DNA from: a virus
Taxonomy: Duplodnaviria; Heunggongvirae; Uroviricota; Caudoviricetes
IMG/VR virus record: IMGVR_UViG_3300001336_000003
Span: 1 to 64,000 of that record
Length of the DNA: 64,000 nucleotides
Direction: 5' to 3' (one strand)
Shown here: piece after piece, positions 1-64,000 of the stretch
Position numbering within the stretch: position 1 is the first letter of the stretch
Layout: each line of letters opens with the position of its first letter
The notes under the pieces: model-generated
Told to the model about the DNA's origin: nothing
What the model saw: the letters and a program-made list of their open reading frames with translations, nothing else
The model's database searches: none
Translations under genes and position numbers: made by a program

Positions 1-3
1 GAT

Positions 4-198
4 GTGAACAATGCTAAATTGGTTAGAATTTTTTCATCTTCATTGTCTGTCGTTACTGTAACAGATCCAGAAGCCAACACGGTAATTGGTTCTTTCACAA
101 TGCCTGCTAATTCAATCGAATATCTTGAAAAAGAAAAGCATCATACCATTTCTGCAACTGCTGCATTAAAATGTGTTCCTGTTTCTTATAAATCATGA
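4..198 (+). CDS. small ORF immediately upstream of gp21 (position of T4 prohead core genes 67/68); possibly longer, may start before window
   Basis: ORF track; synteny only (precedes gp21-gp22-gp23); no recognisable motif. Confidence 0.3.
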   Translation: MNNAKLVRIFSSSLSVVTVTDPEANTVIGSFTMPANSIEYLEKEKHHTISATAALKCVPVSYKS

Positions 199-202
199 TG
201 CT

Positions 203-210
203 TATAAATA
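203..210 (+). promoter_or_regulatory. T4-type late promoter TATAAATA upstream of gp21
   Basis: exact TATAAATA about 20 nt upstream of RBS/ATG at 229. Confidence 0.6.
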
Positions 211-228
211 AAAATAAAAGAGGGTAAC

Positions 229-996
229 ATGAAACTTATTACAGAAGTATACGATCAGGAATGCAGCGTTTTAACCGAAGCATCTGAAAACGGAAAGAAA
301 AACTATTTCATAGAAGGTGTATTCATGCAAGGCGATATCAAGAATCGCAATGGCAGAATATATCCTTCCGTTGTTCTTGAAAAAGAAATGAAACGATACA
401 ACGATCAGTTCATTAAAACCAAACGTGCTCTTGGCGAACTTGGGCACCCAAATGGCCCACAAATAAATGGTGATCGCGTATCGCACTTGATTACAGAAAT
501 GAGACGCGATGGCTCAAATTTCTATGGTAAAGCAAAAATTCTTGGAACACCTATGGGTGAAATCGTCAAGACGCTTATAGATGAAGGCGTCTATTTTGGT
601 GTTTCAACACGCGGTCTCGGAACTGTAAAAGAAAACAAAGGTATCATGGAAGTTCAAGATGACTTTCATTTGGCTACTGTTGATATTGTTACTGATCCTT
701 CTGGTCCTAATTGCTTTGTCAATGGTATAATGGAAAATACCGAATACTATTTTGACATTGCTGCATCATCTTGGGTTCCGTTCACGGAATCTGTTGCGAT
801 AACAGAAGAATCCCCTAGAGAAAACTTCGTAGAACGTTCTGAATTTGATATTGCTATGAAAAAGCTTGACGAGTTGTATTCTTTCATCAAGGAAACGAAA
901 AACTCTTATAAGCCTAGCAAAAAAGCTTCTGCTTTGGATGAGGCAAAGGCTGTTCAAGTGTTCGAAAAGTTCATTAGCACACTTAATAAGCGATAA
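229..996 (+). CDS. 21: prohead core protease gp21-like
   Basis: 255 aa; position directly before acidic scaffold and gp23 as in T4 (21-22-23); RBS aaaagaggg before ATG. Confidence 0.8.
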   Translation: MKLITEVYDQECSVLTEASENGKKNYFIEGVFMQGDIKNRNGRIYPSVVLEKEMKRYNDQFIKTKRALGELGHPNGPQINGDRVSHLITEMRRDGSNFYGKAKILGTPMGEIVKTLIDEGVYFGVSTRGLGTVKENKGIMEVQDDFHLATVDIVTDPSGPNCFVNGIMENTEYYFDIAASSWVPFTESVAITEESPRENFVERSEFDIAMKKLDELYSFIKETKNSYKPSKKASALDEAKAVQVFEKFISTLNKR

Positions 997-1019
997 TTCG
1001 TTCACGAAAAATCAAGTAT

Positions 1020-1027
1020 TATAAATA
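1020..1027 (+). promoter_or_regulatory. late promoter TATAAATA upstream of gp22
   Basis: exact TATAAATA about 40 nt before ATG at 1070, RBS aaaggag. Confidence 0.6.
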
Positions 1028-1069
1028 AGTTTATGAAAATACCAATATAATCCATAAAAGGAGAATAAA

Positions 1070-2038
1070 ATGAGAAAAGAACTAGATTTAGAATTGGATG
1101 AAGGCAAGATCGTTTCAGACGATGGTGTGTCTGAAGTAGAAGGCCCTGCAACACCTGCTGGTGGCGCTATCAAAAAAGCGAAAGCTGACGTCAAAAAAGC
1201 GGTTCATCCTAAAGCTGAAAAAATCACAGAAGAAGATGACATGGAAGATGACGAAGACGACGAAGATGACATGGAAGAAGCCAAGGGCAAGAAGCATGTA
1301 AAAGAATCTTTCGAGTCTTTGTTCGAGGATATGGATATCAACGAAGAATTCAAGGATAAGCTATCCCTTGTTTTTGAAGCTGCTGTTAATGAAGCTGCAT
1401 CTGATAAGTCTGTTGAGATTCTTGAAGCACTTGAAGAAGAATTCGAAACCAGATTGACCGAATCTGTCAATGAAGCGATGGAAGATATTGTCGAAAATCT
1501 AGACGCATATCTCGACTACGTTGTTGCAGAATGGGTAAAAGAAAATGAAGTCGCAATTGAAAGTGGTATCAAAGTAGAAATGGCCGAATCTTTCATGAAT
1601 GGATTGAAAGAACTTTTCTACGAACACAACGTTGAAATTGACGAAGAAACGATTGATATTGTTTCTGATTTGGAAGAGCAAATCGATGAGTCAGTTGGAA
1701 AAGTAAACACGTTGATCAATGATAATATTGCGCTTGCAGAAGAAGTCAAGGCTTTGAAAGCAGAAAAAGTTTTCGGTGAAGTTTGTGAAGGTTTGACGAC
1801 AACACAAATCGAAAGAATGCGTGTTCTTTCTGAAAAGCTTGACCACGATGACTTGTATTCTTATGAAAGTGATTTGTCAACAATTAAAGAATCTTTCTTC
1901 AAAAAAGCTCGCGCTATCGTTGAAGAAGTTGATGAAGAACAGGAAATCATCACAGAAGAAACAACCAAAAAGCGCGTTTCTGAATATGACTCTGTTAATG
2001 CAATCGTAGCTGCAATCAATGCTAGAAATCTAAGATAA
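1070..2038 (+). CDS. 22: prohead scaffolding core protein gp22-like (highly acidic, coiled-coil)
   Basis: 322 aa, D/E-rich runs (EEDDMEDDEDDEDDMEE), between gp21 and gp23. Confidence 0.8.
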   Translation: MRKELDLELDEGKIVSDDGVSEVEGPATPAGGAIKKAKADVKKAVHPKAEKITEEDDMEDDEDDEDDMEEAKGKKHVKESFESLFEDMDINEEFKDKLSLVFEAAVNEAASDKSVEILEALEEEFETRLTESVNEAMEDIVENLDAYLDYVVAEWVKENEVAIESGIKVEMAESFMNGLKELFYEHNVEIDEETIDIVSDLEEQIDESVGKVNTLINDNIALAEEVKALKAEKVFGEVCEGLTTTQIERMRVLSEKLDHDDLYSYESDLSTIKESFFKKARAIVEEVDEEQEIITEETTKKRVSEYDSVNAIVAAINARNLR

Positions 2039-2054
2039 GCAAAAATTGGTTTTG

Positions 2055-2062
2055 TATAAATA
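2055..2062 (+). promoter_or_regulatory. late promoter TATAAATA upstream of gp23
   Basis: exact TATAAATA; RBS caaggagag before ATG 2099. Confidence 0.6.
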
Positions 2063-2098
2063 AAAGTATTGAAGAACAATAAAACAAGGAGAGACAAA

Positions 2099-3442
2099 AT
2101 GACTCTATCAAATGATCAGTTAATTAAAAAGTGGGGACCACTTTTGGAGCACGGCAATTTTGCTCCAATCGAAAATAACCACAAGAAAGCTGTAACGGCT
2201 ACGATTCTGGAAAACACAGAAATCGCACTCCGTGAAGGCACAACAATGTCACCAAATTCCCTTCTAATGGAAACATCGACCAACGCTGTTGGTCAATGGG
2301 GTGCAGCACCTGGACTTTCTTCTGGTGCAGACGCAGCAGGCCCTGTCGCGGGTTATGACCCTGTTCTAATCAGCTTGGTCCGTCGCGCAATGCCAAACTT
2401 GATTGCATACGATATTGCTGGCGTCCAGCCAATGACTGGTCCTACTGGCCTTATCTTCGCTATGCGTTCAAAGTTTAACAAGATGGCTGGCAACACTTCT
2501 TCGGAAGCTTTCTATCTTGAAGCAGACAGCGCATTCTCTGGTGCTGGTGCACAAACAACTGAGTTGTTCCCTGCATCTGCAAACACAGATGTTGACTTCG
2601 GAACAGGTATGGCAACAGGCGTAGCAGAAACACTTGGAACCACAGGTAACGAATTTGGTGAAATGGCATTCTCGATTGAGAAAGTTGCCGTGGAAGCAAA
2701 AAGCCGCGCATTGAAAGCAGAATACACCACTGAACTTGCACAAGACCTTCGTGCTGTTCATGGTCTTGACGCTGAAACAGAACTTGCTAACATTCTTTCT
2801 AGCGAGATTCTTGTTGAAATCAACCGCGAAGTTATCCGCACAATCTATGCAACTTCTGTCGTAGGTGCTGAAGCAACTGCTGCAAGAGGCGTATTCGACC
2901 TTGATGTTGACGCAAACGGTCGTTGGTCTGTTGAAAAGTTCAAGGGCTTGATGTTCCAAATCGAACAAGAAGCTAACGCAATCGCAAAAGCGACCCGTAG
3001 AGGGAAGGGTAACATCGTTATCTGTTCTTCGGACGTAGCTTCCGCATTGCAAATGGCTGGTGTTCTTGACTACACCCCTGCACTTAACAGCAATAACCTT
3101 CAAGTTGATGACACTGGCAACACTTTTGCTGGTATCCTTAACGGACGCTTCCGCGTTTACATTGACCCATATGCAACAAACAACTACCTAGTTGTTGGTT
3201 ACAAAGGTTCTAGTGCATTTGACGCTGGTTTGTTCTATTGCCCATACGTTCCGCTACAAATGGTCCGTGCAATCGGTGAGAACACCTTCCAGCCAAAAAT
3301 CGGGTTCAAGACACGCTACGGCATGGTCGCAAACCCATTCGCACAAGGTGCAAACGCATTTGCTGGTCCAAACAACCCAAGTGGTCTTACAGCAAATACA
3401 AACGTCTACTACCGTAAGATGCGCGTTAAGAACCTTATGTAA
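2099..3442 (+). CDS. 23: major capsid protein gp23
   Basis: Blocks shared with T4 gp23: VRRAMPNLIAYDIAGVQPM; EAKSRALKAEYTTELAQDLRAVHGLDAE; FKGLMFQIEQEA; GRFRVYIDPYA..YLVVGYKG; FQPKIGFKTRYG. Start moved to MTLSND (2099) by RBS and T4 alignment; ORF track start 2069. Confidence 0.95.
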   Translation: MTLSNDQLIKKWGPLLEHGNFAPIENNHKKAVTATILENTEIALREGTTMSPNSLLMETSTNAVGQWGAAPGLSSGADAAGPVAGYDPVLISLVRRAMPNLIAYDIAGVQPMTGPTGLIFAMRSKFNKMAGNTSSEAFYLEADSAFSGAGAQTTELFPASANTDVDFGTGMATGVAETLGTTGNEFGEMAFSIEKVAVEAKSRALKAEYTTELAQDLRAVHGLDAETELANILSSEILVEINREVIRTIYATSVVGAEATAARGVFDLDVDANGRWSVEKFKGLMFQIEQEANAIAKATRRGKGNIVICSSDVASALQMAGVLDYTPALNSNNLQVDDTGNTFAGILNGRFRVYIDPYATNNYLVVGYKGSSAFDAGLFYCPYVPLQMVRAIGENTFQPKIGFKTRYGMVANPFAQGANAFAGPNNPSGLTANTNVYYRKMRVKNLM

Positions 3443-3480
3443 TTTTTACATAAAAGAATCTGGAAACAACCAGATCGAAC

Positions 3481-3515
3481 TAAAGGCGGGGAAATTTCCC
3501 CGCCTTTTTTATTGT
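3481..3515. terminator. bidirectional rho-independent terminator (GGCGGGGAAATTTCCCCGCC + T-run) between convergent gp23 and endonuclease gene
   Basis: perfect 8-bp GC stem followed by TTTTTTATT on plus strand. Confidence 0.75.
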
Positions 3516-4888
3516 TCCCATATAAATTTTGCGTTGCCACAATCCCATATTCTATCCCAATTATCATCCATCATATTTTCATATTCTGTCTTTAATGGAT
3601 CGTAATTTTCCAATATATCACACAATTTGTGCTTTTGAAACTTCACACGAGAAAATAGCGTAGTGGTATTTTTCTTCCAATACCAGTAATTTGGTTCTGT
3701 CATGCCCACATAGTTAAAACCGCACTTCAAGTATACATTACCATCGCCAAATCTAAGATCAGAAAACGTCACTATACTTTCAGGACGCACTTCTTTTATG
3801 AAGTGATTTATTAATTTTGATACGCCACCTACAACTGTGTATTCACTATGTGAAGTTATCCTTGAACACTCATATTCGTATTTTTTGCTAAAACGGTTTT
3901 TTCCAAAAGAAGCTACCATAAGTAAATCACCACCATTAAAAAGACCATAGTGATGGCTCGCACCAACTGATGAATGTAGATGGTGTTCTTTATGAAACTG
4001 CATAGCTAATCTAGAATCTATTTTAGCTATTTGAGTTTTTCTTGCCCCTATTTTTTTGGTGCTACCTACCAACTTTGAAACTAGATACTTTACTTTTTCC
4101 ATGTCATCTGATTCGAAAACTGTTATTAGTCTATACCCCTTTTCTTTACATTTCAAGTATTTTTGTTTGTGGTAATTTTTTTTCTTTCCGCTTGATGTTT
4201 CTGAATGCCAATATAAACCACAATATTCAATAGCGATTTTCTTGTCTAAGTTAACTATATCCAATTCAAATGGGGCTATTATAGATCTGTCGCACCCTAT
4301 CCACGTGTCGTTTGGAAATTTACCCTTCAAATAATCATAAAGGTCTATTTCTGCTTTGCTACGCCAAGGTGGATTGATAGGTTCTATTTTTATATCATTT
4401 GACAAAAGTTGATTTCTTATATGTGTTTTGGACACGTTAAGCTTTTCGGCTAATGTGATAATAGATTTTGTTCTGTCATATTCTTTGTCAAGAAATTCTT
4501 TAGTGAAATGTATGTCTTGATGTTGCTTTTGCTTCCCCAATTTGGTAGACTCTGAAAGACTTCTAACTTCTATGTTACATTCTTCTATCCATTCGTATAT
4601 AGTAGCTTGGCTCACGCTGAAATATGCAGATAGCGATTCAATTGTAGATTCAGAATATAGCTGTTCGAGTTGTTTTTTATCAGGTTTTATTCTTTTTTTG
4701 TGTCTGGAATTTGCTTCCGTGGAAGCCTGTTTATGACTTTTTCTTTTTATGCTATGGTCTATAAGCCATTTTCTTACGGTTGGGTTAGAAGTATCGTATA
4801 GATTCGCCAAAGAAGAGATTGTCATCCCTTCTTTGGCATAGATACTTTCTAATTCGGATTTTGGTGGTATTGGTATTTTTTTACTCAT
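3509..4888 (-). CDS. free-standing homing-endonuclease-like protein: N-terminal repeated HTH modules + Vsr/DUF559-like PD-(D/E)XK nuclease core (IAIEYCGLYWHSE)
   Basis: 459 aa; three HTH-like segments (ISSLANLYDTSNPTVRKWL, IESLSAYFSVSQATIYEWI, ITLAEKLNVSKTHIRNQL); motif DIVNLDKKIAIEYCGLYWH similar to DFYLPDFNIAVEVNGTFWH of ORF 62430..63227; sits where T4 has segD after gene 23. Confidence 0.55.
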   Translation of the reverse strand: MSKKIPIPPKSELESIYAKEGMTISSLANLYDTSNPTVRKWLIDHSIKRKSHKQASTEANSRHKKRIKPDKKQLEQLYSESTIESLSAYFSVSQATIYEWIEECNIEVRSLSESTKLGKQKQHQDIHFTKEFLDKEYDRTKSIITLAEKLNVSKTHIRNQLLSNDIKIEPINPPWRSKAEIDLYDYLKGKFPNDTWIGCDRSIIAPFELDIVNLDKKIAIEYCGLYWHSETSSGKKKNYHKQKYLKCKEKGYRLITVFESDDMEKVKYLVSKLVGSTKKIGARKTQIAKIDSRLAMQFHKEHHLHSSVGASHHYGLFNGGDLLMVASFGKNRFSKKYEYECSRITSHSEYTVVGGVSKLINHFIKEVRPESIVTFSDLRFGDGNVYLKCGFNYVGMTEPNYWYWKKNTTTLFSRVKFQKHKLCDILENYDPLKTEYENMMDDNWDRIWDCGNAKFIWEQ

Positions 4889-4907
4889 ACCAAGCTAACA
4901 CTCCCCA

Positions 4908-5156
4908 TTACATCATACCCAAAGCCGACATATACATTTCAAGAACTGCTTCTTCTTCTGCAATGTCATCACGATTACGCTTGCGAAGTGCAATCACTTT
5001 TTTCATCACTTTTGTGTCATATCCGCGTCCTTTGGCTTCTGCCATAACTTCTTTTTGTTGGTCTGTAATGTCTTGCTTTTCTGCTTGAAGTCTTTCCCAA
5101 CGTTCGATAAATTGACGAAGTTCATCGGCGGTCACATTGTAAGCATCATCATTCAT
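4908..5156 (-). CDS. GapR-like DUF2312 DNA-binding protein
   Basis: 82 aa; LRQFIERWERLQAEKQDITDQQKEVMAEAKGRGYDTKVMKKVIALRK..AVLEMYMSALGMM matches the DUF2312/GapR family pattern. Confidence 0.65.
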   Translation of the reverse strand: MNDDAYNVTADELRQFIERWERLQAEKQDITDQQKEVMAEAKGRGYDTKVMKKVIALRKRNRDDIAEEEAVLEMYMSALGMM

Positions 5157-5168
5157 TTATTCACTCCT

Positions 5169-5612
5169 TCATTTGTGTAGTTGAAATTTGCCTAGAAGGC
5201 TACCAGATACAAAATCTGTTTCTTTTTGTGGAACGAAAACGTAACCACAAGTGTCTAGTGGGATGTGATGGACAACTTCCCCATCAAGAATAGGATAAGT
5301 TGGATCAAAAACTATTCCAGAAACATACCCCAATTTATCCATGATGTCAATAGTATTTTTAATGTCATTGTATTTTGCTTCAAGGACAAGAACGGTCCCG
5401 AAACCTTGTGGAGTTTCTTTTTCCCAATTGGCAAATCCGTTGATATTTGCCATTATTTGATCTGTACGAACAGGCTTGAAGTTCCATTCTTGGATAAAGC
5501 CTTCCATGTGTTTTACGAATGCATTAGATGCGTGTGAACCTTGTGCAATTGCTTTTCCGCAGTTCATACTATCCATGTCGTTTCTCATTAAAATGTATAG
5601 AACGTCAGTCAT
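5169..5612 (-). CDS. PTH2-family peptidyl-tRNA hydrolase-like protein
   Basis: N-terminal LYILMRNDMDSMNCGKAIAQGSHAS resembles the PTH2 block (vVRtDLkMgkGKiaAQcsHA). Confidence 0.5.
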   Translation of the reverse strand: MTDVLYILMRNDMDSMNCGKAIAQGSHASNAFVKHMEGFIQEWNFKPVRTDQIMANINGFANWEKETPQGFGTVLVLEAKYNDIKNTIDIMDKLGYVSGIVFDPTYPILDGEVVHHIPLDTCGYVFVPQKETDFVSGSLLGKFQLHK

Positions 5613-5615
5613 TTT

Positions 5616-5948
5616 TCATCCTTTGTTTATTGTAGTTGCAAACATTATAGCTACATGCGCCGCCATTATACCAGAAAAGAAAACAAAACCGAGCGTATAC
5701 AAATAGTATGTGGAAATCGCGTATATAGCTGTTATCATGAAAGATAATGCGTTACTTTCATTTTCGTTTCTCGTAATCTTACTTTCTTTACCAGAAAATA
5801 AAAATCCAGCCGCTAGAGTCTGCGCAAAAATCATGAAACCAGCAAGAACTAATAATGGATATATTGCCCAAGATAATGCAAGATGCGTTACCCCAATAAT
5901 TGCAAAAGCTTGTATAGATGCGTTGATTAAAGCAGATGAAGGCTTCAT
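5616..5948 (-). CDS. small membrane protein (3 predicted TM helices)
   Basis: hydrophobic segments; contiguous with neighbours. Confidence 0.4.
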   Translation of the reverse strand: MKPSSALINASIQAFAIIGVTHLALSWAIYPLLVLAGFMIFAQTLAAGFLFSGKESKITRNENESNALSFMITAIYAISTYYLYTLGFVFFSGIMAAHVAIMFATTINKG

Positions 5949-5950
5949 TT

Positions 5951-6301
5951 TTATTCCTCGATTAATTTGTAGGGCTTATCCCACTTACCAACATTTACAC
6001 GCATGTAATAAGCAGTATCGAAATAATCAGTCATGGAATCGCTATTGTCATACCATTCATCGCCTTTCATGGCAGCAAAGATTTTTTCGACAAAAGAACG
6101 CGCATTACCTGAAAAGCTGCTACCGTGGGAATTATGAATTTGTAAATAGTCACGACCAAAATCTATTTCACCTTCTTTCAGAGTCACGATAAGAGACGAA
6201 TAGTTATTAATGGAAATAGTTCCTTTGATACCAAATTCTTTCATAACTGCTTTAATAGCGGGTGCGATCTTTTTCTTCATTTCTTGAGAAATATAGGCCA
6301 T
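5951..6301 (-). CDS. hypothetical protein
   Basis: ORF in tight minus-strand operon. Confidence 0.4.
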   Translation of the reverse strand: MAYISQEMKKKIAPAIKAVMKEFGIKGTISINNYSSLIVTLKEGEIDFGRDYLQIHNSHGSSFSGNARSFVEKIFAAMKGDEWYDNSDSMTDYFDTAYYMRVNVGKWDKPYKLIEE

Positions 6302-6382
6302 AGAAGAAGTTCCTTTCGTTTCTGTCTACAGTTAGAATGTAGTATAGAACGAAGGCCATGTCAATAGGTGTTTTGAAAAAAA

Positions 6383-6685
6383 TTAGTGCATGGTATCAGA
6401 ATAGTTTGGTAGGTTTGACATCATATCGCCCGCATATTGGCCGTATCCTGCTTTGACTATATCGATCACTGAAACGTACTTTTCACCTGTCTTGAAAGAC
6501 GGATACATGTATTTGTGTTCTTTTTCGACGTCCATATATTTTTTGGAGTAATCTACGGCTTCCCTCAATGTATCGAACAAGGGAGCTTTATACGAACCAA
6601 ACTCATCTAACATGCTGAAAAAACCAAGACGGGCATAAGTCCCAAGAAAAATGCCCCTTTCTTCGCAAATGATGATATATTTCAT
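6383..6685 (-). CDS. hypothetical protein
   Basis: ORF track. Confidence 0.35.
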   Translation of the reverse strand: MKYIIICEERGIFLGTYARLGFFSMLDEFGSYKAPLFDTLREAVDYSKKYMDVEKEHKYMYPSFKTGEKYVSVIDIVKAGYGQYAGDMMSNLPNYSDTMH

Positions 6686-6826
6686 TCCATGTTCTTTTCC
6701 AACATTTTTAACAATACGCGAATTTCTTTAGCGCGATTTACGTTGTCAGGATTCTTGGAGTCCATTTCAATTATACTTGCAACTCTGTCTAGACGCTTGA
6801 TTATTTCCATTTGTGCCATTTAAACC

Positions 6827-7486
6827 TCACATGCTTACGTTTTCTCTAATTTTTATGAAATGTGGTAGATAGATTTTAGATCTTTCTATATACACTTGTG
6901 GTTCGTCGTCGTCAACTGTTATTACAGTTACTATTTGTGGTATTGGTTTTCCAGTCCTCTCAAAGAACATATACGCATATGCTGATTCTTGGCACATGTA
7001 GTGGAAAACTTGTTCTTTACTTTTCTGTTTTTTACTGGTCTTGAAATCCACAATCGACCAAACACCATCCCATTGTGCTATACAATCGACACGCCCCGCG
7101 ACTTTAAGAAAATCTGAATATAACGGAACTTCTAGTCTTTCTATGTCGCCTATGTGTTTATCAAGCAAGTGCTTAATGTTGTTGAAGCTTTCAATATCGA
7201 AAGGGTTTTTACCATACTTGTATTGCGGATTATTACTAAGATATTGTTCAATAATTTCGTGAACAGATTCGCCTCTAATTGTAGCTTTTTTGGATACACG
7301 TTCTGCTTCTTCTTTACCTACACGCTTTATCCATTCTTCTTTCCATGACTGATCTGTTCCTTTAGATATGACAGTCGTGACAGATGGATATCGGTTCCCT
7401 TCTGGCGTTACATAATATCTACCAAGTTCAGTAGTCGTGACTCCCATTTCGGGAAAAACAAAGTTGTTAACATGATTAAATTGCAT
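6827..7486 (-). CDS. PD-(D/E)XK (RecB/Cas4-like) nuclease-fold protein
   Basis: motif GRVDCIAQWDGVWSIVDFKTSKK (D..D/E.K signature) in C-terminal half. Confidence 0.45.
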   Translation of the reverse strand: MQFNHVNNFVFPEMGVTTTELGRYYVTPEGNRYPSVTTVISKGTDQSWKEEWIKRVGKEEAERVSKKATIRGESVHEIIEQYLSNNPQYKYGKNPFDIESFNNIKHLLDKHIGDIERLEVPLYSDFLKVAGRVDCIAQWDGVWSIVDFKTSKKQKSKEQVFHYMCQESAYAYMFFERTGKPIPQIVTVITVDDDEPQVYIERSKIYLPHFIKIRENVSM

Positions 7487-7487
7487 A

Positions 7488-7964
7488 TCATTCCTCTATA
7501 TCTTCTACTACAACGCGGTCAAAGATTAAATCGAACTTAGGTTTGGTAAGGGCATCCAAATCAATTTGCTGTCTCGCATATGAAAGTGAAATGTGTGGAT
7601 TGAACGAAGGCCATTCCTCCACGATTCCATATCCCGAAAAGAATTCGCGTAATTGACTCATGACGCCAACATTTTCTATTTTCATTACTGGAATATCATT
7701 TTCATATCCTAGAAAATCAAATCCTGCAAAGAATGCTTTGCTAGACAATAACTTAGAAACCCTATTGGTCATGTAAATAGGATTTAGACTATAGTATATA
7801 GTAGTGTGAAATTCAAAATCTTCCACGTCTTGCGATGCGCCGCTATATTTTGTCGCCAAGTCTAAATTGTTAGAAATAGCCCATTTTCTAAGGGCTTTTT
7901 GGGTGCTATCATCATAAATCACTGAAACATACTTACGGGTATAGGACATATTATGCACCCACAA
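7488..7964 (-). CDS. 2H phosphoesterase superfamily protein (LigT / Acb1-like candidate)
   Basis: two H-x-T/S-x motifs (FHTTIYYS and PHISLSYA) with typical spacing in 158 aa. Confidence 0.55.
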   Translation of the reverse strand: MWVHNMSYTRKYVSVIYDDSTQKALRKWAISNNLDLATKYSGASQDVEDFEFHTTIYYSLNPIYMTNRVSKLLSSKAFFAGFDFLGYENDIPVMKIENVGVMSQLREFFSGYGIVEEWPSFNPHISLSYARQQIDLDALTKPKFDLIFDRVVVEDIEE

Positions 7965-8256
7965 AAATATTAGACGAACCAGAAATTATTGCACCTGCAT
8001 CTGCCGAATCGCCTATTCTGGCAACTGGAATACCTGCTATGGTTACTTTTGACGAACCGCCATTTATGACTGCGCCGTGGGGGACACAGGATCTACCAAC
8101 TTTAATAGTGTGAACTTGTATTGCGTCACCTTGAACCGCTACTGGATTGCCGTTTACAGTAACCTTGCTTTGTAAAGAACCTTGTATGGTGGCAACAGAA
8201 GTGCATGGGTGCCCTGTTGCTATTTTATCAACTGTGCATACCGCTAATGCTGGCAT
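7951..8256 (-). CDS. 5.4: PAAR-repeat tail spike tip protein gp5.4-like
   Basis: 101 aa, Gly/Val-rich beta repeats (GHPCTSVAT, GDAIQVHT, GDSADAGAIISGSSNIFVG) typical of PAAR/gp5.4. Confidence 0.7.
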   Translation of the reverse strand: MPALAVCTVDKIATGHPCTSVATIQGSLQSKVTVNGNPVAVQGDAIQVHTIKVGRSCVPHGAVINGGSSKVTIAGIPVARIGDSADAGAIISGSSNIFVGA

Positions 8257-8795
8257 TAATATTTACTCCTTTGAACAAAATCTACTAAGTTATTTAGACC
8301 GAGTGTCTGTAACCAATGCAATTCTTGAGTATAGTCTTTATTTGTAGTCTGTTCAATCATCAACATATCATCAAAGTATTTTATGTTAAACTGTAGCGTA
8401 TTTGTCACTACTTCTATAGAAGGCGTATTCCAAAGAAAAACTGTTGATTCAGAATCAAAATTTTCAGCTTCTTGGGGTAATAATCTTTCTTCTATCTTGT
8501 CTTGGAAGTCATTTTCGAATCTTACAAAATCGTAGTATTCGTTAGGAAATGTGTTATTATTTGGGTTGCGTTCTATCCTTACACTGTTTGGTGATATGAC
8601 TTCAACGGTGTAAGGTGAAGGGACCGTAGATGCACTTACTTCAACTACGGTCCCTTCTGATACTGAAAAAGTTACAGTAAATCCGAAATCGACATTACCC
8701 CATATATTTGGAAACATGGTTTCTGGATCTTCAAAACCGATCCCAACTTCTGTAAAATTTGTCGTATTGGATATACTGTAACTTACTTGATTCAT
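8256..8795 (-). CDS. hypothetical protein (possibly virion-associated, adjacent to 5.4)
   Basis: ORF; context only. Confidence 0.35.
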   Translation of the reverse strand: MNQVSYSISNTTNFTEVGIGFEDPETMFPNIWGNVDFGFTVTFSVSEGTVVEVSASTVPSPYTVEVISPNSVRIERNPNNNTFPNEYYDFVRFENDFQDKIEERLLPQEAENFDSESTVFLWNTPSIEVVTNTLQFNIKYFDDMLMIEQTTNKDYTQELHWLQTLGLNNLVDFVQRSKY

Positions 8796-9514
8796 GCGTG
8801 GTCAACACCTTTACTTCTACAATTATCATTGTGCCATCTTGATATAGCATTTGGTTTGGCCTCTAAGCCACAATAAATGCATTTTTGCTTTGATATTTTA
8901 CTATGCGACTCTTTCATTTTAATTATAGTATCTTCGTTGTGTTTTTTGCCCCTAAAGTTTTTCCCCATGTCTAAATGTGCGTATTTACCATTTTTATGAT
9001 TATCTCTATATTTTTGTCGTGTTTCCTCTGATTGTTTATGACCAGTCTTAATTCTTCTTAATTTTTCTTTGGTTTCTTCTGTATGATTTTTACCGTAGAA
9101 TGGGTTATTTTCGCCCATCATCTTTTCACGAATTTTTTCTTTAGATTCTTCTGTGTGGTTGCCTTTTTTTGCCATAGGGTTGTTTTTCCCCTTAAATTTT
9201 TCTGACATGATTTTTTTACGTTCTTCTCTATTACTAGGATTGAGTTCACCGCTTGCAAAACCACAAGAATTGTTATTGAAATTCATACAATTTTCTTCTT
9301 CGATGTTCATGTTGATATATTTTTCTTCTAACTCTTTTAAGTGCTCTAAAGAATCTGCAAACTCTAATATCGTTTTAACTAATACGCTCTTGTCTTTTAT
9401 AGACCTAACCCATTTTCCAGACCCATAATATAAGTCATTCGGGTCATTGGTAGAATGGCGTCCTATATAGTATTTGCCATTTGGGTGCTCTGTCTTGTAA
9501 ATTATATGAAACAT
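8792..9514 (-). CDS. free-standing homing endonuclease-like: GIY-YIG-like N-domain + NUMOD3 repeats + C-terminal Cys finger
   Basis: HIIYKTEHPNGKYYIGRHSTNDP..YYGSGKW; repeated NUMOD3-like GKNHTEETKEKLR units; C-terminal CIYCG....WHNDNCRSKG shared with other copies; TATAAATA (minus, 9545..9552) upstream. Confidence 0.6.
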   Translation of the reverse strand: MFHIIYKTEHPNGKYYIGRHSTNDPNDLYYGSGKWVRSIKDKSVLVKTILEFADSLEHLKELEEKYINMNIEEENCMNFNNNSCGFASGELNPSNREERKKIMSEKFKGKNNPMAKKGNHTEESKEKIREKMMGENNPFYGKNHTEETKEKLRRIKTGHKQSEETRQKYRDNHKNGKYAHLDMGKNFRGKKHNEDTIIKMKESHSKISKQKCIYCGLEAKPNAISRWHNDNCRSKGVDHA

Positions 9515-9521
9515 TTTAAAC

Positions 9522-9573
9522 CTCTGGATTGGCTGTTATTATATTATTTATATAATCTCATGCCAATCCAGAG
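9522..9573. repeat. inverted repeat CTCTGGATTGG...CCAATCCAGAG (11-bp arms, 30-nt loop) between phoH stop and endonuclease gene start; late promoter inside the loop
   Basis: read directly from sequence. Confidence 0.6.
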
Positions 9574-10312
9574 TAAGTATTTTATCTATATTCCGATTCT
9601 ACTGTTTCTTTTGCTATTATATATTCTTTTATTAGGTTCGATCTGACAATATCATCAATGCCGAATTCAATAATGTCGAAAGACGGAATTTTTCTAGCAA
9701 TTTTGATGAATTTACTAAGACCAGAAATGTCTGCTCTATTTTTTGACAAAATCAAGTCATCTTGCTTAACGTCGCCATTCTTGAATTGTCACCAACACGT
9801 GTCATGATTGTGTTGATTTCACTGTCTGTCATGTTCTGACATTCGTCCACAATGATGATTGAATTGTCGAATGTCAAACCCCTGATAAAAGATGTGCTCA
9901 TAAATTTTATCATGCCTTTTTGCTTCATTATTGTATAGCCGTCACCCCTTTCGAAGAGATTGTTTGTAATGTCGATATATGGCATTTCGAAGTTGGCCAT
10001 CTTTTCGTTAGCACTACCGGGCATGTGTCCCTGTTCCCTTGATTGAACAGATGAACGAATGATTATTATTTGTTTATAGTCTCCTGTTACTGCCATTACG
10101 TCTTTAAGTGCCAAATATAAAGAAATGTATGTCTTACCTGTCCCCGCACTACCGATTGCCAAGATATGATTTCCTTCTCTATATGATTGGAACAACTTGT
10201 CTTGGTTTTGTGTTATCGGATTTATTCGCTTCATAACGAATCTATTGTTGACAAGATAATCGGTTTCTCTTACTACTTGGGTGCGCTTGCGCTTTGGAAG
10301 ACGTTTTGTCAT
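9572..10312 (-). pseudogene. phoH: phoH (PhoH-like ATPase) interrupted by a frameshift near 9776
   Basis: 186-aa ORF has Walker A AIGSAGTGKTY and IIVDECQNMT, ends ...TRVGDNSRMATLSKMT*. PhoH C-terminus (GDVKQDDLILSKNRADISGL...FGIDDIVRSNLIKEYI) continues in the +1 frame to a stop at 9572. Confidence 0.7.
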
Positions 10313-10480
10313 GAAACCTCCTTTATCGACTTCAAAGATTCTGTTCTCCTTAGAAGTCGTTTATTGTGTTATATTTTTGATGAGAAAGTGGATGAGCGAT
10401 AATCATCGCAAATGTATATGTTTCAATAAGTTGTAGTTTAATATATACCATACAAACACTCCTTTCCACATAGCTATTTA

Positions 10481-10555
10481 TATAAATATAGTTGTTAGTC
10501 GCGGTGCTGGAACACCCACTAACTCTATGTTGATTAAAAAAGGAGCAACACAGCT
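10481..10555 (+). promoter_or_regulatory. homing-endonuclease cassette leader: late promoter TATAAATA + GTCGCGG box + hairpin + CCCACTAACTCTA + AAAGGAG RBS
   Basis: conserved at 7 loci (see findings). Confidence 0.65.
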
Positions 10556-11389
10556 ATGACTATTTATCTTTACATCAAAAAACACAAAATAACAGGTTTA
10601 AAATATCTGGGTATAACTTCACAAGAAGACCCTCACAAATATACTGGTTCGGGTAAAAGATGGTTAAGACATCTTAAAAAACATGGATACGAATATACGA
10701 CTGATATTCTACTCGCCACAGAAAACAAAAAAGACATTGAAAGAACTGGGTTATTTTTTTCTATGTTGTGGAACATAGTAAAAAGCAGTGATTGGGCAAA
10801 TTTGACGGAAGAACGCGGGAATGGTGGTGACATGGGGTTTTCGGGTCTGGCGTCCACCAGAGAAAAAATGAGTAATTCGCACAAGAAAAAAGTAAAAGAA
10901 GGGACACATCATCTTTTATGTGGCGACATACAAAAACAATCAAATAAAAAAAGAATTGATGAGGGGACGCATAATTTATTAGGTAATAATAACCCATCGC
11001 ATAAAAGAGTTGCAGATGGAACACATCACTTTTTGGATATAAGCTGGCAAAAGAGTGTAGCAAAAAGTAGAACTCAGAAAGCTATAGATAACGGAAACCA
11101 CTATTTTTCATCAGATTTAGGAAAAGAAAATTTGAAAGCTTATCAACAAAAAAGAGTTGTTGAAGGAAGTCATAATTTTTTAGGTGAAAAAAATCCATCA
11201 CATGATAGAATAAAGAATAAAACACATAATTTTCTAGGCTCAATTTCATGTAGAGATAAGACAGGCAATTGCGTTCAAATTTCAAAAGATATATACTATC
11301 GTCAAACAGGCCCAATGGAAGATTGGGAATATGTTGTAGTTCGTTCCAAAGAAGGCAAAAAAAGAAAAGAACTTCTTACCAAGTGTTGA
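10556..11389 (+). CDS. free-standing homing endonuclease-like (IY-YLG / YxGSG N-domain, NUMOD-like GTHHxLG repeats)
   Basis: MTIYLYIKKHKITGLKYLGITSQEDPHKYTGSGKRWLRHLKKHGYEY; paralog of 41596..42237 and fragment 21700..21903; repeats EGTHHLL/EGTHNLL/DGTHHFL/EGSHNFL/NKTHNFLG. Confidence 0.6.
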   Translation: MTIYLYIKKHKITGLKYLGITSQEDPHKYTGSGKRWLRHLKKHGYEYTTDILLATENKKDIERTGLFFSMLWNIVKSSDWANLTEERGNGGDMGFSGLASTREKMSNSHKKKVKEGTHHLLCGDIQKQSNKKRIDEGTHNLLGNNNPSHKRVADGTHHFLDISWQKSVAKSRTQKAIDNGNHYFSSDLGKENLKAYQQKRVVEGSHNFLGEKNPSHDRIKNKTHNFLGSISCRDKTGNCVQISKDIYYRQTGPMEDWEYVVVRSKEGKKRKELLTKC

Positions 11390-11615
11390 TGTTATCTTTT
11401 TTGTGATGGTGTCTAACGTTCCGTAAAACATCACGAAATCCGTCATCTGGTTTTCTAATACCAAGACGAACGGAATCCCCCAAACCAGGGAATTTGTTGA
11501 ATATCTGTTGTAAGTGTGGATTGTCTTTTAGATAGTTTTCCATTTCGGAAAACTTCATGTTAACTTCGAATTCTTCATTCGTCGTATTGTCACGAATTGA
11601 ATATATTGGCATCAT
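11376..11615 (-). CDS. hypothetical protein
   Basis: ORF track. Confidence 0.35.
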   Translation of the reverse strand: MMPIYSIRDNTTNEEFEVNMKFSEMENYLKDNPHLQQIFNKFPGLGDSVRLGIRKPDDGFRDVLRNVRHHHKKDNINTW

Positions 11616-11699
11616 ATCTCCCGTAAAAAAATAAGGCGACCCATTGTAGATCGCCTTTCAAATAACCATTTGTATGACCTACGCTTGTATTTAGCGTTT

Positions 11700-12302
11700 T
11701 CAGTCTCTCTCACCAGTAACAATAGCGTATATTTCTTTCCAATTTTTAACTTTTTTTAGCATGTATGGATTTTCATAATCTCTGTTGTAATGATGTTCCA
11801 CTAAGATGGGTTCCAAACCATAAAGGAGTCCATATTCGGCATTTTTAGGGACATCTTCAATCCAGAAACAACCACTGCCCTTGTAAAATTCAAGGTGCTT
11901 TTTCTTGTTTTCGGATTCGCCACATAGGATAACCCGTTCAAATGCAGTTTTACCAAACAGATTTTCAATGTTTTGCATCCGCATATCATACACATGTGGG
12001 TCATTAGGTACTGCTGAAATACAATGGAAAACATATCCATGTTCTTCATGTAGCTTTCGTATGTATTTTATGGCGTCTTTATATGGAGGAAGTTTTCCTA
12101 ATGCGGCGCTTTCATTGAACATCTTGGCCAGAAAAACACCTTGTTCTGCGGTGATCCCGTGATAGCGGTGTTCTATATCATATTCGCCAATAGTGTTGAG
12201 TTTATACCCATTCATAATCATCCACATATCAAATGAATGTTCCCAGTATAGAAAGCACCCATCGGCATCTACCAAAATCACATTATCAAATAACAAAGCC
12301 AA
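11700..12302 (-). CDS. HAD-superfamily hydrolase-like protein
   Basis: N-terminal ILVDADGCF (DxDG motif I). Confidence 0.45.
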   Translation of the reverse strand: MALLFDNVILVDADGCFLYWEHSFDMWMIMNGYKLNTIGEYDIEHRYHGITAEQGVFLAKMFNESAALGKLPPYKDAIKYIRKLHEEHGYVFHCISAVPNDPHVYDMRMQNIENLFGKTAFERVILCGESENKKKHLEFYKGSGCFWIEDVPKNAEYGLLYGLEPILVEHHYNRDYENPYMLKKVKNWKEIYAIVTGERD

Positions 12303-12765
12303 TTTCCTTCATTTTTTCAACAGTGTCGCTGAAATTTTTGTGTACGATTGCAAAGCCGCCTAGTTCATTCCAAGGCTTACAGTTCTTTTCGAAATCATCA
12401 ATAAGAACATCACCAACACCATTCATAAACAGGCACTTGTTTTTGCCACCAAGCATAGGGATAATATCAATGTCTTTAGACAAATTATTCCGAACCCATT
12501 GCCGCTTTTGTAGTGCAGCGGAACGATAATTGCTTTTTGGACATGCCGTAAGAATAGTTGGGTTCTGATGCATTATAGATTCAAGAAATTCTTTTGCACC
12601 TTCACACATGGACATGCCGACAAAGTAATCTGGAACGGCATTAATTTTTTTCCACATTTCATCATCGGTCATCGTATCTTGATTCACGCCAAACAATTCT
12701 TGGAACCGAGAATCAAAATCTGCCATAACCCCGTCGAGGTCTAGGAACAGTTTCACATTTTTCAT
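12286..12765 (-). CDS. 5'(3')-deoxyribonucleotidase-like HAD phosphatase
   Basis: LFLDLDGVMADFDS at N-terminus, typical NT5C family motif I. Confidence 0.6.
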   Translation of the reverse strand: MKNVKLFLDLDGVMADFDSRFQELFGVNQDTMTDDEMWKKINAVPDYFVGMSMCEGAKEFLESIMHQNPTILTACPKSNYRSAALQKRQWVRNNLSKDIDIIPMLGGKNKCLFMNGVGDVLIDDFEKNCKPWNELGGFAIVHKNFSDTVEKMKEIGFVI

Positions 12766-12961
12766 TATATAAGGTTTCCTTTAAGAGGGTTTATTCATCG
12801 TCATTATTTTCAAAAGCCGAAAAACGACTTTCTACTTTCTGGCGTCTTTTTTGGCGACGATTTTCTAGCTTTTCTTTCTTGCTAGAATTGATATCGTCGT
12901 CATCCCATTCATCGTCCCAACGCTGCTCGCGGAACTTTTTGAACGTCTTTGCCATTTTATC

Positions 12962-13390
12962 TCACTTCTCCTCTTGTTGTGTAATAAGTCCTGGGAACGC
13001 CTTTTGTATAACACTAGCTGGCAACCCTGTCAAGGGCTTTTGTTGTATCATTTTTATCAAAAGCTTAGCGTCATTTTTGTCCACCGTTTGAAGAAGCTGA
13101 ATAAACAAATTTTCACGCTTCACTTGATTCAGTTCGTCATATCCACCACCTTTTATGAATATGCGCAACCGCCTCGTTTCTTTATATAACATACCTTCAG
13201 TTCCTACAGCTTCGCTTTCTTTATATGGCGGTGCAGTAGTAGGAACCAAAAGTAAAATGCTTTGGTCATACATTATCTTCAATATTGTTCTCAAAGATAT
13301 GCTGTTATTTTTGGCAAGCCATTCAACTTTTTCGTCAACCGTCTTCAATTCAATGGCTTTGTTAATTATTTCAGATAGCGAAAGTAACAT
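12962..13390 (-). CDS. hypothetical protein
   Basis: ORF track. Confidence 0.35.
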   Translation of the reverse strand: MLLSLSEIINKAIELKTVDEKVEWLAKNNSISLRTILKIMYDQSILLLVPTTAPPYKESEAVGTEGMLYKETRRLRIFIKGGGYDELNQVKRENLFIQLLQTVDKNDAKLLIKMIQQKPLTGLPASVIQKAFPGLITQQEEK

Positions 13391-13400
13391 TAAAAACTCC

Positions 13401-14258
13401 TTAAAAATCGCCTATGTCTTCCAAAAGATTTTTCAACCCTTTACCAACAAAAAATTGGTAAAGCATCTTTCTTCCGACTTCTTTTTCTTGTGTGTATTTT
13501 TCAAGTATCACAGTCTTATATTTATCAGGAATGTAATTTAGGTCAATCAACTGCTTGTTTCTTTCGAACTTCTGTTTTTCAGGTTCTGAAAGAGTGTTGA
13601 AATCAGCCGTGAACATATCTATTTTCTTAGCAGTCATTGGTCTTTGTCTTTTGCCTACTGCAAGACTATTGTCATCTGATAGTATGTTCGGAATGCCGTC
13701 ACCCGAATCGCCTTTCAAGATGTGTTCAAAAAGATATTGATCGGGCTTCGAATGTTCTATAGATTTTTTTCTAACAGGGTCATACTGAAAGACGTTACCA
13801 TATCTTTGTAACTGAACGAAGTCTTTATCACCAGAAAGGATAAGAAATTTTTCACCTATGTTCATTTCACTTCCATAGGTGTGACAAATTGCTCCTATGA
13901 CATCATCTGCTTCTACAGCATCAAAGTGAATAACTTTATATGGGAAAAATTCTTCCAATTCTTCACGGATAGTGTTGATAATCCTGAAAAGTTCGCCCCA
14001 ATCCAATTCGGATTCGTCGCGTGTCTTTTTCCTGTTAGCTTTGTAGTATGGGAAAACTGTTTTGCGCCACGAATTTTTGCCGTCTGCGCATATGATAATT
14101 TCGCCGTATTCTTTCATGAATTTCTGGCGATTCGCTCTTAACGAATTAAGAAACATGTGTCTAATCATGCTTTCATTTATATCAGCATTGTGATGATTTC
14201 CTATGCTGGCAAATAAAGACGCCAACATCACTTGATTATAATCTAATAGTATAGCCAT
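13401..14258 (-). CDS. rnh: RNase H / 5'-3' exonuclease (FEN-1 family), T4 rnh-like
   Basis: alignable with T4 RNase H along its length (T4 SMVRHLILNSIK vs SMIRHMFLNSLR; KIVLCIDNAKSGYWRR vs IIICADGKNSWRKT; EADDHIAV vs EADDVIGA; KKDNV vs GDGIPNI). Confidence 0.85.
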   Translation of the reverse strand: MAILLDYNQVMLASLFASIGNHHNADINESMIRHMFLNSLRANRQKFMKEYGEIIICADGKNSWRKTVFPYYKANRKKTRDESELDWGELFRIINTIREELEEFFPYKVIHFDAVEADDVIGAICHTYGSEMNIGEKFLILSGDKDFVQLQRYGNVFQYDPVRKKSIEHSKPDQYLFEHILKGDSGDGIPNILSDDNSLAVGKRQRPMTAKKIDMFTADFNTLSEPEKQKFERNKQLIDLNYIPDKYKTVILEKYTQEKEVGRKMLYQFFVGKGLKNLLEDIGDF

Positions 14259-14315
14259 TTTGAACCTCGTTTAATTTATATAATTTTGTTACCATACAGC
14301 ATAACGGGTTCCGTG

Positions 14316-14708
14316 TCAAGAGTTTTCTTCATCATCGCCATTCATTTCATCATCGTCACCATTCATTTCTTCGAAAGCATCTTCTGCGAATTCTTGAAGG
14401 GGATGGGTTAGACCACTAGCTTTCAGATGTAATGCTAAAATAGATTCCATGACCAATACCGAATTGGGCATTAGTTCATCACTTCTTTTTTCGAAGTCTA
14501 TCCCATCACGCGCCATTTCAGAAAACACTATTTTGCTTAGTTTTTCGCAAAATTCTTGTGAATACTTCCTGCCGTATTCAGCAGCACGTGCCGCATATTC
14601 TTCTATGCTTTGTGGGTGCGTTTCTTTTTTTTTCTTTGGAAACGGGATTATCTTATCTTTTGATGTTGACATGACGTAAAATACTAATCCATTTGTTGGT
14701 AAAAACAC
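14316..14708 (-). CDS. hypothetical protein with acidic C-terminal tail
   Basis: ORF track. Confidence 0.35.
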   Translation of the reverse strand: MFLPTNGLVFYVMSTSKDKIIPFPKKKKETHPQSIEEYAARAAEYGRKYSQEFCEKLSKIVFSEMARDGIDFEKRSDELMPNSVLVMESILALHLKASGLTHPLQEFAEDAFEEMNGDDDEMNGDDEENS

Positions 14709-15612
14709 TCATTGAGTTGGTTTTTGTTAAGCTATATTCTGGTTTGTTCGTATAGCTATTTATCCATCCTTTATTAGCTTTTTCCATGTCTAGAACTTGC
14801 TTTGCTATCGCATAGCTTGTATTTGCATGGGCGTTTACATCTTCTGTGAAGTCATATGATATTGTTCTTCCACCACTTGTTTCTGGTAAGGCCCCGTAGT
14901 TAGGATGTATGACCAGACAACCAGATTGCATGGCTTCTATCATCGCAATACAAGAAGTTTCCTTCCATATGCAAGGATATAAAAACACGTGCGATTTTTC
15001 CAAGGAGTCTAGAACTTCTTGATTCGACTTGGTTCCGTGATATGTTATTTGTGGGTGATTTTTGAGGCTTTCGAACAATGCTTCATATGGCCTATTTCTG
15101 GATTCCCAACCGTATATCTCAAATGAAGAAAATACGTCCAAATGTAGATTGTCGTATGTTTTTGTCAAGGCATCAAAAACTGGATATAAAAGTTCAAGGC
15201 CGCGATGGGGTGTTGTGTGATAGACAAAGTTTATCACGTCATCTGGTTTGGATCTTTGTGTGTGTTCGGTTTCAATTGCATTGGGTATGACGAAACACTT
15301 AGAGTATGGAATGGAAAACGCTTTTATGAAATGGTCTCTTTGCCACACGCTGACAAATACAAAATAGTCAAACGCTGTCCAGCCGCCATTTTTAAGAATA
15401 TCGTTTTCACCATCTTCTGCCAAATCATGGCAGTAAAGAATGTTTATTACGTCTTTATATAACTGTCTAGGTCTAGAAAAATGAATCGCGAATCCTTGCA
15501 ACAATTCGCTAGGCACATTATGAATGAGGCGTGAGCGCATCATTTCTGTGCCCCCACGCGCATTTTTAGACAGTTCTGTATCGATCACTTGACCGTTAAG
15601 AACGCAACTCAT
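14653..15612 (-). CDS. GT-B glycosyltransferase (GT1/GT4-like)
   Basis: C-terminal E-x7-E-like motif ETSCIAMIEAMQSGCLVIHP. Confidence 0.55.
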   Translation of the reverse strand: MSCVLNGQVIDTELSKNARGGTEMMRSRLIHNVPSELLQGFAIHFSRPRQLYKDVINILYCHDLAEDGENDILKNGGWTAFDYFVFVSVWQRDHFIKAFSIPYSKCFVIPNAIETEHTQRSKPDDVINFVYHTTPHRGLELLYPVFDALTKTYDNLHLDVFSSFEIYGWESRNRPYEALFESLKNHPQITYHGTKSNQEVLDSLEKSHVFLYPCIWKETSCIAMIEAMQSGCLVIHPNYGALPETSGGRTISYDFTEDVNAHANTSYAIAKQVLDMEKANKGWINSYTNKPEYSLTKTNSMSVFTNKWISILRHVNIKR

Positions 15613-15613
15613 T

Positions 15614-15895
15614 TTAATCCGAAACGCCGCCGATGATGTATGTCTTTTTCAATCTTTCTTTAGGGTTGCCCCAAAGAGTGTTTGCCTTCACGCGGATGAA
15701 ACGCTTGTTTGTTTCATTCTTGTTAGGGTTGTCAATAGTAACCCAAGGATTCTGACCCTTCCAATACGCTGTTTGGATATTGATCAATTTTTCAGACGGA
15801 TCACGCATTTTTTTCATGCCTGATGTGGTTGCGCGACTAACATTACGACGCTCGCCCTTAGAGGTGTAATTTTTACCTGATGCTTTCTTTCCCAT
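15614..15895 (-). CDS. small basic protein
   Basis: K/R-rich 93 aa. Confidence 0.3.
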   Translation of the reverse strand: MGKKASGKNYTSKGERRNVSRATTSGMKKMRDPSEKLINIQTAYWKGQNPWVTIDNPNKNETNKRFIRVKANTLWGNPKERLKKTYIIGGVSD

Positions 15896-16092
15896 AACAA
15901 ATCTCCTGTATGTTAAATTTTCAAAGTTTCATAAGACCTAAGTCTAGTAGTATTCTATAGTTGATGTTTGTCAGATCGCCTTCTGGATCGAGTCTTATCG
16001 TTGCTATAAGCCTATCCATGTATAGCAGTTCTTTTTCACTTTCGTTCGCAATTTCTAATGACTCGAATACGGTTTCTATGTCATAGGGGTTT

Positions 16093-16734
16093 TCAAGAAG
16101 AACACGCTTCTTTGTTGATTGCATTTTTTTCCTTTTGGCAGATTCGTTCGATTGATTCATGTAACTCATGTACATCCCCATTATTGTGTATCCTATAAGT
16201 TCTAATAGCAAACTTTTCAGATAATATGTGTGATTTTTCTATGGGTGTTTTATGATTTATGACAAATTCTTCTACCAAATTTCCGTTAAGATATCTTCTT
16301 GAATCGGTAGAAAAGTCACACCCATCACGTGTCAATTGGACTAGACAAATATTTTCAGTCCCACACTTATTTATAATAGGAATAATTTCCTCCGAAAATC
16401 CACCATCGCTAAAGCAATAGTCCTTACCATCTTCTATGTTTTTTGCGCATTGTACGCCAAAAAAATCAGACCCGTATTTTGGCTTATAAACTTTTTCACT
16501 TACGAAAATCATGGCATCGCGTCTAGAAAGGTTGTCCAGTTTAGGTTCTTTTCTTTCTTTTATGCTTCTATTGTCGTAGCCATTCATAAACCATTTTTCA
16601 TCTACGTCATAGTATTCTATTGTCTTTTCGAATAGCGTCTTTTTAAAACTCAGATGTTCAAATCCTCTATCCACCAAGAAATGACAAGATTGGTCTTTAC
16701 CACTTCTTGGTGGCCCATTAAAAACGATTATCAT
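16093..16734 (-). CDS. deoxynucleoside monophosphate kinase-like (T4 gene 1-like) P-loop kinase
   Basis: MIIVFNGPPRSGKDQ resembles T4 gp1 N-terminus MKLIFLSGVKRSGKDT. Confidence 0.55.
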   Translation of the reverse strand: MIIVFNGPPRSGKDQSCHFLVDRGFEHLSFKKTLFEKTIEYYDVDEKWFMNGYDNRSIKERKEPKLDNLSRRDAMIFVSEKVYKPKYGSDFFGVQCAKNIEDGKDYCFSDGGFSEEIIPIINKCGTENICLVQLTRDGCDFSTDSRRYLNGNLVEEFVINHKTPIEKSHILSEKFAIRTYRIHNNGDVHELHESIERICQKEKNAINKEACSS

Positions 16735-16992
16735 TCTACTTGTTCTAGTCCCTTTTTTATAAAGTCACGCCATTCGTCTTTCGTGATACCAGACAAAATA
16801 AAATCATGATCTTCGCTGGTGAGATACGGCATCAAATCCGAAATACCCCCCGCTCCCGATTTCCAATTGATATAATCTTCTGGATTTACTGGAATGTCTT
16901 TTTCCCGTGTGATACCGCTGATAGAACTTGTTCGTTTGATTAACATAGAAGCAACTCCTTTACTTTACATAATACATCTTTGTATCACAAAA

Positions 16993-17547
16993 TTATTTAT
17001 TTGTCAAGTAGTTAAACCCCATTTTAGCTATAAAGTAAGAATCTACAATGTCCGAAAGGGGGTTCCACTGCTTGTTGCTCTTTATATCAAGTTCCTTGCG
17101 AATGTCAATGCCAGTCTCTTCCAGAAAACACTCATACATCATTTCTTTATTGGCATTGCCTTTTGTGGTAGCAAACTTTTTGATAGCTGGAGGCGCAAAA
17201 ACATCAAATTTGCGCCCACTTTTCCACAAGTAATATTTCAACAGACCCGTATTTTCTGCTATCTGAAAAACGCGGCCAACTGCATTGAAAGCATAACCTT
17301 CAATGAAACAGTTGCCCACATCATGTTGTTCTATGATAGATGACGACCAAGACGAAAGATTATCATATCTTTTCGTATCGCTGTCGTATTCTGGATACTC
17401 TTGGCCTTTGAATTGTGAGTTTATCACAACTTTTTTTGCCGAATTGACCAAATAGTAAAACACGCAATTTTTCGAATCCCATTGTTCGCCGCTATGGACG
17501 CATATTGATGGACTCGTCAGACTATAATCTATACCACAAACAATCAT
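16993..17547 (-). CDS. RuvC-fold Holliday junction resolvase-like protein
   Basis: MIVCGIDYSLTSPSICV N-terminus (RuvC/YqgF/A22-like first acidic motif), later FIEGYAF. Confidence 0.5.
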   Translation of the reverse strand: MIVCGIDYSLTSPSICVHSGEQWDSKNCVFYYLVNSAKKVVINSQFKGQEYPEYDSDTKRYDNLSSWSSSIIEQHDVGNCFIEGYAFNAVGRVFQIAENTGLLKYYLWKSGRKFDVFAPPAIKKFATTKGNANKEMMYECFLEETGIDIRKELDIKSNKQWNPLSDIVDSYFIAKMGFNYLTNK

Positions 17548-17815
17548 TTAAACACTCCTTTTCGGAGTATTTATGCGATTTTACGTGGGTTTCAGATACA
17601 TGTCTGGTTGCGAGCCTGTTATTATTTCCATATAGTAGGCAACCTTGTCCATGTTTTGATCAAACATTTCTTCGAGATAATCCGTCAAATCGAATACGTT
17701 TTCAGTGTCAACCGCATTTTCTTGCATGTCTATCATCAATGCTTCAAGAAGCGTGATATCATACTGAATCATGGATTTGATTAGTGTTGCTTCATATGCC
17801 ATTTTTACCATAGCC

Positions 17816-18070
17816 TTAACTAAGCTTGCCTTCGCCATACCCACCAACGCTATTTTGGATTTCTGTAACTAATCCCTCATACCCACCAATATGACGGTTG
17901 CCCCACCAAATTTGCGGAATATTTCTAACTTCGGGAAGTAGAGTTTTTAGTTCTTTTAATTTTTCTGGACTGTCAGTGTCAACCCATTCAAATTTTAGAT
18001 TGTAATCTTCTGCCAATTTCTTAGCTTTATTACACCATGTGCAGCGCGAATTTCCGAAAATACGAATCAT
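17816..18070 (-). CDS. nrdC: glutaredoxin / NrdC-like thioredoxin
   Basis: 84 aa, CTWC active-site dyad at residues 10-13, C-terminal IGGYEGL as in T4 NrdC (IGGFDQL). Confidence 0.65.
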   Translation of the reverse strand: MIRIFGNSRCTWCNKAKKLAEDYNLKFEWVDTDSPEKLKELKTLLPEVRNIPQIWWGNRHIGGYEGLVTEIQNSVGGYGEGKLS

Positions 18071-18318
18071 TTATCTATGTCCTTTCTCTTTACCCAATAA
18101 ATCCATGAATTCAAGCAGTGATTGGGGTCTTTGAAAAATAGCAAATCTATAAGAAATACTAAGTTTGGTTTGCCTTCAAGATACCAACCGTAATTTCTTG
18201 CACTGAATGCTTGATTGCTATAACCGCCTAATATCACATTCATTAATATAGATAAGGCTATTCCTACCCTAATGAAATATTTTTTTATTTTTTCTAATGT
18301 CATAAGACTACTCCCCAC
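18067..18318 (-). CDS. small membrane protein
   Basis: hydrophobic segment. Confidence 0.3.
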   Translation of the reverse strand: MGSSLMTLEKIKKYFIRVGIALSILMNVILGGYSNQAFSARNYGWYLEGKPNLVFLIDLLFFKDPNHCLNSWIYWVKRKDIDK

Positions 18319-18440
18319 AAATACTTAGTTGTATTTATAGGGAGCAGTATTTTTGTCAGATAAGATGTGTTGCCCCAAAAATCATTGCTGCAATGTTTGC
18401 AGGGTCAATGAGGCAAATCGTGTTAATAAGCTTTGTCATT

Positions 18441-18851
18441 TTACACTCCATAAGTTTCATTTGCAAGTTGGCTTAGACGCTTCATATCAACGCTAAGGCC
18501 GAATTTTTGTTTTGCTTCTTTCATCACAACACCCTTGTTTGGAATTTCGCCATCGCGCTTTCCAGTGAAAAGTTCACGAAGGAAATCAAGAATTTCTTGT
18601 TCAGATGCCATTTTAGGTAATAGACCTTCAAGAACAGATACTTCAAGGGGATTGTGATGTGGGTTCTCTTTAAGCTTCTGCACAGCCTTCTTTACATATT
18701 GAATAGCTTCATCTTCTGTAGTTTCACGGTTTCCTTGGTTCTTACCCACATTGACAATTTCGCTCGTATGAAACTGCAAAGACGGACCTAGACCAGTCTT
18801 GTTTTTTCGGTGCTCAAGTGTAACCACTTTTAGTTTTTCAATAGTAGACAT
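18441..18851 (-). CDS. GatB/YqeY-domain protein
   Basis: C-terminal EAIQYVKKAVQKLKENPHHNPLEVSVLEGLLPK..GVVMKEAKQKF matches YqeY family; start trimmed to MSTIEKLK to avoid overlap with upstream gene. Confidence 0.5.
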   Translation of the reverse strand: MSTIEKLKVVTLEHRKNKTGLGPSLQFHTSEIVNVGKNQGNRETTEDEAIQYVKKAVQKLKENPHHNPLEVSVLEGLLPKMASEQEILDFLRELFTGKRDGEIPNKGVVMKEAKQKFGLSVDMKRLSQLANETYGV

Positions 18852-18858
18852 TTCATCC

Positions 18859-19293
18859 TCATTTATGTAATAACATGAATACCTTGTAACAGTGTTTCCT
18901 ATACATGTCAAGCGATATTCGTTTTGTCGAGTCTTGCAAACCACGAATTGTTTTGTTGTAAGCTTCCCATGCCGTATGTGTCATATGAACGTATTTGCTA
19001 TATTCATATGTTTTAAGCAACTCTTTCGCAACCACATCCCAATCAATATCTTTCGCTTTTTGTTCTACAGTTCCCAACGCCATCGAATCTTTGAACATCT
19101 TGATTGTTTCTTCACTAGACTTTACTTGTGAATTCTTATTGACAGGAGCAGGTTTATTGCCAAACCCGTATCTATCGGAAAGCTTGACAATCATTTCTTT
19201 GGCCGCTTTTTCTTCTGATTCTGTCGCGCCATTTTTAACAGTTTTCAAAGATAGGGAACGTATTTTTGCTACAACACTTTCAGGTGCGTTCAT
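18859..19293 (-). CDS. hypothetical protein
   Basis: ORF track. Confidence 0.35.
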   Translation of the reverse strand: MNAPESVVAKIRSLSLKTVKNGATESEEKAAKEMIVKLSDRYGFGNKPAPVNKNSQVKSSEETIKMFKDSMALGTVEQKAKDIDWDVVAKELLKTYEYSKYVHMTHTAWEAYNKTIRGLQDSTKRISLDMYRKHCYKVFMLLHK

Positions 19294-19880
19294 TCGTATT
19301 TCATTTTCTCACAATATCTATTGGCTATATCAAATGCCTCCTCAAGACTGAATCTGGTCATATTGATAAATTCAGCGTCATTATATCCACAAATTACTTT
19401 AACAGACATTATCGACCACCAAAAACTTGTTGGCGCACCATTTCAATTTTTGAATCTTCCATCGGGCCTAGTTCTTGAGCCGATGTTAACACAGATTTGT
19501 CCAACATGCTAATCATAATAAGCTGTGCTACAAGTCTAATCTGTTCAGGTGAGTCTATACCTACCCTATGTAATTCTGACAATAAAAAATCCATTTATAC
19601 TTCCTTCGCATCTGTTGCATTAATATCAATCCCAAAAAATTCCATCACCAATTCCAAAGAAATCATAATTCGTGTGCTTTCGCTTTTTTCGATGGGTGTC
19701 GGAGTTTCTTTGTTATATTTGTCGTATAAGTGGAAACATAGATTCTTATCCCCTTCACGACTTTTTTCAATTTGTAAGACTATCTTGTTTTTCAAGTCTG
19801 GTCGCATTTTATGAATCATGGTAGTGAAACCTACCAGATCTTCTACGCTAACATCATCACGCATTTCTCTCATTATATCC

Positions 19881-20192
19881 TCATGTGTGTTCAACATATT
19901 CAATTCCAGAAGCTTCAATTGCGCTTCTGCATACGGGGCAAGGCTTCGCGTTCTTAGGCACACCTTCTTTATCAAAGCGCATTACAACTATTTTATGCGC
20001 TTTGTCCAAGTTGCGACAACGTGCAATAGCATGAATTTCAGCATGAAGAAAGGTCTTGTCAGGAAGCCCTACTTTGTTTGCATGTCTAGCCTGTAGTGGA
20101 TGTGTCTTGAAATAGCTATTTTTCCCCACCGAAAGAACGCGCCCACGCTTGTCATAAATTATGGCAGTAATATCAAACTTCGTCTTTGACAT
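19881..20192 (-). CDS. CMP/dCMP deaminase zinc-binding domain protein (short dCMP deaminase-like)
   Basis: HAEIHAI ... PCPVC zinc ligand motifs. Confidence 0.6.
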   Translation of the reverse strand: MSKTKFDITAIIYDKRGRVLSVGKNSYFKTHPLQARHANKVGLPDKTFLHAEIHAIARCRNLDKAHKIVVMRFDKEGVPKNAKPCPVCRSAIEASGIEYVEHT

Positions 20193-21308
20193 TTTTATCC
20201 AACTTTTCGTATTCGTTTAGGGCTTCATACACCTTTTTTTCGAGATGTGCAACATCGCCTTCGAAACCGAGTGCCCACACAATATTTTCTGCTCGTGTCA
20301 TAGTGTCATCATTAGCAGATATTTTTCTAGGTGGTTGTTCTTTTGTTCTAATTTCTGGCCCATAGCGCCACAAAGGCGTAGGTTCGCTTAGACGTGGCGT
20401 CCAATTCTTACCAAACCAATCAAAAAACATGACTATCTCCTTAGTTATTTTCGCGATTCAATATCCAAAGACATTCGGATATATCTTCAGGAGTCTGATA
20501 AACGGACATACAATATTCGCCAGTGTCTGCATTCAGTTCTTTAGACACTTCCACGCCTAGAACATATCCAATCAGAAGTACTGAAATTGCAACAATATAG
20601 ATCTTCATTGTATGCCTCCTAACCGTTGTTCAAGTTCAGTTATATACTCTGCAATCTCTATGCAATAACTAGCCTTAGTGTATATACCAATACCATCAAA
20701 ATGTAAAGACATTCTTTGCAACTTTTTTTGTGGCGTGTCTTTCATGTTTTCCATTGCTCTTTGGATATCTTCATCTGTCATCATTTTTTGTCATCCTTAG
20801 ATAGAAGTCGGCTGCGACCAAAACTTGAAAATCAAATGGGTCAATGGGTAGTCCAGTAGGCGTCCCCCATGAAGTTGCATTTTTGTTCATGTCATAAGCA
20901 TTACGTTCTATTTCTTCAAACCCTTCCACTACAAGTCTTTCTAGCTTTGCGCGATTGTAGTTGGCGAAAGGCGGTTCAATCTTCCCCATACCGATTTTTC
21001 TCCCATACCCATAATCTGTTCGGCTTCTTCAAGTTTCATTCTTATGATTTCATATTCTGCTGGACTGTCAAAAATAAAACTTCTAGGCTTCTTCCCTCTA
21101 TGGTATTCTTCTGACAAGTATGTGTCCAATGATATGGCTTCTACATCATGTTCTTTCTTAATGGCATAGACAAAACTGAAATTGTGGCATACTATGACAG
21201 AATTTGTCGCCTTAGCTTGTTCGATTAGGTGTGATGTTCTTCCCGTCTGTCTTAGACTTTCTTCATAATCTAAAAGAACTTTTTTCATGAATTCTGTTGT
21301 TTTACTCA

Positions 21309-21608
21309 TCATCCATGCCTTTCTGCTGCATCAACCAACATATCTACATTATCAAGCAAACCCTGCTTGCCTGTTCCTTTAACCGAATCAAGGTTTTTCA
21401 TGATGCACAAATCACAGATTGTGATATCAAGACATTCGCCAGTTCCCATAGGATCAAATATAACAGACCCATAATGTCCATATGTGCGAAACGATAACCC
21501 GCCGCTAACAGGATGTATTTCTGTAAACGAACCATCTCTATTTTCGTAAGACCAATTTTCCATTTTTTTCTCGCACAATATACATTTTATTTCGTTTGAG
21601 TTTATCAT
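21309..21608 (-). CDS. Cys-rich hypothetical protein
   Basis: ORF track; CxxC pairs. Confidence 0.3.
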   Translation of the reverse strand: MINSNEIKCILCEKKMENWSYENRDGSFTEIHPVSGGLSFRTYGHYGSVIFDPMGTGECLDITICDLCIMKNLDSVKGTGKQGLLDNVDMLVDAAERHG

Positions 21609-21623
21609 AAAAATAACCTTTCT

Positions 21624-21699
21624 TATAAATAAAAGTGTCGTTCACGGATTTCGTGGTGGTTATCCCAACGACTCTAAAAACAGCAAAGGAGTTTCCAGC
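21624..21699 (+). promoter_or_regulatory. homing-endonuclease cassette leader (TATAAATA ... GTTCACGG hairpin ATCCCAACGACTCTA ... AAAGGAGTTTCCAGC)
   Basis: same architecture as 10481, 23746, 34340, 41569, 46140, 53248. Confidence 0.6.
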
Positions 21700-21903
21700 A
21701 TGGATTATTTATATACGCATATAGAACATACACGACTTTATATAAAACAGTGCTCACACTGTGATTTGAAATATTTTGGCAAATCAGTCAGAAGAGACAT
21801 AGAAGATTATGAAGGTTCAGGTATTAAATGGAAGAATCATCTTAAAAAACATGAAGCAAACATCCAAATAAACAGAAATGGGTGTGTCAAGAGACAGGCT
21901 TAG
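21700..21903 (+). pseudogene. 5' fragment of a homing-endonuclease gene (67 codons of the YxGSG-type N-domain) with intact cassette leader
   Basis: MDYLYTHIEHTRLYIKQ..DYEGSGIKWKNHLKKHE parallels 10556 and 41596 N-termini but stops after 67 aa. Confidence 0.5.
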
Positions 21904-22318
21904 TTTCAACTAAATCAGGTTTCACTTGCCGTGCAAGAGCAAGGGGAATGGATAAATGGCCTCACGAATTAGTAAAATGTGATAATTAACCACCCATAGG
22001 ATGAACTTCTACCTTTTTATCCTTCATGTCATATTCCATGTTGTCAAGTTCTTTTGAACAGACAATACATGGTATTTTATTGTTTGTTTTCATTCGCTTT
22101 CCTCTATTAGTTTTTCGATTTCACGCCTAACAAAATGAAAACTTTCTGGTTCTGCGTTATCAAGCAAGTCGTGCGCTTGCCTAAGACCAGCAACATACGC
22201 TTTCTTCATTGATTCAAGAGCATCAAGTTCTGTATCGGCATTAACATCCATACTATTATAACCCAACCATTGATACCAGTTCATCCTTTTGTTCCTCATA
22301 GTTTAGCATATTTTGATT

Positions 22319-22724
22319 TTAGCGATTATACCACAAAATGTATTTTGTTTCAAGAGGTATTTTTGCGCCGCCCAATACTGTATAATCAGAAGGCCATATG
22401 TGGTTCCCTTCGTAATCCATACCATCTACAATTTCAATAATTTTGTAGTTTTCATCTACCGCACTTCCATAACCATCATAGTCAATGAAACCACCATCTT
22501 CACAACATTCTTTCCATTCATCTAATGGAATTAGATTCCTTCTGGAATGCCCAATTTTATGGTCAATCCAAGGTGTGTCAAATCGGTCTTTTTGTTTGTG
22601 GTTTTCATTTATCCATTAATGCCACACTTCCCAAAGACTTTATCTCGAAAAGAAAATCCGCATCAACAGGCGATTCAGGACCGCCATCTTTAGCTTTACG
22701 CATTAACACATCAGCATATATCAT
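22319..22724 (-). pseudogene. unknown gene apparently split by a +1 frameshift at about 22605 (39-aa ATG-started fragment + 95-codon stop-to-stop continuation)
   Basis: manual translation: MIYADVLMRKAKDGGPESPVDADFLFEIKSLGSVALMDK* then, one base over, ENHKQKDRFDTPWIDHKIGHSRRNLIPLDEWKECCEDGGFIDYDGYG...KYILWYNR*; preceded by a 45-aa TM peptide ORF (22723..22862) whose stop overlaps the ATG. Confidence 0.35.
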
Positions 22725-22854
22725 TTAGATCATAAACCCAACAAGAATACCCAAACCGAACACGCCTACAAGCGCACCAATCACATACCAAAATGCTGGA
22801 CCTAAAAGCATCATAGCACCAAAAACTACAAGGACAGGAAATTCGATAATTTTT

Positions 22855-23136
22855 TTAAGCATTTTCATCTCTCGCTTCACTCACATAGAATACGGGTTCG
22901 TAGTCTACTTCGAAGCTATAATACGATACTTTTCCCGATTCGTCAATAGCAATAATACGGTCAGAAGAATTTTTCATCCATTCCCATCCGTCACAATTGC
23001 TATAAAGATGATCGCAATATTCTTTTAATTCGTAGTCCAACCAATCTGGTTCGCATACAATTTCCCAATCTGGTTCGAAATCATCGACATAATCACTTTC
23101 AAGACATACTTTATACTTCATTCCATATCCATCCAC
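22855..23136 (-). CDS. acidic hypothetical protein
   Basis: ORF track. Confidence 0.35.
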   Translation of the reverse strand: MDGYGMKYKVCLESDYVDDFEPDWEIVCEPDWLDYELKEYCDHLYSNCDGWEWMKNSSDRIIAIDESGKVSYYSFEVDYEPVFYVSEARDENA

Positions 23137-23678
23137 TTCACAAGTTCTTCATACTTTTCAGTTTTAGTCACGCTTTTAGCAATATGATCCAGAACCAAAG
23201 GACGCAAATCTTTACCGTCAAGAACAGAAAAGATGAAACGCGCATCTTGCTTATGAATCAAGTTAGGCACAAATTTAATAGCAACTTCTTTCTTGTCACC
23301 ACCATGCAGGGTTTTTGCAAGCAAAACCAAACCTTCAAGACGACCCAAGACATTATCCAAAGCAACTTTGAAACGGGTTTCATAGTCTTTTACAGTCTTG
23401 ACATCTTCTTCATCCAGAATAGGAATCAAATCATCCATTTCTTCGTTTACGATAATGTTAAGAATATGACGTTCAGTGCGAATCGCATCTTTCACCTTAT
23501 GTATCATCACGTATTGATCTGCTTTAATTTTAATTTTGTGTCCATCTGAAAAACTTATAATAAATCCTTCCGCGCCTTTAAGACTGCGTGTGTAATCAAT
23601 TAATATATTTACATTATCAAATGGTTCTATTACATCAACCACAGGAATGCGAAATTCTTTTATTTTTTCTAGTAGCAT
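23118..23678 (-). CDS. rnlA: RNA ligase 1 (RnlA) C-terminal half, separately translated
   Basis: EGFIISFSDGHKIKIKADQYVMIHK matches T4 Rnl1 [25 protein letters not shown]; own RBS tggagatgacctATG. Confidence 0.75.
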   Translation of the reverse strand: MLLEKIKEFRIPVVDVIEPFDNVNILIDYTRSLKGAEGFIISFSDGHKIKIKADQYVMIHKVKDAIRTERHILNIIVNEEMDDLIPILDEEDVKTVKDYETRFKVALDNVLGRLEGLVLLAKTLHGGDKKEVAIKFVPNLIHKQDARFIFSVLDGKDLRPLVLDHIAKSVTKTEKYEELVKWMDME

Positions 23679-23745
23679 AGGTCATCTCCATTTTCATTTG
23701 AGTTCATAATATACTAATTTTATGGGAATGTCAATTGCTATTTCG

Positions 23746-23820
23746 TATAAATAGTAACGTAGTTCACGGGATATGTGAGAGTCTCCCCAACTACTCTATA
23801 ACAACAAAGGAGTTACAGCT
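23746..23820 (+). promoter_or_regulatory. homing-endonuclease cassette leader
   Basis: TATAAATA, GTTCACGG, hairpin, CCCCAACTACTCTA, AAAGGAGTTACAGCT ATG. Confidence 0.6.
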
Positions 23821-24822
23821 ATGACTATTTATCAACCTTACTTTTATATAATTCAAGAAATATCTACTGGAATGTATTATGCTGGTGCGAAATGGGCGAA
23901 AGACGCAAATCCTAATGATTTTTTAACCCCAAATGGTTATCACACCTCTTCAAAATTAGTTAAATATCTAATCGAAAAAAACGGATTGCAATCATTTAAG
24001 ATTCGAAAAATAAAAACTTTTGCAAATATGTATGATACATATGAATATGAAACAAAATTTCTAAAAAAAGTAAACGCCAAAAGTAATTCTTGTTTCTTAA
24101 ATGGGCATGAAAATAATTGGGGTGTGACGGACAATACGAACATGGTTTCAGTAAAAAACAAAAGTGGTGAAAATTTTAAAGTTAGAGTAGATGACCCCAG
24201 ATACAGATCGGGAGAATTTTTCCACAACACCAAAGGAAAAGTTGTGGTAAAGGATGAAAATGGAAATACGTTTCAAATATGTGTTGATGATCCTAGATTC
24301 ATCACAAAAGAATTGCAACACGTTTCAAAAGGGACGACTGTCGCTTTGGATACCGTTACGGGCAAAGTTAAAAGAGTTTCCACAGATGATTTCAACCAAA
24401 CAAAAAATTTAGTCGGTATTTGTAACGGTTTCGTTCCTGTAATGGATACTTACGGGAACAAGTTCTCGGTTAATAGGGGTGACGTAAGATTTGAAACGGG
24501 TGAAATAAAGCATGTTACAAAAGGTAGGGTTACTGTAAAATCTACAGATGGTAAAACTATGAGTATATATACCACTGATCCGAGATATACATCTGGTGAA
24601 TTGGTTCACAATACTACTGGAATGGTAAGTGTGAAGGATAAACATGGCAATACAATGCAAGTTAGTAAAAAAGACCCAAGATACATTTCAGGCGAATTAG
24701 TCGGGGTTTCAAAAGGCATAAAAAGAACACCTCAAATAACAAAATGCCCGCATTGCAGCAAGAGCGGCGCTATGTCTCAAATGAAAAGATGGCATTTCGA
24801 AAATTGTAAGATGTTGCGGTAA
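23821..24822 (+). CDS. homing endonuclease-like protein with tandem about 22-aa repeats and C-terminal Cys finger, inserted inside rnlA
   Basis: IYQPYFYIIQEISTGMYYAGAKWA N-domain (paralog of 53328); 7-8 repeats of VxVKDxxGNTxxVxxDDPRYxSGELVH; C-terminal CPHCSKSGAMSQMKRWHFENCK. Confidence 0.6.
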   Translation: MTIYQPYFYIIQEISTGMYYAGAKWAKDANPNDFLTPNGYHTSSKLVKYLIEKNGLQSFKIRKIKTFANMYDTYEYETKFLKKVNAKSNSCFLNGHENNWGVTDNTNMVSVKNKSGENFKVRVDDPRYRSGEFFHNTKGKVVVKDENGNTFQICVDDPRFITKELQHVSKGTTVALDTVTGKVKRVSTDDFNQTKNLVGICNGFVPVMDTYGNKFSVNRGDVRFETGEIKHVTKGRVTVKSTDGKTMSIYTTDPRYTSGELVHNTTGMVSVKDKHGNTMQVSKKDPRYISGELVGVSKGIKRTPQITKCPHCSKSGAMSQMKRWHFENCKMLR

Positions 24823-24823
24823 A

Positions 24824-25414
24824 TTACCGCAACATCAAATACTTTCCAGTGATATTATGCCTAACCGAAAGAAGTGTCAATTGTTCCTCTTTATATGTAA
24901 TTACGATTTTGTTGTTTGGGCTGGTCCACTCGAAAATGGGGGTTAGTTGTTCACGTATACACCAAGCAGCAAAGTCCTTATATCTGGTATTTTTTTCAAT
25001 AAATTCTTCTGCTTGCATTGCCACTTCTGTGATGCCCATCTTAGTCATCCAACGAATTTCGCCATTGACCTTCATAGGATGTAGCATCGAACCATCTCGT
25101 TTTTCTTCTATAAAATGTGGTTTGGTCATGTCAATATTACGGATCAACGTTTCTTCTTTTTCATTGACATTAAACCATTTATGAAAGGGTCGTGCTGCAA
25201 TTTCGCCATTTGGTGAAAATTTTATGCCACGACATTCTCTTTTTATTGCGCCCTTGGTATCATCTGGTCCGCTCATATCAAATGTATCACTTGTTGCTAC
25301 CACATAATTGACAACAAAACCAAAGTCACGCTCTGCAATGATAAATTCATCACGACCAGCAATAGCAGGGCGCACATCATCAATGTGACGAATTTCGGGA
25401 AATTTGTATTTCAT
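24824..25414 (-). CDS. rnlA: RNA ligase 1 (RnlA) N-terminal half with KxDG adenylation motif
   Basis: [26 protein letters not shown] vs T4 [38 protein letters not shown] vs [40 protein letters not shown] vs [33 protein letters not shown]. Confidence 0.8.
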   Translation of the reverse strand: [196 protein letters not shown]

Positions 25415-25415
25415 T

Positions 25416-25772
25416 TTAGTTCTCCAAAATCACAAGACCAGCTTCATACAATTCTTTTGCCCGAAGCAGCTTTTCTTTGTTGCGAACAGCATCCCAATAC
25501 TGGACAGGGAAACCTTTTTTGTGGGATTCACGCTTTACAATTTCTTCATCAGCTTTGGAAAGTTCTTCTTCCCAATCATTGATATACTGCGTTTCTACAG
25601 TAGGACCAACATAACCTTTAGCTTTATATTCTACAGTAACAGGGTGTTCTTTCATCAACCGACTAAGATATTCAGGATAGTGTGTCCGAGGCTCATAACG
25701 CATTTCAAAAAACACGGAACCTTTATCACTGTTGATTGCGTCTTTTTCCATCTTGAAAACGAAAACAGTCAT
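25416..25772 (-). CDS. hypothetical protein
   Basis: ORF track. Confidence 0.35.
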   Translation of the reverse strand: MTVFVFKMEKDAINSDKGSVFFEMRYEPRTHYPEYLSRLMKEHPVTVEYKAKGYVGPTVETQYINDWEEELSKADEEIVKRESHKKGFPVQYWDAVRNKEKLLRAKELYEAGLVILEN

Positions 25773-25864
25773 GTCGATATCCTTTTGGGGGCTTCATATG
25801 TAACGTAATATAATAGGGGACTGTTGTCAATCCCCTATTTGAACCATTTAAGCTTTTTTGTTCA

Positions 25865-26248
25865 TCAGTCCATCCGCGAAGCAGAATAGGCATTGATGCC
25901 TGCATTATCAAGGACTTTTGCGAATGCCCGCGCATAGGCTTCTTTTTTCTGCATAGATTGATTGAAAGCAGAAACCCAAACCGTCACACCACCGTAGTAG
26001 CTATCAGACCGCGCAAGTTTATTCTTTTTCAGCCAATTTGCAAACTTGGAATTGCCAGGCTTGACGTTTACCCATGCAAACCCACAGACACCATCTTCTA
26101 CAAAATAGGTCGGTTTACTGTAGTCAATTTTACCTGAAAATAGACCTTTTTCTTCACCGACAATCATTGGAACAACTTGAAGTTGGGAAACAGCATTCAT
26201 ACCCGCTTCGTGGGCACTATCGTAAAGGGCTTTCATTTCTACAGACAT
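25865..26248 (-). CDS. hypothetical protein
   Basis: ORF track. Confidence 0.35.
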   Translation of the reverse strand: MSVEMKALYDSAHEAGMNAVSQLQVVPMIVGEEKGLFSGKIDYSKPTYFVEDGVCGFAWVNVKPGNSKFANWLKKNKLARSDSYYGGVTVWVSAFNQSMQKKEAYARAFAKVLDNAGINAYSASRMD

Positions 26249-26335
26249 TGTGGACTCTCCTTTTCATCCGCTACATGATTAAGATAGTATAGTGTGGAAC
26301 CCATGTCAAGTAGGTTCCACACATTTTTTCAAAAA

Positions 26336-26872
26336 TTATGCTTCATCATCCCATTCATAGTCTTCTTCATCTTCTTCGGATTCGGCACTGATAAAAACAA
26401 TTTTTGCGGCAACGATGCGTCCTTCATGATCGCGGCGAATGAAGCAGTCATAACCACCATCGCCATAACCAGAACTTGTAGCAACACCAAATCCAACATT
26501 TGCAATTCCAAGATAATTTTCATTTGCGGTTCCTTCGCAGATTTTTCCATAGAACGTGTCTAGTTCGCCATATTCACCAGTTTCGCCTTCTGGATAAGAA
26601 CCTTCATCGAAAAATCCAGCTTGTCCAGAATCCACACCAACATCGATTCCACTGTTTTCGTAACATTCACTTCCAACATGGCTTTCATGCCAGATTTGTA
26701 GTTCTGCGATTCGATTACCCCAACCGCCAGTAGCTTCATTACCCCAAACAACTTTTCCAGCAAACCACTTGCCATTCATACAGTTTTCAAGAACACCAGA
26801 ACACCAAGTGTCTTTGGTATAACAAGGATCTGTGACGCGAATTTTACCAGACACGATTACAAAATTTTCCAT
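26336..26872 (-). CDS. hypothetical protein with acidic tail
   Basis: ORF track. Confidence 0.35.
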   Translation of the reverse strand: MENFVIVSGKIRVTDPCYTKDTWCSGVLENCMNGKWFAGKVVWGNEATGGWGNRIAELQIWHESHVGSECYENSGIDVGVDSGQAGFFDEGSYPEGETGEYGELDTFYGKICEGTANENYLGIANVGFGVATSSGYGDGGYDCFIRRDHEGRIVAAKIVFISAESEEDEEDYEWDDEA

Positions 26873-27124
26873 AACGTTCCTCCAAGATTTTACTTACAAA
26901 TATAGACATAGTGTAAGGCAGATTAATAGTCAATTCTTTTTTGCAGTTCATTTAGTAAAATTGTCGCTTCCACGGCTACATCTAATTGCTCGCGATTTTC
27001 TGCCATGGCTACACATTCCCAAAGTTGGTCAAATGATACACCACTGAAATAAGCATTTCCTATCGCGCTACCAATATAGTTGTAGTCGGAAATATGATAA
27101 TCTGATTTATCTTTCATGTATTTT

Positions 27125-27160
27125 CCTTAAAAAAGAGGCGGGGTTTCCCCCGCCTTAGTT
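27125..27160 (-). terminator. rho-independent terminator after band 7 gene (GGCGGGGGAAACCCCGCC + U-run on minus strand)
   Basis: GC stem + TCTTTTTT on minus strand. Confidence 0.65.
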
Positions 27161-27282
27161 ATCCTTTTGACAAGGAGAGACTCATTTATCCCTATGGTTG
27201 CTTTTTCTAAGGTCTTCCTTAGCTTGCTTATACATCCACCAAAAGAAAGGTGTATAAGCAACAAGCATGGCAATTGCTAGAC

Positions 27283-28233
27283 TCAACGGGTTCCACCAAC
27301 ATTCAAGAATGGGACAGCAGAACCAGGCACCATTGTAGTTGGTAGGATACCGTTCCAGCGTTCAGCTTGGACCAGTTCGATTAGTGCAGGATTGTCACGT
27401 AGCGCAGCACCCCTTGCACGAATCGCGCTTGCTTCTGCTTCGCCAGTCAATGTGATAGCTTCTGCTTCTGCGGTTGCTTGTGCCACACGCGCTTCTGCTT
27501 CTGCATTTGCTTGAATTACGCGAATTTCAGCTTGGACTTTTTCACGTTCCGCATTTTGCTGAATCCTTTGGACTTCAACTTCGGCTAGCATACGTTGTTC
27601 AATACTTGCTTCATATGCGTCTGAAAAGTCGATATTTTCAAGTTGGACGCCTACGATAGTAACTGGACCTTGAACCGCCCTTTCGACTGCTTCGCGAATA
27701 TCCATGCCCATACGTTCACGTTGCTGGACTGCTTCTACTGCATTGTAACGACCAAAAACGGTTCGGATAGCTTCGTTCAACTGTCTGTCAATAACACGTG
27801 TGACCAATCCATCTTCACCACCAAAGCGTTCATAGATAGAAGTGACTTCGCCTTCTGGCATACGATATGTGACGCTAAGTGCAAGAATGGCAGGTTGTTG
27901 ATCGCGGCTATATGCCGCAACATTTTCATACATTCTGCTTCTGTCTTGTGTGCTGATGCGAACAACACGATCAAAGATTGGCAGTTTAAACCCTAGACCC
28001 GGCTCTGAAACACCAACAATAGCACCATTTCGCAACATAACGCCACGTTCACCTTGGTCAACCGTATACCAACTTCCACCAAGAATAGTTAGCGCCACGA
28101 TACCTGCTACTACAGCACCACCAATACCCAAAACTGCTTTCATAATTTTCTTCCTTTCATATGCTTTATATTCACTCATTGCTTGATCATATTCCGCACG
28201 TGTGCGAAAATCGTAACTACTTGGTTTTCTCAT
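27283..28233 (-). CDS. SPFH / band 7 (prohibitin-HflC-like) membrane protein, GC-rich foreign-looking gene
   Basis: N-terminal TM helix then PHB-like core and long Ala/Glu/Arg-rich coiled coil (QANAEAEARVAQATAEAEA); codons GC-rich unlike neighbours. Confidence 0.8.
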   Translation of the reverse strand: MRKPSSYDFRTRAEYDQAMSEYKAYERKKIMKAVLGIGGAVVAGIVALTILGGSWYTVDQGERGVMLRNGAIVGVSEPGLGFKLPIFDRVVRISTQDRSRMYENVAAYSRDQQPAILALSVTYRMPEGEVTSIYERFGGEDGLVTRVIDRQLNEAIRTVFGRYNAVEAVQQRERMGMDIREAVERAVQGPVTIVGVQLENIDFSDAYEASIEQRMLAEVEVQRIQQNAEREKVQAEIRVIQANAEAEARVAQATAEAEAITLTGEAEASAIRARGAALRDNPALIELVQAERWNGILPTTMVPGSAVPFLNVGGTR

Positions 28234-28412
28234 TTGTTTTCATCATTAAGATCAATCACTTTTGTGATTTCATTACCATTTTCATCTTTTGCTTTTACAT
28301 AACGATATCGGTCAGTCGTTTTTTTCAGTGAAACGGATTTAACAATCGTCCATACACCCCAACCAACTAGACCAGACATGATGATAACACCAATCAAAGC
28401 TAGCGCAACCAT
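28230..28412 (-). CDS. small membrane protein co-transcribed with band 7 gene (NfeD/YqiJ-like partner?)
   Basis: start trimmed to MVALALIGVIIMSG with RBS aaaggagaaaaatATG; stop overlaps band 7 start. Confidence 0.4.
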   Translation of the reverse strand: MVALALIGVIIMSGLVGWGVWTIVKSVSLKKTTDRYRYVKAKDENGNEITKVIDLNDENK

Positions 28413-28746
28413 ATTTTTCTCCTTTATCCAGTAAACATTTCTATTACAGCCCAACATACCCATAGAGGTGTCAACAAAATTAACAACACCAAAGACAGTA
28501 GGAAATTTCTTTGGAAAGTTTTTATCGCGCCGATAAAGAACCATATTATCAATATGGGTATCAACAGCAATAACAGTGCTTCTATTAGCATATCCATATT
28601 ACGGGGTCATCACATAGAAAGCAAGAAACAACGATACTATAATAAGAAGCTTTGCCGCTTCCAGAATAAAGAACCGAATCATGTGTTTTCCTTTCATCTG
28701 ATTCGATTCTTTGTAACTGTTTTTCTATAGCTTGTCAACACCTAAA

Positions 28747-29862
28747 TTACAGATTTCGCTTTCCATGCCAAAAAGTCGTTACTACTGGGAAGCGAAGTTT
28801 GTTATCAGAAGTTTTTCCTTGATATCTTACTGTCACTTCTGTCCCAATAAGTTGATCGCGTTGTTCCAAAATGTTTTTGGCAAAATCAAATGTGCCACGC
28901 ATTCCAGAATTTTGTGTTGTGCCATCTGGCAGTTGAATTTCGATGGACTTTGCCATCTGAGACCAATTGCCCACACCTTCTACCACATCAACAATCACAT
29001 ATTCCGCATCTTCAAACTCTTTGTGCTTCAAAAGAGTCTTAGAACGCTTGTGTTCATATGGCATATTAGGAACCCGAAGCATTTGACCTTCGTATCCTTG
29101 TTCAATGTATTTGCCAAGCATTTCTACAGCGTCATCGACATTTTCGACCATTTCTGCATGAACCACTTTGATGCACTTGTTAGTCCCTGTAAGTTCAGTT
29201 GAAAGAAAAGAATATCTATCGACATATCCCATAGGCTTAGGCGTAATCACATCATAAACGTGATATTGAACCATGCTTTCCGATTCCATGATATCTTCAT
29301 CAGTCGGTTTAGTTTTTCTAGCCAAACTGACAATTTTTTCAAAATCGTGCTTCAAGTCATGGTTGTATAGTTCGCCATCAAGAACGGCATCTGGATTTTT
29401 TTCGAAAAACTTGGCCAAGGCTCTTTGAATGTGTGGCGAAGATACAAATTCTTTGCCATTTCGCGTCTGCATGTGATATTTGGAAACCAAACAGCGAACA
29501 CCATCAAGCTTTGGTTGTGACACATAAGGGTAGCCAACATCCTTTTTCAAGTCAAATTTTTGTGCCAGCATGGGTTCAACGAATTTAGCCCCACCTTCTG
29601 CTTCATCTAGGCTTTCGTGATATTTGCCTTGATACTTCTTTTTTTCGTATTCGGCTTTCACTTCAAGTGACACTTGTTCTTTAATGCTTGTGTGATTAGC
29701 TTTACCGATATTCTTTTCTTCGGCAAAAATCCAACCAGAAGTGACGATTTTTCCGTCTAAAATGCCAGCATGTGTGCGATATTTTTCATCGTCATGTTCA
29801 ATCCACCAGACACGCGGCTTTCCTTTAGTGTCTAGTTTGTAAAGTTTTTCAGCTTCCGCCAT
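28747..29862 (-). CDS. ATP-dependent DNA ligase
   Basis: adenylation motif I KLDGVRC; size 371 aa. Confidence 0.8.
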   Translation of the reverse strand: MAEAEKLYKLDTKGKPRVWWIEHDDEKYRTHAGILDGKIVTSGWIFAEEKNIGKANHTSIKEQVSLEVKAEYEKKKYQGKYHESLDEAEGGAKFVEPMLAQKFDLKKDVGYPYVSQPKLDGVRCLVSKYHMQTRNGKEFVSSPHIQRALAKFFEKNPDAVLDGELYNHDLKHDFEKIVSLARKTKPTDEDIMESESMVQYHVYDVITPKPMGYVDRYSFLSTELTGTNKCIKVVHAEMVENVDDAVEMLGKYIEQGYEGQMLRVPNMPYEHKRSKTLLKHKEFEDAEYVIVDVVEGVGNWSQMAKSIEIQLPDGTTQNSGMRGTFDFAKNILEQRDQLIGTEVTVRYQGKTSDNKLRFPVVTTFWHGKRNL

Positions 29863-30093
29863 TCCTATTCTCCAATTTCATGTTAAGAATGAAGTTTTCC
29901 ACCAGAAGTTTTGTCAAAGACGCCATACAGACGACAAGGCGTTCTTCTTGCGGAACATCATCAATCATTTCCAAAACGTGTGAAGCCATAAGCATATACG
30001 CATTACGTTCTTCTATCATAAGATAATCCCAATCAATGGGATCTGTAAATTCCGATTCGTAAGCCAAATCTGCTAACTGTTCAAGTGTTATCT

Positions 30094-30936
30094 TCATACA
30101 TACACCAATTCTGCTATGCTTTTTATAAGCTTGACTTCATCCATTGCACCATACCAACCACTAGTTGACATAGCGTTCAATTCCACGACTTTATATTGAT
30201 TTTCGCTAACTAGAGCAATGTCAATAACATACTCTGTTAAACCGTTAATGTCAAGATATTGAATCACCTTTTCAACAAATTTGTCCATTTTACCATCTGG
30301 TTTATGGTATTGGTGCTCATCATCCCAACCATAAGAAGATGAAGTCACTATTGTAGAATCGACAATCCAATAACGATATTCAGCTTCGATTTTCTGTGAT
30401 GGGAACACAACAACCAATTCGTGCGGTGCTACATGTTCAGTTTGTGTTAAAGCATTGACTTCGAATCTAATATCTTTTTTCTTGCAACTGAAACCAGTGA
30501 AAGGCTTCCATGCACTTATAGGTTTAACAAACATATCATTTGGAAGTTCTACCCAAGGTTTGTCCAAATCACCAAATCTATGTATCACGCCATGCCCATT
30601 CAAAATCAAATCAGAAGGTATAATAGTCGAATAATGGTTCCAATCAAAAATAGAATTCATCCCGATTTGTGGTTCGGGATGTCTGTTTGATATAATCAGA
30701 CCACTCGCCAATTCAGGGACGTTACTTTGTATGAATTTGGCCACTTGGATGGAACAGAACACAAAAGATTTGCCTTTAACATTCTTAGCAATTTCAGAAA
30801 TGTTTTCGCGCCATTTTGGATTATATCTTGCGGTGAAATAGATGACACGAACATTATCAATGTCATCTATCACATCTTTTTTGGCAACTTCCGCTTGTAT
30901 GATAACAGTGTGTTTCACTTCGTATCTCCCAAACAA
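30094..30936 (-). CDS. ATP-grasp-like protein (tentative)
   Basis: C-terminal YKVVELNAMSTSGWYG resembles ATP-grasp Mg-binding strand; weak. Confidence 0.3.
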   Translation of the reverse strand: MFGRYEVKHTVIIQAEVAKKDVIDDIDNVRVIYFTARYNPKWRENISEIAKNVKGKSFVFCSIQVAKFIQSNVPELASGLIISNRHPEPQIGMNSIFDWNHYSTIIPSDLILNGHGVIHRFGDLDKPWVELPNDMFVKPISAWKPFTGFSCKKKDIRFEVNALTQTEHVAPHELVVVFPSQKIEAEYRYWIVDSTIVTSSSYGWDDEHQYHKPDGKMDKFVEKVIQYLDINGLTEYVIDIALVSENQYKVVELNAMSTSGWYGAMDEVKLIKSIAELVYV

Positions 30937-31321
30937 CCATCAACCCATTCTTTTGCTTGTGGCGAAAAGATATAAAAAGAACTTATAACAAACGTCAAGG
31001 TTAGAATGATCCTAAAGACCCACCATGTAAACGGACTAGCTACAGGCAACGACCATGTTATGAACATCAAAAGTAGCATGACTGCACCTAGTAGGGAACA
31101 TAATATCATAAAAAATATCACCAAAGCAATAAAAAACTGTATCGTGTAATAAAAAGCCCTGTTATTCATCTTCTTCATCCATAAATTCGTCAACAAGCTT
31201 ATTGCGATAGTCAACATAACCATCCTCAATCAAAGCTTCATATAGGTCATCAACGAAAAAATCTTCCCCTTCTGCTAGTTTCAATGCCCAAATCGCATAT
31301 TGCTTTTTAGTCGCCATTTTA

Positions 31322-32551
31322 TCACTCCGTTATTTCTTTTTCTAGTTTCATTTTTGTGACTTGGATTTCATCCGACGATACTTGTTTGATGTCACTAGAA
31401 TCGAATGAAACAAAGAACATTTTAGAATTTTTAGTTGATTTCATACGATTTTCAGCGGCTTTTTTGGTCTTGAAAACGTATAGATAAGGTGTTTTTTCCC
31501 AAACAGTTTCCTCATCTAGACTATATATAACCCCATTCTTAGGTGAAATTGGCGGCACGAGTTTGCCTTCACTATCGACACTAACAACTTTGTAGCCATG
31601 TAGACGGGTATTTGATATACATTCAAAGTGTTCTGGCATACCAAATTTTTCTACCATGGCAGTGTTAAATGTTCCGCCAAGGAAAGAACCATCATGAATA
31701 AAATATGAATATTTTGCAGAAGTTGAATTCCAAGAAGAACCACTAAGGGAAACTTCAAGATACTTGATTTTTTCACCATTGTTATAGAACGCTACAATGT
31801 CTTCTGGTGGAATATCATGGTAATTTTCTTCACTTATGCTCAAATATTGGTCAAAATCAAACACCAAATCGCTAAGCAATTCAATTGCATTTTCAAACGT
31901 AAATTCCATGTCTTTGCGTTGAAGTTCGATTTCACGACCATAAGAACCACCGATCTGTGCTTCCAGTTCTTCCCAAGAATTAGGCATACCAGTTTTGGCA
32001 ATAGTCAATGCAAGCTTTGTGCTTTCGGGCTTGCTGATAAAGAAACCCTTTTTGGCATACTTGTGAACACGCAAAAGACTATTCAAAGGATAGCGTGTCT
32101 TGTGGTTGAACCTCAATGTCTTTGTGGCAATGTCTGGATAAAAATCAGGATGAAAATTGTATGACTTGGTGTCACAATCAAACGCGCCCATGCACACCGA
32201 AAAGTCAAAATTGTCGTAGATCTTTTCTGGAGTGTCAAAATAGTCATATGTCATGACTTGAATGATAGCACGTTCTTCTTTGTCATTCTTTACGTCATTG
32301 CTTTTGTATGTGATAGCCCTATCAGAAATGTTGACAACAAAACAGTTGCTATCATGAAGCGTGTGAATCACATCTTCAAAGCCTTTTGCACTTTTTGGGT
32401 AAATATCATAATCGTTGATATCTGTTTTTGTTGCTAAAGACAGTATTACACCGCCTGCAATATAACAACCTGTAAGACCAAACGGATCAGGATTTTTTGG
32501 AAGTCTACTCATGCCATTTCCTTTCAATGAATCATAATATAAAGGGCGCAC
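31322..32551 (-). CDS. hypothetical protein, possible nucleotidyltransferase fold
   Basis: GCYIAGGVILS..DINDYDIY loosely resembles GS..D.D NTase motif; weak. Confidence 0.25.
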   Translation of the reverse strand: MRPLYYDSLKGNGMSRLPKNPDPFGLTGCYIAGGVILSLATKTDINDYDIYPKSAKGFEDVIHTLHDSNCFVVNISDRAITYKSNDVKNDKEERAIIQVMTYDYFDTPEKIYDNFDFSVCMGAFDCDTKSYNFHPDFYPDIATKTLRFNHKTRYPLNSLLRVHKYAKKGFFISKPESTKLALTIAKTGMPNSWEELEAQIGGSYGREIELQRKDMEFTFENAIELLSDLVFDFDQYLSISEENYHDIPPEDIVAFYNNGEKIKYLEVSLSGSSWNSTSAKYSYFIHDGSFLGGTFNTAMVEKFGMPEHFECISNTRLHGYKVVSVDSEGKLVPPISPKNGVIYSLDEETVWEKTPYLYVFKTKKAAENRMKSTKNSKMFFVSFDSSDIKQVSSDEIQVTKMKLEKEITE

Positions 32552-33364
32552 TACTACTTAAATTTGTGCTTGTCAACCTCTTTCATGTCAAATTCGACAA
32601 TTTCATACATGTCGATACTATCACCATCGGGTATATATGACGTTTTGATAGAACCCCGCGTAGCACCTAGATTGTGCCAAAGATCACGTCCTTTACCAGA
32701 ACACCACCATCCATCTGGATTGAATTTCTTATCGTGTTCTGTCATAAATTCTGCTTTTTTACGGATTTTATAACACTTCATTTCCACCACCTTTGTTCAC
32801 CAACTTCTTTCCTAATCCAATCAATTTTCACATTCAACTATTGTAACAGGCGCATATCTTACGCTCAAATCATTGTGGTCCACATTTTTATACCAATTGC
32901 AAAATGCCTCTTTGCATTTATTCAGACTATTTTCTACGCAAAGTGGTTGATCCCATTCTTTACCATTAGTAGTCACATATGCTGCTGTAAAGGGCCTCAT
33001 TTGACAATCCAATCCATTTCCAACCAATTTGTATCTTCATCCATCATCTGAACTTTATCGCCATACTTTTTTTCTAGCTGATTCCATATGTAAGCATTGT
33101 TCATACGAAGTCCATATGCTTCTTTATGGCACTTATAGCAACTGCCACTTGAACCATAAAAATTGTAGTATGTTGCGGTGTATTCTTTGTTGTTATACAC
33201 GCTAGTTTCGACTGTTTCTTCACATCTGACAATGCCGCTATTCATACGCCAAGAATCGCCAGTTGCGTATCCACCAGACCAACCTGCTAAGATTTTATAT
33301 ACAGTTCCATATTGTTCTGATGTTAATTTGATAACGACCCAATTATCTGGTGTATATTCATCCA

Positions 33365-33787
33365 TCACTCATACTCCACCATAGGACATATTTTTTCTTT
33401 CCATGCGCGATATTGCATCTTCAAAAGACTTTCAGGCTTTTTAGGGCCATCACCGAACATTTCATCATAGTCGCGTTGGCGCTTCTGTTCGCTTCTTTTT
33501 TCTAGCCAAATAGCTATGAAACCAGCGCCAAACAATAAACCAAAAGCCATTACAATACCCCCGATTACTGGAATCGGATCTAGATAAATGTTATATCCAA
33601 GAAATACCACAAAAATTGTTCCCAAGGTAATGAAGAAAGCATACGTGAGGAGCTTTCCAACAACCATACGCCAATAAGAACAGAAGTCTTTTGGTGCCCT
33701 ATGGGACAAATATTCATCCCAATGTTGACCATTGGAAATCATTTTATAGTGCCACGAATCGCGATTAATAACGTAAGGTTCCATCAT
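33365..33787 (-). CDS. membrane protein
   Basis: two long hydrophobic helices. Confidence 0.35.
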   Translation of the reverse strand: MMEPYVINRDSWHYKMISNGQHWDEYLSHRAPKDFCSYWRMVVGKLLTYAFFITLGTIFVVFLGYNIYLDPIPVIGGIVMAFGLLFGAGFIAIWLEKRSEQKRQRDYDEMFGDGPKKPESLLKMQYRAWKEKICPMVEYE

Positions 33788-33797
33788 ATTCTCCTTT

Positions 33798-34322
33798 TCA
33801 CCAAACCCGCAATTCTTCGATGTTTACGGGTGTATAATTGATCTGTTCAACACAAACGCACTTGTAAGGCCCTTCTGGTGAAGGGTTTTGATGAATATGG
33901 CCGAAAACATTAACCATCTGTTTATCATGTTCTTTGCCGCGCCACAAGGCATTTTCATGCAAAGGAACATGACTCATCAACAAGCCAAATTCAGGAAACA
34001 TGCGCCACATCATCACTTTCTTGAAGAAACCACCAGACGACAAAAACTTGATATCGTCATGATTTCCAACAATAAGACGCTTTGAACCTTGCAACTTAGG
34101 CCAATCTTTTTTAAACTTTTCTTTGTCGCCAAAGAATACATCACCTAAACAATAGTAGATATCACCAGGTTTAACTACAGAATTGTGCCTTTCAATTAAA
34201 CACTCGTTCATTTGATCTACGTTATCAAACTCGCGAATGTTGTTACCTTTATTATCAACAAATGATAATATATTAGAGTGATTATAATGCAAATCAGAAG
34301 AAACCCATATATTTTTAGTCAC
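33798..34322 (-). CDS. calcineurin-like metallophosphoesterase
   Basis: SDLHYNH, GDVFFGD, GNHD, GHIH motifs. Confidence 0.7.
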   Translation of the reverse strand: MTKNIWVSSDLHYNHSNILSFVDNKGNNIREFDNVDQMNECLIERHNSVVKPGDIYYCLGDVFFGDKEKFKKDWPKLQGSKRLIVGNHDDIKFLSSGGFFKKVMMWRMFPEFGLLMSHVPLHENALWRGKEHDKQMVNVFGHIHQNPSPEGPYKCVCVEQINYTPVNIEELRVW

Positions 34323-34339
34323 TTTTCACCTCATTTTTG

Positions 34340-34417
34340 TATAAATATGTTAGTCGCGGTACTACCAATACCCACTAACTCTAGAACCTGTCAACCTTAA
34401 AGAAGGAGTTCCAGCAC
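34340..34417 (+). promoter_or_regulatory. homing-endonuclease cassette leader
   Basis: TATAAATATGTTAGTCGCGGTACTACCAATACCCACTAACTCTAG...AAGGAGTTCCAGCAC ATG. Confidence 0.65.
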
Positions 34418-35263
34418 ATGGATATTTATTCCATATTGGCTTCAAAGCCTCACAATACGCACTACTTAAATAGATATATTAGATTTATTAAGCAATGTCA
34501 ACATAAAAACGTCAATCATAATGGATATGCCGAAAAGCATCATATTTGTCCCAAAGCCAAAGATATGTTTCCCGAATACGCATCTTTTAAAAAGAACAAG
34601 TGGAACCTTTCACTACTTACGCCAAGGCAACATTTCATAGCTCATATACTACTGTGGAAATCATATCCAAATATAGCCAGTATGACATATGCTGCTCATT
34701 CCATGCGAAATTATCAAGACACCAAAGTAAATAGCAGATTATACGAAAATTTGAAGATAGAATTTATAAAAACGCAGTCTACTAGGACTCACAAACAACA
34801 TCTAAACATGTCTATCGAAGAAAAGAATAAAATATCCGATAAAATTTCCACAAATTCTAAAAATTTAGTTCAGGCAAAAACCAAAGAAGGGTTGACTGTA
34901 AGGATAGCAAAAACAGAATTTGATAATAGTGTAAACTATGTTGGTCACACCAAAGGAATGACCACTGTGAAAGATGCTGATGGAAGGTTTCATTTTGTTT
35001 CTGTAGACGATCACAGAATAAAGTCTGGCGAACTTGTTGGACCCAATACTGGAAAAACTTTTAGTGAAGAAGTTAGAAAAAAGTTAAGAAAAGTCAGAAA
35101 GGGAAGAAAACATACAGAAAAAGCAAAGATGAAAATGAGAAAGCCTAAAGGACAACAGAAAAAATTAATATGCCCTTATTGTGGAAAGTGTGGTGGCGCA
35201 TCAAACATCAAAAGATACCACTATGAAAATTGCAAAAATGCAATTGTTGAACAGTTATCATGA
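34418..35263 (+). CDS. HNH homing endonuclease-like protein with the cassette-shared repeat unit and C-terminal Cys finger
   Basis: HNH core EKHHICPK....LTPRQHFIAH; one copy of VKDADGRFHFVSVDDHRIKSGELVG repeat; C-terminal CPYCGKCGGASNIKRYHYENCK. Confidence 0.7.
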   Translation: MDIYSILASKPHNTHYLNRYIRFIKQCQHKNVNHNGYAEKHHICPKAKDMFPEYASFKKNKWNLSLLTPRQHFIAHILLWKSYPNIASMTYAAHSMRNYQDTKVNSRLYENLKIEFIKTQSTRTHKQHLNMSIEEKNKISDKISTNSKNLVQAKTKEGLTVRIAKTEFDNSVNYVGHTKGMTTVKDADGRFHFVSVDDHRIKSGELVGPNTGKTFSEEVRKKLRKVRKGRKHTEKAKMKMRKPKGQQKKLICPYCGKCGGASNIKRYHYENCKNAIVEQLS

Positions 35264-35315
35264 TTAAAATGTGTATCCGAGATCACCCAAATATCTCTAC
35301 TCATCAATTTTCCTT

Positions 35316-35753
35316 TTATTTGTTCACCATTACAATCCATGCCGCAACTACTTTTCTTTCCAATTTCGGAAATTCTTCAATGGGAACAGGCTTTTTAGTC
35401 CAATTATCAGCGGCATAACCATAATGTGCTGTCATCATGTGATCGTTAGTAGCGAACATGATGGGCATCACTTTTTCATAAGATGACCGTTCCGAAAGAA
35501 ATTTACGAATTGAAGGCGGCGATTGCCAACGGCTTTCCATATCAATAGGAATAGCCTTGTAGCCTTGTTCACGAAGAAGCAACACGGCTTCTTCAAGATA
35601 TACGCCTTGAACATCTTTACGAGGCTTGTTTTGCATCATCGCAGCACGACTATGCATGTGACCTACAGGCGCACCAGTAAGAAGTGCAACGGCAGTAGGG
35701 ACGCACCAAGCAGTGACATTTTCCCAACCACGAAAATCAAGAGTGTGAAGCAT
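35316..35753 (-). CDS. hypothetical protein (GC-richer)
   Basis: ORF track. Confidence 0.35.
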   Translation of the reverse strand: MLHTLDFRGWENVTAWCVPTAVALLTGAPVGHMHSRAAMMQNKPRKDVQGVYLEEAVLLLREQGYKAIPIDMESRWQSPPSIRKFLSERSSYEKVMPIMFATNDHMMTAHYGYAADNWTKKPVPIEEFPKLERKVVAAWIVMVNK

Positions 35754-35832
35754 GATAAATTTCCTTTCAATAAGGGGTATATCTGTTTTTCAGTGTCTTG
35801 TCAAGAAAAAGTTGGGGATTTCTCCCCAACCT

Positions 35833-36621
35833 TTAAGCGATTTTTTTGGTGCTTGCGGTGTTGATTGCGCGGTTCAGGTTTACGCGGTCTCCTGCTGCCC
35901 GTCCTGCACCGTGCGCAGTATAGTTGCTACCGTAGCTGAAAGAAGGCATGGAACGAAGCCGTGGGTGCGCTTTCTTGTAAGCTTCATTGACTTCTTTCCG
36001 CTTCATTTCTGCAATTTCAGCAACGATAAGGGCAGTAGAAGAAGATGTTGCAGCGTTTTCGATTTGCATTTTTTCTGCTTGGCGCTTTTCAGACTGGCGA
36101 TTTGCTTCTGCCTCACGCGCCATTTCGTAAAGACGCGAAGAAACACGCGAAGCCATGGAAGTTTGGAAAGCAGTTTTTGCACCGTAACCAACCGACTTGT
36201 TATTCATGCGATAGGTTTCATATTCACGGTCAAGGGCTTCTTTGACAACTGCAACGATATAGTTGGCAAGCTCAACATCGGGGCGGTGTCCAGTGAAGGT
36301 GATTTCGCCACTATAACGATTGTAAACCGCTTTGGTGGAAGTGAAGGCACCTACACCAGTAAGGCACAGGATGATCTTGTGACGCTGTTTACCGTTCATG
36401 CAGGTGGTATCGACAACTTTGTTGATGATATCAAGAACAATGCGACCTTCTGTTTCAGCAAGTGCAAGTTCGGCTTCTTCGATGCTATAGGCGTCCATAA
36501 GCTTTGCAGCCATGGTGAAGGCGCTTTGCATTTCAGCTTCTGAAGCACCGTCATTTTCAGCTTTGGCACGAAGGTTCATAACACGCTGAAGGATTTTGTC
36601 GCGTTGGGTCTGTTCAGTCAT
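35833..36621 (-). CDS. Ala-rich hypothetical protein (DUF2786-like), GC-rich foreign-looking
   Basis: composition; antisense ORF 35752..36543 is an artefact of GC-rich coding. Confidence 0.5.
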   Translation of the reverse strand: MTEQTQRDKILQRVMNLRAKAENDGASEAEMQSAFTMAAKLMDAYSIEEAELALAETEGRIVLDIINKVVDTTCMNGKQRHKIILCLTGVGAFTSTKAVYNRYSGEITFTGHRPDVELANYIVAVVKEALDREYETYRMNNKSVGYGAKTAFQTSMASRVSSRLYEMAREAEANRQSEKRQAEKMQIENAATSSSTALIVAEIAEMKRKEVNEAYKKAHPRLRSMPSFSYGSNYTAHGAGRAAGDRVNLNRAINTASTKKIA

Positions 36622-37035
36622 TTCGATTACCTTTCTTTCTGACTACTCTTGTAATGTAGGCGAATCGATTTGGCTTGTCAACACCTTTTTTGAAAAAAAT
36701 TATCGTCTAGACGATTCGATAACAAATTTTGTTGCAATATCAAATGCTTCACGACAAATTGCTTCATGCCAAGTTAGATGTTTATCACGTTCCCGTGGTT
36801 TATATCTTGTTGGATGTGCCAACATTCCTTGTAATGAAGCCATAGCAACCTGTTCTTTTTTCGTCATATGTTCCATTTTCACTCATCCTCATTTTCAGAT
36901 TTCTGTTCTGCTTCATATATTTTCTTGGCTAATTTTTCTTCATCTTGTGCAGGAACGTAGCCTTTATCGATAAGAAACATAGCCTTTGAACGATATTTCG
37001 CTTGTTCTCCTACCATAAGATTTTCCCATTTCATT

Positions 37036-38142
37036 TTATGTCCTCACCAAAGTAATTTTTTCACTAGCCCGCGTGATAGCAGTATAGAGCCATCTTTGCC
37101 ATTCGTCTCTGAAACACCAACTTTCATCAACGACCAAAACATCATCCCATTGACTACCTTGTGATTTATGCGTAGTGATAGCATATCCAAAATCAAATTC
37201 TTGACTGTCTTTCAAAATTTTCCATTCTGGTCTAGGGACACTCAAATCAAAAAAGCTTTTATGAACCTTAACAAGCGGGGGAATAGATTCGAAGTCGTCA
37301 CTTTGAAGACTCATGTGAATGAAGTTGGTCTTGAATTTTGCGTTTGTCTGTAAAATTTTATCAACAGTAAACATACCACCGTTGAAGATACCTAGTGTGG
37401 AGTCATTTTTCAGACAAATCAATTTTTCACCAACAACAGGAAGATCGCTGTCAATGCCATGCATTTTTCTTAATTTGGAATTGTATTTTTCCCTTGTGGC
37501 ATTTCTACCAACCAAAATTTGACTAGCTTCTTTAGCCATATCGACAGAAATCTTATCTACAATTCTGCTTTCACCGTATTCACCGAAATCAGGAATGCGC
37601 CCATTTCTAATTTCTGTAGCAAGGTAGATGATAGGATTGTCAGTTGCTTGTCTGTGAATTTCTGTAAGCATGATGTCAGGTTGGCATTCTGTGAAATATC
37701 CAGCGCCTTTAACTGGCGGCAACTGTGCAGGATCACCAAGAACAAGAATTGGCTTTTTGAAAGATAAAAGATCTTCTGCCAAGTCTTTATCAACCATTGA
37801 ACATTCATCAATGATTAGCAAAGCACAATCTTTAACGATGCTGTCTTTTTTATTCAAATTAAAGGTCACTTGACCCTTGTCATTAACTTCTGGTTTGTAT
37901 ATTAGGCTATGAATTGTTCGCGCACCAACACAACCATTTTTTCGCATGACCAGTGCAGCTTTTCCAGTGAAAGCAGCATAGCATACATCACCATCAATGT
38001 TATCTGCGAAGTGTCTTGCTAGTGTAGATTTGCCAGTCCCCGCATATCCAAAAATTCTAAAAATTTGCTTCTTTTTAGATTCGGTGTAGAACCACGTGTC
38101 CACAGCTTTCAAAGCTTTTTCTTGTTGGCTGTTCCATTTCAT
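37036..38142 (-). CDS. dda: Dda-like SF1B (RecD-family) DNA helicase
   Basis: GYAGTGKST (Walker A), IIDECSMV, VLGDPAQLPPV, GYAITTHKSQGSQWDDV; start set at MKWNSQ (ATGA overlap with upstream stop). Confidence 0.85.
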   Translation of the reverse strand: MKWNSQQEKALKAVDTWFYTESKKKQIFRIFGYAGTGKSTLARHFADNIDGDVCYAAFTGKAALVMRKNGCVGARTIHSLIYKPEVNDKGQVTFNLNKKDSIVKDCALLIIDECSMVDKDLAEDLLSFKKPILVLGDPAQLPPVKGAGYFTECQPDIMLTEIHRQATDNPIIYLATEIRNGRIPDFGEYGESRIVDKISVDMAKEASQILVGRNATREKYNSKLRKMHGIDSDLPVVGEKLICLKNDSTLGIFNGGMFTVDKILQTNAKFKTNFIHMSLQSDDFESIPPLVKVHKSFFDLSVPRPEWKILKDSQEFDFGYAITTHKSQGSQWDDVLVVDESWCFRDEWQRWLYTAITRASEKITLVRT

Positions 38143-38642
38143 CAAAATTTCCTTACTTCTACAAACACTTTTGGGATTATTGCAAATCCTTCCATACCTT
38201 TGATAACATGACAACTAAAATGTAAAACGCGCTTACCGCGATATGGATCATTGTAATACATGTCGTTTGTCATAAAAGTGTAGTTATCCGCAAGAAAGGG
38301 AGATGCGTCTCTTTTTTCATTCATGATTTCAAAAAATGTATTTTCGCCCATGACAATAACATGTGTGTCTGGCATAACATTTTCGTCATGGTATTTAGCC
38401 CGCGTCCGAATTTCTTCGATGATGCGTTCTGTTATCTGTTTTCTTTTGCTTTCGGTGAAGTCAAACACTTCAATTTTAACATCATCAAAATGTTGTTGGA
38501 TGTAGCCCCACTTTTCAAGATAGCGCCATGCTGTTTTGCATATCCAATCTTTGTATTTGCTTCCAGTCTTTTTAGGGACTACATAGGGAGTTTCAACTCT
38601 TTTATAGCTAGCTTTTATCCTAGCAGATAATAATTTTGTCAT
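38142..38642 (-). CDS. hypothetical protein
   Basis: ORF track. Confidence 0.35.
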   Translation of the reverse strand: MTKLLSARIKASYKRVETPYVVPKKTGSKYKDWICKTAWRYLEKWGYIQQHFDDVKIEVFDFTESKRKQITERIIEEIRTRAKYHDENVMPDTHVIVMGENTFFEIMNEKRDASPFLADNYTFMTNDMYYNDPYRGKRVLHFSCHVIKGMEGFAIIPKVFVEVRKF

Positions 38643-38644
38643 GT

Positions 38645-38884
38645 TTAATCTTGCTCAGCCGTATACAAATCAATGTTTTCAAGGATATAATCGAAGATTG
38701 CATCAAGACCTTCGGAGGTATAACCACCTTTTCCGTCATTGATTTCAATGTCAAGTTCAGCCGCAATATCCAAGATTTCGGCATCGCTCAGGCTATCAAG
38801 GATATCTTGTGCAATATCTTCATCACAAGGACCAGCATAATATTCGTCTGCAGCAATCATGTTACCGTCAAGTGCATTCCACAT
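38645..38884 (-). CDS. small highly acidic protein (possible DNA mimic / anti-restriction)
   Basis: 79 aa, about 30% D/E. Confidence 0.35.
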   Translation of the reverse strand: MWNALDGNMIAADEYYAGPCDEDIAQDILDSLSDAEILDIAAELDIEINDGKGGYTSEGLDAIFDYILENIDLYTAEQD

Positions 38885-38944
38885 GTTTTCAACCTTTCAT
38901 GTCATGTTTGATTAGACAATAAGAGATATTGCCAACCATGTCAA

Positions 38945-38972
38945 GTAGAAAAAGGCGAGTTTCCCCGCCTTT
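38945..38972 (-). terminator. rho-independent terminator (GGCGGGG AAA CUCGCC + U-run on minus strand)
   Basis: follows a 53-aa minus ORF (38978..39136). Confidence 0.5.
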
Positions 38973-39135
38973 TCTTAGAGTGCTTCAAGTAAATCGTTAA
39001 TATCTTCTGGAAGCTTCCCATCGTGTTTTCCGAGTATGGAAGTACCTTCGACTGCTTTCAGCGACTTATTTCTTTCGTCATTTAGACGCCAAACATTTGC
39101 CATCCATTCTACATATTCTTTCGAGTGTGTATCCA

Positions 39136-39432
39136 TTAGTAACGCTCAACCGTAGAAGGAACATATTCTTGTTCTTTCAAAGCCGCACGATTACGGATTT
39201 CTTCAAAAGAATCATCTACAAGAAGTTCACCATCCCTGAAAACAGTGCGGAGAATATTACCTTTTTTCTCCGCAACTTCTTTAGGAACAGTGTGATATCC
39301 ACACGAACCGACACCACATTCGTATACCAACCCCAAACGACCTTTTTTGGAAATTTTTCCTTTGTCGGTAATAGGGTCTTTGAACACGTCATGCCACGTA
39401 CCTTCTGCATCTTGTCTTGCCGATGCTTTCAT
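39136..39432 (-). CDS. hypothetical protein behind late promoter + leader hairpin
   Basis: TATAAATA on minus at 39500..39507, 9-bp hairpin GGTGTGTCC/GGACACACC 39475..39497, RBS aaaggagg. Confidence 0.4.
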   Translation of the reverse strand: MKASARQDAEGTWHDVFKDPITDKGKISKKGRLGLVYECGVGSCGYHTVPKEVAEKKGNILRTVFRDGELLVDDSFEEIRNRAALKEQEYVPSTVERY

Positions 39433-39793
39433 AGCATAACGTAGCCATTGCTAAACCTCCTTTAGCTATTTTTAGGTGTGTCCTCACTGGACACACCCTT
39501 ATTTATACGTTATTATTCTTCGTCTACTAGCAGTTCGATAAGTTTTTCTGCGGCTATCGTCGCATCTTCTGCCATATTCATTGAAGAAAACCCCATAGTA
39601 TTAACGACCACCATAGAGGCATACGCGATGCCTAACATTTCATCAACGTCAATTTCATTATCTTCCAGCATAGTAAGGAATTCTTCCATCTTTTGTGCAG
39701 AAATTGTATTAATTTTTTTAACGCGAGAATCTACTTCATCCAATTCATTAATTTCATCATCGATATTCATTTCTTCGGTCATTTTATATCCTT

Positions 39794-40579
39794 TCACTTA
39801 TCGAAAATTACATTGACCCGATCTTCAAGGCTAAGATCGCCAAAATATCCCAAGTCAATTTCGTCTATTTTACTACGAATTACAGTTCTGTCAAGTGGTT
39901 TTTTACCATCTGGAATTTTATTCCAAACATCATCTGGCAGTTCTGTTTCGTAGTTCCTACGTTTCACATAAACACCATACTTCCACACGTTAGCAAGATC
40001 ATTCCAATCTTTACCTTCTTGAAGCATATATTCTTTCATCTGTTCACCACTAAGGTTTTCCATGGCCTTGTGACCACATGTCCAACGCATTATAGCAGAA
40101 ATACTATTTTTACGCGCATCTTGAACACGCCACAAAAGAACATTTGATGCTTCAATTTTGTTAGGAACGCCCCAAGACCGACAATCAAAATATGCCAGTT
40201 TATCGGTTTCGGCGTTTTCTTTCAGAAACTTGTTGAAGTTTGCTGTAGTCATAGAAGCAATGATGGAGTTGATTTTGGATGTTTTGCCACCAAAGATATG
40301 CTCGTTCTGCTTTTCACCCATACCATAGATAAGTGTGATTTCGTCTGATTGCGTATAACCGATATCAGCATTGGTAAGCTTTACAAGTTCTTTTGTGGTT
40401 TCCACCATTGTCTTTGTAAGACGATAATCGAAAGGCTTCACAAATCCCTTTGTAAATTTACTAAATCCTTTACCATCAATACGGACACATAGAATTTGTG
40501 AAGGCACAACGGTTTGTTTTGTAAACCGTCCTTCATAGTCTTTCATCCTATCGCCAAATTCATCGTTTTTCATCACCAA
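39794..40579 (-). CDS. Thg1-like protein (tRNA-His guanylyltransferase family 3'-5' nucleotidyltransferase)
   Basis: FGDRMKDYEGRF..ILCVRIDGKGFSKFTKGF..KPFD pattern and length about 260 aa. Confidence 0.75.
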   Translation of the reverse strand: MVMKNDEFGDRMKDYEGRFTKQTVVPSQILCVRIDGKGFSKFTKGFVKPFDYRLTKTMVETTKELVKLTNADIGYTQSDEITLIYGMGEKQNEHIFGGKTSKINSIIASMTTANFNKFLKENAETDKLAYFDCRSWGVPNKIEASNVLLWRVQDARKNSISAIMRWTCGHKAMENLSGEQMKEYMLQEGKDWNDLANVWKYGVYVKRRNYETELPDDVWNKIPDGKKPLDRTVIRSKIDEIDLGYFGDLSLEDRVNVIFDK

Positions 40580-40756
40580 ATCTCTTTTCTCATTCTTTCT
40601 GCTTCATCAATACCCCAACCTAGTGCAATACCGATGTAAAGAAACACAAAGCCGATTGCAACAAAAGGTAGAAAAATCAATCTGCGAATAATCAAATACC
40701 ACGGAAGTGCGTATTCAATATAACCTTCTGGATACTTATACCAACGCTTTTTCATA

Positions 40757-41242
40757 TTATCTAACCCCTGCCGCCTTATACAGTTCATTAACCCTTTCCT
40801 TGAAAAGTTTAGGGTTCCCTTGGCCTTTCGAAAACATCATTATTTCGTTGAAAGCCGTTTCTTCAGGAACTTGAAACCAATCCCAAAAACCATTCTTTTC
40901 AAAAAACTTGTAACATGATCTTACCCACACTTCTTCCATTGTAGATATGGCATGTCGCATTTTTTCGGTAGTTTCTGGTTTGTTGGGTTCGTATCTGGCA
41001 TAATCCCTCAAAAGAACCAGATACGAATCATCTTCAAAAGATTCGAAAGTCACACTTATGTGTTTTCTATTGACGTCTTTTGCTTCTATTCTAATCCAAA
41101 AACATTCTATATCATTTTGTGTTAGTGGTAAAGGAAAAAAACCTAGTTCTTTGGCTTTTTCCCGCATTTTTTCAAGGGTTTCACCCCTTCGATTAAAATG
41201 GCCAGAATCAAACTGTTCTATAATTTGGATAAGTTTATTCAT
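40757..41242 (-). CDS. hypothetical protein
   Basis: ORF track. Confidence 0.35.
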   Translation of the reverse strand: MNKLIQIIEQFDSGHFNRRGETLEKMREKAKELGFFPLPLTQNDIECFWIRIEAKDVNRKHISVTFESFEDDSYLVLLRDYARYEPNKPETTEKMRHAISTMEEVWVRSCYKFFEKNGFWDWFQVPEETAFNEIMMFSKGQGNPKLFKERVNELYKAAGVR

Positions 41243-41413
41243 CTAGGAGCCTCTTCAAGATAAGATGTTTCTGAAAGTCATTCCAACCATCTTTGATAGA
41301 TTTTCTGATATCAGGATCACGCGAGTCGCCAAATGCCTTATATGTTTGACTTAATGACATGCCTTGCTTTGACATTTCTGCACCAAATTTCCAAATTCTA
41401 AGGTTGTCATTCA

Positions 41414-41565
41414 TCACATTTTCATCTTTTTGTGTTGCATTTCTGGAAAGTTAACTTCCAAAGTGTTCACATCAATATCACAATAACTAAGCTCGTTCAA
41501 GCAAATAAACCTAGTCCCATCAATGACTTCATCTGCATTGCTGTGCCAATGGCCAAAGATAGATT
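41414..41565 (-). pseudogene. diverged duplicate of the 3' end of the metallophosphoesterase gene (remnant downstream of the endonuclease insertion)
   Basis: QSIFGHWHSNADEVIDGTRFICLNELSYCDIDVNTLEVNFPE vs 42203..42883 C-terminus HVFGHWHNDADRIIDGTRFICLDELSYVDIDTETLEVKWPD. Confidence 0.65.
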
Positions 41566-41568
41566 GTT

Positions 41569-41595
41569 TATAAATAAGTATGGTTCGCGGATTTC
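41569..41595 (+). promoter_or_regulatory. homing-endonuclease cassette leader (TATAAATA..GGTTCGCGG hairpin ATCCCAACCATTCTAG..AAAGGAGTTCCAGC; extends into remnant ORF)
   Basis: same motif order as other cassettes. Confidence 0.6.
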
Positions 41596-42237
41596 TTGGC
41601 AGGCATCCCAACCATTCTAGAAACACAAAGGAGTTCCAGCATGCATTATTTATATGTAAAAACACATAATAAAACGGGTTTAAAATATTTAGGAAAGACA
41701 AAATCTAAAGATCCATTTAAATATAGGGGTTCAGGAAAATACTGGAAACGGCATATTAATAAGCACGGTTATGATGTCACAACTCAAATATTACTTGTTA
41801 CTGAAAACAAAGAAGAATTAAAGCAAACTGGCCTATTCTTTAGTAAATTATGGAATATAGTAAAATCACGAGAATGGGCAAATTTGAAATTGGAAAATGG
41901 CGATGGGGGTTGGGATCATATAATATTAAAGGGTAGAACTTTTTCAGATGAAACTAAAAGAAAAATGTCAATATCTGCTATCGTAAGACAAACTGGTGAA
42001 ACAAATTCATTTTACGGAAAAACACATTCTGATGAAACTAGAAAATTGATTGGAGAACATAGTAAAGAAAGAGGTAAAGAGCAATATACAAAAAGAATAA
42101 ATAATGGCACTCATCCTAACAACAAAAGTGTATGCCCTCATTGCAATAAAATTGGACAATATAGAGCAATGAAAAGATGGCATTTTGATAATTGTAAATT
42201 ACTTAACTCTTTGGTTGTCTTCCATCAGGCCACTTAA
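41596..42237 (+). CDS. free-standing homing endonuclease-like (YxGSG-type N-domain, NUMOD3-like units, C-terminal Cys finger)
   Basis: MHYLYVKTHNKTGLKYLGKTKSKDPFKYRGSGKYWKRHINKHGYD close paralog of 10556; GKTHSDETRKLI unit; CPHCNKIGQYRAMKRWHFDNCK. Confidence 0.65.
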   Translation: MAGIPTILETQRSSSMHYLYVKTHNKTGLKYLGKTKSKDPFKYRGSGKYWKRHINKHGYDVTTQILLVTENKEELKQTGLFFSKLWNIVKSREWANLKLENGDGGWDHIILKGRTFSDETKRKMSISAIVRQTGETNSFYGKTHSDETRKLIGEHSKERGKEQYTKRINNGTHPNNKSVCPHCNKIGQYRAMKRWHFDNCKLLNSLVVFHQAT

Positions 42238-42883
42238 CTTCTAGTGTTTCCGTATCGATATCTACATAACTCAGTTCATCTAGGCAAATAAATCTTGTTC
42301 CATCGATGATACGATCAGCATCATTGTGCCAATGACCAAATACGTGCAGTTTAGGCTTGTGAATTTCAAGCATAGCTTCCAATGCCATGCCAGTTCTGGT
42401 CTTATATTGCTTGTTCGAAAACGATTTCCCATTTTCGATGAAAAGCTTGTTTGAAACAGACAGGGGACAATCATGTGTCACCATAATCGAAGGCGCGACC
42501 AATGTATATACATCAATCAAGCGTTCTAGTTCTTCATACGAAAGTTCTTCATCATCCCAAATGTCAATGCCTTTGGTTCGCCATTGATAATCAATAGACC
42601 ACGCACCACCAACATACATGATGTCATTTTCCACCACGCCATCTGGAATCCATGTTTTCATGGTTTTACACATGGATGGATTGTCATGATTGCCGCGAAT
42701 GAAACGTCCATTGACTTTTTGCATCATATCATCAAGCGATTCATGCCAATAGTCGCCTTGCCCAAAACCAATACCCATATCGCCCACTTGAACGACAGAA
42801 GTAACATCTTGTGGAATGTTATCCAAAAGAATGCTCAGTTCGTATTTTAGACCATGAACGTCACCAATAAATCTAGTTTTCAT
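42203..42883 (-). CDS. calcineurin-like metallophosphoesterase (candidate polynucleotide phosphatase)
   Basis: GDVHG, GDMG, GNHD, GHWH motifs. Confidence 0.7.
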   Translation of the reverse strand: MKTRFIGDVHGLKYELSILLDNIPQDVTSVVQVGDMGIGFGQGDYWHESLDDMMQKVNGRFIRGNHDNPSMCKTMKTWIPDGVVENDIMYVGGAWSIDYQWRTKGIDIWDDEELSYEELERLIDVYTLVAPSIMVTHDCPLSVSNKLFIENGKSFSNKQYKTRTGMALEAMLEIHKPKLHVFGHWHNDADRIIDGTRFICLDELSYVDIDTETLEVKWPDGRQPKS

Positions 42884-43389
42884 AGTTCTTTTCCATAAAT
42901 GTCATATTTTCTAATCGCGTCAAAACCTTCATCTAGTGCAGGTTCGACATATGAATTAACCATAGACTTGATAACATGATCAGGAATAGTTTTGCCTTTA
43001 CGGCTTTGCAAACGACGATTCCATTCTGTAATATCTTCTACGGTTTCGGGAGGTGTGAAGACAATTGCCTCAACCCTGTATCCAAATTTTTTCATTTTTT
43101 CAATGATAGAACGGCGCTTTTTTACACCGAGATTTGTCTGATCCCAATACACGTCAACTTTCATTTTAATGGCTTCTGCAAGCCAAATGTCAGATTCCAA
43201 CTTGGCAGGACCAATGTGTTTATCAAAAACTTCATCGTAAGTCTTGTCAAGTTGTTTGGCAACACGTTCAAGAACATTGTCTGTGCTATAGACAAACACA
43301 GTGTCAGCAAACTCAGGATCTTCAACAAAATTTAAAAGAGTGGACTTCCCACTCGCAGGAAGTCCGACAAGAACAAAACAAGTAGGCAT
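42880..43389 (-). CDS. P-loop polynucleotide kinase-like protein (Pnk kinase-domain-like)
   Basis: VLVGLPASGKST Walker A; size 169 aa; adjacent to phosphoesterase. Confidence 0.55.
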   Translation of the reverse strand: MPTCFVLVGLPASGKSTLLNFVEDPEFADTVFVYSTDNVLERVAKQLDKTYDEVFDKHIGPAKLESDIWLAEAIKMKVDVYWDQTNLGVKKRRSIIEKMKKFGYRVEAIVFTPPETVEDITEWNRRLQSRKGKTIPDHVIKSMVNSYVEPALDEGFDAIRKYDIYGKEL

Positions 43390-43688
43390 ACTTAACCTTT
43401 CATATACACATTTTTCAAATAGGTTCCGACACCTTTTTCAACAAATTCTTTGGTGTAGTGAACTTCTCCATTCGGTTTTTCGATGACAAGTTCATAGGTA
43501 ACAGAAAAATATTTGGATGGAGGGGTTACACGATAATCAACTACAAGACCTTCTTCAATCGGGTAATAGGCACCCCAATTCATAATGACTTCGGTTCCGA
43601 TTGCGACAGAAGTGATATTTTCGGCAGTGATTTTCATAGCGAACCTCTTTTGATTACTCTTATAATATAAGTGATCGATTCGCCTATG

Positions 43689-44324
43689 TCAAGCGTTTTT
43701 TGTATCTATTATAGCTTGTGCCATGCGAATTGTGAGATCGATGCCTTCTTGAACCATGTAGAAGAACAGTTTTTCTTCTTCGTTCACGTTCAAAATGTTG
43801 ATAGCCATTCTTGCATGAAGGCCAGACATAAATTGAATGTTGGATGCAGCAAAATCTTGAATGTTGCAATCGTATAGTGCCATTGATTCATTCATGATTT
43901 TTGTGAAGTTATTAACAGTATCTACCTTTGATGTAAGAGCATGTAGATCGGCACGAATGATAGCAGAATAATTTTTTGGTAAGTTTCTTGTTTCTAGCAG
44001 ATGTGTTTCTGTTGCCATAATAAGACCAGATACTTTACTCACATCCCACAAACTTAAATTACAGCCCCTATAATTATCTTTCATTTCACTAAAAGCAAGT
44101 GAGGAACGCCATTCTTTTTTAGGTTCTGCATCATACACCACATCATGAAACATGACTGCCCAATCAAGGGATTCGTCATACGGTTCATCGGTTTCTTCAA
44201 GATACTGATACATAGCTTCAATATGCGAATTGTTGTGATATTGACAACCTCTGATTTCATTCTCGTTCATTAGAACGTAGGCTTCGGTTGCCAATTCAGT
44301 TTTTTGTATTTTAGACCAATTCAT
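43689..44324 (-). CDS. HD-domain phosphohydrolase-like protein
   Basis: H..H (YHNNSH) and FHDVVYD motifs. Confidence 0.45.
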   Translation of the reverse strand: MNWSKIQKTELATEAYVLMNENEIRGCQYHNNSHIEAMYQYLEETDEPYDESLDWAVMFHDVVYDAEPKKEWRSSLAFSEMKDNYRGCNLSLWDVSKVSGLIMATETHLLETRNLPKNYSAIIRADLHALTSKVDTVNNFTKIMNESMALYDCNIQDFAASNIQFMSGLHARMAINILNVNEEEKLFFYMVQEGIDLTIRMAQAIIDTKNA

Positions 44325-45172
44325 CGCCCATCACCATAGATTGCCCATTCACCAAATTCGCCATAGTAGTTATCTTTAATACGACATTGCTTAATTGACA
44401 TATTATGATTTTCAACCATATCTGTTGAAATGACTTGTTCAACCATTTCACATTCTTCCAACATTTGGATCTGAATAATAGGCGGTCCCATACCAACTAA
44501 CAAAACAGGAAAAAATGAAATCAAAAACAATGGCAACACATTAATTGGTCTATTTTTACCATATGTTAGCAGGATAAAGGGCAATGCCATAATCAGAGAC
44601 ATTACAACAACATAAGGTAAAATCCATAGGGTGTTCATTAAAGGAACACCCCCTAGAATCCAAAAGAAAAATTCAGAAAGAGTTAGGATTGTTTCTCTAA
44701 ACATGACTGTCACCAACTTGACTGGTAGTAGAACATCCATCCACGGAAATCTGTTTCCATACGAGGAACCACATTTTCTAGAACTTCAACAGTATATTTG
44801 ATACCGTCAAAATACCACTCATCATATTCAGTCCCACCAAAGAAAAATCCGCTTCGTGTTGGAAGTAGTGTTTCCACTTGATCTGGATTAGCCAAAACAG
44901 ATTTACAGATATTCAAAAGGTTTCTCAGATTTTCGTGTGTCACATAGCTTTTTTGACATTCATCCACGCCATCTTGAACGTTTTGAACAAACCAATCGTG
45001 GATAGCATTTGCTTTACGCCAATATGCAATTTCTACTTCTACTTGCTTTACACGTTTGTCACCAATTTCAGGAAAAAGTTTGCCAATTGCATTAGCAACT
45101 TCTTTGTCGTTATTGTCACCAAAATCCCACAAATAGCGTTCTGCGGTAAGATACATATCAAGTCCCATAATA

Positions 45173-45376
45173 TCAGTCCTTCTTATTAACAGTGGTGTGA
45201 CCAAAAGTCATAGTGATAACAAGTGCAGCAAGCCATGTCCAAAAAGTGAACGGAATAGCCAACACAGGAAACAGGGTATTCAGACCCCAAATAAGAACGA
45301 AAGGCCAAAAGATCATAAGACCAATCACAACAGCGATGAAAGCACCGCCAAAAGCACCAGCAATAATATTACCCAT
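45173..45376 (-). CDS. small membrane protein
   Basis: two TM segments. Confidence 0.35.
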   Translation of the reverse strand: MGNIIAGAFGGAFIAVVIGLMIFWPFVLIWGLNTLFPVLAIPFTFWTWLAALVITMTFGHTTVNKKD

Positions 45377-45689
45377 TTTATTTCTCCTTAATCAAAGCCA
45401 AGCACTACGCTTGATATATTGCGTTTCGCCCAAATCACGAACCCGAAACTCCTTGCGAATCGGGTATCCATTTTTAAGACAGAAGGTAGCATACCATTCT
45501 TCATCTTCTTTCATTTGTTCAATGGCATTTTCTTCATTTTCAAAAGACCACTTCAAGACCCAATGTTCATCGGGATCAATCCCGTTCAAGCGCATTTCGG
45601 CTTTGTGTTGGGCAGGAAGATCTTCGTGATACTCGACAACAAACCGATTGATTTTTTCAACATACGTTTCCATTTGAACACCTTTCATT

Positions 45690-46073
45690 TCAGAAGGAAA
45701 AGTCACGATAGTGGCGACGAAAACCGATAATCAGTCCACATCCTTCAGCTTTGTTCCACCGTCCAGTTTCTTTGTTCTTACGAACTTCTACATATTTACC
45801 GTCTTTGTTCATTCGAAAGTTGTAAACACAACCGTTTACATTCGGCTCGCAACGATATTCTTGCATGTCTGACATTCCGTTGTCGTCAATGCGAGTAACA
45901 GTATCTTCTTGAACAGTGATGATGTTACCTTCTACAGCGGTAACAGTAGCAGCTTGACGATCTGTCCACATAAGAATAGTAGCGCCCATGCCGACTTCTG
46001 GTGTGGGTGCATCTTTTGTCATGCGGCTGTAAAGATTGTTTACGAAGCTTGCTGTTTGTGTTCCGAGGTGCAT
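45690..46073 (-). CDS. hypothetical protein
   Basis: start trimmed to MHLGTQ with RBS aaggaga. Confidence 0.35.
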   Translation of the reverse strand: MHLGTQTASFVNNLYSRMTKDAPTPEVGMGATILMWTDRQAATVTAVEGNIITVQEDTVTRIDDNGMSDMQEYRCEPNVNGCVYNFRMNKDGKYVEVRKNKETGRWNKAEGCGLIIGFRRHYRDFSF

Positions 46074-46083
46074 TTGCGTTCTC

Positions 46084-46118
46084 CTTGTCGCTACAACTAA
46101 GATATATAGCGACAAGGA
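46084..46118. repeat. 11-bp perfect inverted repeat CCTTGTCGCTA / TAGCGACAAGG flanking the cassette boundary
   Basis: read from sequence; overlaps RBS of 45690..46073. Confidence 0.5.
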
Positions 46119-46139
46119 TCACATGTCAAGTACTTTTTG

Positions 46140-46212
46140 TATAAATATAAGTGCCAGTCGCGGTTGCCGCCAAGAAACCCACTGACTCTATGTTTAGTAA
46201 CCCAAAGAGAGG
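46140..46212 (+). promoter_or_regulatory. homing-endonuclease cassette leader
   Basis: TATAAATATAAGTGCCAGTCGCGGTTGCCGCCAAGAAACCCACTGACTCTATG...GAGGAACACAGCAC ATG. Confidence 0.65.
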
Positions 46213-47089
46213 AACACAGCACATGTATATTTATCTGATACGCAATATCATCAATGACAAGATTTATATTGGTCAAACTACAAAAACACCCGAAAAAAGA
46301 TTTAGGCAGCATGTATACACAAGTAAAAGACTAAAGACACAACTATATAACTCTATGAACAAATACGGCGAAGAAAATTTCATAGTAGAAGTTCTGGAAG
46401 TTGTTCAGGACAAGAGCCTTCTAGACCCAAGGGAAATATATTGGATAGCGGAACTGGAGCCAGAGTATAACATGACTATAGGTGGCCAAAGAAGTAGTAC
46501 CACAGAAAAATACACGGAAGAGCGTAAACGCGAAAGATCGGCAAAAAGTTCCGCTTCCATAAAAAAGATGTGGGATTCCATGAGTGAAGATGAACGCAAA
46601 GAACGCATGAAAAAAACCCACGCAAAAACAGATTACAAATCACATTCTGATAAACTTTCGGTTTCTAGAAGAAGATTTTTTACGAATGAAACTGAAGAGC
46701 AGAAAGCAATTAGAATAGAAAAAGCTAAAATAGGTGCCAAGAAAACAGAAAAAATCAAATGTCATTATTGTGATCAGGAAATTGGTGGTGGTAAATATAA
46801 TCTAGTAAAACACGAAGAAGTATGCTCAAAAAATCCATCATCAAAAAATTTTGGGAAAAGCACAAAAAAGAAACAACCTTATAGCTATACAATACTAGAT
46901 CCAAACAATACAAAGCATATAACATCATCATTTAAGGGATTTTGCAAAACACACAATCTTTCAAGATATTTGCTTATGAAAAATATTGGAAGTGTAGTTG
47001 AAAGCGTTGACGCTAAAACTAATAACGCCAACGCAACAACAATAAATACCTTTGGGTGGTGTTTACTTAGGATTGATGATCTGACTTAG
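46151..47089 (+). CDS. GIY-YIG homing endonuclease with NUMOD3-like repeats and C-terminal Cys finger
   Basis: YIYLIRNIINDKIYIGQT..RFRQH..LYNSMNKYG..NFIVEVLE..REIYWIAELEPEYN is the canonical GIY-YIG domain; TEERKRERSAKSS/ERKERMKKTHAKT units; CHYCDQEIGGGKYNLVKHEEVC. Confidence 0.85.
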   Translation: MPVAVAAKKPTDSMFSNPKRGTQHMYIYLIRNIINDKIYIGQTTKTPEKRFRQHVYTSKRLKTQLYNSMNKYGEENFIVEVLEVVQDKSLLDPREIYWIAELEPEYNMTIGGQRSSTTEKYTEERKRERSAKSSASIKKMWDSMSEDERKERMKKTHAKTDYKSHSDKLSVSRRRFFTNETEEQKAIRIEKAKIGAKKTEKIKCHYCDQEIGGGKYNLVKHEEVCSKNPSSKNFGKSTKKKQPYSYTILDPNNTKHITSSFKGFCKTHNLSRYLLMKNIGSVVESVDAKTNNANATTINTFGWCLLRIDDLT

Positions 47090-47678
47090 AGATGGTAGAC
47101 TGTTTCTTTTTTAGTATTTTACCCCTATTTTTTAGTCGCTTTATTACTTCATTACCGTCCATCCACATGTCCACCCCATCAATAACACGATCTATTTCAT
47201 CTAAAGTCAGAAACCCTTCATAGATAGACCGCATAAAACTTGTAGACCATTTTCGTTCAAACAGAGCCTGCGAATGAATCTCATTGCCCTTCCCTAGAAA
47301 TCCTCCATTATATGTATGCACCATGAACATGGAATATTCCGACACCTCAAAGTTATCACCTTGAAGGAAGATCATTGTTGCAGCCGAAGCACACATCCCC
47401 TCAACGGAAGTTATCACTGTTGCTTCAGTCTCATTCAAGGCCCTAAGTAATTGAATAGTCGTGTCAATGTTTCCACCACCAGAGTTGATATATATTTTGA
47501 TGATGTCTGTTTGACTACAATGACGTATCGTCTGGAACCATTCAATGTAATTTTCTGGACTGTCTATCTCACCTGACAAATAGAATTCATGAAGATTTGC
47601 AATTGGTCTAGAGTATATTCTTTCATCTTGCTTTGCGCCGCCGCCGAACAACTCCATCAAATCAATTTTTTTGGGCAT
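47067..47678 (-). CDS. ClpP-like serine protease (S14 family)
   Basis: INSGGGNI and GMCASAATMIFL blocks typical of ClpP. Confidence 0.65.
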   Translation of the reverse strand: MPKKIDLMELFGGGAKQDERIYSRPIANLHEFYLSGEIDSPENYIEWFQTIRHCSQTDIIKIYINSGGGNIDTTIQLLRALNETEATVITSVEGMCASAATMIFLQGDNFEVSEYSMFMVHTYNGGFLGKGNEIHSQALFERKWSTSFMRSIYEGFLTLDEIDRVIDGVDMWMDGNEVIKRLKNRGKILKKKQSTISKSDHQS

Positions 47679-48156
47679 AATTTTTCCTTCTTGTTATTTC
47701 CAATAGTCTTTAGGCATATTGGTCCAAGGTGTAGACCAATAAATTACGAAGTAGTATAAATTTAACTGTGCGTGTGGGCAGTCATACCAGAATTTATGTA
47801 GACCGATTGTTTGCAATCCCCAAATTTTACGAATATAGGTGTCGTTATCAAATTCACTGTAAGCACCACGCATTTCTTTATCCATTAGGCCAATTTTGAA
47901 GTAGTAAAAATATCGGTTCGTGCCAAGCGTCTTTTCAGACTGTCCCCATTCAATGCCTTCACGGCATAATTTAAATTTCCAAGGATATTGTTTCACTTCT
48001 TGTTCATCTTTTCTAAATATAATTCATATGCGGAATCACATGCGTCACATGGTTTCCCATCTACTGTTCCATGACCACCGTTACAAGTGTTGTTCCGACA
48101 TTTACCGCAAATTACAACTTCGTGTTCGCACAGATCACAGTATACCCATTTATGAT

Positions 48157-48597
48157 TCATCTAAACATCCTTGTAATATCATCACGAATTGACATAAGAA
48201 TTTTTCCTAATTCGTTTTTACCTTTACCTAATGGGGATTGCCCCCAAAAAGTATCGCCCCATGTGTTTCCTTCAATAAGTTCACAACCTTTGGTAGCCAT
48301 AAGTTTTTCCATCAATTCTGGATTTTGATCAAACTTCGCGCTGACTACACTTCGCATAACAGGTAATTTCGTATCTTCCCAATAAGGTTTCAGGTTGATT
48401 TCCGAACCTAATCTTTTAGCTTGGCCAGCACTAATACCACCATAAGCAAAATGATTCCACACATCTTCATTAATGCTTTTCATAGCTTGGTAAGCATGTT
48501 CAGCAGTAGGCCATTTGTAGCCCATGTATGCAAATTCCGATGGATGAAAATTTGACAAGAAACGATATTCACCTGAAAATGACGTTATTTGAGCCAT
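48157..48597 (-). CDS. NADAR (YbiA-like) domain protein
   Basis: FLSNFHPSEF...WPTAEHAYQAMK...ELGKILMSIR match NADAR signature. Confidence 0.7.
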   Translation of the reverse strand: MAQITSFSGEYRFLSNFHPSEFAYMGYKWPTAEHAYQAMKSINEDVWNHFAYGGISAGQAKRLGSEINLKPYWEDTKLPVMRSVVSAKFDQNPELMEKLMATKGCELIEGNTWGDTFWGQSPLGKGKNELGKILMSIRDDITRMFR

Positions 48598-49004
48598 GCT
48601 ATCCTTTTACCTTCTTTCACACGTCTTTCATGTTCTTCTTCGGAACTTGGATATCTCCAACCCCATATAGCAACAAGAGTCATAAAGATTCCTAAGTAAG
48701 CAATAGCAATCAAATTTCCAGTTGTAAACCACATAATACCCAAAGAAATCAACATTGTCAAGACCATTAAATACTTAGCTTTTTGGGGAAAGATTCTTTT
48801 TTCTTGCCATCCAATAAGGAATGGGCCAAAAATTTTATGTGAATATAACCAATTGTGCATACGATCACTGGACTTGGCAAAACAATATGCAGCGCCAACA
48901 GCGGGTGTGCTCCAAGGAATCCCAGGCAATATTAGGCCCAAATATGCTATGCCTATTAGAATGACTCCTAAACTGAACCAAAGTGCTTTTTTAACATTAA
49001 TCAT
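48585..49004 (-). CDS. DUF454/YbaN-family inner membrane protein
   Basis: LILPGIPWSTP motif and 4 TM segments. Confidence 0.55.
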   Translation of the reverse strand: MINVKKALWFSLGVILIGIAYLGLILPGIPWSTPAVGAAYCFAKSSDRMHNWLYSHKIFGPFLIGWQEKRIFPQKAKYLMVLTMLISLGIMWFTTGNLIAIAYLGIFMTLVAIWGWRYPSSEEEHERRVKEGKRIAWLK

Positions 49005-49229
49005 GTTTTTCCTTTCTGCAATATTGACACTGTATATGGGTCTTCATATCTCGCATACTAAAAACATGACCGTATGTATGTTTACTTAAAATGCACAAAA
49101 TCCATCCTTTGAAAAAACGATAATATCCTTTCAGACCACCGCCATGTGCTTGAGTGGAAAGCGGTATGTTGATCCAATGACCACCATACCGCACAAAGAT
49201 TTTGCCTTTTTTCAACAGAATTGGAAATT

Positions 49230-50033
49230 TCATGTCCAGAGACTGCCGCGAATTTTGATAAGACGGATCAGCATTTGTGTATCTTCTTCTTCATATGCCT
49301 TTTCCATTTCACGCATCTTGTCAAGCATTGGTCCAGTATCAACACCATCATCTTTTTCAAAAATGTCAAAAATGCCATCACTCTTACTATCACAATAAGC
49401 AGACCATCCACTAACTTCCATTGGTTCTGGACGGTTTGGATATACTTCTGTCCACCACTTGTAAAGCTCAATGATTTCTTTGGCAGTTTCTGCTTGTACT
49501 GTAGGTTTGGCTTCATGCTTTTTATCTTCTTCAAGCCATTCTTCATCTGTTAATGTCATTTCCCATTCCAAATGATTTAGACCTGCTTCCGCACTACGCC
49601 AAGTTCTGGTGCGCCAACGCCCAACTTGCCACCACTTCATACCTTTTTGCTTTTCTTCAGACCAACGATAATTGCTATACGCCTTTTCAATTTCGACAAA
49701 ATCGACAAGCTCATCAAAAAGACATATCAAAATGCGACAATCAAGATCGCGCCATTGACCACGCTTGATATGCTTTGGGTGTGCAACAAGCGCGTGACTT
49801 TGATCAATCCAACGATTTACGATGTAGTATTTGATATTGTATAGCTTATCAATTGGCCAATTCAAGAATTTTTGAATTTTATCAAAGCCTTCTTCTGCAA
49901 TCCAATACCGAATTGGATGTTTTCGTTTGGCTTCTGCATCCCATGCTTTCCAATCTTTGCCAGACAAAGCATATGGTTTTTCAGACCCACGAATTTTGTC
50001 AGCAAATTTACTACACGACCAATAGTTTGTCAT
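49230..50033 (-). CDS. Trp-rich hypothetical protein
   Basis: ORF track. Confidence 0.35.
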   Translation of the reverse strand: MTNYWSCSKFADKIRGSEKPYALSGKDWKAWDAEAKRKHPIRYWIAEEGFDKIQKFLNWPIDKLYNIKYYIVNRWIDQSHALVAHPKHIKRGQWRDLDCRILICLFDELVDFVEIEKAYSNYRWSEEKQKGMKWWQVGRWRTRTWRSAEAGLNHLEWEMTLTDEEWLEEDKKHEAKPTVQAETAKEIIELYKWWTEVYPNRPEPMEVSGWSAYCDSKSDGIFDIFEKDDGVDTGPMLDKMREMEKAYEEEDTQMLIRLIKIRGSLWT

Positions 50034-50375
50034 TTTTTATCCATTCTTTCATCACGAAAAATCTTAACATCTTTAATAGCAGACTTCAAAGATTCTGCAT
50101 AGTTCAATGTTGTCTGTTCATTCATAACAATGGTGCTTTGCATTTCGGCGTATCCTTTAGTCAATATTTGCCAAATCTGCTTCCAACGGTTTTTATGCCA
50201 CCACTTGGTAGTTACAGTAACATATGTGTGAACTTGAACATTCATATCATCGGCTTCAATATCAACTTCATGTGAACACGTGTCATTACCACATTCGCAT
50301 CTGATATGATACCACATCGAATTACCATAGTCACCAACTTTTAATACGCCTTCTGCTGGTTTTTGTGCTTTCATT

Positions 50376-50834
50376 TTAATACCTCTTTACAGGAAAATTA
50401 GCTTTTTCGGAAATTTGACACATATGTGAAGTGCCAACGCCACCCTTGAATGCTATAACCAAGTCTGGATTTTCTTCAGTTAACATTTGCTGATTTCTGA
50501 TAGGCCCCGCCGCCTTTTTGTGTTTATCCCAATCGGCTGGATAAGGTCTACATTCAACATTGTTTACTTCAGCCCATTTCTTGGCCCAAGAATCTGCGCC
50601 AACTGCTTCGCCTTGAATTATAATAAGGTTACGTTCAAGTTCTTCTACAGACATTTTCAGCACGTCAAGCTTATCGAACAAAAACTTAACTTCTTGCTGA
50701 TTTATGACTTTTTGTCTGTTTGCATTGACAGTCCAACCATAGTCGCGACCACCACACACAATAACCTTAAAATCAAGTTTTTGCATGTTGTTCATTCTTT
50801 TCTGCTTGTGCTTGCATTTTCTTATAGAATTCAA
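50376..50834 (-). CDS. SLOG-fold DUF2493-like protein
   Basis: KVIVCGGRDYG ... IIQGEAVGADSWAKKWA ... KAAGPIRNQQML. Confidence 0.45.
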   Translation of the reverse strand: MNSIRKCKHKQKRMNNMQKLDFKVIVCGGRDYGWTVNANRQKVINQQEVKFLFDKLDVLKMSVEELERNLIIIQGEAVGADSWAKKWAEVNNVECRPYPADWDKHKKAAGPIRNQQMLTEENPDLVIAFKGGVGTSHMCQISEKANFPVKRY

Positions 50835-52065
50835 ACGACTTAGTTAGAAACTCAAAACGCAATGGATACTGTTCGGGGTTAGGAATATTTTCCTTGCCGT
50901 AAAATTCAATCATTTCTTTCAACATCGCTTCATCCCTTTTCATCTATCATGTCCAAAATATCAAGTTTCATTTTCATAGCTCTTGGCGTAAGCATATCAT
51001 CTTCTTCCAAAGCATATTCGCGAATCAAGAATTCCATGTGCATTTTCAACTCTTCCATGTAATCTGCTTCATCAAATATCACAATTTCTTCTATATGTCC
51101 AGAAGGAAATCTCATGCCAAAGACAGCATAATCTTCATGCTGCCCTTGACGAAAAAACGGAAAATACTTTGTCTCGAATATACGCTTACCTACAGATACT
51201 ATCATTACGCCCTTAACAATCCATACAACTTTTCTCTTATTTTCCATTCATCTGAACCAAGACGGGCATTTTCAAGCATGTTAGACAATGTTATCAATTC
51301 GTCTTTACCGAGATACTCGTCTTTATATAGAACTTTATAAGCGCGTTCTTCTAATTCTTTAATCAATTCATCATCATCAAAATCATCCAAATCAATTTCC
51401 ACATCTACAGTAGTGTCTACAGTAACATCTTTCGTAATGGTCCTATACATATCAAATCTCCTCAATAACCAGGTGCGCTATATTCAGTATGCTTTTTATA
51501 CATAGCAAACCCATCTAATCCATGTGTTGGGCATACTGATATATATTCAGGTAGCCCCATGTCATCCCTTTCACCGCTTACACCAGTAATAAACAATGCG
51601 CCTGTTTTTTCTGGTTCAGAAGTAAGCAAAGCAGTCTTTACCTTCTGCAAGTATTTAGCAACCTTAACAAGCTTTTCCATATCTTCGTTAGTAGAAAACA
51701 TGTCAGGTTGATAGCCTAATGCTTCAACTAGAGCATTGAAATTCTTTTCAATGTTATATACTTGTTCTGCTACACGTTTCAATGTAGCAGCGGCGACTTC
51801 ATCTTTGTGAACCAACTCCAAGTCGCATATCACACCTTCCAATTCAAGATACACTTCATCACTTACTATCATTTTTTGATCCTAACCATAATGTAAATTT
51901 CTCATATGCAAGCCATGCAATTACCAAAAGAGGAATTATATTTAAGGCTAGTATCTGGCCACCTAAAATAGCCATTACGACACCAGCCGACATATCAGCA
52001 AAAAAACCGACCGCAATATAATCATAAAGTCTTAAAGGATCTTTTTGTTCTTCCATTTCACATCC

Positions 52066-52518
52066 TTACATTTCATAAAATACATGGTTTCCCACACGCC
52101 CAACTCTATCAAAAGTTTTTGCCCAACGCGGCATACTCTTCACCGCATTTGGATTCAAAAAATGTGTTGCGCCAGTATCAAAATAATCAATTTCCCCATT
52201 GATAAGGTTTTCAGACATTTCAAGCGCGACATTCCACAATTCTTCATCATTTGGTGTGTGTTTTTTTCGCATATGAGTCCAAGAAAATTGTCTACGCTGA
52301 TACACAACTGCGCAAATTGAATTTGGGAATGCTTCGTGTTCTACACGGGTTAATGTTACTTCACCGACCATCTGCATACCATCTGGTCCTTCACCACGCG
52401 CTTCATGATACATGTTTAGCGCGAGCACTTCTATTTGTCGTTCATAGTCACATGTCTCAGACAAAGATTGACTACAAAACAACAGTATGGCAAATATAGC
52501 CAATCCTATCGTTTTCAT
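52066..52518 (-). CDS. SleB/CwlJ-family cell wall hydrolase with signal peptide (candidate lysin)
   Basis: LALNMYHEARGEG..MQMVGEVTLTR..CAVVYQRRQFSW pattern; N-terminal signal sequence. Confidence 0.7.
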   Translation of the reverse strand: MKTIGLAIFAILLFCSQSLSETCDYERQIEVLALNMYHEARGEGPDGMQMVGEVTLTRVEHEAFPNSICAVVYQRRQFSWTHMRKKHTPNDEELWNVALEMSENLINGEIDYFDTGATHFLNPNAVKSMPRWAKTFDRVGRVGNHVFYEM

Positions 52519-52662
52519 GTTTTTTCCTTATTCCTTGGCATAGACTACTTGTAGCCTATAGTAAGAATTTAGCTGCCCGTGTTTTACGGATAGCTGTTTT
52601 TTATTTAGGCAATTTGTTGCCTATAAAGTATGTATAGAGAAAACAGAAAGGTTTGTCAAGAC

Positions 52663-53235
52663 TTATTTTTCGTGGACGTGTAATTCACTTTCACGAATTA
52701 TGTCATCGTTATGTGTGGTTGCCATTTCATCCATGACGATGCTTTCTTTCTTTGGTAGTTTGCCACGAATCTTGGAAACAAATTCATCAAATGTGTGAAC
52801 AGGTGTAACGCCAACAAGACGACACATAATAACCACGTTGCCGTAACGATAAAAATCTTCTGGACAACATACCACAATGTTCTTTTTTAAGCCAATACAA
52901 TATCCTAATTCCATCAACGTAATTGGTGATTTTGTGTTGGGGTCAAAATAGAATACGACTAAATCAGATCTTTTGATATGATCCAGTTCCCAATTTACCT
53001 GTTGATGAAAAGGAGTGTTAGGTGTCGGGTCTTGAACCCATGACGAATCCCAATCATCGCGTCTAGGGTTGAAAGCGATAATTTTTTCATCTTTAAGTTC
53101 TTTGGTAAGTCTTTCCTGCCAATTATCTGCCATGGTTCCTAGACCACCTTGACCAGAAATACTACCAGCTAAGAACATTCTGGTAAAAGATTCAAATTTG
53201 CTATCATCTGGCGATTTTATCTCAATCATAATCAA
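52663..53235 (-). CDS. nucleoside 2-deoxyribosyltransferase-like (Rcl/DNPH1-like) protein
   Basis: MFLAGSISG ... SDLVVFYFD ... SPITLMELGYCIGLKKNIVVCC. Confidence 0.5.
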   Translation of the reverse strand: MIMIEIKSPDDSKFESFTRMFLAGSISGQGGLGTMADNWQERLTKELKDEKIIAFNPRRDDWDSSWVQDPTPNTPFHQQVNWELDHIKRSDLVVFYFDPNTKSPITLMELGYCIGLKKNIVVCCPEDFYRYGNVVIMCRLVGVTPVHTFDEFVSKIRGKLPKKESIVMDEMATTHNDDIIRESELHVHEK

Positions 53236-53247
53236 ATCTCCTTTTTT

Positions 53248-53327
53248 TATAAATAATAATATAGGTCGCGGAGTACCAGTCCCACCTATTCTACGTTTAT
53301 AGCTTTAGAAAGAAAGGAACGCAGCTT
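53248..53327 (+). promoter_or_regulatory. homing-endonuclease cassette leader
   Basis: TATAAATAATAATATAGGTCGCGGAGTACCAGTCCCACCTATTCTACG...AAAGGAACGCAGCTT ATG. Confidence 0.6.
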
Positions 53328-54371
53328 ATGGCTATTTATTCACCATACACATATCTTATCGGATGGTCAAGACTTAATACGTGGTATTATGGCGTAAGAT
53401 ATGCAAGAAAAAGTCAATGTCTTTATGAAAGTGGTTGTCATCCAGACGAACTTTGGGTCACTTATTTCACATCTTCGAAACATGTTAAAGATTTCAGGGA
53501 AAAACATGGCGAGCCAGATGTTATACAAGTCAGGAAAACTTTTCCATCAGACTCCTCAAAATCACAAGAAGACGAAAAAGAACTTGCACGAAGCGCTCTT
53601 CTTTGGGAAGAAAAAATTCTTATTCGTGTAGGTGCTATACATAAGGATATGTGGATCAACAAGAGCATCGCAGGTCATTTCAGGACCACAGAGAGTAACC
53701 CCAATCCACTAAAGGGTAAAACATACGAAGAAGTATATGGAGTTGAAAAATCAGAAGAGTGGAAACACGCGACGAGTATCGCCAGCCAAAAATTTTGGAA
53801 TTCAGATGCAGGTAAAGAAAGAAAAAAATACCTATCTGAAAATATAAGTGAAAACTTTACCACTCTTGGCATAGAACCAGTGTGTAAAATTAAAGATACT
53901 TTTATTCATGTATGTGAGATATGTGGCGAGTTTAATAAAAGAAGAAAAACAGCAGGTGAGTTGAAAAAGAAAACTTGCGGTAGCAAATCGTGTGCAATAA
54001 AATGGTTCTATAAATACAATCCAGAAGCAGCAAAATCTAAAATGCCTCCAACAAAGTTCACTACTATAGGCCACGAACCAGTAAATAAAATCACCGATAC
54101 ATTTCTATGGAAGTGCGTTGTGTGCGGGGTTTCATGCGTAAAGCGTGATACAATAAAAAATAGAAACAAGATAACATGTGGCAAATCTTGTGCAGCAACT
54201 TACAACAACCGAAAAAGAGTAGAAAACGGATATACAAAACAAGGTTCAACGTATAAACACAAAGGTAAAAAGTTTTTAATAACCAATGGTTATGAAACAG
54301 CATTGTTAGAAAAAGGCGACCAGATTCCACAAGGATGGGAATCTGGTCGCCATTGGAAACCAAAAGGTTAG
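53328..54371 (+). CDS. free-standing homing endonuclease-like protein (IY-YLIG N-domain, two Zn-ribbon repeats)
   Basis: MAIYSPYTYLIGWSRLNTWYYGVRYA paralog of 23821 N-domain; repeats IEPVCKIKDTFIHVCEICG / HEPVNKITDTFLWKCVVCG each followed by CGxxCA. Confidence 0.6.
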   Translation: MAIYSPYTYLIGWSRLNTWYYGVRYARKSQCLYESGCHPDELWVTYFTSSKHVKDFREKHGEPDVIQVRKTFPSDSSKSQEDEKELARSALLWEEKILIRVGAIHKDMWINKSIAGHFRTTESNPNPLKGKTYEEVYGVEKSEEWKHATSIASQKFWNSDAGKERKKYLSENISENFTTLGIEPVCKIKDTFIHVCEICGEFNKRRKTAGELKKKTCGSKSCAIKWFYKYNPEAAKSKMPPTKFTTIGHEPVNKITDTFLWKCVVCGVSCVKRDTIKNRNKITCGKSCAATYNNRKRVENGYTKQGSTYKHKGKKFLITNGYETALLEKGDQIPQGWESGRHWKPKG

Positions 54372-56611
54372 GCCAACTCGCAGGCCCCGCCTGCACAGGC
54401 TTGGGCACCCATTAGATCTATATCTGTAAATCGTTTCGCTTCAAGTTCCAAAGCAAAATCAACATTATCTAGGGTATTTTGTATCTTTACCCAACGATGA
54501 AGAAGATGTACGGCCTTCAAGCAATATTCAGCTTTTTTCGTGTCACCATCAAAATAGTTTTCCGCGTAGTTTCTGAAACGACGAATCCATTCAGCACGTA
54601 AATCTGCTTTTTCTTTATCACCAAAATCGCTTTCCATTTGCGCAATCATTGTTGCATCCCATAGGTTGTTAAATCCTCTGGAAGCATCAACAATAAGTCC
54701 AGAAGCAAACATTGCGCCACGGCCATAAGTTTTGATGATTTCTTCTTCTGTCAATATCTCAGTGTTTGGTGCTTGGTTGAAGTCTTTATCACCAGTGGCA
54801 GATAGCAAACTTACACCAGCAAAATATTGACGATTTTCGAATAGATAATCTTCAACTTCATCCCATTGTTCAGGAAGAACTGAAATAGTATTTGACACAT
54901 TATGGCGAACTGTAGGGTCAACACACAATTCAACGTCTGTGCCATACTCTACCCAATTTTGTTGTATCAACTTGACTTTTTCCAATAGCTTGACGCCATA
55001 TAGGTCTTTTCTGAAAATTGACGTCTTAGGTGCAATAACAGGGAAAGAAATGACATAATCAGTCTTGTTTTGTGACCACACAGATTCTTCAACCATGTAT
55101 GGATTTCTTTCTTTGATAAGTTGTGCAACTTCCGAGTCTTTGTTCATTTGGACATTACGAATATACAAGGGCGAATGTTCACCATGAACACCAAAAGCAG
55201 TTTTAAGCAACACAGAAGCATTACCAGCAGGCTTCACACAAGTTGTTCTAGCTGCTGGATTGATACCGATTAGCTTTGCGACATGCTTATTGACTTTCTT
55301 GATAAGTTCCGCACCTTCTCTTAGAATTTGTTCATCCAAAAGAATGTGTGGGTTGTTCATCCATCCAGTAATGGAAACTCCCAAAAGTGCTTCACGGTCA
55401 AAGATTTTCTTTGTGGTTTCACCAACAAATTTGAAGTCGGTATAACCAGCTTGAAGTGTTCCAAGAATAGCTGCACTTCTACAAGCGTTTAGAAAATCCT
55501 GTCTTGTATTGGCTTCCGCGCCATTCATTTCCACAAGGTTACATCCCTGCCATCCAGAATGCTTTTCTTTATTTTCGTCAATGTGGACAGGATACTTACC
55601 AATTTCGACACATGGATTATATGTGTGTTCTGTGGATTCTGCGAATACGAAACCAGGCTCGCCAAATTGCTTAACAGAATTCATCAAATTTGCAAATGTT
55701 TCGCGGCTAGCAGTTTTACGAACAATCAAAGCAGAGTTGTTTGAACGACCTCTTTGTGGGTTTTTCAAATACCAATCACCCGTCTTAGCAGTCATCATTT
55801 CTTCATCTTCTGGCGAAAACAAGAAGATTGTAGCAGAACGACGAACACCGCCAGCAAGAACTGCATCTGCTAGGTGCATGGAAATATCATAGACGTGGAT
55901 TGATCTTAGTGTGTCGCCACCTTCAAGAATGATGCCTTGAATAAGGTGTTCGATTTTATCCAAAGCACGACGAAGTGGTTCTGGACCAGGTGCTTTGAAA
56001 CCACCAGAGATCAAGGCACCTCTTGGACGAATTTTGGATGTGTCAAAATAAACGCGACGGCCTTCATATTCAGGATGTTTGCCACCACCAATAAAATATG
56101 ACGACATTAGAACGTCAGCAGCAGTTGCCCATCCTTCAATGCTATCTTCGATAACATGGATTTTTGCTTGCTTGGTTCTGTTTTGGATTTTAGATAGTTT
56201 AGCAACATGGTGCTTTTGAACAGATACACCTGCACCAGCGCCACAAAGAAGAATGTAGAAAAATTCGCCAAAAAATTCATCGCGATCAGCATAAGATGAT
56301 GTGCAATTATACAATCTCATCTGATGCTTGATTAGTTGTTCCCCACCAAATTGAAGAGCCCTTTGCGCACCAAGAACGTGTTTTTGCTTATAGGCTTGTT
56401 CTACATCTTTAATCAATTCTTCCAATTCATCTGTCATCTTGTCTTTGTAAAAGTCACGGTGCATATCCATGACTCTGGAAACCGCTTCATTCCAAGTTTC
56501 GTATCTTTCTTTCTTATCATCCCATCTCGAATAACCTTCGAAAAATTTAGCATCCGACAACATATCTCTTGTGTCGCGATCCCCATTAAAGTGAATAACG
56601 TTATCTAGCAT
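54368..56611 (-). CDS. nrd: ribonucleotide reductase, monomeric class II (adenosylcobalamin-type)-like
   Basis: 747 aa; catalytic NPCVEIG (NxCxE), C-terminal redox tail ACAGGACELA; no adjacent nrdB. Confidence 0.75.
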   Translation of the reverse strand: MLDNVIHFNGDRDTRDMLSDAKFFEGYSRWDDKKERYETWNEAVSRVMDMHRDFYKDKMTDELEELIKDVEQAYKQKHVLGAQRALQFGGEQLIKHQMRLYNCTSSYADRDEFFGEFFYILLCGAGAGVSVQKHHVAKLSKIQNRTKQAKIHVIEDSIEGWATAADVLMSSYFIGGGKHPEYEGRRVYFDTSKIRPRGALISGGFKAPGPEPLRRALDKIEHLIQGIILEGGDTLRSIHVYDISMHLADAVLAGGVRRSATIFLFSPEDEEMMTAKTGDWYLKNPQRGRSNNSALIVRKTASRETFANLMNSVKQFGEPGFVFAESTEHTYNPCVEIGKYPVHIDENKEKHSGWQGCNLVEMNGAEANTRQDFLNACRSAAILGTLQAGYTDFKFVGETTKKIFDREALLGVSITGWMNNPHILLDEQILREGAELIKKVNKHVAKLIGINPAARTTCVKPAGNASVLLKTAFGVHGEHSPLYIRNVQMNKDSEVAQLIKERNPYMVEESVWSQNKTDYVISFPVIAPKTSIFRKDLYGVKLLEKVKLIQQNWVEYGTDVELCVDPTVRHNVSNTISVLPEQWDEVEDYLFENRQYFAGVSLLSATGDKDFNQAPNTEILTEEEIIKTYGRGAMFASGLIVDASRGFNNLWDATMIAQMESDFGDKEKADLRAEWIRRFRNYAENYFDGDTKKAEYCLKAVHLLHRWVKIQNTLDNVDFALELEAKRFTDIDLMGAQACAGGACELA

Positions 56612-56857
56612 TTCTACCTCTTCTTATTATTAAATACAAAGTCTAACCCCTAAATACACATGTAGGGGCACCTATTTTATCGTTCTTGGATTTTCTGTTG
56701 CCTTTTATGGCAGTAATGATATTTATAATATGACTTACCCCGAAAACACCATTATTTCACACATTTGAACAAAAATCAAACAGCCATTTGCATTTTCACG
56801 GTTTCGTGACACATATAGTTGTTTAGTCTCATTTTTGACACATCATCTAGTTTGAAC

Positions 56858-58525
56858 CTAAACTGCCATAGGTGCTTTAATTGTTGGGTGGCACTGATAA
56901 TTTTTAAGTGTAAACATATTTACCGTATTAAAATTGAATCCGTATGTCAAACCTTTAGACAAAACAAAGTCTTCTGATATTTCTAATGTTGGTAGAGGAT
57001 ATTCTTTTCTCGTAAGTTGTTCCCGAACCTGTTCAATATGATTATTATATATGTGTGCATCACCTATGGAATATACGAGTTCACCAACTTGCATATTAAC
57101 TTCTCTAGCCAAAATATGAATAAGAAGTGCATATGAAGCAATGTTGAAAGGCGCACCCAAAAATGCGTCATTTGATCTCATTGTTAACATCCCGCTTAAT
57201 TTGTTCTCTCTGACAATAAGTTGAAAGAAACAGTGGCATGGTGGTAGTGCTTGCATATCTATAACCGTAGGATTCCATGCTGACAATATGATTCTTCTTG
57301 ATTCGGGTTCGTTTTTTATTTGGTTTATTATATTTACGATTTGGTCGGCCACCACCTTTTTACGAAATACATGTCCATTAGAAGCTTGAATATATTTTAG
57401 ACTATACCCATTATAACTTTCACCTGTGTCTAACAAATAAGAAATCCTCGCCAGTGTCAAATCATCTATGCTATTGCATATGTCTGTTTTATACAGATAG
57501 TCTTTGTATGTATCATAGTGGAAAACTCTTATTTTTCTATGATGGTCTACTTGTTTATTGGCTATTGCCAAGTTCATCTTTTTTGGTAGAAATATGCAAG
57601 TGTGTTTAGAATAGATGTCAGAGCAATAGTAATCTTTATCCAATTCGTAGTCATTATTCATCTTAACCCATTCATAAAATCCTGGGATTTTATCTATGTC
57701 TAGTAAAAAATTCTTAAAATCCATCCAACTATCAGAAACACGAACACCCCTAGCCCCATAATTTCTATAACTTAGATGTTTTTTATTATAGCATCTATCT
57801 ATCATATGAATCCATAGTTTATATGCTTTCTTATAGTAAGATGGTTTATCACCTCTGAATGAATTGTTTGCCACCCCCTTAATCAAAGGGTTGAGGCAAA
57901 TCTTCTTAGGTATATTACTTCCTAAAATTTTAGTCAATTCACCCGTATCTAGTGCTTGCGCTATGTAAGTTTTTCGATATTTGTCGTTGCTGCACAGACC
58001 TAATATTTTAATGGGTCTACCAGATTTAGATGTAAATCTATAGCCCGTATATTTGTGTCCATCGCCGTAGTCTGCAAATTCAATAACTTCTTTAGCCGTA
58101 TCTATCGTTTCTTTGCGTTCTGGAACTTCTGTAATTTGTTCGCTGGCAGAATACCAATTTCTCCACATACTGCCATACACAGGACCAAGAAGCCCTATAG
58201 ATTCGATAGAATCATACCCTAAATTTTTTCCTTGGTGTATTAGATTATCTGTCCATATCGTTTGTTTACCTACCAATTCCTCACGGGGTTTGCCATATGT
58301 CAATTCAGCAAGTCGTCTTTCATCTGTGCCGCCTTCAAGAAACCATAACAATTCACCCACAACAGATTTCCATGCGAGTTTCTTTGTGGTGACGGCTGGA
58401 AACCCATCGTTCAAATCAAATCGCATCTGATAACCAAAAACAGAACGTGTTCCAACACCAGTTCTATCTTCAACATCAACACCATTTTCCAAGACGTGTC
58501 TAATCAAATCATGATATTGTTGCAT
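56858..58525 (-). CDS. td: thymidylate synthase ThyA carrying an in-frame about 265-aa insertion that contains an HNH-endonuclease motif
   Basis: N-terminus DRTGVGTRSVFGYQMRFDL..FPAVTTKK..LLWFL..LGPVYGSMWRNW and C-terminus SRRIILSAWNP..ALPPCH.FFQ..RSNDAFLGAPFNIASYALL..GDAHIY match ThyA; middle has KLWIHMIDRCYNKKHLSYRNYGARGVRVSDSWMDFKNF (phage HNH family). Confidence 0.85.
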   Translation of the reverse strand: MQQYHDLIRHVLENGVDVEDRTGVGTRSVFGYQMRFDLNDGFPAVTTKKLAWKSVVGELLWFLEGGTDERRLAELTYGKPREELVGKQTIWTDNLIHQGKNLGYDSIESIGLLGPVYGSMWRNWYSASEQITEVPERKETIDTAKEVIEFADYGDGHKYTGYRFTSKSGRPIKILGLCSNDKYRKTYIAQALDTGELTKILGSNIPKKICLNPLIKGVANNSFRGDKPSYYKKAYKLWIHMIDRCYNKKHLSYRNYGARGVRVSDSWMDFKNFLLDIDKIPGFYEWVKMNNDYELDKDYYCSDIYSKHTCIFLPKKMNLAIANKQVDHHRKIRVFHYDTYKDYLYKTDICNSIDDLTLARISYLLDTGESYNGYSLKYIQASNGHVFRKKVVADQIVNIINQIKNEPESRRIILSAWNPTVIDMQALPPCHCFFQLIVRENKLSGMLTMRSNDAFLGAPFNIASYALLIHILAREVNMQVGELVYSIGDAHIYNNHIEQVREQLTRKEYPLPTLEISEDFVLSKGLTYGFNFNTVNMFTLKNYQCHPTIKAPMAV

Positions 58526-58526
58526 T

Positions 58527-58877
58527 TTAACCCTTCTTCATTTTTTCGCGTATTTTCGTTGCACTAATTTCTTGTATTTCAGGTGGTAAATCTATATATT
58601 CCACGTCATATCCAACATCACGCCCATAGTATATCTTCGTGATATTAGGAACAGAAATAACATCATAATAACCTTCGAACTCATCTTTAAGGCTATTATC
58701 AATATTTTTCTTCACTTGTTCAAAATCGAATGGGTTTTTTTCGCTGATAGGCATATCGCGAACCATTATTAGAACTTGTCCAACTCTTTTCCAAGATTCG
58801 ACAAAAATTGCTCGGTGTCCATCGTGCCATGGTTGGAATCTTCCAAGCATTTGTGCAGTAGGTCTTTTGTAATCCAT
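58527..58877 (-). CDS. cytidylyltransferase-fold NMN/NaMN adenylyltransferase-like protein
   Basis: GRFQPWHDGH (HxGH) at N-terminus, 116 aa. Confidence 0.5.
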   Translation of the reverse strand: MDYKRPTAQMLGRFQPWHDGHRAIFVESWKRVGQVLIMVRDMPISEKNPFDFEQVKKNIDNSLKDEFEGYYDVISVPNITKIYYGRDVGYDVEYIDLPPEIQEISATKIREKMKKG

Positions 58878-59233
58878 TTCGTAATCCTCATTTCGTATTG
58901 TGTAGGTGGTTGAAATATTTTATTGGTATCCTCATATCTACCTTGGGGGATTGTATCCATCCAAATGGTATAATCTGCTTCAAAAACATATCGTGTCATA
59001 TCAGTAGGGCAAACAAAATCGCATATAACTACGCGACCTTCACCCTTTTCAAAATTAGCCAAATTGCGCATTCGTCTTGCTTGTCGCAATCTTGCATTTT
59101 CAGAAAATTCCCAATCATTAGCCATTTTCCGAACATCGTCTGCATCGAACCATGCACACTTTAAAATATCTTGAAGATCTTTTGCCAGCCATGTTTTACC
59201 AGAGCCAGGTAATCCCATGATTAGAATTTTCAT
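58769..59233 (-). CDS. P-loop kinase (candidate nucleoside/ribosylnicotinamide kinase)
   Basis: ILIMGLPGSGKTW Walker A; 3' end overlaps next gene by about 100 nt in another frame. Confidence 0.45.
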   Translation of the reverse strand: MKILIMGLPGSGKTWLAKDLQDILKCAWFDADDVRKMANDWEFSENARLRQARRMRNLANFEKGEGRVVICDFVCPTDMTRYVFEADYTIWMDTIPQGRYEDTNKIFQPPTQYEMRITKWITKDLLHKCLEDSNHGTMDTEQFLSNLGKELDKF

Positions 59234-59707
59234 TTATCGTCTCCTGATTTGAAATGTAAGTTCTTCATCTTCTTTCCAATATTCTATGACAGGAAATTTT
59301 GTGATGATATCTGATTCGACATATCTATCACACTTGAACTTCTTGTTAATAGTGGTCAGATATAGCTTGTCACAATATGGAATCGCTTGTTGATAAATGT
59401 CCGCACCACCAATAACCCAAATATGAAGTCCATCATAAAGTTCCTTGACATATTGTATAATTTCACCCATATCACCAGACATAGTAAAATCAGCATCTAT
59501 TACTTTGCTAGTCACGACAACATTTGTTCTTTTTGGTAGTGGTTTGCTACCAATGGATTCCCATGTAGTTCTACCCATCAAAACAACATGACCCATTGTA
59601 TTATCACGAAACCAATCCATATCGCGCTTGTTTTTTGGCCAAGGTAAGTTACCTTCATTACCAATACCAAAATCTAAATCACATGCTAAAATAGCATTTA
59701 CAGACAT
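59234..59707 (-). CDS. frd: dihydrofolate reductase
   Basis: ILACDLDFGIGNEGNLPW ... VLMGRTTWESIG ... IWVIGGADIY. Confidence 0.85.
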   Translation of the reverse strand: MSVNAILACDLDFGIGNEGNLPWPKNKRDMDWFRDNTMGHVVLMGRTTWESIGSKPLPKRTNVVVTSKVIDADFTMSGDMGEIIQYVKELYDGLHIWVIGGADIYQQAIPYCDKLYLTTINKKFKCDRYVESDIITKFPVIEYWKEDEELTFQIRRR

Positions 59708-59724
59708 TCAATTCTCCCTTAAAA

Positions 59725-60408
59725 TTAGGAAAAGAAGCTTGTCAGGCCATTGTTGCCTTCAAGTCTTTTCTTCGCTATGTCAAAATATTTATCATCCAAT
59801 TCTATACCGATAAAAGGCAATCCTAGTCTTCGTGCAGCAACACCTGTGCTACCAGAACCCATAAATGGATCAAGAACAATACCATTGGAACCATCACCAA
59901 TGCCATGTATCAAATCTTGCATCAATGAAACGGGTTTACAAGTTGGGTGCCCATGATCTTCAGATGGACTTGGCCTTCTATGGGAAAATACGGATTTCGG
60001 TCTTTTATTGGCGAATGATCTTTTGCCTTTTGTGGCATACCAAATAATATCGTGCATGGGCGCAAAAGAACCAGATAGATCACCCATGCCGTGGTGCATT
60101 CTATTCCACACACCTTGTGACTTCAAATCGAACCCGTATTGTTCTATTGATTGACGCCAAACATGACTTGTGTTCCAATCGCAAAAAGAAATAAGCCCCC
60201 CTCCGTCTTTCAAGACGCGGAAAGCTTCACCTAACCATTCAGTGAAAAATACATCATCATTCGCAATTGCTTTATGTCTAGGACCATCTTTTCCGTGATT
60301 TGAACGAAAATTCATACCATAAGGCGGATCTGTGACCACCATATCAACAGACCCGCTTTCAATTTCAGACATTTTTTCTAAACAGTTACCATTTAACAGT
60401 TTTATCAT
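59725..60408 (-). CDS. beta-class N6A/N4C DNA methyltransferase (motif IV DPPY before motif I FMGSGST)
   Basis: SVDMVVTDPPYGM; FRVLKDGG; LDPFMGSGSTGVAA. Confidence 0.8.
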   Translation of the reverse strand: MIKLLNGNCLEKMSEIESGSVDMVVTDPPYGMNFRSNHGKDGPRHKAIANDDVFFTEWLGEAFRVLKDGGGLISFCDWNTSHVWRQSIEQYGFDLKSQGVWNRMHHGMGDLSGSFAPMHDIIWYATKGKRSFANKRPKSVFSHRRPSPSEDHGHPTCKPVSLMQDLIHGIGDGSNGIVLDPFMGSGSTGVAARRLGLPFIGIELDDKYFDIAKKRLEGNNGLTSFFS

Positions 60409-60418
60409 TTACATCCTT

Positions 60419-60994
60419 TCACGCATATGCTGCAATCTCCATAACGTGTTCTTTCACATCATCAATGGAAGTATAAAGTTTCTGGTTGACCTTCCGTTCA
60501 ATTTCTTTACGGACAAAGGTAACATTATTTATTTTGATGTTGCTCAAGACTTCGCGGGCTGCACCAAGTGCTTCTTTCAGTTTGATTTTAGCAGGCTTTT
60601 TGTTGGCTTTCTTCTTTTCCTTGAAGTCATTCACAAGCTTCTTGACTTCATCTAAAGCGATGAAAACAGGAAGTTTATAGATTTCTTGGGGGAAGTCAAC
60701 CTCAATCGAACCATTGTGATACAGTTCCATCAAGATTTCTTCGGGATCGTTTTCATAAAGACCAACGACATAGGCGGCTTCACGCGCATCTGCATAAACG
60801 CCAAGGTGAAGGGAAAGACGTTCTTTTGCAGTCAACCACTTAGAAAGAACAGGGTCATTTACGGGATTTTGCCGCATTGCAATGAAGGGACGCTCTAGAT
60901 CAAGGGTCCACGAAGGCGACAAGGTTACACCGTAATAACCAGAACGACCGAGAGAAGAAGTTGCGATTTCAACACCGTTAATGTTGTAGTTCAT
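60419..60994 (-). CDS. AP2-domain DNA-binding protein
   Basis: RSGYYGVTLSPSWTLDLERPFIAMRQNP...LHLGVYADAREAAYVVGLY fits AP2/ERF fold signature. Confidence 0.5.
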   Translation of the reverse strand: MNYNINGVEIATSSLGRSGYYGVTLSPSWTLDLERPFIAMRQNPVNDPVLSKWLTAKERLSLHLGVYADAREAAYVVGLYENDPEEILMELYHNGSIEVDFPQEIYKLPVFIALDEVKKLVNDFKEKKKANKKPAKIKLKEALGAAREVLSNIKINNVTFVRKEIERKVNQKLYTSIDDVKEHVMEIAAYA

Positions 60995-61046
60995 GTCGTT
61001 TCCTTTTCAAGCTACACTACATATATACACTATCAGATGATGCCTG

Positions 61047-63326
61047 TCAAGCATCATCCGAAAAGAAATTATCTAGCGTAGTCTTTTTTTGGACAGCTTC
61101 TATCCTTGCTTTCGCAATTTCAATATATTCTGGATCAAGTTCAATACCAATGAAGTCGAACCCTTCAAGTTTTGCGGCTTTGCCAGTCGAACCAGAACCC
61201 ATGAAAGGATCAAGAACAGTTCCATTAGGTGGAGTTACAAGTTTCACAAGATAGCGCATTAGTTCTGTTGGCTTCACCGTAGGATGATTATTTTTGGAAG
61301 GTATGAAAGGTCTATTTGCTCTTTCTGGAACCGCAGCACCTTCATGTTTCCATTCCTTGTCAGGAAGATTTTCCAAACCCTCATTGCGATCTTTCTTGGA
61401 AGTCTTGGCACAGTAAAAGAAACGGGCAGCGGAACCTTCGTCATTGTAATTGCTAGGTGATTGTGGTTTATCGCCATTAAACATGGAAGTATCTTTGTTG
61501 TCATACTCGTTTCCAGCATAAGAATATACACCTTTGTTATTACCAGAACCAGTTTTTGGAAACAACTCTGTCACTTCTTCACTACCATCATGAATGAGGT
61601 TGGCGGGGAAACGACCAACGCTGTCGTCCACCTTAGCCCGTTCGGTTATGCCTCCGTTGTGAAGCGCAGTACTCCCTGCGCAACCCCCGCTAGTTTTCTT
61701 CGTGCCGTTCAAATCAACTCTACTTTCATCAATATTGATGCCACCTGTGCCATACTTTAACACATTAGCAGCAACAGTATTTTCACTTAGTGGCTTTCTT
61801 GCAACAGTGATCGGTTCTAATGCGGGCTTTAGAGCAGTTCCCCAACCATTCCATTTTTTGGCTTCATCTGTAGCGGGTGCAGTTATTTGAATAACATTTT
61901 TTGCACTTTTGTCTTCTGAATTTCCAGTATATGCGTTTGGCCTAAATCCGTGTTCTGCATTAGTTTTAGAAATGTGAGCCATTCCGCCAGAGTTTGTTTT
62001 TGTCTCTGATATAATTTCGCGTTCTGCACCAGACATTTTATCAATAGCTTTACTAATATCCAATGACTTCGGAAATCCGCTTCCATAACCCCATCCCACC
62101 ATTCCATCACGACCAAATGTAGCATCAAAAAGCTTCATCTGTTCTGGAGTCAAAGATTCAAAAAGTTGTTGGGCTGTGGTATTAGTATCATATAGATATG
62201 TGACCATATCACGAATTTCAAAACCAGCATCTTCAATGTTGACTGCCATCCTATGTTGCGTCCTAGTGCCAGCAAATGCCAACAAATGACCGCCGGGCTT
62301 CAAGACTCGCAAACATTCTTGCCAAATTTCAGTAGTAGGGACGTCATAATCCCATTTTTTACCCATAAAACCACTGGAATTTGTATAAATATCAGATACA
62401 GATTTAAGTAAATTTTTAGGAACATAAAGATGCAAAAAATACTCAGAACTTGTCCCGTTTGCAGTATCCAATATGAAGCCGACCCTAACAGGCTGAAGCA
62501 CGGTAGACAAACTACTTGCAGCAAGGTTTGTTCTTACAATCTTAGGTCTGATAAAATTAGAAAAAGTGTTACTCTTGAGTGTGGTAATTGCGGCACTGGA
62601 ATAATCAGAAGCCCTAGTCAAATCAAAAGTAAGCACGGGCACATCTTCTGTTCCATTTTCTGTAAGAGTGAAGCTATGAGCAAAGGAATCATCCCCCATG
62701 TTATCACTACCCCATACAATATCAGGAACCCCATCCCTGAAGATAGGAAAAGGGAAATCCATTCCAGAATTTGGGAAACAAGAAGAAAAAATGGAACTGA
62801 TAGGCACACTAAAGAAACCATACGAAAATTGTCCGAAATTACCACTAAAAACATCGTCAGCGGTAAAATCAATAGAATTTCCAAAATCGAATATGAAGTT
62901 TCCGATAAACTTACTTCCATTGGCGTCAAATTTATCCCTCAATATGGTATCAGGGATATGAAAACTGGAAGATACTGTGCTTCTGTCGATTTCTATCTCC
63001 CTGACTTCAACATTGCCGTCGAAGTAAATGGGACTTTCTGGCATAGAGACCCTAGATTTTATGATAGGAATAGTCTCACACCTGCTCAAATCAGAACACA
63101 TACTAGATTTGAAAGAAAAGTCGCTATATTGGATTCTCTTAATATCACTCTCGTAGAAATTTGGGAGCATGATATTAAAACTTTTCCAGACAGCTTTATT
63201 GACCCTCTTATAAAGGTTATCGCCTAAACCATAAGGGGGATCTGTAACAATGCTATCCACACTGTTATCTGGTAATTCTTTCATCTTATCAAGGCAATCG
63301 CCAAGCATCAATTTAACTTCAGTCAT
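61047..63326 (-). CDS. large beta-class DNA methyltransferase whose ORF runs in frame through an antisense-inserted endonuclease cassette
   Basis: SVDSIVTDPPYGL (aa 24-34), then about 290 aa Ser/Phe-rich low-complexity region, then IWQECLRVLKPGGHLLAF, long TRD, LDPFMGSGSTGKAA; paralog of 59725..60408. Confidence 0.8.
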   Translation of the reverse strand: MTEVKLMLGDCLDKMKELPDNSVDSIVTDPPYGLGDNLYKRVNKAVWKSFNIMLPNFYESDIKRIQYSDFSFKSSMCSDLSRCETIPIIKSRVSMPESPIYFDGNVEVREIEIDRSTVSSSFHIPDTILRDKFDANGSKFIGNFIFDFGNSIDFTADDVFSGNFGQFSYGFFSVPISSIFSSCFPNSGMDFPFPIFRDGVPDIVWGSDNMGDDSFAHSFTLTENGTEDVPVLTFDLTRASDYSSAAITTLKSNTFSNFIRPKIVRTNLAASSLSTVLQPVRVGFILDTANGTSSEYFLHLYVPKNLLKSVSDIYTNSSGFMGKKWDYDVPTTEIWQECLRVLKPGGHLLAFAGTRTQHRMAVNIEDAGFEIRDMVTYLYDTNTTAQQLFESLTPEQMKLFDATFGRDGMVGWGYGSGFPKSLDISKAIDKMSGAEREIISETKTNSGGMAHISKTNAEHGFRPNAYTGNSEDKSAKNVIQITAPATDEAKKWNGWGTALKPALEPITVARKPLSENTVAANVLKYGTGGINIDESRVDLNGTKKTSGGCAGSTALHNGGITERAKVDDSVGRFPANLIHDGSEEVTELFPKTGSGNNKGVYSYAGNEYDNKDTSMFNGDKPQSPSNYNDEGSAARFFYCAKTSKKDRNEGLENLPDKEWKHEGAAVPERANRPFIPSKNNHPTVKPTELMRYLVKLVTPPNGTVLDPFMGSGSTGKAAKLEGFDFIGIELDPEYIEIAKARIEAVQKKTTLDNFFSDDA
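62384..62391 (+). promoter_or_regulatory. late promoter TATAAATA of the embedded endonuclease, located inside the methyltransferase ORF
   Basis: TTTGTATAAATATCAG...taggaacataaagATG. Confidence 0.55.
62430..63227 (+). CDS. Zn-ribbon + Vsr/DUF559-like PD-(D/E)XK endonuclease (homing-endonuclease-like), embedded antisense within the methyltransferase gene
   Basis: CPVC..CSKVC and CGNCG..CSIFC zinc ribbons; nuclease core RYCASVDFYLPDFNIAVEVNGTFWHRD ... LVEIWEHD. Confidence 0.75.
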   Translation: MQKILRTCPVCSIQYEADPNRLKHGRQTTCSKVCSYNLRSDKIRKSVTLECGNCGTGIIRSPSQIKSKHGHIFCSIFCKSEAMSKGIIPHVITTPYNIRNPIPEDRKREIHSRIWETRRKNGTDRHTKETIRKLSEITTKNIVSGKINRISKIEYEVSDKLTSIGVKFIPQYGIRDMKTGRYCASVDFYLPDFNIAVEVNGTFWHRDPRFYDRNSLTPAQIRTHTRFERKVAILDSLNITLVEIWEHDIKTFPDSFIDPLIKVIA

Positions 63327-63339
63327 TCAATATCTCCAT

Positions 63340-64000
63340 TCAACAATTTTTCAATTCTGCTAGACGTATTTTAGCACTTAGACCTTTGTATATATTCGCA
63401 TCAATACATTCTTGGATATACACAGGCGAAACGCCATTCAACACAAATTCATTTATGTCTTTACCATGTTTTGCCATATTCTTAGGTAGCAAACACACAT
63501 TCAATCCTTTGTCAATAATTTTTTCTACACGCTTCATAATTTCCTTGTTACGATATTCCAAGTCAAACACAAAAACAGCATTTTCTACATTTTCCAAACC
63601 ATTTGTGTTACCATCTGCACCCGCCATAGCTATAGCATTATCCAAGAAAAGACTATCGATAGAGCCTTCCAAGACATAGTATCTTTTGGAAAAGTCTACT
63701 TCATTCAACCCAAAAATCTTCGGTCTTTCATCTATCATGATAGTTATATAGCGTAATCCATCTGGATCAAATCCACGTGCAGAAAGCCCAAAAAGATTGC
63801 CTTTCTTATCCAAAAATGGTAAAATGATTCTAGGTTCATCTTTGGTGAATTTGAATTTGTCTGGAATGATGGAGTTGACCCAAGTCTTGAACTTAGATGC
63901 ATAGTATATTTTATAGTGTTGGTCACTAGGTATCTTACGATTCAGAATGTATTCTTTTGCAGGATGATCAAATTTCAACTGACTGATTTTTTTGATATTT
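63340..64000 (-). CDS. 61: DNA primase gp61-like (TOPRIM C-terminal part; 5' end beyond window)
   Basis: YYVLEGSIDSLF (TOPRIM E-G-x-x-D) and AMAGADGNTNG (DxD); reading frame open to window edge. Confidence 0.65.
   Translation of the reverse strand, partial: NIKKISQLKFDHPAKEYILNRKIPSDQHYKIYYASKFKTWVNSIIPDKFKFTKDEPRIILPFLDKKGNLFGLSARGFDPDGLRYITIMIDERPKIFGLNEVDFSKRYYVLEGSIDSLFLDNAIAMAGADGNTNGLENVENAVFVFDLEYRNKEIMKRVEKIIDKGLNVCLLPKNMAKHGKDINEFVLNGVSPVYIQECIDANIYKGLSAKIRLAELKNC

What the first reader, a model, noticed from the sequence alone, without database searches (positions are those of the whole stretch)
56858..58525. Thymidylate synthase with an in-frame insertion of about 265 aa carrying an HNH endonuclease motif, neither a canonical intein nor a T4-td-style intron
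- **Location:** ThyA N- and C-terminal halves are intact. Between LGPVYGSMWRNW and ADQIVNIINQIKNEPESRRII sits a continuous in-frame segment (approximately 57350..58140).
- **Content:** the segment contains the phage HNH signature CYNKKHLSYRNYGARGVRVSDSW and two LDTGE-containing repeats.
- **Not a canonical intein:** there is no Cys/Ser at the N-junction, no HN at the end, and no Cys/Ser/Thr at +1.
- **Not a T4 td-style intron:** T4 td carries a group I intron, but here 555 codons are stop-free and the insert sits in a different place.
- **Permissive site:** the position corresponds to the surface loop where L. casei and eukaryotic TS carry variable inserts.
- **Local duplication:** SASEQITEV before the insert resembles ADQIVNI after it, suggesting a short duplication at the insertion site.
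- **Interpretation:** this looks like an endonuclease domain resident in a permissive loop of an essential enzyme.
Basis: partly seen in the sequence, partly recalled or inferred. Interest (0 to 1): 0.85.

Follow-up and report, generated by a model that had tools for sequence, protein, structure and literature searches.

The report
Unspliced endonuclease module inside phage ThyA
A phage thymidylate synthase gene carries, in frame and with no sign of RNA or protein splicing, a complete homing-endonuclease-like module in a surface hairpin, and the same arrangement is found in well over a hundred diverged phage lineages and has moved between phages.

Summary
ORF 56858..58525 lies on the minus strand and encodes 555 stop-free codons. 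It is a ThyA whose two halves are separated by about 266 aa (aa 126-391, nt 57353..58150).

- **What the insert is:** a full copy of a very large phage "HNH endonuclease" family, which also occurs free-standing. It has an SH3-like module, a helical W..M..RCYN..YG.GV.V...W module, a beta-beta-alpha-Me-like module and a NUMOD-like helix-turn-helix. I-HmuI is the best structural match.
- **Not an intein or intron:** there is no Hint fold, no junction nucleophiles, and no group I ribozyme. A positive control was detected under the same settings.
- **Distribution:** 97 of the 120 best database hits, and 67 further 50%-identity clusters, carry the insert at the same site and in frame. ThyA catalytic residues are invariant in them.
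- **Structure:** AlphaFold2 models the whole chimera confidently (pLDDT 93, pTM 0.90).
- **Mobility:** in Asteriusvirus phages the insert arrived together with a block of foreign thyA flank. That mosaic is typical of homing.

The most likely reading is a mobile endonuclease module that survives in thyA by being tolerated as an internal domain rather than spliced out.

- **Caveats:** the canonical catalytic His appears to be replaced by Lys. Nuclease activity and absence of splicing are inferred, not shown.
- **Precedent:** the closest is the "ShiLan" insertion in actinophage methylases.

The parts
56858..58525 (-). Complete ORF, 555 aa plus stop: ThyA with an internal endonuclease-like module. 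Predicted size is about 64-65 kDa if nothing is removed.
   Evidence: The AF2 model has pLDDT 93 and pTM 0.90.
58151..58525 (-). ThyA N-terminal part (aa 1-125), ending in ..LGPVYGSMWRNWY.
   Evidence: It aligns to E. coli TS 1-101 and to Pfam PF00303. R21, T22, W91 and Y117 are invariant.
57353..58150 (-). In-frame insert (aa 126-391, boundaries +/- about 3 aa). It is a complete copy of a phage I-HmuI-like 'HNH endonuclease' family plus a two-stranded stalk.
   Evidence: Alignment; phrog_2081 E 2.4e-36; profile search; insert-only AF2 pLDDT 90.
58121..58135 (-). Stalk strand 1 (aa 131-135, ITEVP; family consensus I/V-V/E-E-V/I). It is followed by a linker with a low-confidence stretch at aa 141-146. 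This segment is specific to ThyA-embedded copies.
   Evidence: DSSP strand E131-135. Free-standing homologues start at profile position ~36.
57911..58045 (-). SH3/Tudor-like beta module (aa ~161-205; ..YTGYRFTSKSGRPIKILGL...YIAQALDTGELTKIL), presumed to bind DNA. It is often repeated in tandem in free-standing relatives.
57656..57835 (-). Helical family-signature module (aa ~231-290): YKLWIHMIDRCYNKKHLSYRNYGARGVRVSDSWMDFKNFLLDI.
   Evidence: W238, M241, R244, C245, Y246, Y256, G260, V263, W267, F273 and D276 are each kept in 82-99 of 99 embedded copies.
57560..57655 (-). Beta-beta-alpha-Me-like ('HNH'-like) module (aa ~291-322): YELDKDYYCSDIYSKHTCIFLPKKMNLAI. The D296-K297-D298 ... N318 residues are conserved. 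Lys sits where canonical HNH enzymes have the catalytic His; this equivalence is by inspection.
57386..57544 (-). NUMOD-like helix-turn-helix module (aa ~328-380; ..RVFHYDTYKDYLYKTDICNSIDDLTLARISYLLDTGESYNGYSLKYI). It is missing in the ~218-aa insert variants.
   Evidence: hhalign against the I-HmuI C-terminus gives E 1.8e-4. The profile against PDB hits only 1u3e. PF22083 is found in P0063, P0121 and P0122. Short variants are seen.
57359..57373 (-). Stalk strand 2 (aa 385-389, HVFRK), leading back into ThyA. R388 is kept in 92 of 99 copies.
   Evidence: DSSP E385-389; column counts.
56858..57352 (-). ThyA C-terminal part (aa 392-555 plus stop): V-A-DQIVNIINQIKNEPESRRII... with the catalytic Cys430.
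   Evidence: It aligns to E. coli TS 110-264. R410, R411, C430, H431, R450, D453, H491 and Y493 are invariant in 101 sequences.

Best explanation
The gene encodes one polypeptide. A complete homing-endonuclease-type module is spliced into the DNA, but not out of the RNA or protein, at the tip of a surface beta-hairpin of thymidylate synthase.

**Module order.** SH3-like DNA-binding module, then the helical signature module, then a beta-beta-alpha-Me-like module, then a NUMOD-like helix-turn-helix. This is the I-HmuI type.

**How ThyA tolerates it.** Two extra beta-strands (aa 131-135 and 385-389) form a stalk that holds the module away from the enzyme. ThyA can therefore fold and work with the module in place.

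**How the element spreads.** It is selfish in origin and still mobile at the DNA level.
- In a mixed infection, the module (or a related enzyme acting in trans) cuts or nicks insert-free thyA alleles near this site.
- Recombinational repair then copies the insert together with some flanking thyA sequence.

**What is shown.**
- The reading frame is continuous here and at the same site in about 100 diverged relatives.
- The insert is homologous to free-standing endonuclease-family genes.
- ThyA catalytic residues, and the core residues of the module, are conserved.
- Detectable intein and intron features are absent.
- Mosaic thyA genes occur in related Asteriusvirus phages.

**What is inferred.**
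- The chimera is not processed.
- ThyA is active with the insert in place.
- The module is an active nuclease that targets thyA.
For: **Frame and site.**
- The ORF has 555 codons without a stop.
- 97 of the 120 best hits carry 166-282 extra residues at the identical site as single ORFs, at only 21-34% insert identity to this one.
- A further 67 clusters at 50% identity are ThyA-embedded among the top 142 new hits of an exhaustive profile search.
- In the UE-S1/KP13-7 pair, differences by codon position in the insert are 30/11/63, as expected for coding sequence in this frame.

**Host enzyme kept.** R21, R410/R411, C430, H431, R450, D453, H491 and Y493 are invariant over 101 sequences.

**Fold.**
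- The full-length AF2 model has pLDDT 93 and pTM 0.90, with only aa 141-146 disordered.

**Identity of the insert.**
- PHROG 2081 'HNH endonuclease' matches with E 2.4e-36.
- Free-standing homologues of 225-255 aa have the same module order.
- The C-terminal HTH matches I-HmuI by hhalign at E 1.8e-4.

**Module under selection.** D296, K297, D298, N318 and the helical-module residues are kept in 82-99 of 99 embedded copies.

**Selfish behaviour of the family.**
- One free-standing member sits between the two halves of a split nrdD.
- Another lies directly upstream of thyA in Bacillus phage LY2.

**Mobility of the embedded form.**
- UE-S1 thyA is 95-98% identical to insert-free 121Q thyA over nt 1-240 and 1388-1554.
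- Across the flanks next to the insert it is only ~50-65% identical to 121Q. There it is 85-98% identical to the thyA of the Alcyoneusvirus KP13-7.
- ph0011 carries a different insert variant with different breakpoints.
- When ranked by ThyA identity, insert-bearing and insert-free ThyAs are interleaved, and insert identity does not follow ThyA identity.

**No splicing apparatus.** See, with the positive control.
Against: - **Nothing is experimental.** Neither the RNA nor the protein has been sized.
- **Catalytic His missing.** The residue at the position of the canonical HNH general-base His appears to be Lys (LDKD versus the VDHKD of I-HmuI). This equivalence is by inspection only, because hhalign aligned only the C-terminal HTH. 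The module could therefore be a nickase with unusual chemistry, or catalytically dead.
- **Mobility shown only in relatives.** It is shown for Asteriusvirus relatives and not for this phage. The nearest insert-bearing relative of the window gene is only 48% identical overall.
- **Mosaic is not specific to homing.** The mosaic pattern could also arise from ordinary recombination without a site-specific cut.
- **Ascertainment bias.** Protein databases list only uninterrupted ORFs, so interrupted copies would be under-counted.
- **Monomer model only.** An AF2 monomer model cannot show that the ThyA dimer and active site are unperturbed.
Confidence: 0.65

Rival explanations
1. Domesticated domain. 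The module descends from a homing endonuclease but no longer moves. It is kept because it gives ThyA a new DNA-linked function. Examples would be tethering dTMP synthesis to replicating DNA, regulation, or attacking the DNA of competing phages. In this reading it is inherited mostly vertically.
For: - The catalytic His appears to be replaced by Lys, while DNA-binding modules are kept.
- In a rough NJ tree, 126 of 165 embedded cores fall in one clade and only about 7 state changes are needed. This suggests few origins and a long association with thyA.
- The stalk strands are specific to embedded copies.
- The chimera is modelled as one confident structure (pTM 0.90).
Against: - The distribution is patchy among very close relatives. 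Most Asteriusvirus phages lack the insert, while UE-S1 and ph0011 have two different variants.
- Those two variants sit in mosaic thyA genes.
- Partially deleted variants exist with 166-218 aa.
- Insert-free and insert-bearing ThyAs are interleaved by ThyA identity.
- All of this looks like a gain, decay and loss cycle rather than a fixed functional domain.
Confidence: 0.17
2. The insert is removed from the protein after translation. This could be by an unrecognised self-splicing chemistry that does not use a Hint fold, or by proteolysis followed by association of the two ThyA halves.
For: - An in-frame, stop-free insert at a fixed site in a conserved enzyme is what inteins look like.
- HNH-type endonucleases are known inside some inteins (bioRxiv 10.1101/2025.01.02.630785).
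- Split but functional enzymes exist. The nrdD in L007 is split by a member of this same family.
Against: - No intein or Hint family is found at E up to 10.
- No Cys/Ser/Thr is conserved at either junction, and there is no terminal His-Asn. The residues after the insert are [VIF]-D-Q.
- The whole insert is accounted for by the modules of free-standing relatives plus two stalk strands, leaving no room for a splicing domain.
Confidence: 0.07
3. The insert is an RNA intron (group I or other) whose endonuclease ORF happens to be in frame with both exons. It would be spliced out of the mRNA.
For: - thyA is a classic home of phage group I introns (T4 td, Bacillus beta22). Phage LY2 has one in this same gene (PMC4528723).
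- Rfam's group I model is weak on ORF-containing introns. It was missed in a larger multi-locus scan.
Against: - No RF00028 match is found in or around the insert at E up to 10, in a 3.5-kb scan and in a 1.1-kb scan.
- A 1.35-kb scan of LY2 finds both intron halves, at E 4e-9 and 1.6e-6.
- An intron has no need to keep the frame across its 3' end. Yet about 100 relatives at 21-34% insert identity, with many length differences, all do.
- Protein-level conservation and the third-position bias run through the whole insert. No non-coding core of about 200 nt is left over.
Confidence: 0.04
4. The thyA gene is simply disrupted. The insert has killed the enzyme and the phage relies on the host ThyA.
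For: Phage thyA is generally dispensable when the host enzyme is present (general knowledge of T4 td).
Against: - All ThyA catalytic residues are invariant in insert-bearing proteins that are only 55-68% identical in their ThyA parts.
- Synonymous changes dominate in the flanks, at 43:13 and 50:15 codons.
- The ORF stays intact in about 100 lineages.
Confidence: 0.04

Closest known systems
I-HmuI (HNH homing endonuclease of the Bacillus phage SPO1 DNA polymerase intron; PDB 1u3e)
   Same: - It has the same order of a beta-beta-alpha-Me nuclease region followed by a NUMOD-like helix-turn-helix.
- The HTH is also matched by sequence profile.
   Different: - I-HmuI is encoded as a separate ORF inside a self-splicing group I intron and has the canonical catalytic His.
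- The module here is translated as an internal part of the host enzyme.
- It has extra SH3-like and helical modules.
- It appears to have Lys at the His position.
- Sequence identity is only 11-19%.
'ShiLan domain' and related hidden-HNH insertions in actinophage DNA methylases (Gosselin et al. 2023, PMC9957025; Arsenault, Gosselin & Gogarten 2025, PMC11855218)
   Same: - Both are stop-free, in-frame insertions at a fixed site in a phage enzyme.
- Both have a disjunct distribution and signs of horizontal spread.
- Neither has a detectable intein or intron.
- In both the proposal is that the insert stays in the protein as a tolerated loop.
- A related free-standing endonuclease sits upstream of the target gene in some phages.
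   Different: - There the endonuclease is read in a different frame, and the in-frame product is poorly structured.
- Here the endonuclease is in the same frame as ThyA, folds with high confidence and is part of the chimera.
- The host gene, the endonuclease family and the host phages are all different.
- The number of lineages here is far larger.
Free-standing HNH endonuclease MobE, which splits nrdA in Aeromonas phage Aeh1 and promotes trans-homing in T4
   Same: - An HNH-family homing endonuclease gene sits inside or next to a nucleotide-metabolism gene without any splicing element.
- The host function is retained.
- A free-standing member of the present family splits nrdD in the same way.
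- The T4 mobE work is in PMC2790892. The Aeh1 case is from my own knowledge (Friedrich et al. 2007).
   Different: MobE has its own start and stop codons, and the host gene becomes two polypeptides. Here there is one continuous polypeptide.
Inteins, including those with HNH endonuclease domains
   Same: - Both are in-frame insertions at a conserved site of a conserved enzyme.
- Both carry a homing endonuclease.
- Both are mobile by homing with co-conversion of flanks.
   Different: There is no Hint fold, no N-terminal nucleophile, no C-terminal Asn and no +1 Cys/Ser/Thr.
Group I introns of phage thyA/td (T4 td with I-TevI; Bacillus beta22, Bobb, LY2)
   Same: They share the same host gene and carry a mobile endonuclease.
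   Different: - The site is different..MR|S.D.., which corresponds to aa ~450 here.
- A ribozyme core is detectable there but not here.
- The intron ORF is not in frame with both exons.
Natural loop insertions of thymidylate synthases (first eukaryotic insert; L. casei small-domain insert)
   Same: The site between E. coli W101 and D110 is where eukaryotic TS has its first extra loop. I recall this from the human TS sequence and did not test it here. Insert-free phage ThyAs vary from 2 to 35 residues at this site.
   Different: Those inserts are 8-50 residues long with no domain of their own. As I recall it, the L. casei insert lies just upstream, before GDLG.

Membership tests
Thymidylate synthase ThyA (PF00303) | Profile match above the curated cut-off over the whole domain | tested here: met
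   PF00303 matches with E 2.7e-91 and 305.9 bits against a cut-off of 24.3, in two stretches that together cover the profile. phrog_160 matches with E 6.8e-103.
Thymidylate synthase ThyA (PF00303) | Catalytic Cys and the Arg/His/Asp/Tyr residues that bind dUMP and folate | tested here: met
   R21, R410, R411, C430, H431, R450, D453, H491 and Y493 are invariant in 101 aligned sequences, including this one.
Thymidylate synthase ThyA (PF00303) | ThyA fold | tested here: met
   [not shown]
Thymidylate synthase ThyA (PF00303) | Enzymatic activity with the insert in place | not testable with these tools
   This needs complementation of a thyA-deficient host or an enzyme assay.
Intein (Hint-domain protein-splicing element) | Hint fold / splicing blocks A, B, F, G | tested here: not met
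   [not shown]
Intein (Hint-domain protein-splicing element) | Cys/Ser at intein position 1 (or a class 2/3 substitute), and Cys/Ser/Thr at +1 of the C-extein | tested here: not met
   No column from aa 114-137 or 376-400 has a conserved Cys/Ser/Thr. The best is 41 of 99 at aa 126. The residues after the insert are [VIF]-D/N-Q-I.
Intein (Hint-domain protein-splicing element) | C-terminal (His-)Asn | tested here: not met
   The last insert columns are R388 (92/99), then K/Y/Q, K/Q, L/F, V/F/Y, I/V. There is no conserved Asn or His.
Group I intron | Conserved ribozyme core (Rfam RF00028) | tested here: not met
   No match at E up to 10 in window 56000-59500 or 57200-58300. In the positive control, the LY2 thyA intron halves are found at E 4e-9 and 1.6e-6. 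A larger multi-locus scan missed the control, so the test has limited power.
Group I intron | Excision from the transcript | not testable with these tools
   This needs RT-PCR or RNA-seq.
HNH / beta-beta-alpha-Me homing endonuclease, I-HmuI type | Beta-beta-alpha-Me fold with co-linear DNA-binding modules | tested here: met
   [not shown]
HNH / beta-beta-alpha-Me homing endonuclease, I-HmuI type | NUMOD-like helix-turn-helix (PF22083) | tested here: inconclusive
   PF22083 passes its threshold in relatives: the P0063 insert and P0122. The family profile aligns to the I-HmuI HTH at E 1.8e-4. The window protein alone gives no Pfam hit.
HNH / beta-beta-alpha-Me homing endonuclease, I-HmuI type | Catalytic His (general base) and metal-binding Asn | tested here: inconclusive
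   N318 is kept in 91 of 99 copies and D296-K297-D298 in 95-97 of 99. By inspection, Lys occupies the His position (LDKD versus VDHKD). No profile alignment of this region to a solved HNH enzyme was obtained, and no Pfam HNH family matches.
HNH / beta-beta-alpha-Me homing endonuclease, I-HmuI type | Site-specific DNA cleavage and preferential inheritance | not testable with these tools
   There is only indirect evidence: mosaic thyA genes in UE-S1 and ph0011 versus 121Q, and family members splitting nrdD or lying next to thyA.
Non-splicing in-frame insertion elements of phage genes (ShiLan type, PMC11855218) | Stop-free in-frame insertion at a fixed site, with no detectable intein or intron and a disjunct distribution | tested here: met
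Non-splicing in-frame insertion elements of phage genes (ShiLan type, PMC11855218) | Endonuclease encoded in another frame or strand than the host gene | tested here: not met
   Here the endonuclease-like module is read in the host frame. The neighbouring methylase insert in this window does have an antisense endonuclease ORF.

The most novel reading that the evidence does not exclude
This would be a third way for a homing endonuclease to live inside a conserved gene, using neither RNA splicing nor protein splicing. The endonuclease is expressed as a folded internal domain of an enzyme that stays active, held on a purpose-built two-strand stalk.

The arrangement would be old, widespread (well over 150 clusters at 50% identity) and still spreading between phages. 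Because ThyA is an obligate dimer, the chimera would carry two copies of a module whose closest solved relative is a nickase. The host enzyme might therefore supply the dimerisation needed for a double-strand cut.
Probability: 0.5. Interest if true: 0.8.

Novelty: new variant of a known kind. Interest (0 to 1): 0.7.

Why it matters
Textbook accounts say that a homing endonuclease gene can sit inside an important gene only if it is carried by a self-splicing intron or intein, or if it splits the gene into pieces.

**How this case differs.** The endonuclease seems simply to be tolerated as an extra domain. The case comes with large, diverged sequence support, a confident structure model and natural insert-plus/insert-minus phage pairs (UE-S1 or ph0011 versus 121Q). 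Those pairs make it directly testable.

**What it adds to the precedent.** It extends the recently described 'ShiLan' type of non-splicing insertion from a dispensable methylase with an out-of-frame nuclease to a catalytic enzyme with an in-frame, folded nuclease module.

**Practical consequences.**
- It marks a permissive insertion site in ThyA for protein engineering.
- It warns that such genes are mis-annotated. In the public records they appear as 'hypothetical protein', 'HNH endonuclease' or plain 'thymidylate synthase'.

Tried and rejected
- **megablast against phages:** the gene gave no match, so there is no close cultured relative.
- **Word-indexed protein search with the insert alone:** it returned only 3 hits and missed even the 99% identical protein. 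The exhaustive profile search was needed.
- **Pfam, NCBIfam and PDB sequence searches with the insert alone:** nothing usable came back.
- **hhalign of the insert profile against I-HmuI:** only the C-terminal HTH aligned. The catalytic-residue equivalence therefore rests on inspection.
- **Multi-locus Rfam scan:** it missed the known LY2 intron. I repeated the scans on short stretches, with LY2 as the positive control.
- **Is LY2's free-standing copy the closest relative of the embedded inserts?** It is not. It groups with other free-standing copies, so its position next to thyA may be coincidence.
- **Target-site duplication and 'LDTGE repeat' ideas:** rejected.
- **GC content:** the insert is at 32-34%, against 33-40% in the flanks. 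This is not informative.
- **Model coordinates:** I could not measure how far the module sits from the active site or the dimer interface.
- **Literature:** searches found no description of this ThyA insert.
Full report
**1. What is in the sequence**

The reported coordinates hold one ORF on the minus strand, 56858..58525. It starts with ATG and has 555 codons with no stop.

- Pfam finds only thymidylate synthase (PF00303, E 2.7e-91), and it matches in two stretches.
- Solved ThyA chains align to aa 1-~125 and aa ~392-555. E. coli TS residues 1-101 and 110-264 flank the gap.
- I aligned the protein with the 120 best hits from the 5.8-billion-protein collection and with E. coli ThyA. The extra segment comes out as aa ~126-391, which is nt 57353..58150.
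- The length of this site is bimodal. In 23 sequences it holds 2-35 residues, and in 97 it holds 166-282.

The gene lies in a nucleotide-metabolism block. Its neighbours are a class II-like ribonucleotide reductase, DHFR, a kinase and DNA methylases.

**2. What the insert is**

PHROGs match aa 158-396 to family 2081, 'HNH endonuclease' (E 2.4e-36). Pfam, NCBIfam and PDB sequence searches with the insert alone find nothing.

I built a profile from 25 inserts plus two free-standing relatives and searched 1.84 billion representative proteins.
- It finds 102,206 proteins at E <= 1e-3 and 1,460 at E <= 1e-30.
- Of the top 142 new representatives, 67 are ThyA-embedded. In these the match lies at about aa 105-395 of proteins 520-590 aa long.
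- The rest are free-standing proteins of 225-255 aa, or longer free-standing forms with tandem copies of the N-terminal beta module.

Free-standing members such as P0121 and P0122 have the same order of modules as the insert:
- an SH3-like beta module;
- a helical module with the signature W..M..RCYN..H..Y..YG.GV.V...W..F.NF;
- an 'LDKD...YS..TC.F.....N' stretch;
- a C-terminal helix-turn-helix that Pfam calls I-HmuI_NUMOD-like.

The embedded copies have two extra pieces, about 35 residues in front and about 12 behind.

**Structure.**
- AlphaFold2 models the whole 555-aa protein with pLDDT 93 and pTM 0.90. Only aa 141-146 are disordered.
- Strands 131-135 and 385-389 flank the module.
- The insert alone gives pLDDT 90.
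- At sequence-profile level only the C-terminal helix-turn-helix aligns to I-HmuI (E 1.8e-4 by hhalign; E 0.097 as the sole PDB hit).

**3. Is it removed?**

*Intein.*
- No Hint or intein family is matched at E up to 10.
- No Hint fold appears in any structure search.
- In 99 insert-bearing sequences no column near either junction has a conserved Cys/Ser/Thr, His or Asn. The residues that follow the insert are [VIF]-D/N-Q-I.
- The modules of free-standing relatives plus the two stalk strands account for the entire insert. There is no room for a splicing domain.

*Group I intron.*
- Rfam finds nothing in the insert at E up to 10, in a 3.5-kb scan and in a 1.1-kb scan.
- As a control I used Bacillus phage LY2, whose thyA is interrupted at the T4-td-type site by a GIY-YIG-carrying intron. 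A short scan finds both ribozyme halves (E 4e-9 and 1.6e-6).
- A larger scan missed the control, so this test is useful but not strong.
- The stronger argument is the reading frame. About 100 relatives whose inserts are only 21-34% identical to this one, with many length differences, all remain in frame with both ThyA halves.
- In the UE-S1/KP13-7 pair, substitutions in the insert fall 30/11/63 on codon positions 1/2/3.
- Protein databases favour intact ORFs, so some ascertainment bias remains.

**4. Is ThyA still an enzyme, and is the module still something?**

- **ThyA:** the catalytic and substrate-binding residues (R21, R410, R411, C430, H431, R450, D453, H491, Y493) are invariant across 101 sequences. 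The ThyA parts of those sequences are 55-68% identical to this one.
- **The module:**
  - W238, R244, C245, W267, F273, D296, K297, D298, Y305 and N318 are each kept in 91-99 of 99 embedded copies. The module is therefore under selection too, although it evolves faster than its host.
  - By inspection, LDKD lines up with the VDHKD of I-HmuI. Lys then sits at the position of the general-base His, and N318 at that of the metal-binding Asn. I could not confirm this with a profile alignment, so nuclease activity is an open point.

**5. Does it move?**

*Distribution among cultured phages.* Only 8 of 4,343 records with a ThyA match have the full-length form. They belong to different groups:
- Asteriusvirus UE-S1 and ph0011;
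- Alcyoneusvirus KP13-7;
- Klebsiella phage phiKp_21;
- Bacillus phage 015DV002.

A tblastn search with the insert alone also hits the annotated thyA of Bacillus phage Kioshi.

*Mosaic thyA genes.* Most Asteriusvirus phages, such as 121Q, lack the insert. I aligned the thyA DNA of UE-S1, 121Q, ph0011 and KP13-7.
- UE-S1 is 95-98% identical to 121Q over nt 1-240 and nt 1388-1554.
- In the ThyA-coding flanks next to the insert it is only about 50-65% identical to 121Q. These flanks run roughly 60-90 nt upstream and 250-300 nt downstream of the insert.
- Over that same stretch it is 85-98% identical to KP13-7.
- ph0011 has a different insert variant and different breakpoints.

This is the pattern left by homing with co-conversion of flanks. 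Ordinary recombination could also produce it.

*Other signs of turnover.*
- Ranked by ThyA identity to the window protein, insert-free and insert-bearing ThyAs are interleaved. Insert identity does not follow ThyA identity.
- Shorter inserts of 166-218 aa lack the helix-turn-helix or other parts.
- The 35-aa loop of 121Q aligns to both ends of the insert profile. These look like decay products, but the evidence is weak.
- A rough NJ tree of 241 module cores puts 126 of 165 embedded copies in one clade and needs about 7 changes of state. That suggests few origins.

*Behaviour of the family elsewhere.* One free-standing member sits between the two halves of a split nrdD. Another sits directly upstream of thyA in LY2, although that copy is not specially related to the embedded ones.

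**6. Interpretation**

The best-supported reading is a homing-endonuclease-type element that persists inside thyA by being tolerated as an internal domain on a two-strand stalk, at a hairpin that is naturally variable in length.

- **Shown:** the anatomy, the homology, the conservation, the absence of detectable splicing features, and mosaicism in relatives.
- **Inferred:** that the chimera is not processed, that ThyA works with it, and that the module cuts insert-free thyA.

Rival readings:
- The main rival is a domesticated DNA-binding or nuclease domain that no longer moves.
- Protein-level removal, RNA splicing and a dead gene are much less likely.

**7. Comparison with what is known**

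Searches of the paper library found no description of this ThyA insert.

- **Closest precedent:** the 'ShiLan domain' and related insertions in actinophage DNA methylases.
  - These are stop-free, in-frame, non-splicing, horizontally spreading insertions whose HNH endonuclease is hidden in another frame.
  - In some phages a related free-standing endonuclease lies upstream of the target gene (PMC11855218 and PMC9957025).
- **How the present case differs:**
  - The nuclease module is in the host frame.
  - It is confidently folded.
  - The host is a catalytic enzyme.
  - The family is very large.
- **Other relatives in kind:**
  - MobE-type free-standing endonucleases that split ribonucleotide reductase genes.
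  - HNH-containing inteins.
  - The thyA group I introns.

I therefore rate it as a new variant of a known kind.

**8. Seen in passing**

The 759-aa DNA methylase at 61047..63326, about 2.5 kb away, has a stop-free, Ser-rich insert of ~285 aa immediately after its DPPYGLG motif. A 265-aa antisense ORF (62430..63227) covers nearly the whole insert and matches endonuclease families. This looks like a ShiLan-type element in the same genome. It suggests that non-spliced endonuclease insertions are not a one-off in this phage.

Noticed in passing
window 61047..63326 (-), insert about 62370..63221; antisense ORF 62430..63227 (+): A 759-aa N6/N4 DNA methylase has a stop-free, Ser-rich, in-frame insert of ~285 aa right after motif DPPYGLG. 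A 265-aa ORF on the opposite strand spans almost the whole insert. It matches phrog_559 'HNH endonuclease' (E 2.4e-15) and, weakly, Vsr and PvuRts1I-N. No intein family is found. It resembles the ShiLan-type non-splicing insertion elements of actinophage methylases.
   Followed up: partly
window 58527..58877 (-) and 58769..59233 (-): Two overlapping ORFs, just upstream of thyA on the coding strand, match the C-terminal and N-terminal halves of one PHROG kinase family (phrog_10255). This could be a frameshifted or split gene, a programmed frameshift, or a sequencing error.
   Followed up: no
L005 (Bacillus phage vB_BceH_LY2) 1480-2226, 2539-3105, 3093-4186, 4234-4554: A free-standing 248-aa member of the insert family lies directly upstream of an insert-free thyA. 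That thyA carries a GIY-YIG group I intron at the T4-td-type site. The free-standing copy is not specially close to the embedded ones.
   Followed up: partly
L007 (metagenome contig DRR403981_366) 3960-4829, 5001-5747, 5961-7064: The free-standing homologue P0121 sits between two ORFs that are the N- and C-terminal parts of the anaerobic ribonucleotide reductase NrdD. This is a gene-in-pieces arrangement made by the same endonuclease family.
   Followed up: no
L002 (Escherichia phage 121Q) thyA 4001-4930, ThyA aa ~118-152: The insert-free 121Q ThyA has a 35-aa loop at the insertion site. The loop aligns to both ends (the stalk) of the insert profile. It may be the scar of a lost endonuclease module, analogous to a mini-intein. 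The support is weak.
   Followed up: partly
P0038, P0042, P0056, P0066, P0076, P0079, P0080, P0086, P0104, P0108, P0111 (proteins): A set of ThyAs carries shortened inserts of 166-218 aa. Those displayed lack the helix-turn-helix module or other parts. This is consistent with stepwise decay of the element.
   Followed up: no
P0124, P0154, P0209, P0214 and others (proteins): Long free-standing relatives combine one or two copies of the module with repeated segments that look AP2-like to me (..Y.GV....G.Y.V.I......IG.F....AA..YN..). Others carry up to six tandem SH3-like repeats. The family is very large, with 102,206 representatives at E <= 1e-3, and I found no experimental study of it.
   Followed up: no

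Follow-up and report, generated by a model that had tools for sequence, protein, structure and literature searches.

How can a gene for a DNA-cutting enzyme lie backwards inside a DNA methyltransferase gene and yet leave the methyltransferase reading frame open from end to end? The question is raised by a locus in the window, i.e., the whole stretch of 64,000 nucleotides that was analysed (positions 1 to 64,000 of IMG/VR virus record IMGVR_UViG_3300001336_000003). A sequence-only reading had proposed that a homing-endonuclease cassette lies codon-for-codon antisense within the methyltransferase ORF, and that selection keeps the latter translatable. Both ORFs exist, and the arrangement is confirmed; the features are collected in Table 1. 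The proposed interpretation is supported, with the corrections given below.

Table 1. Features of the methyltransferase–endonuclease locus, with other window genes used in the comparisons.
Feature	Coordinates	Strand	Description
Methylase ORF	61047..63326	-	759 aa; beta-class N6/N4 DNA methyltransferase, PF01555; reads through the insert
Methylase N-terminal exon	63225..63326	-	codons 1-34, ending in catalytic motif IV, DPPYG-L
Methylase C-terminal exon	61047..62372	-	codons 319-759: GFMGKKWD ... RVLKPGG ... GSGFPKS ... HPTVKP ... DPFMGSGSTG (AdoMet-binding motif)
Mobile cassette	62373..63224	+	852 nt (284 codons) between DPPYG(L/I) and FMGK; comprises the inferred promoter, ribosome-binding site and endonuclease ORF
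TATAAATA	62384..62391	+	T4-type late-promoter-like motif, 38 nt upstream of the endonuclease ATG
AGGA	62418..62421	+	Shine-Dalgarno-like sequence, 8 nt before the endonuclease ATG
Endonuclease ORF	62430..63227	+	265 aa plus stop; two CxxC...CxxxC zinc ribbons (aa 8-78), then Vsr-like nuclease domain (aa ~147-250)
Endonuclease ATG	62430..62432	+	complement of methylase His299 (CAT) in FLHLY
Endonuclease stop TAA	63225..63227	+	reverse complement of methylase Leu34 (TTA) in DPPYG-L
Paralogous methylase	59725..60408		33 aa at the site corresponding to the insert
Unrelated GC-rich gene	35833..36621	-	fully open 263-codon antisense frame

The first step is to ask whether each frame encodes a real protein. 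The methylase matches Pfam N6_N4_Mtase in two stretches (E=2.3e-32), and its Protein Data Bank relatives are CcrM and M.RsrI. An identical protein and 14 full-length insert-bearing homologues were found, although no near-identical DNA was found among GenBank phages. The antisense ORF encodes a genuine Vsr-like enzyme of the homing-endonuclease lineage, its C-terminal domain having a predicted Vsr-type PD-(D/E)xK fold. The zinc-ribbon cysteines and residues E154, D187, E198, H205 and K230 are conserved in at least 95% of embedded copies and are invariant in an alignment of 38 sequences. The notion that only the minus strand carries a gene and that the endonuclease is spurious was rejected on the basis of fold, homologues and dN/dS. 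As for expression, TATAAATA occurs 20 times in the window against 5.1 expected and lies upstream of most plus-strand ORFs. The phage is T4-like (Gp23). The motif is conserved in two relatives with an occupied site, L005 and L104, and reads CATAAATA in a third, L103; the AGG of the Shine-Dalgarno-like sequence is also conserved in relatives. The functions of the promoter and the ribosome-binding site are inferred.

Is the cassette a discrete insertion? The sequence-only reading took the paralogous methylase as evidence for a clean insertion. The claim is right, but the orthologous empty allele shows it better. L102, a syntenic relative whose methylase is 90% identical, lacks the cassette; the empty site reads GATCCTCCATATGGAATTAACTTTATGGGT. 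Comparison of L102 with the occupied alleles of the window, L103, L104, L105 and L005 gives the cassette boundaries, which are ambiguous by a few bases. The inserted length is an exact multiple of three, and the site, just after the catalytic DPPYG motif, is in the most conserved stretch of the gene. The insert is 83-99.9% identical between genomes whose flanking exons are 58-94% identical. Thus, window against L005 gives 93.6% for the insert versus 70-74% for the flanks, and L103 against L105 gives 99.9% versus 73.5% and 93.8%. In addition, the DPPYG junction is disrupted in nearly all endonuclease-carrying loci. These are signs of horizontal movement and are only indirect evidence of homing.

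The next step concerns the open frame. A TTA, CTA or TCA codon in the endonuclease would be a stop codon on the other strand, and none is present in its 266 codons. About 7.8–8 are expected from the codon usage of the window, giving P about 1e-4, about ten times weaker than the 1e-5 estimated from sequence alone. Even this value is fragile, as a uniform-codon model is too optimistic: the unrelated GC-rich gene of Table 1 has an open antisense frame of comparable length (its plus-strand ORF, 35752..36543, is spurious), and the major capsid gene has a 239-codon open run. The endonuclease does carry a rare-codon signature, using CTC for 4 of 12 Leu (background 3%) and TCC for 6 of 21 Ser (background 9%). 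The single-sequence statistic is only suggestive, and it is the comparative evidence that makes the case.

To obtain an unbiased sample, loci were found by endonuclease homology alone in IMG/VR viral contigs, GTDB genomes and JGI metagenomes. Of the distinct copies flanked by both methylase exons, 60 of 60 have no antisense stops and a continuous host frame. These copies form 41 clusters at 70% identity, with a median pairwise identity of 43%, in loci of GC 0.37-0.72. Among the 29 embedded copies scored in a first census, expected stops per gene were 1.1–12.8, and the chance of seeing none fell as low as 6e-8; the other two minus-strand frames were open for only ~10-160 codons. The census needs both exons to be recognisable, so that badly decayed methylases would be classed elsewhere, and such cases (L127 and L158) do exist. 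The natural controls are as follows. Two copies with only an N-exon remnant, L127 and L158, have 14 and 6 stops, respectively, and two copies next to a methylase that has its own N-exon, L160 and L181, have 1 and 2. Of 17 free-standing copies, 7 have 1–9 stops, and of 13 copies in other contexts, 9 have 1–13. The 10 free-standing relatives that also lack antisense stops are mostly in GC-rich genomes, but one, L118, has GC 0.41, and some of the avoidance could be inherited rather than currently selected. Two loci were not resolved: L055 has an open antisense frame but no recognisable host gene, and L037 has an endonuclease near a methylase C-terminus. Interestingly, most of the methylases beside free-standing copies carry a stop plus a short gap at the same DPPYG site.

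Selection on the two frames of the same DNA differs. dN/dS is 0.15-0.3 in the endonuclease frame, indicating purifying selection, and 0.5-1.2 in the methylase frame of the insert, which drifts. Between invaded alleles, the C-terminal exon gives 0.03-0.11 and the N-terminal exon about 0.08-0.2 in most comparisons, with one pair at 0.47; synonymous divergence in the exons is saturated. That is, both exons remain strongly conserved. In the methylase frame, the insert is Ser/Phe-rich (42 Ser and 29 Phe of 284 residues), has no Pfam match, and has a predicted pLDDT of 22-50, against 91 for the endonuclease frame. The position seems to tolerate length variation, as one homologue, P0014, has a natural ~30-aa extension at this site.

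Taken together, these results favor the following explanation, in which we have good confidence. A mobile cassette inserted in antisense orientation into the methylase gene of a T4-like phage, bringing with it a late-promoter-like TATAAATA, a ribosome-binding site and a gene for a zinc-ribbon plus Vsr-like homing endonuclease. The endonuclease is probably made late in infection and probably cuts cassette-free alleles at the DPPYG|LxFMGK-coding DNA of co-infecting phages, whereupon recombinational repair would copy the cassette in. The cleavage site and the late expression are inferred. No intron or intein signature was found that would remove the cassette, and since its length is right and the endonuclease avoids the three codons, ribosomes translating the methylase mRNA can read straight through. 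The predicted product is a 759-aa methylase carrying a 284-residue, probably disordered loop. In the absence of expression, protein or methylation data, that this protein, with its extra residues directly after the catalytic DPPY loop, is an active methylase is an inference.

Of the alternatives, the one that survives best, though it is unlikely, is that the frame is kept open for reasons other than methylase activity. Continuous translation may prevent Rho-dependent polarity or mRNA decay and so protect downstream genes (the 191-aa gene, the paralogous methylase, and the dihydrofolate reductase and thymidylate synthase genes), the read-through protein itself being inactive; selection for an open frame could partly serve this end. 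In favor of this view, the methylase lies upstream of several nucleotide-metabolism genes on the same strand, a second methylase is present, and the methylase is regarded as dispensable in actinophages in the papers cited below. On the other hand, the frame rejoins the methylase frame exactly, and the N-exon with DPPY and the C-exon with all remaining motifs stay under strong purifying selection in invaded alleles. Moreover, the genomic context differs between invaded genomes: in L105 the gene lies between the T4 gp44 and gp62 homologues, yet the frame is still kept.

Cryptic splicing, of the mRNA by an unrecognised intron or of the protein by a non-canonical intein, is improbable. It has some appeal because antisense Vsr-like and LAGLIDADG endonucleases do occur inside inteins, and because this methylase family hosts inteins, that of Lilac gp101 lying at the YG|SGFPKS site. 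However, no Rfam family reached its gathering score anywhere in the window, and Pfam finds no Hint or intein domain in the 759-aa protein or in the insert. The first insert residue is G, S, A or N and the residue after the insert is F or G, and neither is the C/S/T nucleophile that protein splicing needs. The endonuclease ORF fills 266 of the 284 codons, leaving 18 outside it and no room for a splicing domain; a divergent ribozyme cannot be strictly excluded, but there is no sequence space for one. The near-neutral evolution and low pLDDT of the insert frame also argue against splicing, and RNA splicing would remove the need for an open frame, yet the frame is selected.

It is equally improbable that the insert has been co-opted as a functional domain of the methylase, for example in regulation or target recognition, with both strands encoding selected proteins. 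In favor of this view, in the closest pair, window against L005, substitutions are nearly symmetric between endonuclease codon positions 1 and 3 (18:5:23), and amino-acid divergence is similar in both frames. At greater divergence, however, the identity of the methylase-frame insert falls to 36-52% while the endonuclease stays at 61-70%; the dN/dS values and the lack of a Pfam match or confident fold given above also count against co-option, and close relatives do without the insert. Finally, the view that the insertion killed the methylase and that the open frame is a coincidence, the codon-register antisense frame being the one most often open, draws on the fragile single-gene P and the other open antisense runs in the window but is effectively refuted by the census, whose embedded set is not one recent clone; the insert length, purifying selection on both exons, the stops that accumulate where the methylase is incomplete, and the average GC of the endonuclease (0.385, against 0.478 for the GC-rich gene with a chance open frame) also count against it.

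The locus matters in several respects. A selfish endonuclease gene can sit in the catalytic core region of a host gene with no splicing machinery, needing only the right length and the avoidance of three codons. The locus is also a clean natural case of one gene's synonymous codon usage being constrained by the frame on the opposite strand, with internal controls in the copies not inside a complete methylase. Gene callers report only one of the two genes: in GenBank phages Camster and Malithi the endonuclease is unannotated and a 'hypothetical protein' is called on its antisense strand, and the hidden HNH ORFs in BUCT618 and Cr-LKS3 are likewise unannotated. For protein engineering, the loop after DPPY in beta-class methylases appears to tolerate about 280 unstructured residues. 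A broader proposal, which we offer only tentatively, is that read-through insertion is a general third way, beside introns and inteins, for homing endonuclease genes to live harmlessly inside protein-coding genes, one maintained by natural selection. The host ribosome would simply translate the parasite's DNA in another frame, or on the other strand, as a disordered loop, and the endonuclease's codon usage would be shaped by the need to stay stop-free in the host frame. One methylase family would then host an antisense Vsr-like endonuclease, an out-of-frame HNH, an in-frame LAGLIDADG and inteins. The short stop-containing gaps beside free-standing relatives are flanked by matched codons and would need ribosomal hopping, as in a miniature T4 gene 60.

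How does the element compare with known systems? In the T4 gene 60/MobA bypass cassette and the Aeh1 nrdA 'genes in pieces', a free-standing phage endonuclease likewise invades an essential or conserved gene, an unusual expression trick keeps the host gene working, and the inserted sequence also protects the carrier genome from cleavage, the last two being inferred here. Those cases use ribosomal hopping over a 50-nt gap or assembly of two polypeptides, whereas here the whole cassette is simply translated, although free-standing relatives of the endonuclease do show hop-like junctions. Among EDxHD/Vsr-like homing endonucleases (I-Bth0305I, PMC3239194; 'fractured genes', Dassa et al. 2009, PMC2677866), the present enzyme is similar in being phage-borne and probably in targeting conserved sites in DNA-metabolism genes. 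Its D187, N200 and H205 align with Vsr D51, H64 and H69, but the position aligned to the last acidic residue of Vsr is an invariant Lys (K230). I-Bth0305I sits in a group I intron and has NUMOD/helix-turn-helix DNA-binding motifs rather than two zinc ribbons. In fractured genes the endonuclease is on the same strand, between split-intein halves, and the host gene is in two pieces; here there is one continuous host ORF and no intein was detected, while Camster/Malithi and the free-standing loci do have interrupted methylase genes. In non-canonical inteins with antisense endonucleases (Gorbalenya 1998 and Gogarten 2002, as cited in Gosselin et al., bioRxiv 10.1101/2025.01.02.630785), a LAGLIDADG or Vsr-like endonuclease is also encoded antisense within an in-frame insertion of a phage gene, with the host frame open across it. 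Those elements have flanking splicing domains that remove the insert from the protein, and the reported hosts were DNA polymerase, minor capsid protein, terminase and thymidylate synthase, not methylase.

The closest precedent is the ShiLan domain, a hidden out-of-frame HNH endonuclease in a mycobacteriophage DNA methylase (Arsenault, Gosselin & Gogarten 2025, PMC11855218; Gosselin et al. 2023, PMC9957025). Thus, the sequence-only reading, which was not aware of such a description for homing-endonuclease insertions, is to be corrected in that the phenomenon is not wholly undescribed. The methylase family is broadly the same, as Lilac gp101 belongs to the ShiLan family and is 43% identical to the window methylase. 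In both cases the insertion lies at a conserved site without stop codons in the host frame, the endonuclease is encoded by another reading frame of the same DNA, no intron or intein was detected, the host-frame peptide has a low-confidence structure, the disjunct distribution implies homing, and free-standing relatives sit next to the methylase gene. Both endonucleases carry zinc-finger modules, and the window's zinc-ribbon module is 33% identical to that of the hidden HNH in phage BUCT618. The latter can be called ShiLan-like in arrangement only, as a tblastn search at 1e-8 found only the query itself. The present element differs in that its endonuclease is on the opposite strand in codon register, not on the same strand in frame 3, its nuclease is Vsr-like rather than HNH, its site is directly after catalytic motif IV, and a promoter motif (of inferred function) and Shine-Dalgarno sequence are present. 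Selection on the host frame is demonstrated statistically here, with natural controls, a test that we did not find in the parts of those papers consulted. The finding extends the 2025 ShiLan observation from a handful of actinophages to T4-like phages and dozens of environmental lineages, and it adds evidence for selection.

The minus-strand methylase ORF of 759 codons and the plus-strand ORF of 265 codons are in exact codon register. That is, the plus-strand stop codon TAA is the complement of Leu34 (TTA) in DPPYG-L, and the plus-strand ATG is the complement of His299 (CAT) in FLHLY. Pfam places N6_N4_Mtase (PF01555, E=2.3e-32) on the long ORF in two separated stretches. A TATAAATA motif precedes the plus-strand ORF, and AGGA lies 8 nt before its ATG. 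The coordinates of these and other features are collected in the following table.

Coordinates of the features discussed, in the window or in the record named
Feature	Record	Coordinates	Strand
Methylase ORF	window	61047..63326	minus
Endonuclease ORF	window	62430..63227	plus
Endonuclease stop codon TAA	window	63225..63227	plus
TATAAATA preceding the endonuclease ORF	window	62384..62391	
Cassette	window	about 62373..63224	
Methylase segment, aa ~387-421	window	about 62064..62168	minus
GC-rich gene	window	35833..36621	minus
Spurious-looking ORF over the GC-rich gene	window	35752..36543	plus
Thymidylate synthase gene	window	56858..58525	
In-frame insert in thymidylate synthase	window	~57347..58159	minus
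Isolated ORF	window	10556..11389	plus
Isolated ORF	window	23821..24822	plus
Isolated ORF	window	34418..35263	plus
Isolated ORF	window	41641..42237	plus
Isolated ORF	window	46190..47089	plus
Isolated ORF, no match	window	53328..54371	plus
Methylase ORF	L005 (IMGVR_UViG_3300001580_000164)	2447..4900	minus
Unannotated ORF within methylase	L001 (E. coli phage BUCT618, OM735461)	1896..2501	same as methylase
Unannotated ORF within methylase	L004 (Cylindrospermopsis phage Cr-LKS3, OM373202)	1890..2504	same as methylase
Vsr-like endonuclease homologue	L003 (Mycobacterium phage Camster, MW055902)	2429..3256	plus

The plus-strand ORF has no TTA, CTA or TCA codons, whereas about 7.8-8 are expected from 14,516 background codons of the window, giving P about 1e-4. 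Instead, it uses otherwise rare codons: CTC for 4 of 12 Leu, against a 3% background, and TCC for 6 of 21 Ser, against a 9% background. We do not regard this P value as decisive on its own, as the capsid gene has a 239-codon open antisense run and a GC-rich minus-strand gene has a fully open 263-codon antisense frame. The latter gene looks like a real protein, has a GC content of 0.48, against 0.38 for the window, and has strongly biased codon usage (12 of 14 Leu are CTT), while the ORF that overlies it is spurious-looking by its composition. This case shows that long open antisense frames can arise here without any dual-coding function.

The plus-strand ORF is a real endonuclease. It has about 80 full-length homologues of 250-290 aa at 36-57% identity. 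Eight cysteines forming two zinc ribbons are invariant, as are E154, D187, E198 and K230, in an alignment of 38 sequences; H205 is conserved in at least 90% there, and all of these residues are conserved in at least 95% of embedded copies. A family profile hits Vsr (1cw0, E=5.5e-4) and the I-Bth0305I nuclease domain (3r3p, E=3e-3), and PHROG homing/HNH endonuclease families also match. The N-terminal zinc-ribbon module also occurs fused to HNH and LAGLIDADG nucleases, and it is 33% identical to that of a hidden HNH ORF in E. coli phage BUCT618.

The endonuclease gene lies in a discrete insertion. The metagenomic protein P0005, encoded in a syntenic context (locus L102), is 90% identical to the window methylase, is 470 aa long, and lacks the insert. 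The empty allele reads GAT CCT CCA TAT GGA ATT AAC TTT ATG GGT, whereas the occupied alleles read TAT GGT TTA, then 852 nt, then TTT ATG GGT, a net insertion of 284 codons. The endonuclease ORF fills 266 of these codons, and the remaining 57 nt carry the promoter-like and Shine-Dalgarno-like motifs. The site tolerates natural length variation: the homologue P0014 has a ~30-aa extension there, and the window's paralogous methylase has 33 aa between DPPY and RVLK. Elsewhere in the methylase, a ~35-aa segment (TYLYDTNTTAQQLFESLTPEQMKLFDATFGRDGMVG) lies before the GSGFPKS motif; among the 19 aligned homologues, it is present only in the window and in P0005.

The arrangement is widespread. A search with the 759-aa protein found many full-length insert-bearing homologues at 39-66% identity. 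To avoid bias from gene calling, IMG/VR viral contigs, GTDB genomes and JGI metagenomes were then searched with the endonuclease alone, and each locus was classified by where the methylase exons lie. All 60 distinct endonuclease genes flanked by both exons have zero TTA/CTA/TCA codons and a continuous host frame. These 60 form 41 clusters at 70% identity, with a median pairwise identity of 43%, and their loci have GC contents of 0.37-0.72. In the first census, the other two minus-strand frames were open for only ~10-160 codons, and among the 29 embedded copies scored there, expected antisense stops per gene were 1.1-12.8, with the chance of zero as low as 6e-8.

Natural controls point the same way. 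Locus L127, which keeps only an N-exon remnant, has 14 antisense stops, and locus L158 has 6. In loci L160 and L181, where the endonuclease lies between an N-exon remnant and a methylase with its own N-exon, there are 1 and 2 stops, respectively. Of the free-standing copies, 7 of 17 carry stops, as do 9 of 13 copies in other contexts. The 10 free-standing genes that still have no antisense stops include L118, at GC 0.41, and several lie between tandem methylase genes; this could reflect recent descent from embedded copies or some other constraint.

Where the same endonuclease is free-standing and divergent from the methylase gene, the methylase gene is in most cases interrupted at the same DPPYG site by an in-frame stop plus a 1-14 nt spacer. 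The spacer often contains TACCA, and the gene often resumes in another frame. In 15 of 17 distinct junctions, the codon before the stop is repeated (same amino acid) just before the gene resumes at (G)LxFMGK, an example being the free-standing locus L142, which reads GGA TAA TACCAC GGA TTA TTT TTC ATG. This resembles the take-off and landing of ribosomal hopping, as in T4 gene 60. Alternatively, it could be a split gene that re-initiates at the ATG of FMGK.

To ask which frame is selected, pairs at 60-82% endonuclease identity were compared. In the endonuclease frame, dN/dS is 0.15-0.3 and amino-acid identity is 0.61-0.82. In contrast, in the methylase frame of the same DNA, dN/dS is 0.5-1.2 and amino-acid identity is 0.36-0.75. 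The methylase-frame insert has no Pfam match and has pLDDT values of 22-50 in a full-length model. The methylase exons of invaded alleles have dN/dS of about 0.03-0.2 with synonymous divergence of 1 or more, and this includes the 33-codon N-exon, although one pair gives 0.47 for it. So the endonuclease and both methylase exons are taken to be functional, activity of the read-through methylase being an inference, and the insert is constrained in the host frame only to stay open.

The insert is more similar between genomes than its flanks are. Between the window and locus L005, insert identity is 93.6%, against 69.6% for the N-exon and 74.1% for the C-exon. Between the occupied alleles L103 and L105, insert identity is 99.9%, against 73.5% and 93.8%, respectively; the two differ by 1 nt in 795 within the endonuclease ORF, and the high C-exon identity would fit a co-conversion tract. 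L103 is syntenic with the window, whereas L105 carries the gene between T4 gp44 and gp62 homologues. Synonymous divergence in the insert (0.13-0.5) is far below that of the exons.

The window belongs to a T4-superfamily phage, with a Gp23 major capsid protein that is 64% identical to that of Sinorhizobium phage phiM12. The TATAAATA motif, which appears to be the T4 late-promoter consensus, occurs 20 times against 5.1 expected. It lies upstream of most plus-strand ORFs, most of which are endonuclease-like. Six isolated plus-strand ORFs sit among minus-strand genes, each 26-80 nt downstream of the motif, and five of the six match homing-endonuclease families (GIY-YIG, NUMOD3, HNH, 'intron-like endonuclease'). 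The phage is unusually rich in free-standing endonuclease genes. Early transcription of the minus-strand methylase and late transcription of the endonuclease are inferred.

No intron and no intein was found. A further candidate insertion is present in the window's thymidylate synthase ORF, which is 555 aa because of an in-frame insert of about 270 aa between GPVYG..WR and DQIVNII. Translated in the synthase frame, this insert matches PHROG HNH-endonuclease families (phrog_2081, E=2e-35), and the syntenic relative L103 has a 296-aa enzyme without it. Rfam found no intron in the window, and Pfam at E up to 1 matched no intein domain in the insert. It may be a sense-strand, in-frame endonuclease-derived insertion.

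Related arrangements are found in other methylase genes. GenBank annotates single methylases of 620 and 616 aa in BUCT618 and Cr-LKS3, yet these contain unannotated ORFs of 201 and 204 aa, respectively, in a different frame of the same strand. These ORFs show HNH-like and zinc-ribbon motifs by eye, and the methylase frame stays open through them; the arrangement resembles the ShiLan domain but occurs outside actinophages. In L005, one methylase ORF appears to carry two hidden endonuclease inserts. One is the antisense Vsr-like cassette (91% identical to the window's), and the second is a stop-free insert further downstream, after KPALE, that closely resembles the insert holding the out-of-frame HNH ORF in Cr-LKS3. 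An in-frame segment of L005 also looks helix-turn-helix-like by eye. In Mycobacterium phage Camster, and also in Malithi, a 275-aa homologue of the Vsr-like endonuclease (21% identity) lies antisense within the methylase region at a different site, before the HPTVKP motif. GenBank instead annotates a 'hypothetical protein' (gene 55) on its antisense strand, and the methylase is split into genes 54, 55, 56 and 57.

Antisense Vsr-like endonucleases have been described previously, but inside inteins and in other host genes. In the 'fractured genes' of Dassa et al., Vsr-like endonucleases are on the same strand, between split-intein halves. In a literature search that was not exhaustive, we found no description of an antisense Vsr-like endonuclease embedded directly, without an intein, in a methylase. 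The closest precedent is the ShiLan domain, a 202-aa stop-free, non-splicing insertion in a mycobacteriophage methylase that hides a same-strand, frame-3 HNH endonuclease (PMC11855218). Its methylase family includes Lilac gp101, which matches the window methylase at 43% identity; that paper does not mention antisense or Vsr-like cases. To summarize, the sequence-only reading, which had noted an endonuclease cassette antisense within an open methylase frame and proposed selection to keep the methylase translatable, is confirmed in its observation and supported in its interpretation, with the activity of the read-through methylase, the cleavage site and the timing of expression being inferences. 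The class of phenomenon was published in 2025; the present case differs from it in strand, nuclease family, insertion site and host phages, and it comes with direct evidence for selection on the host frame.
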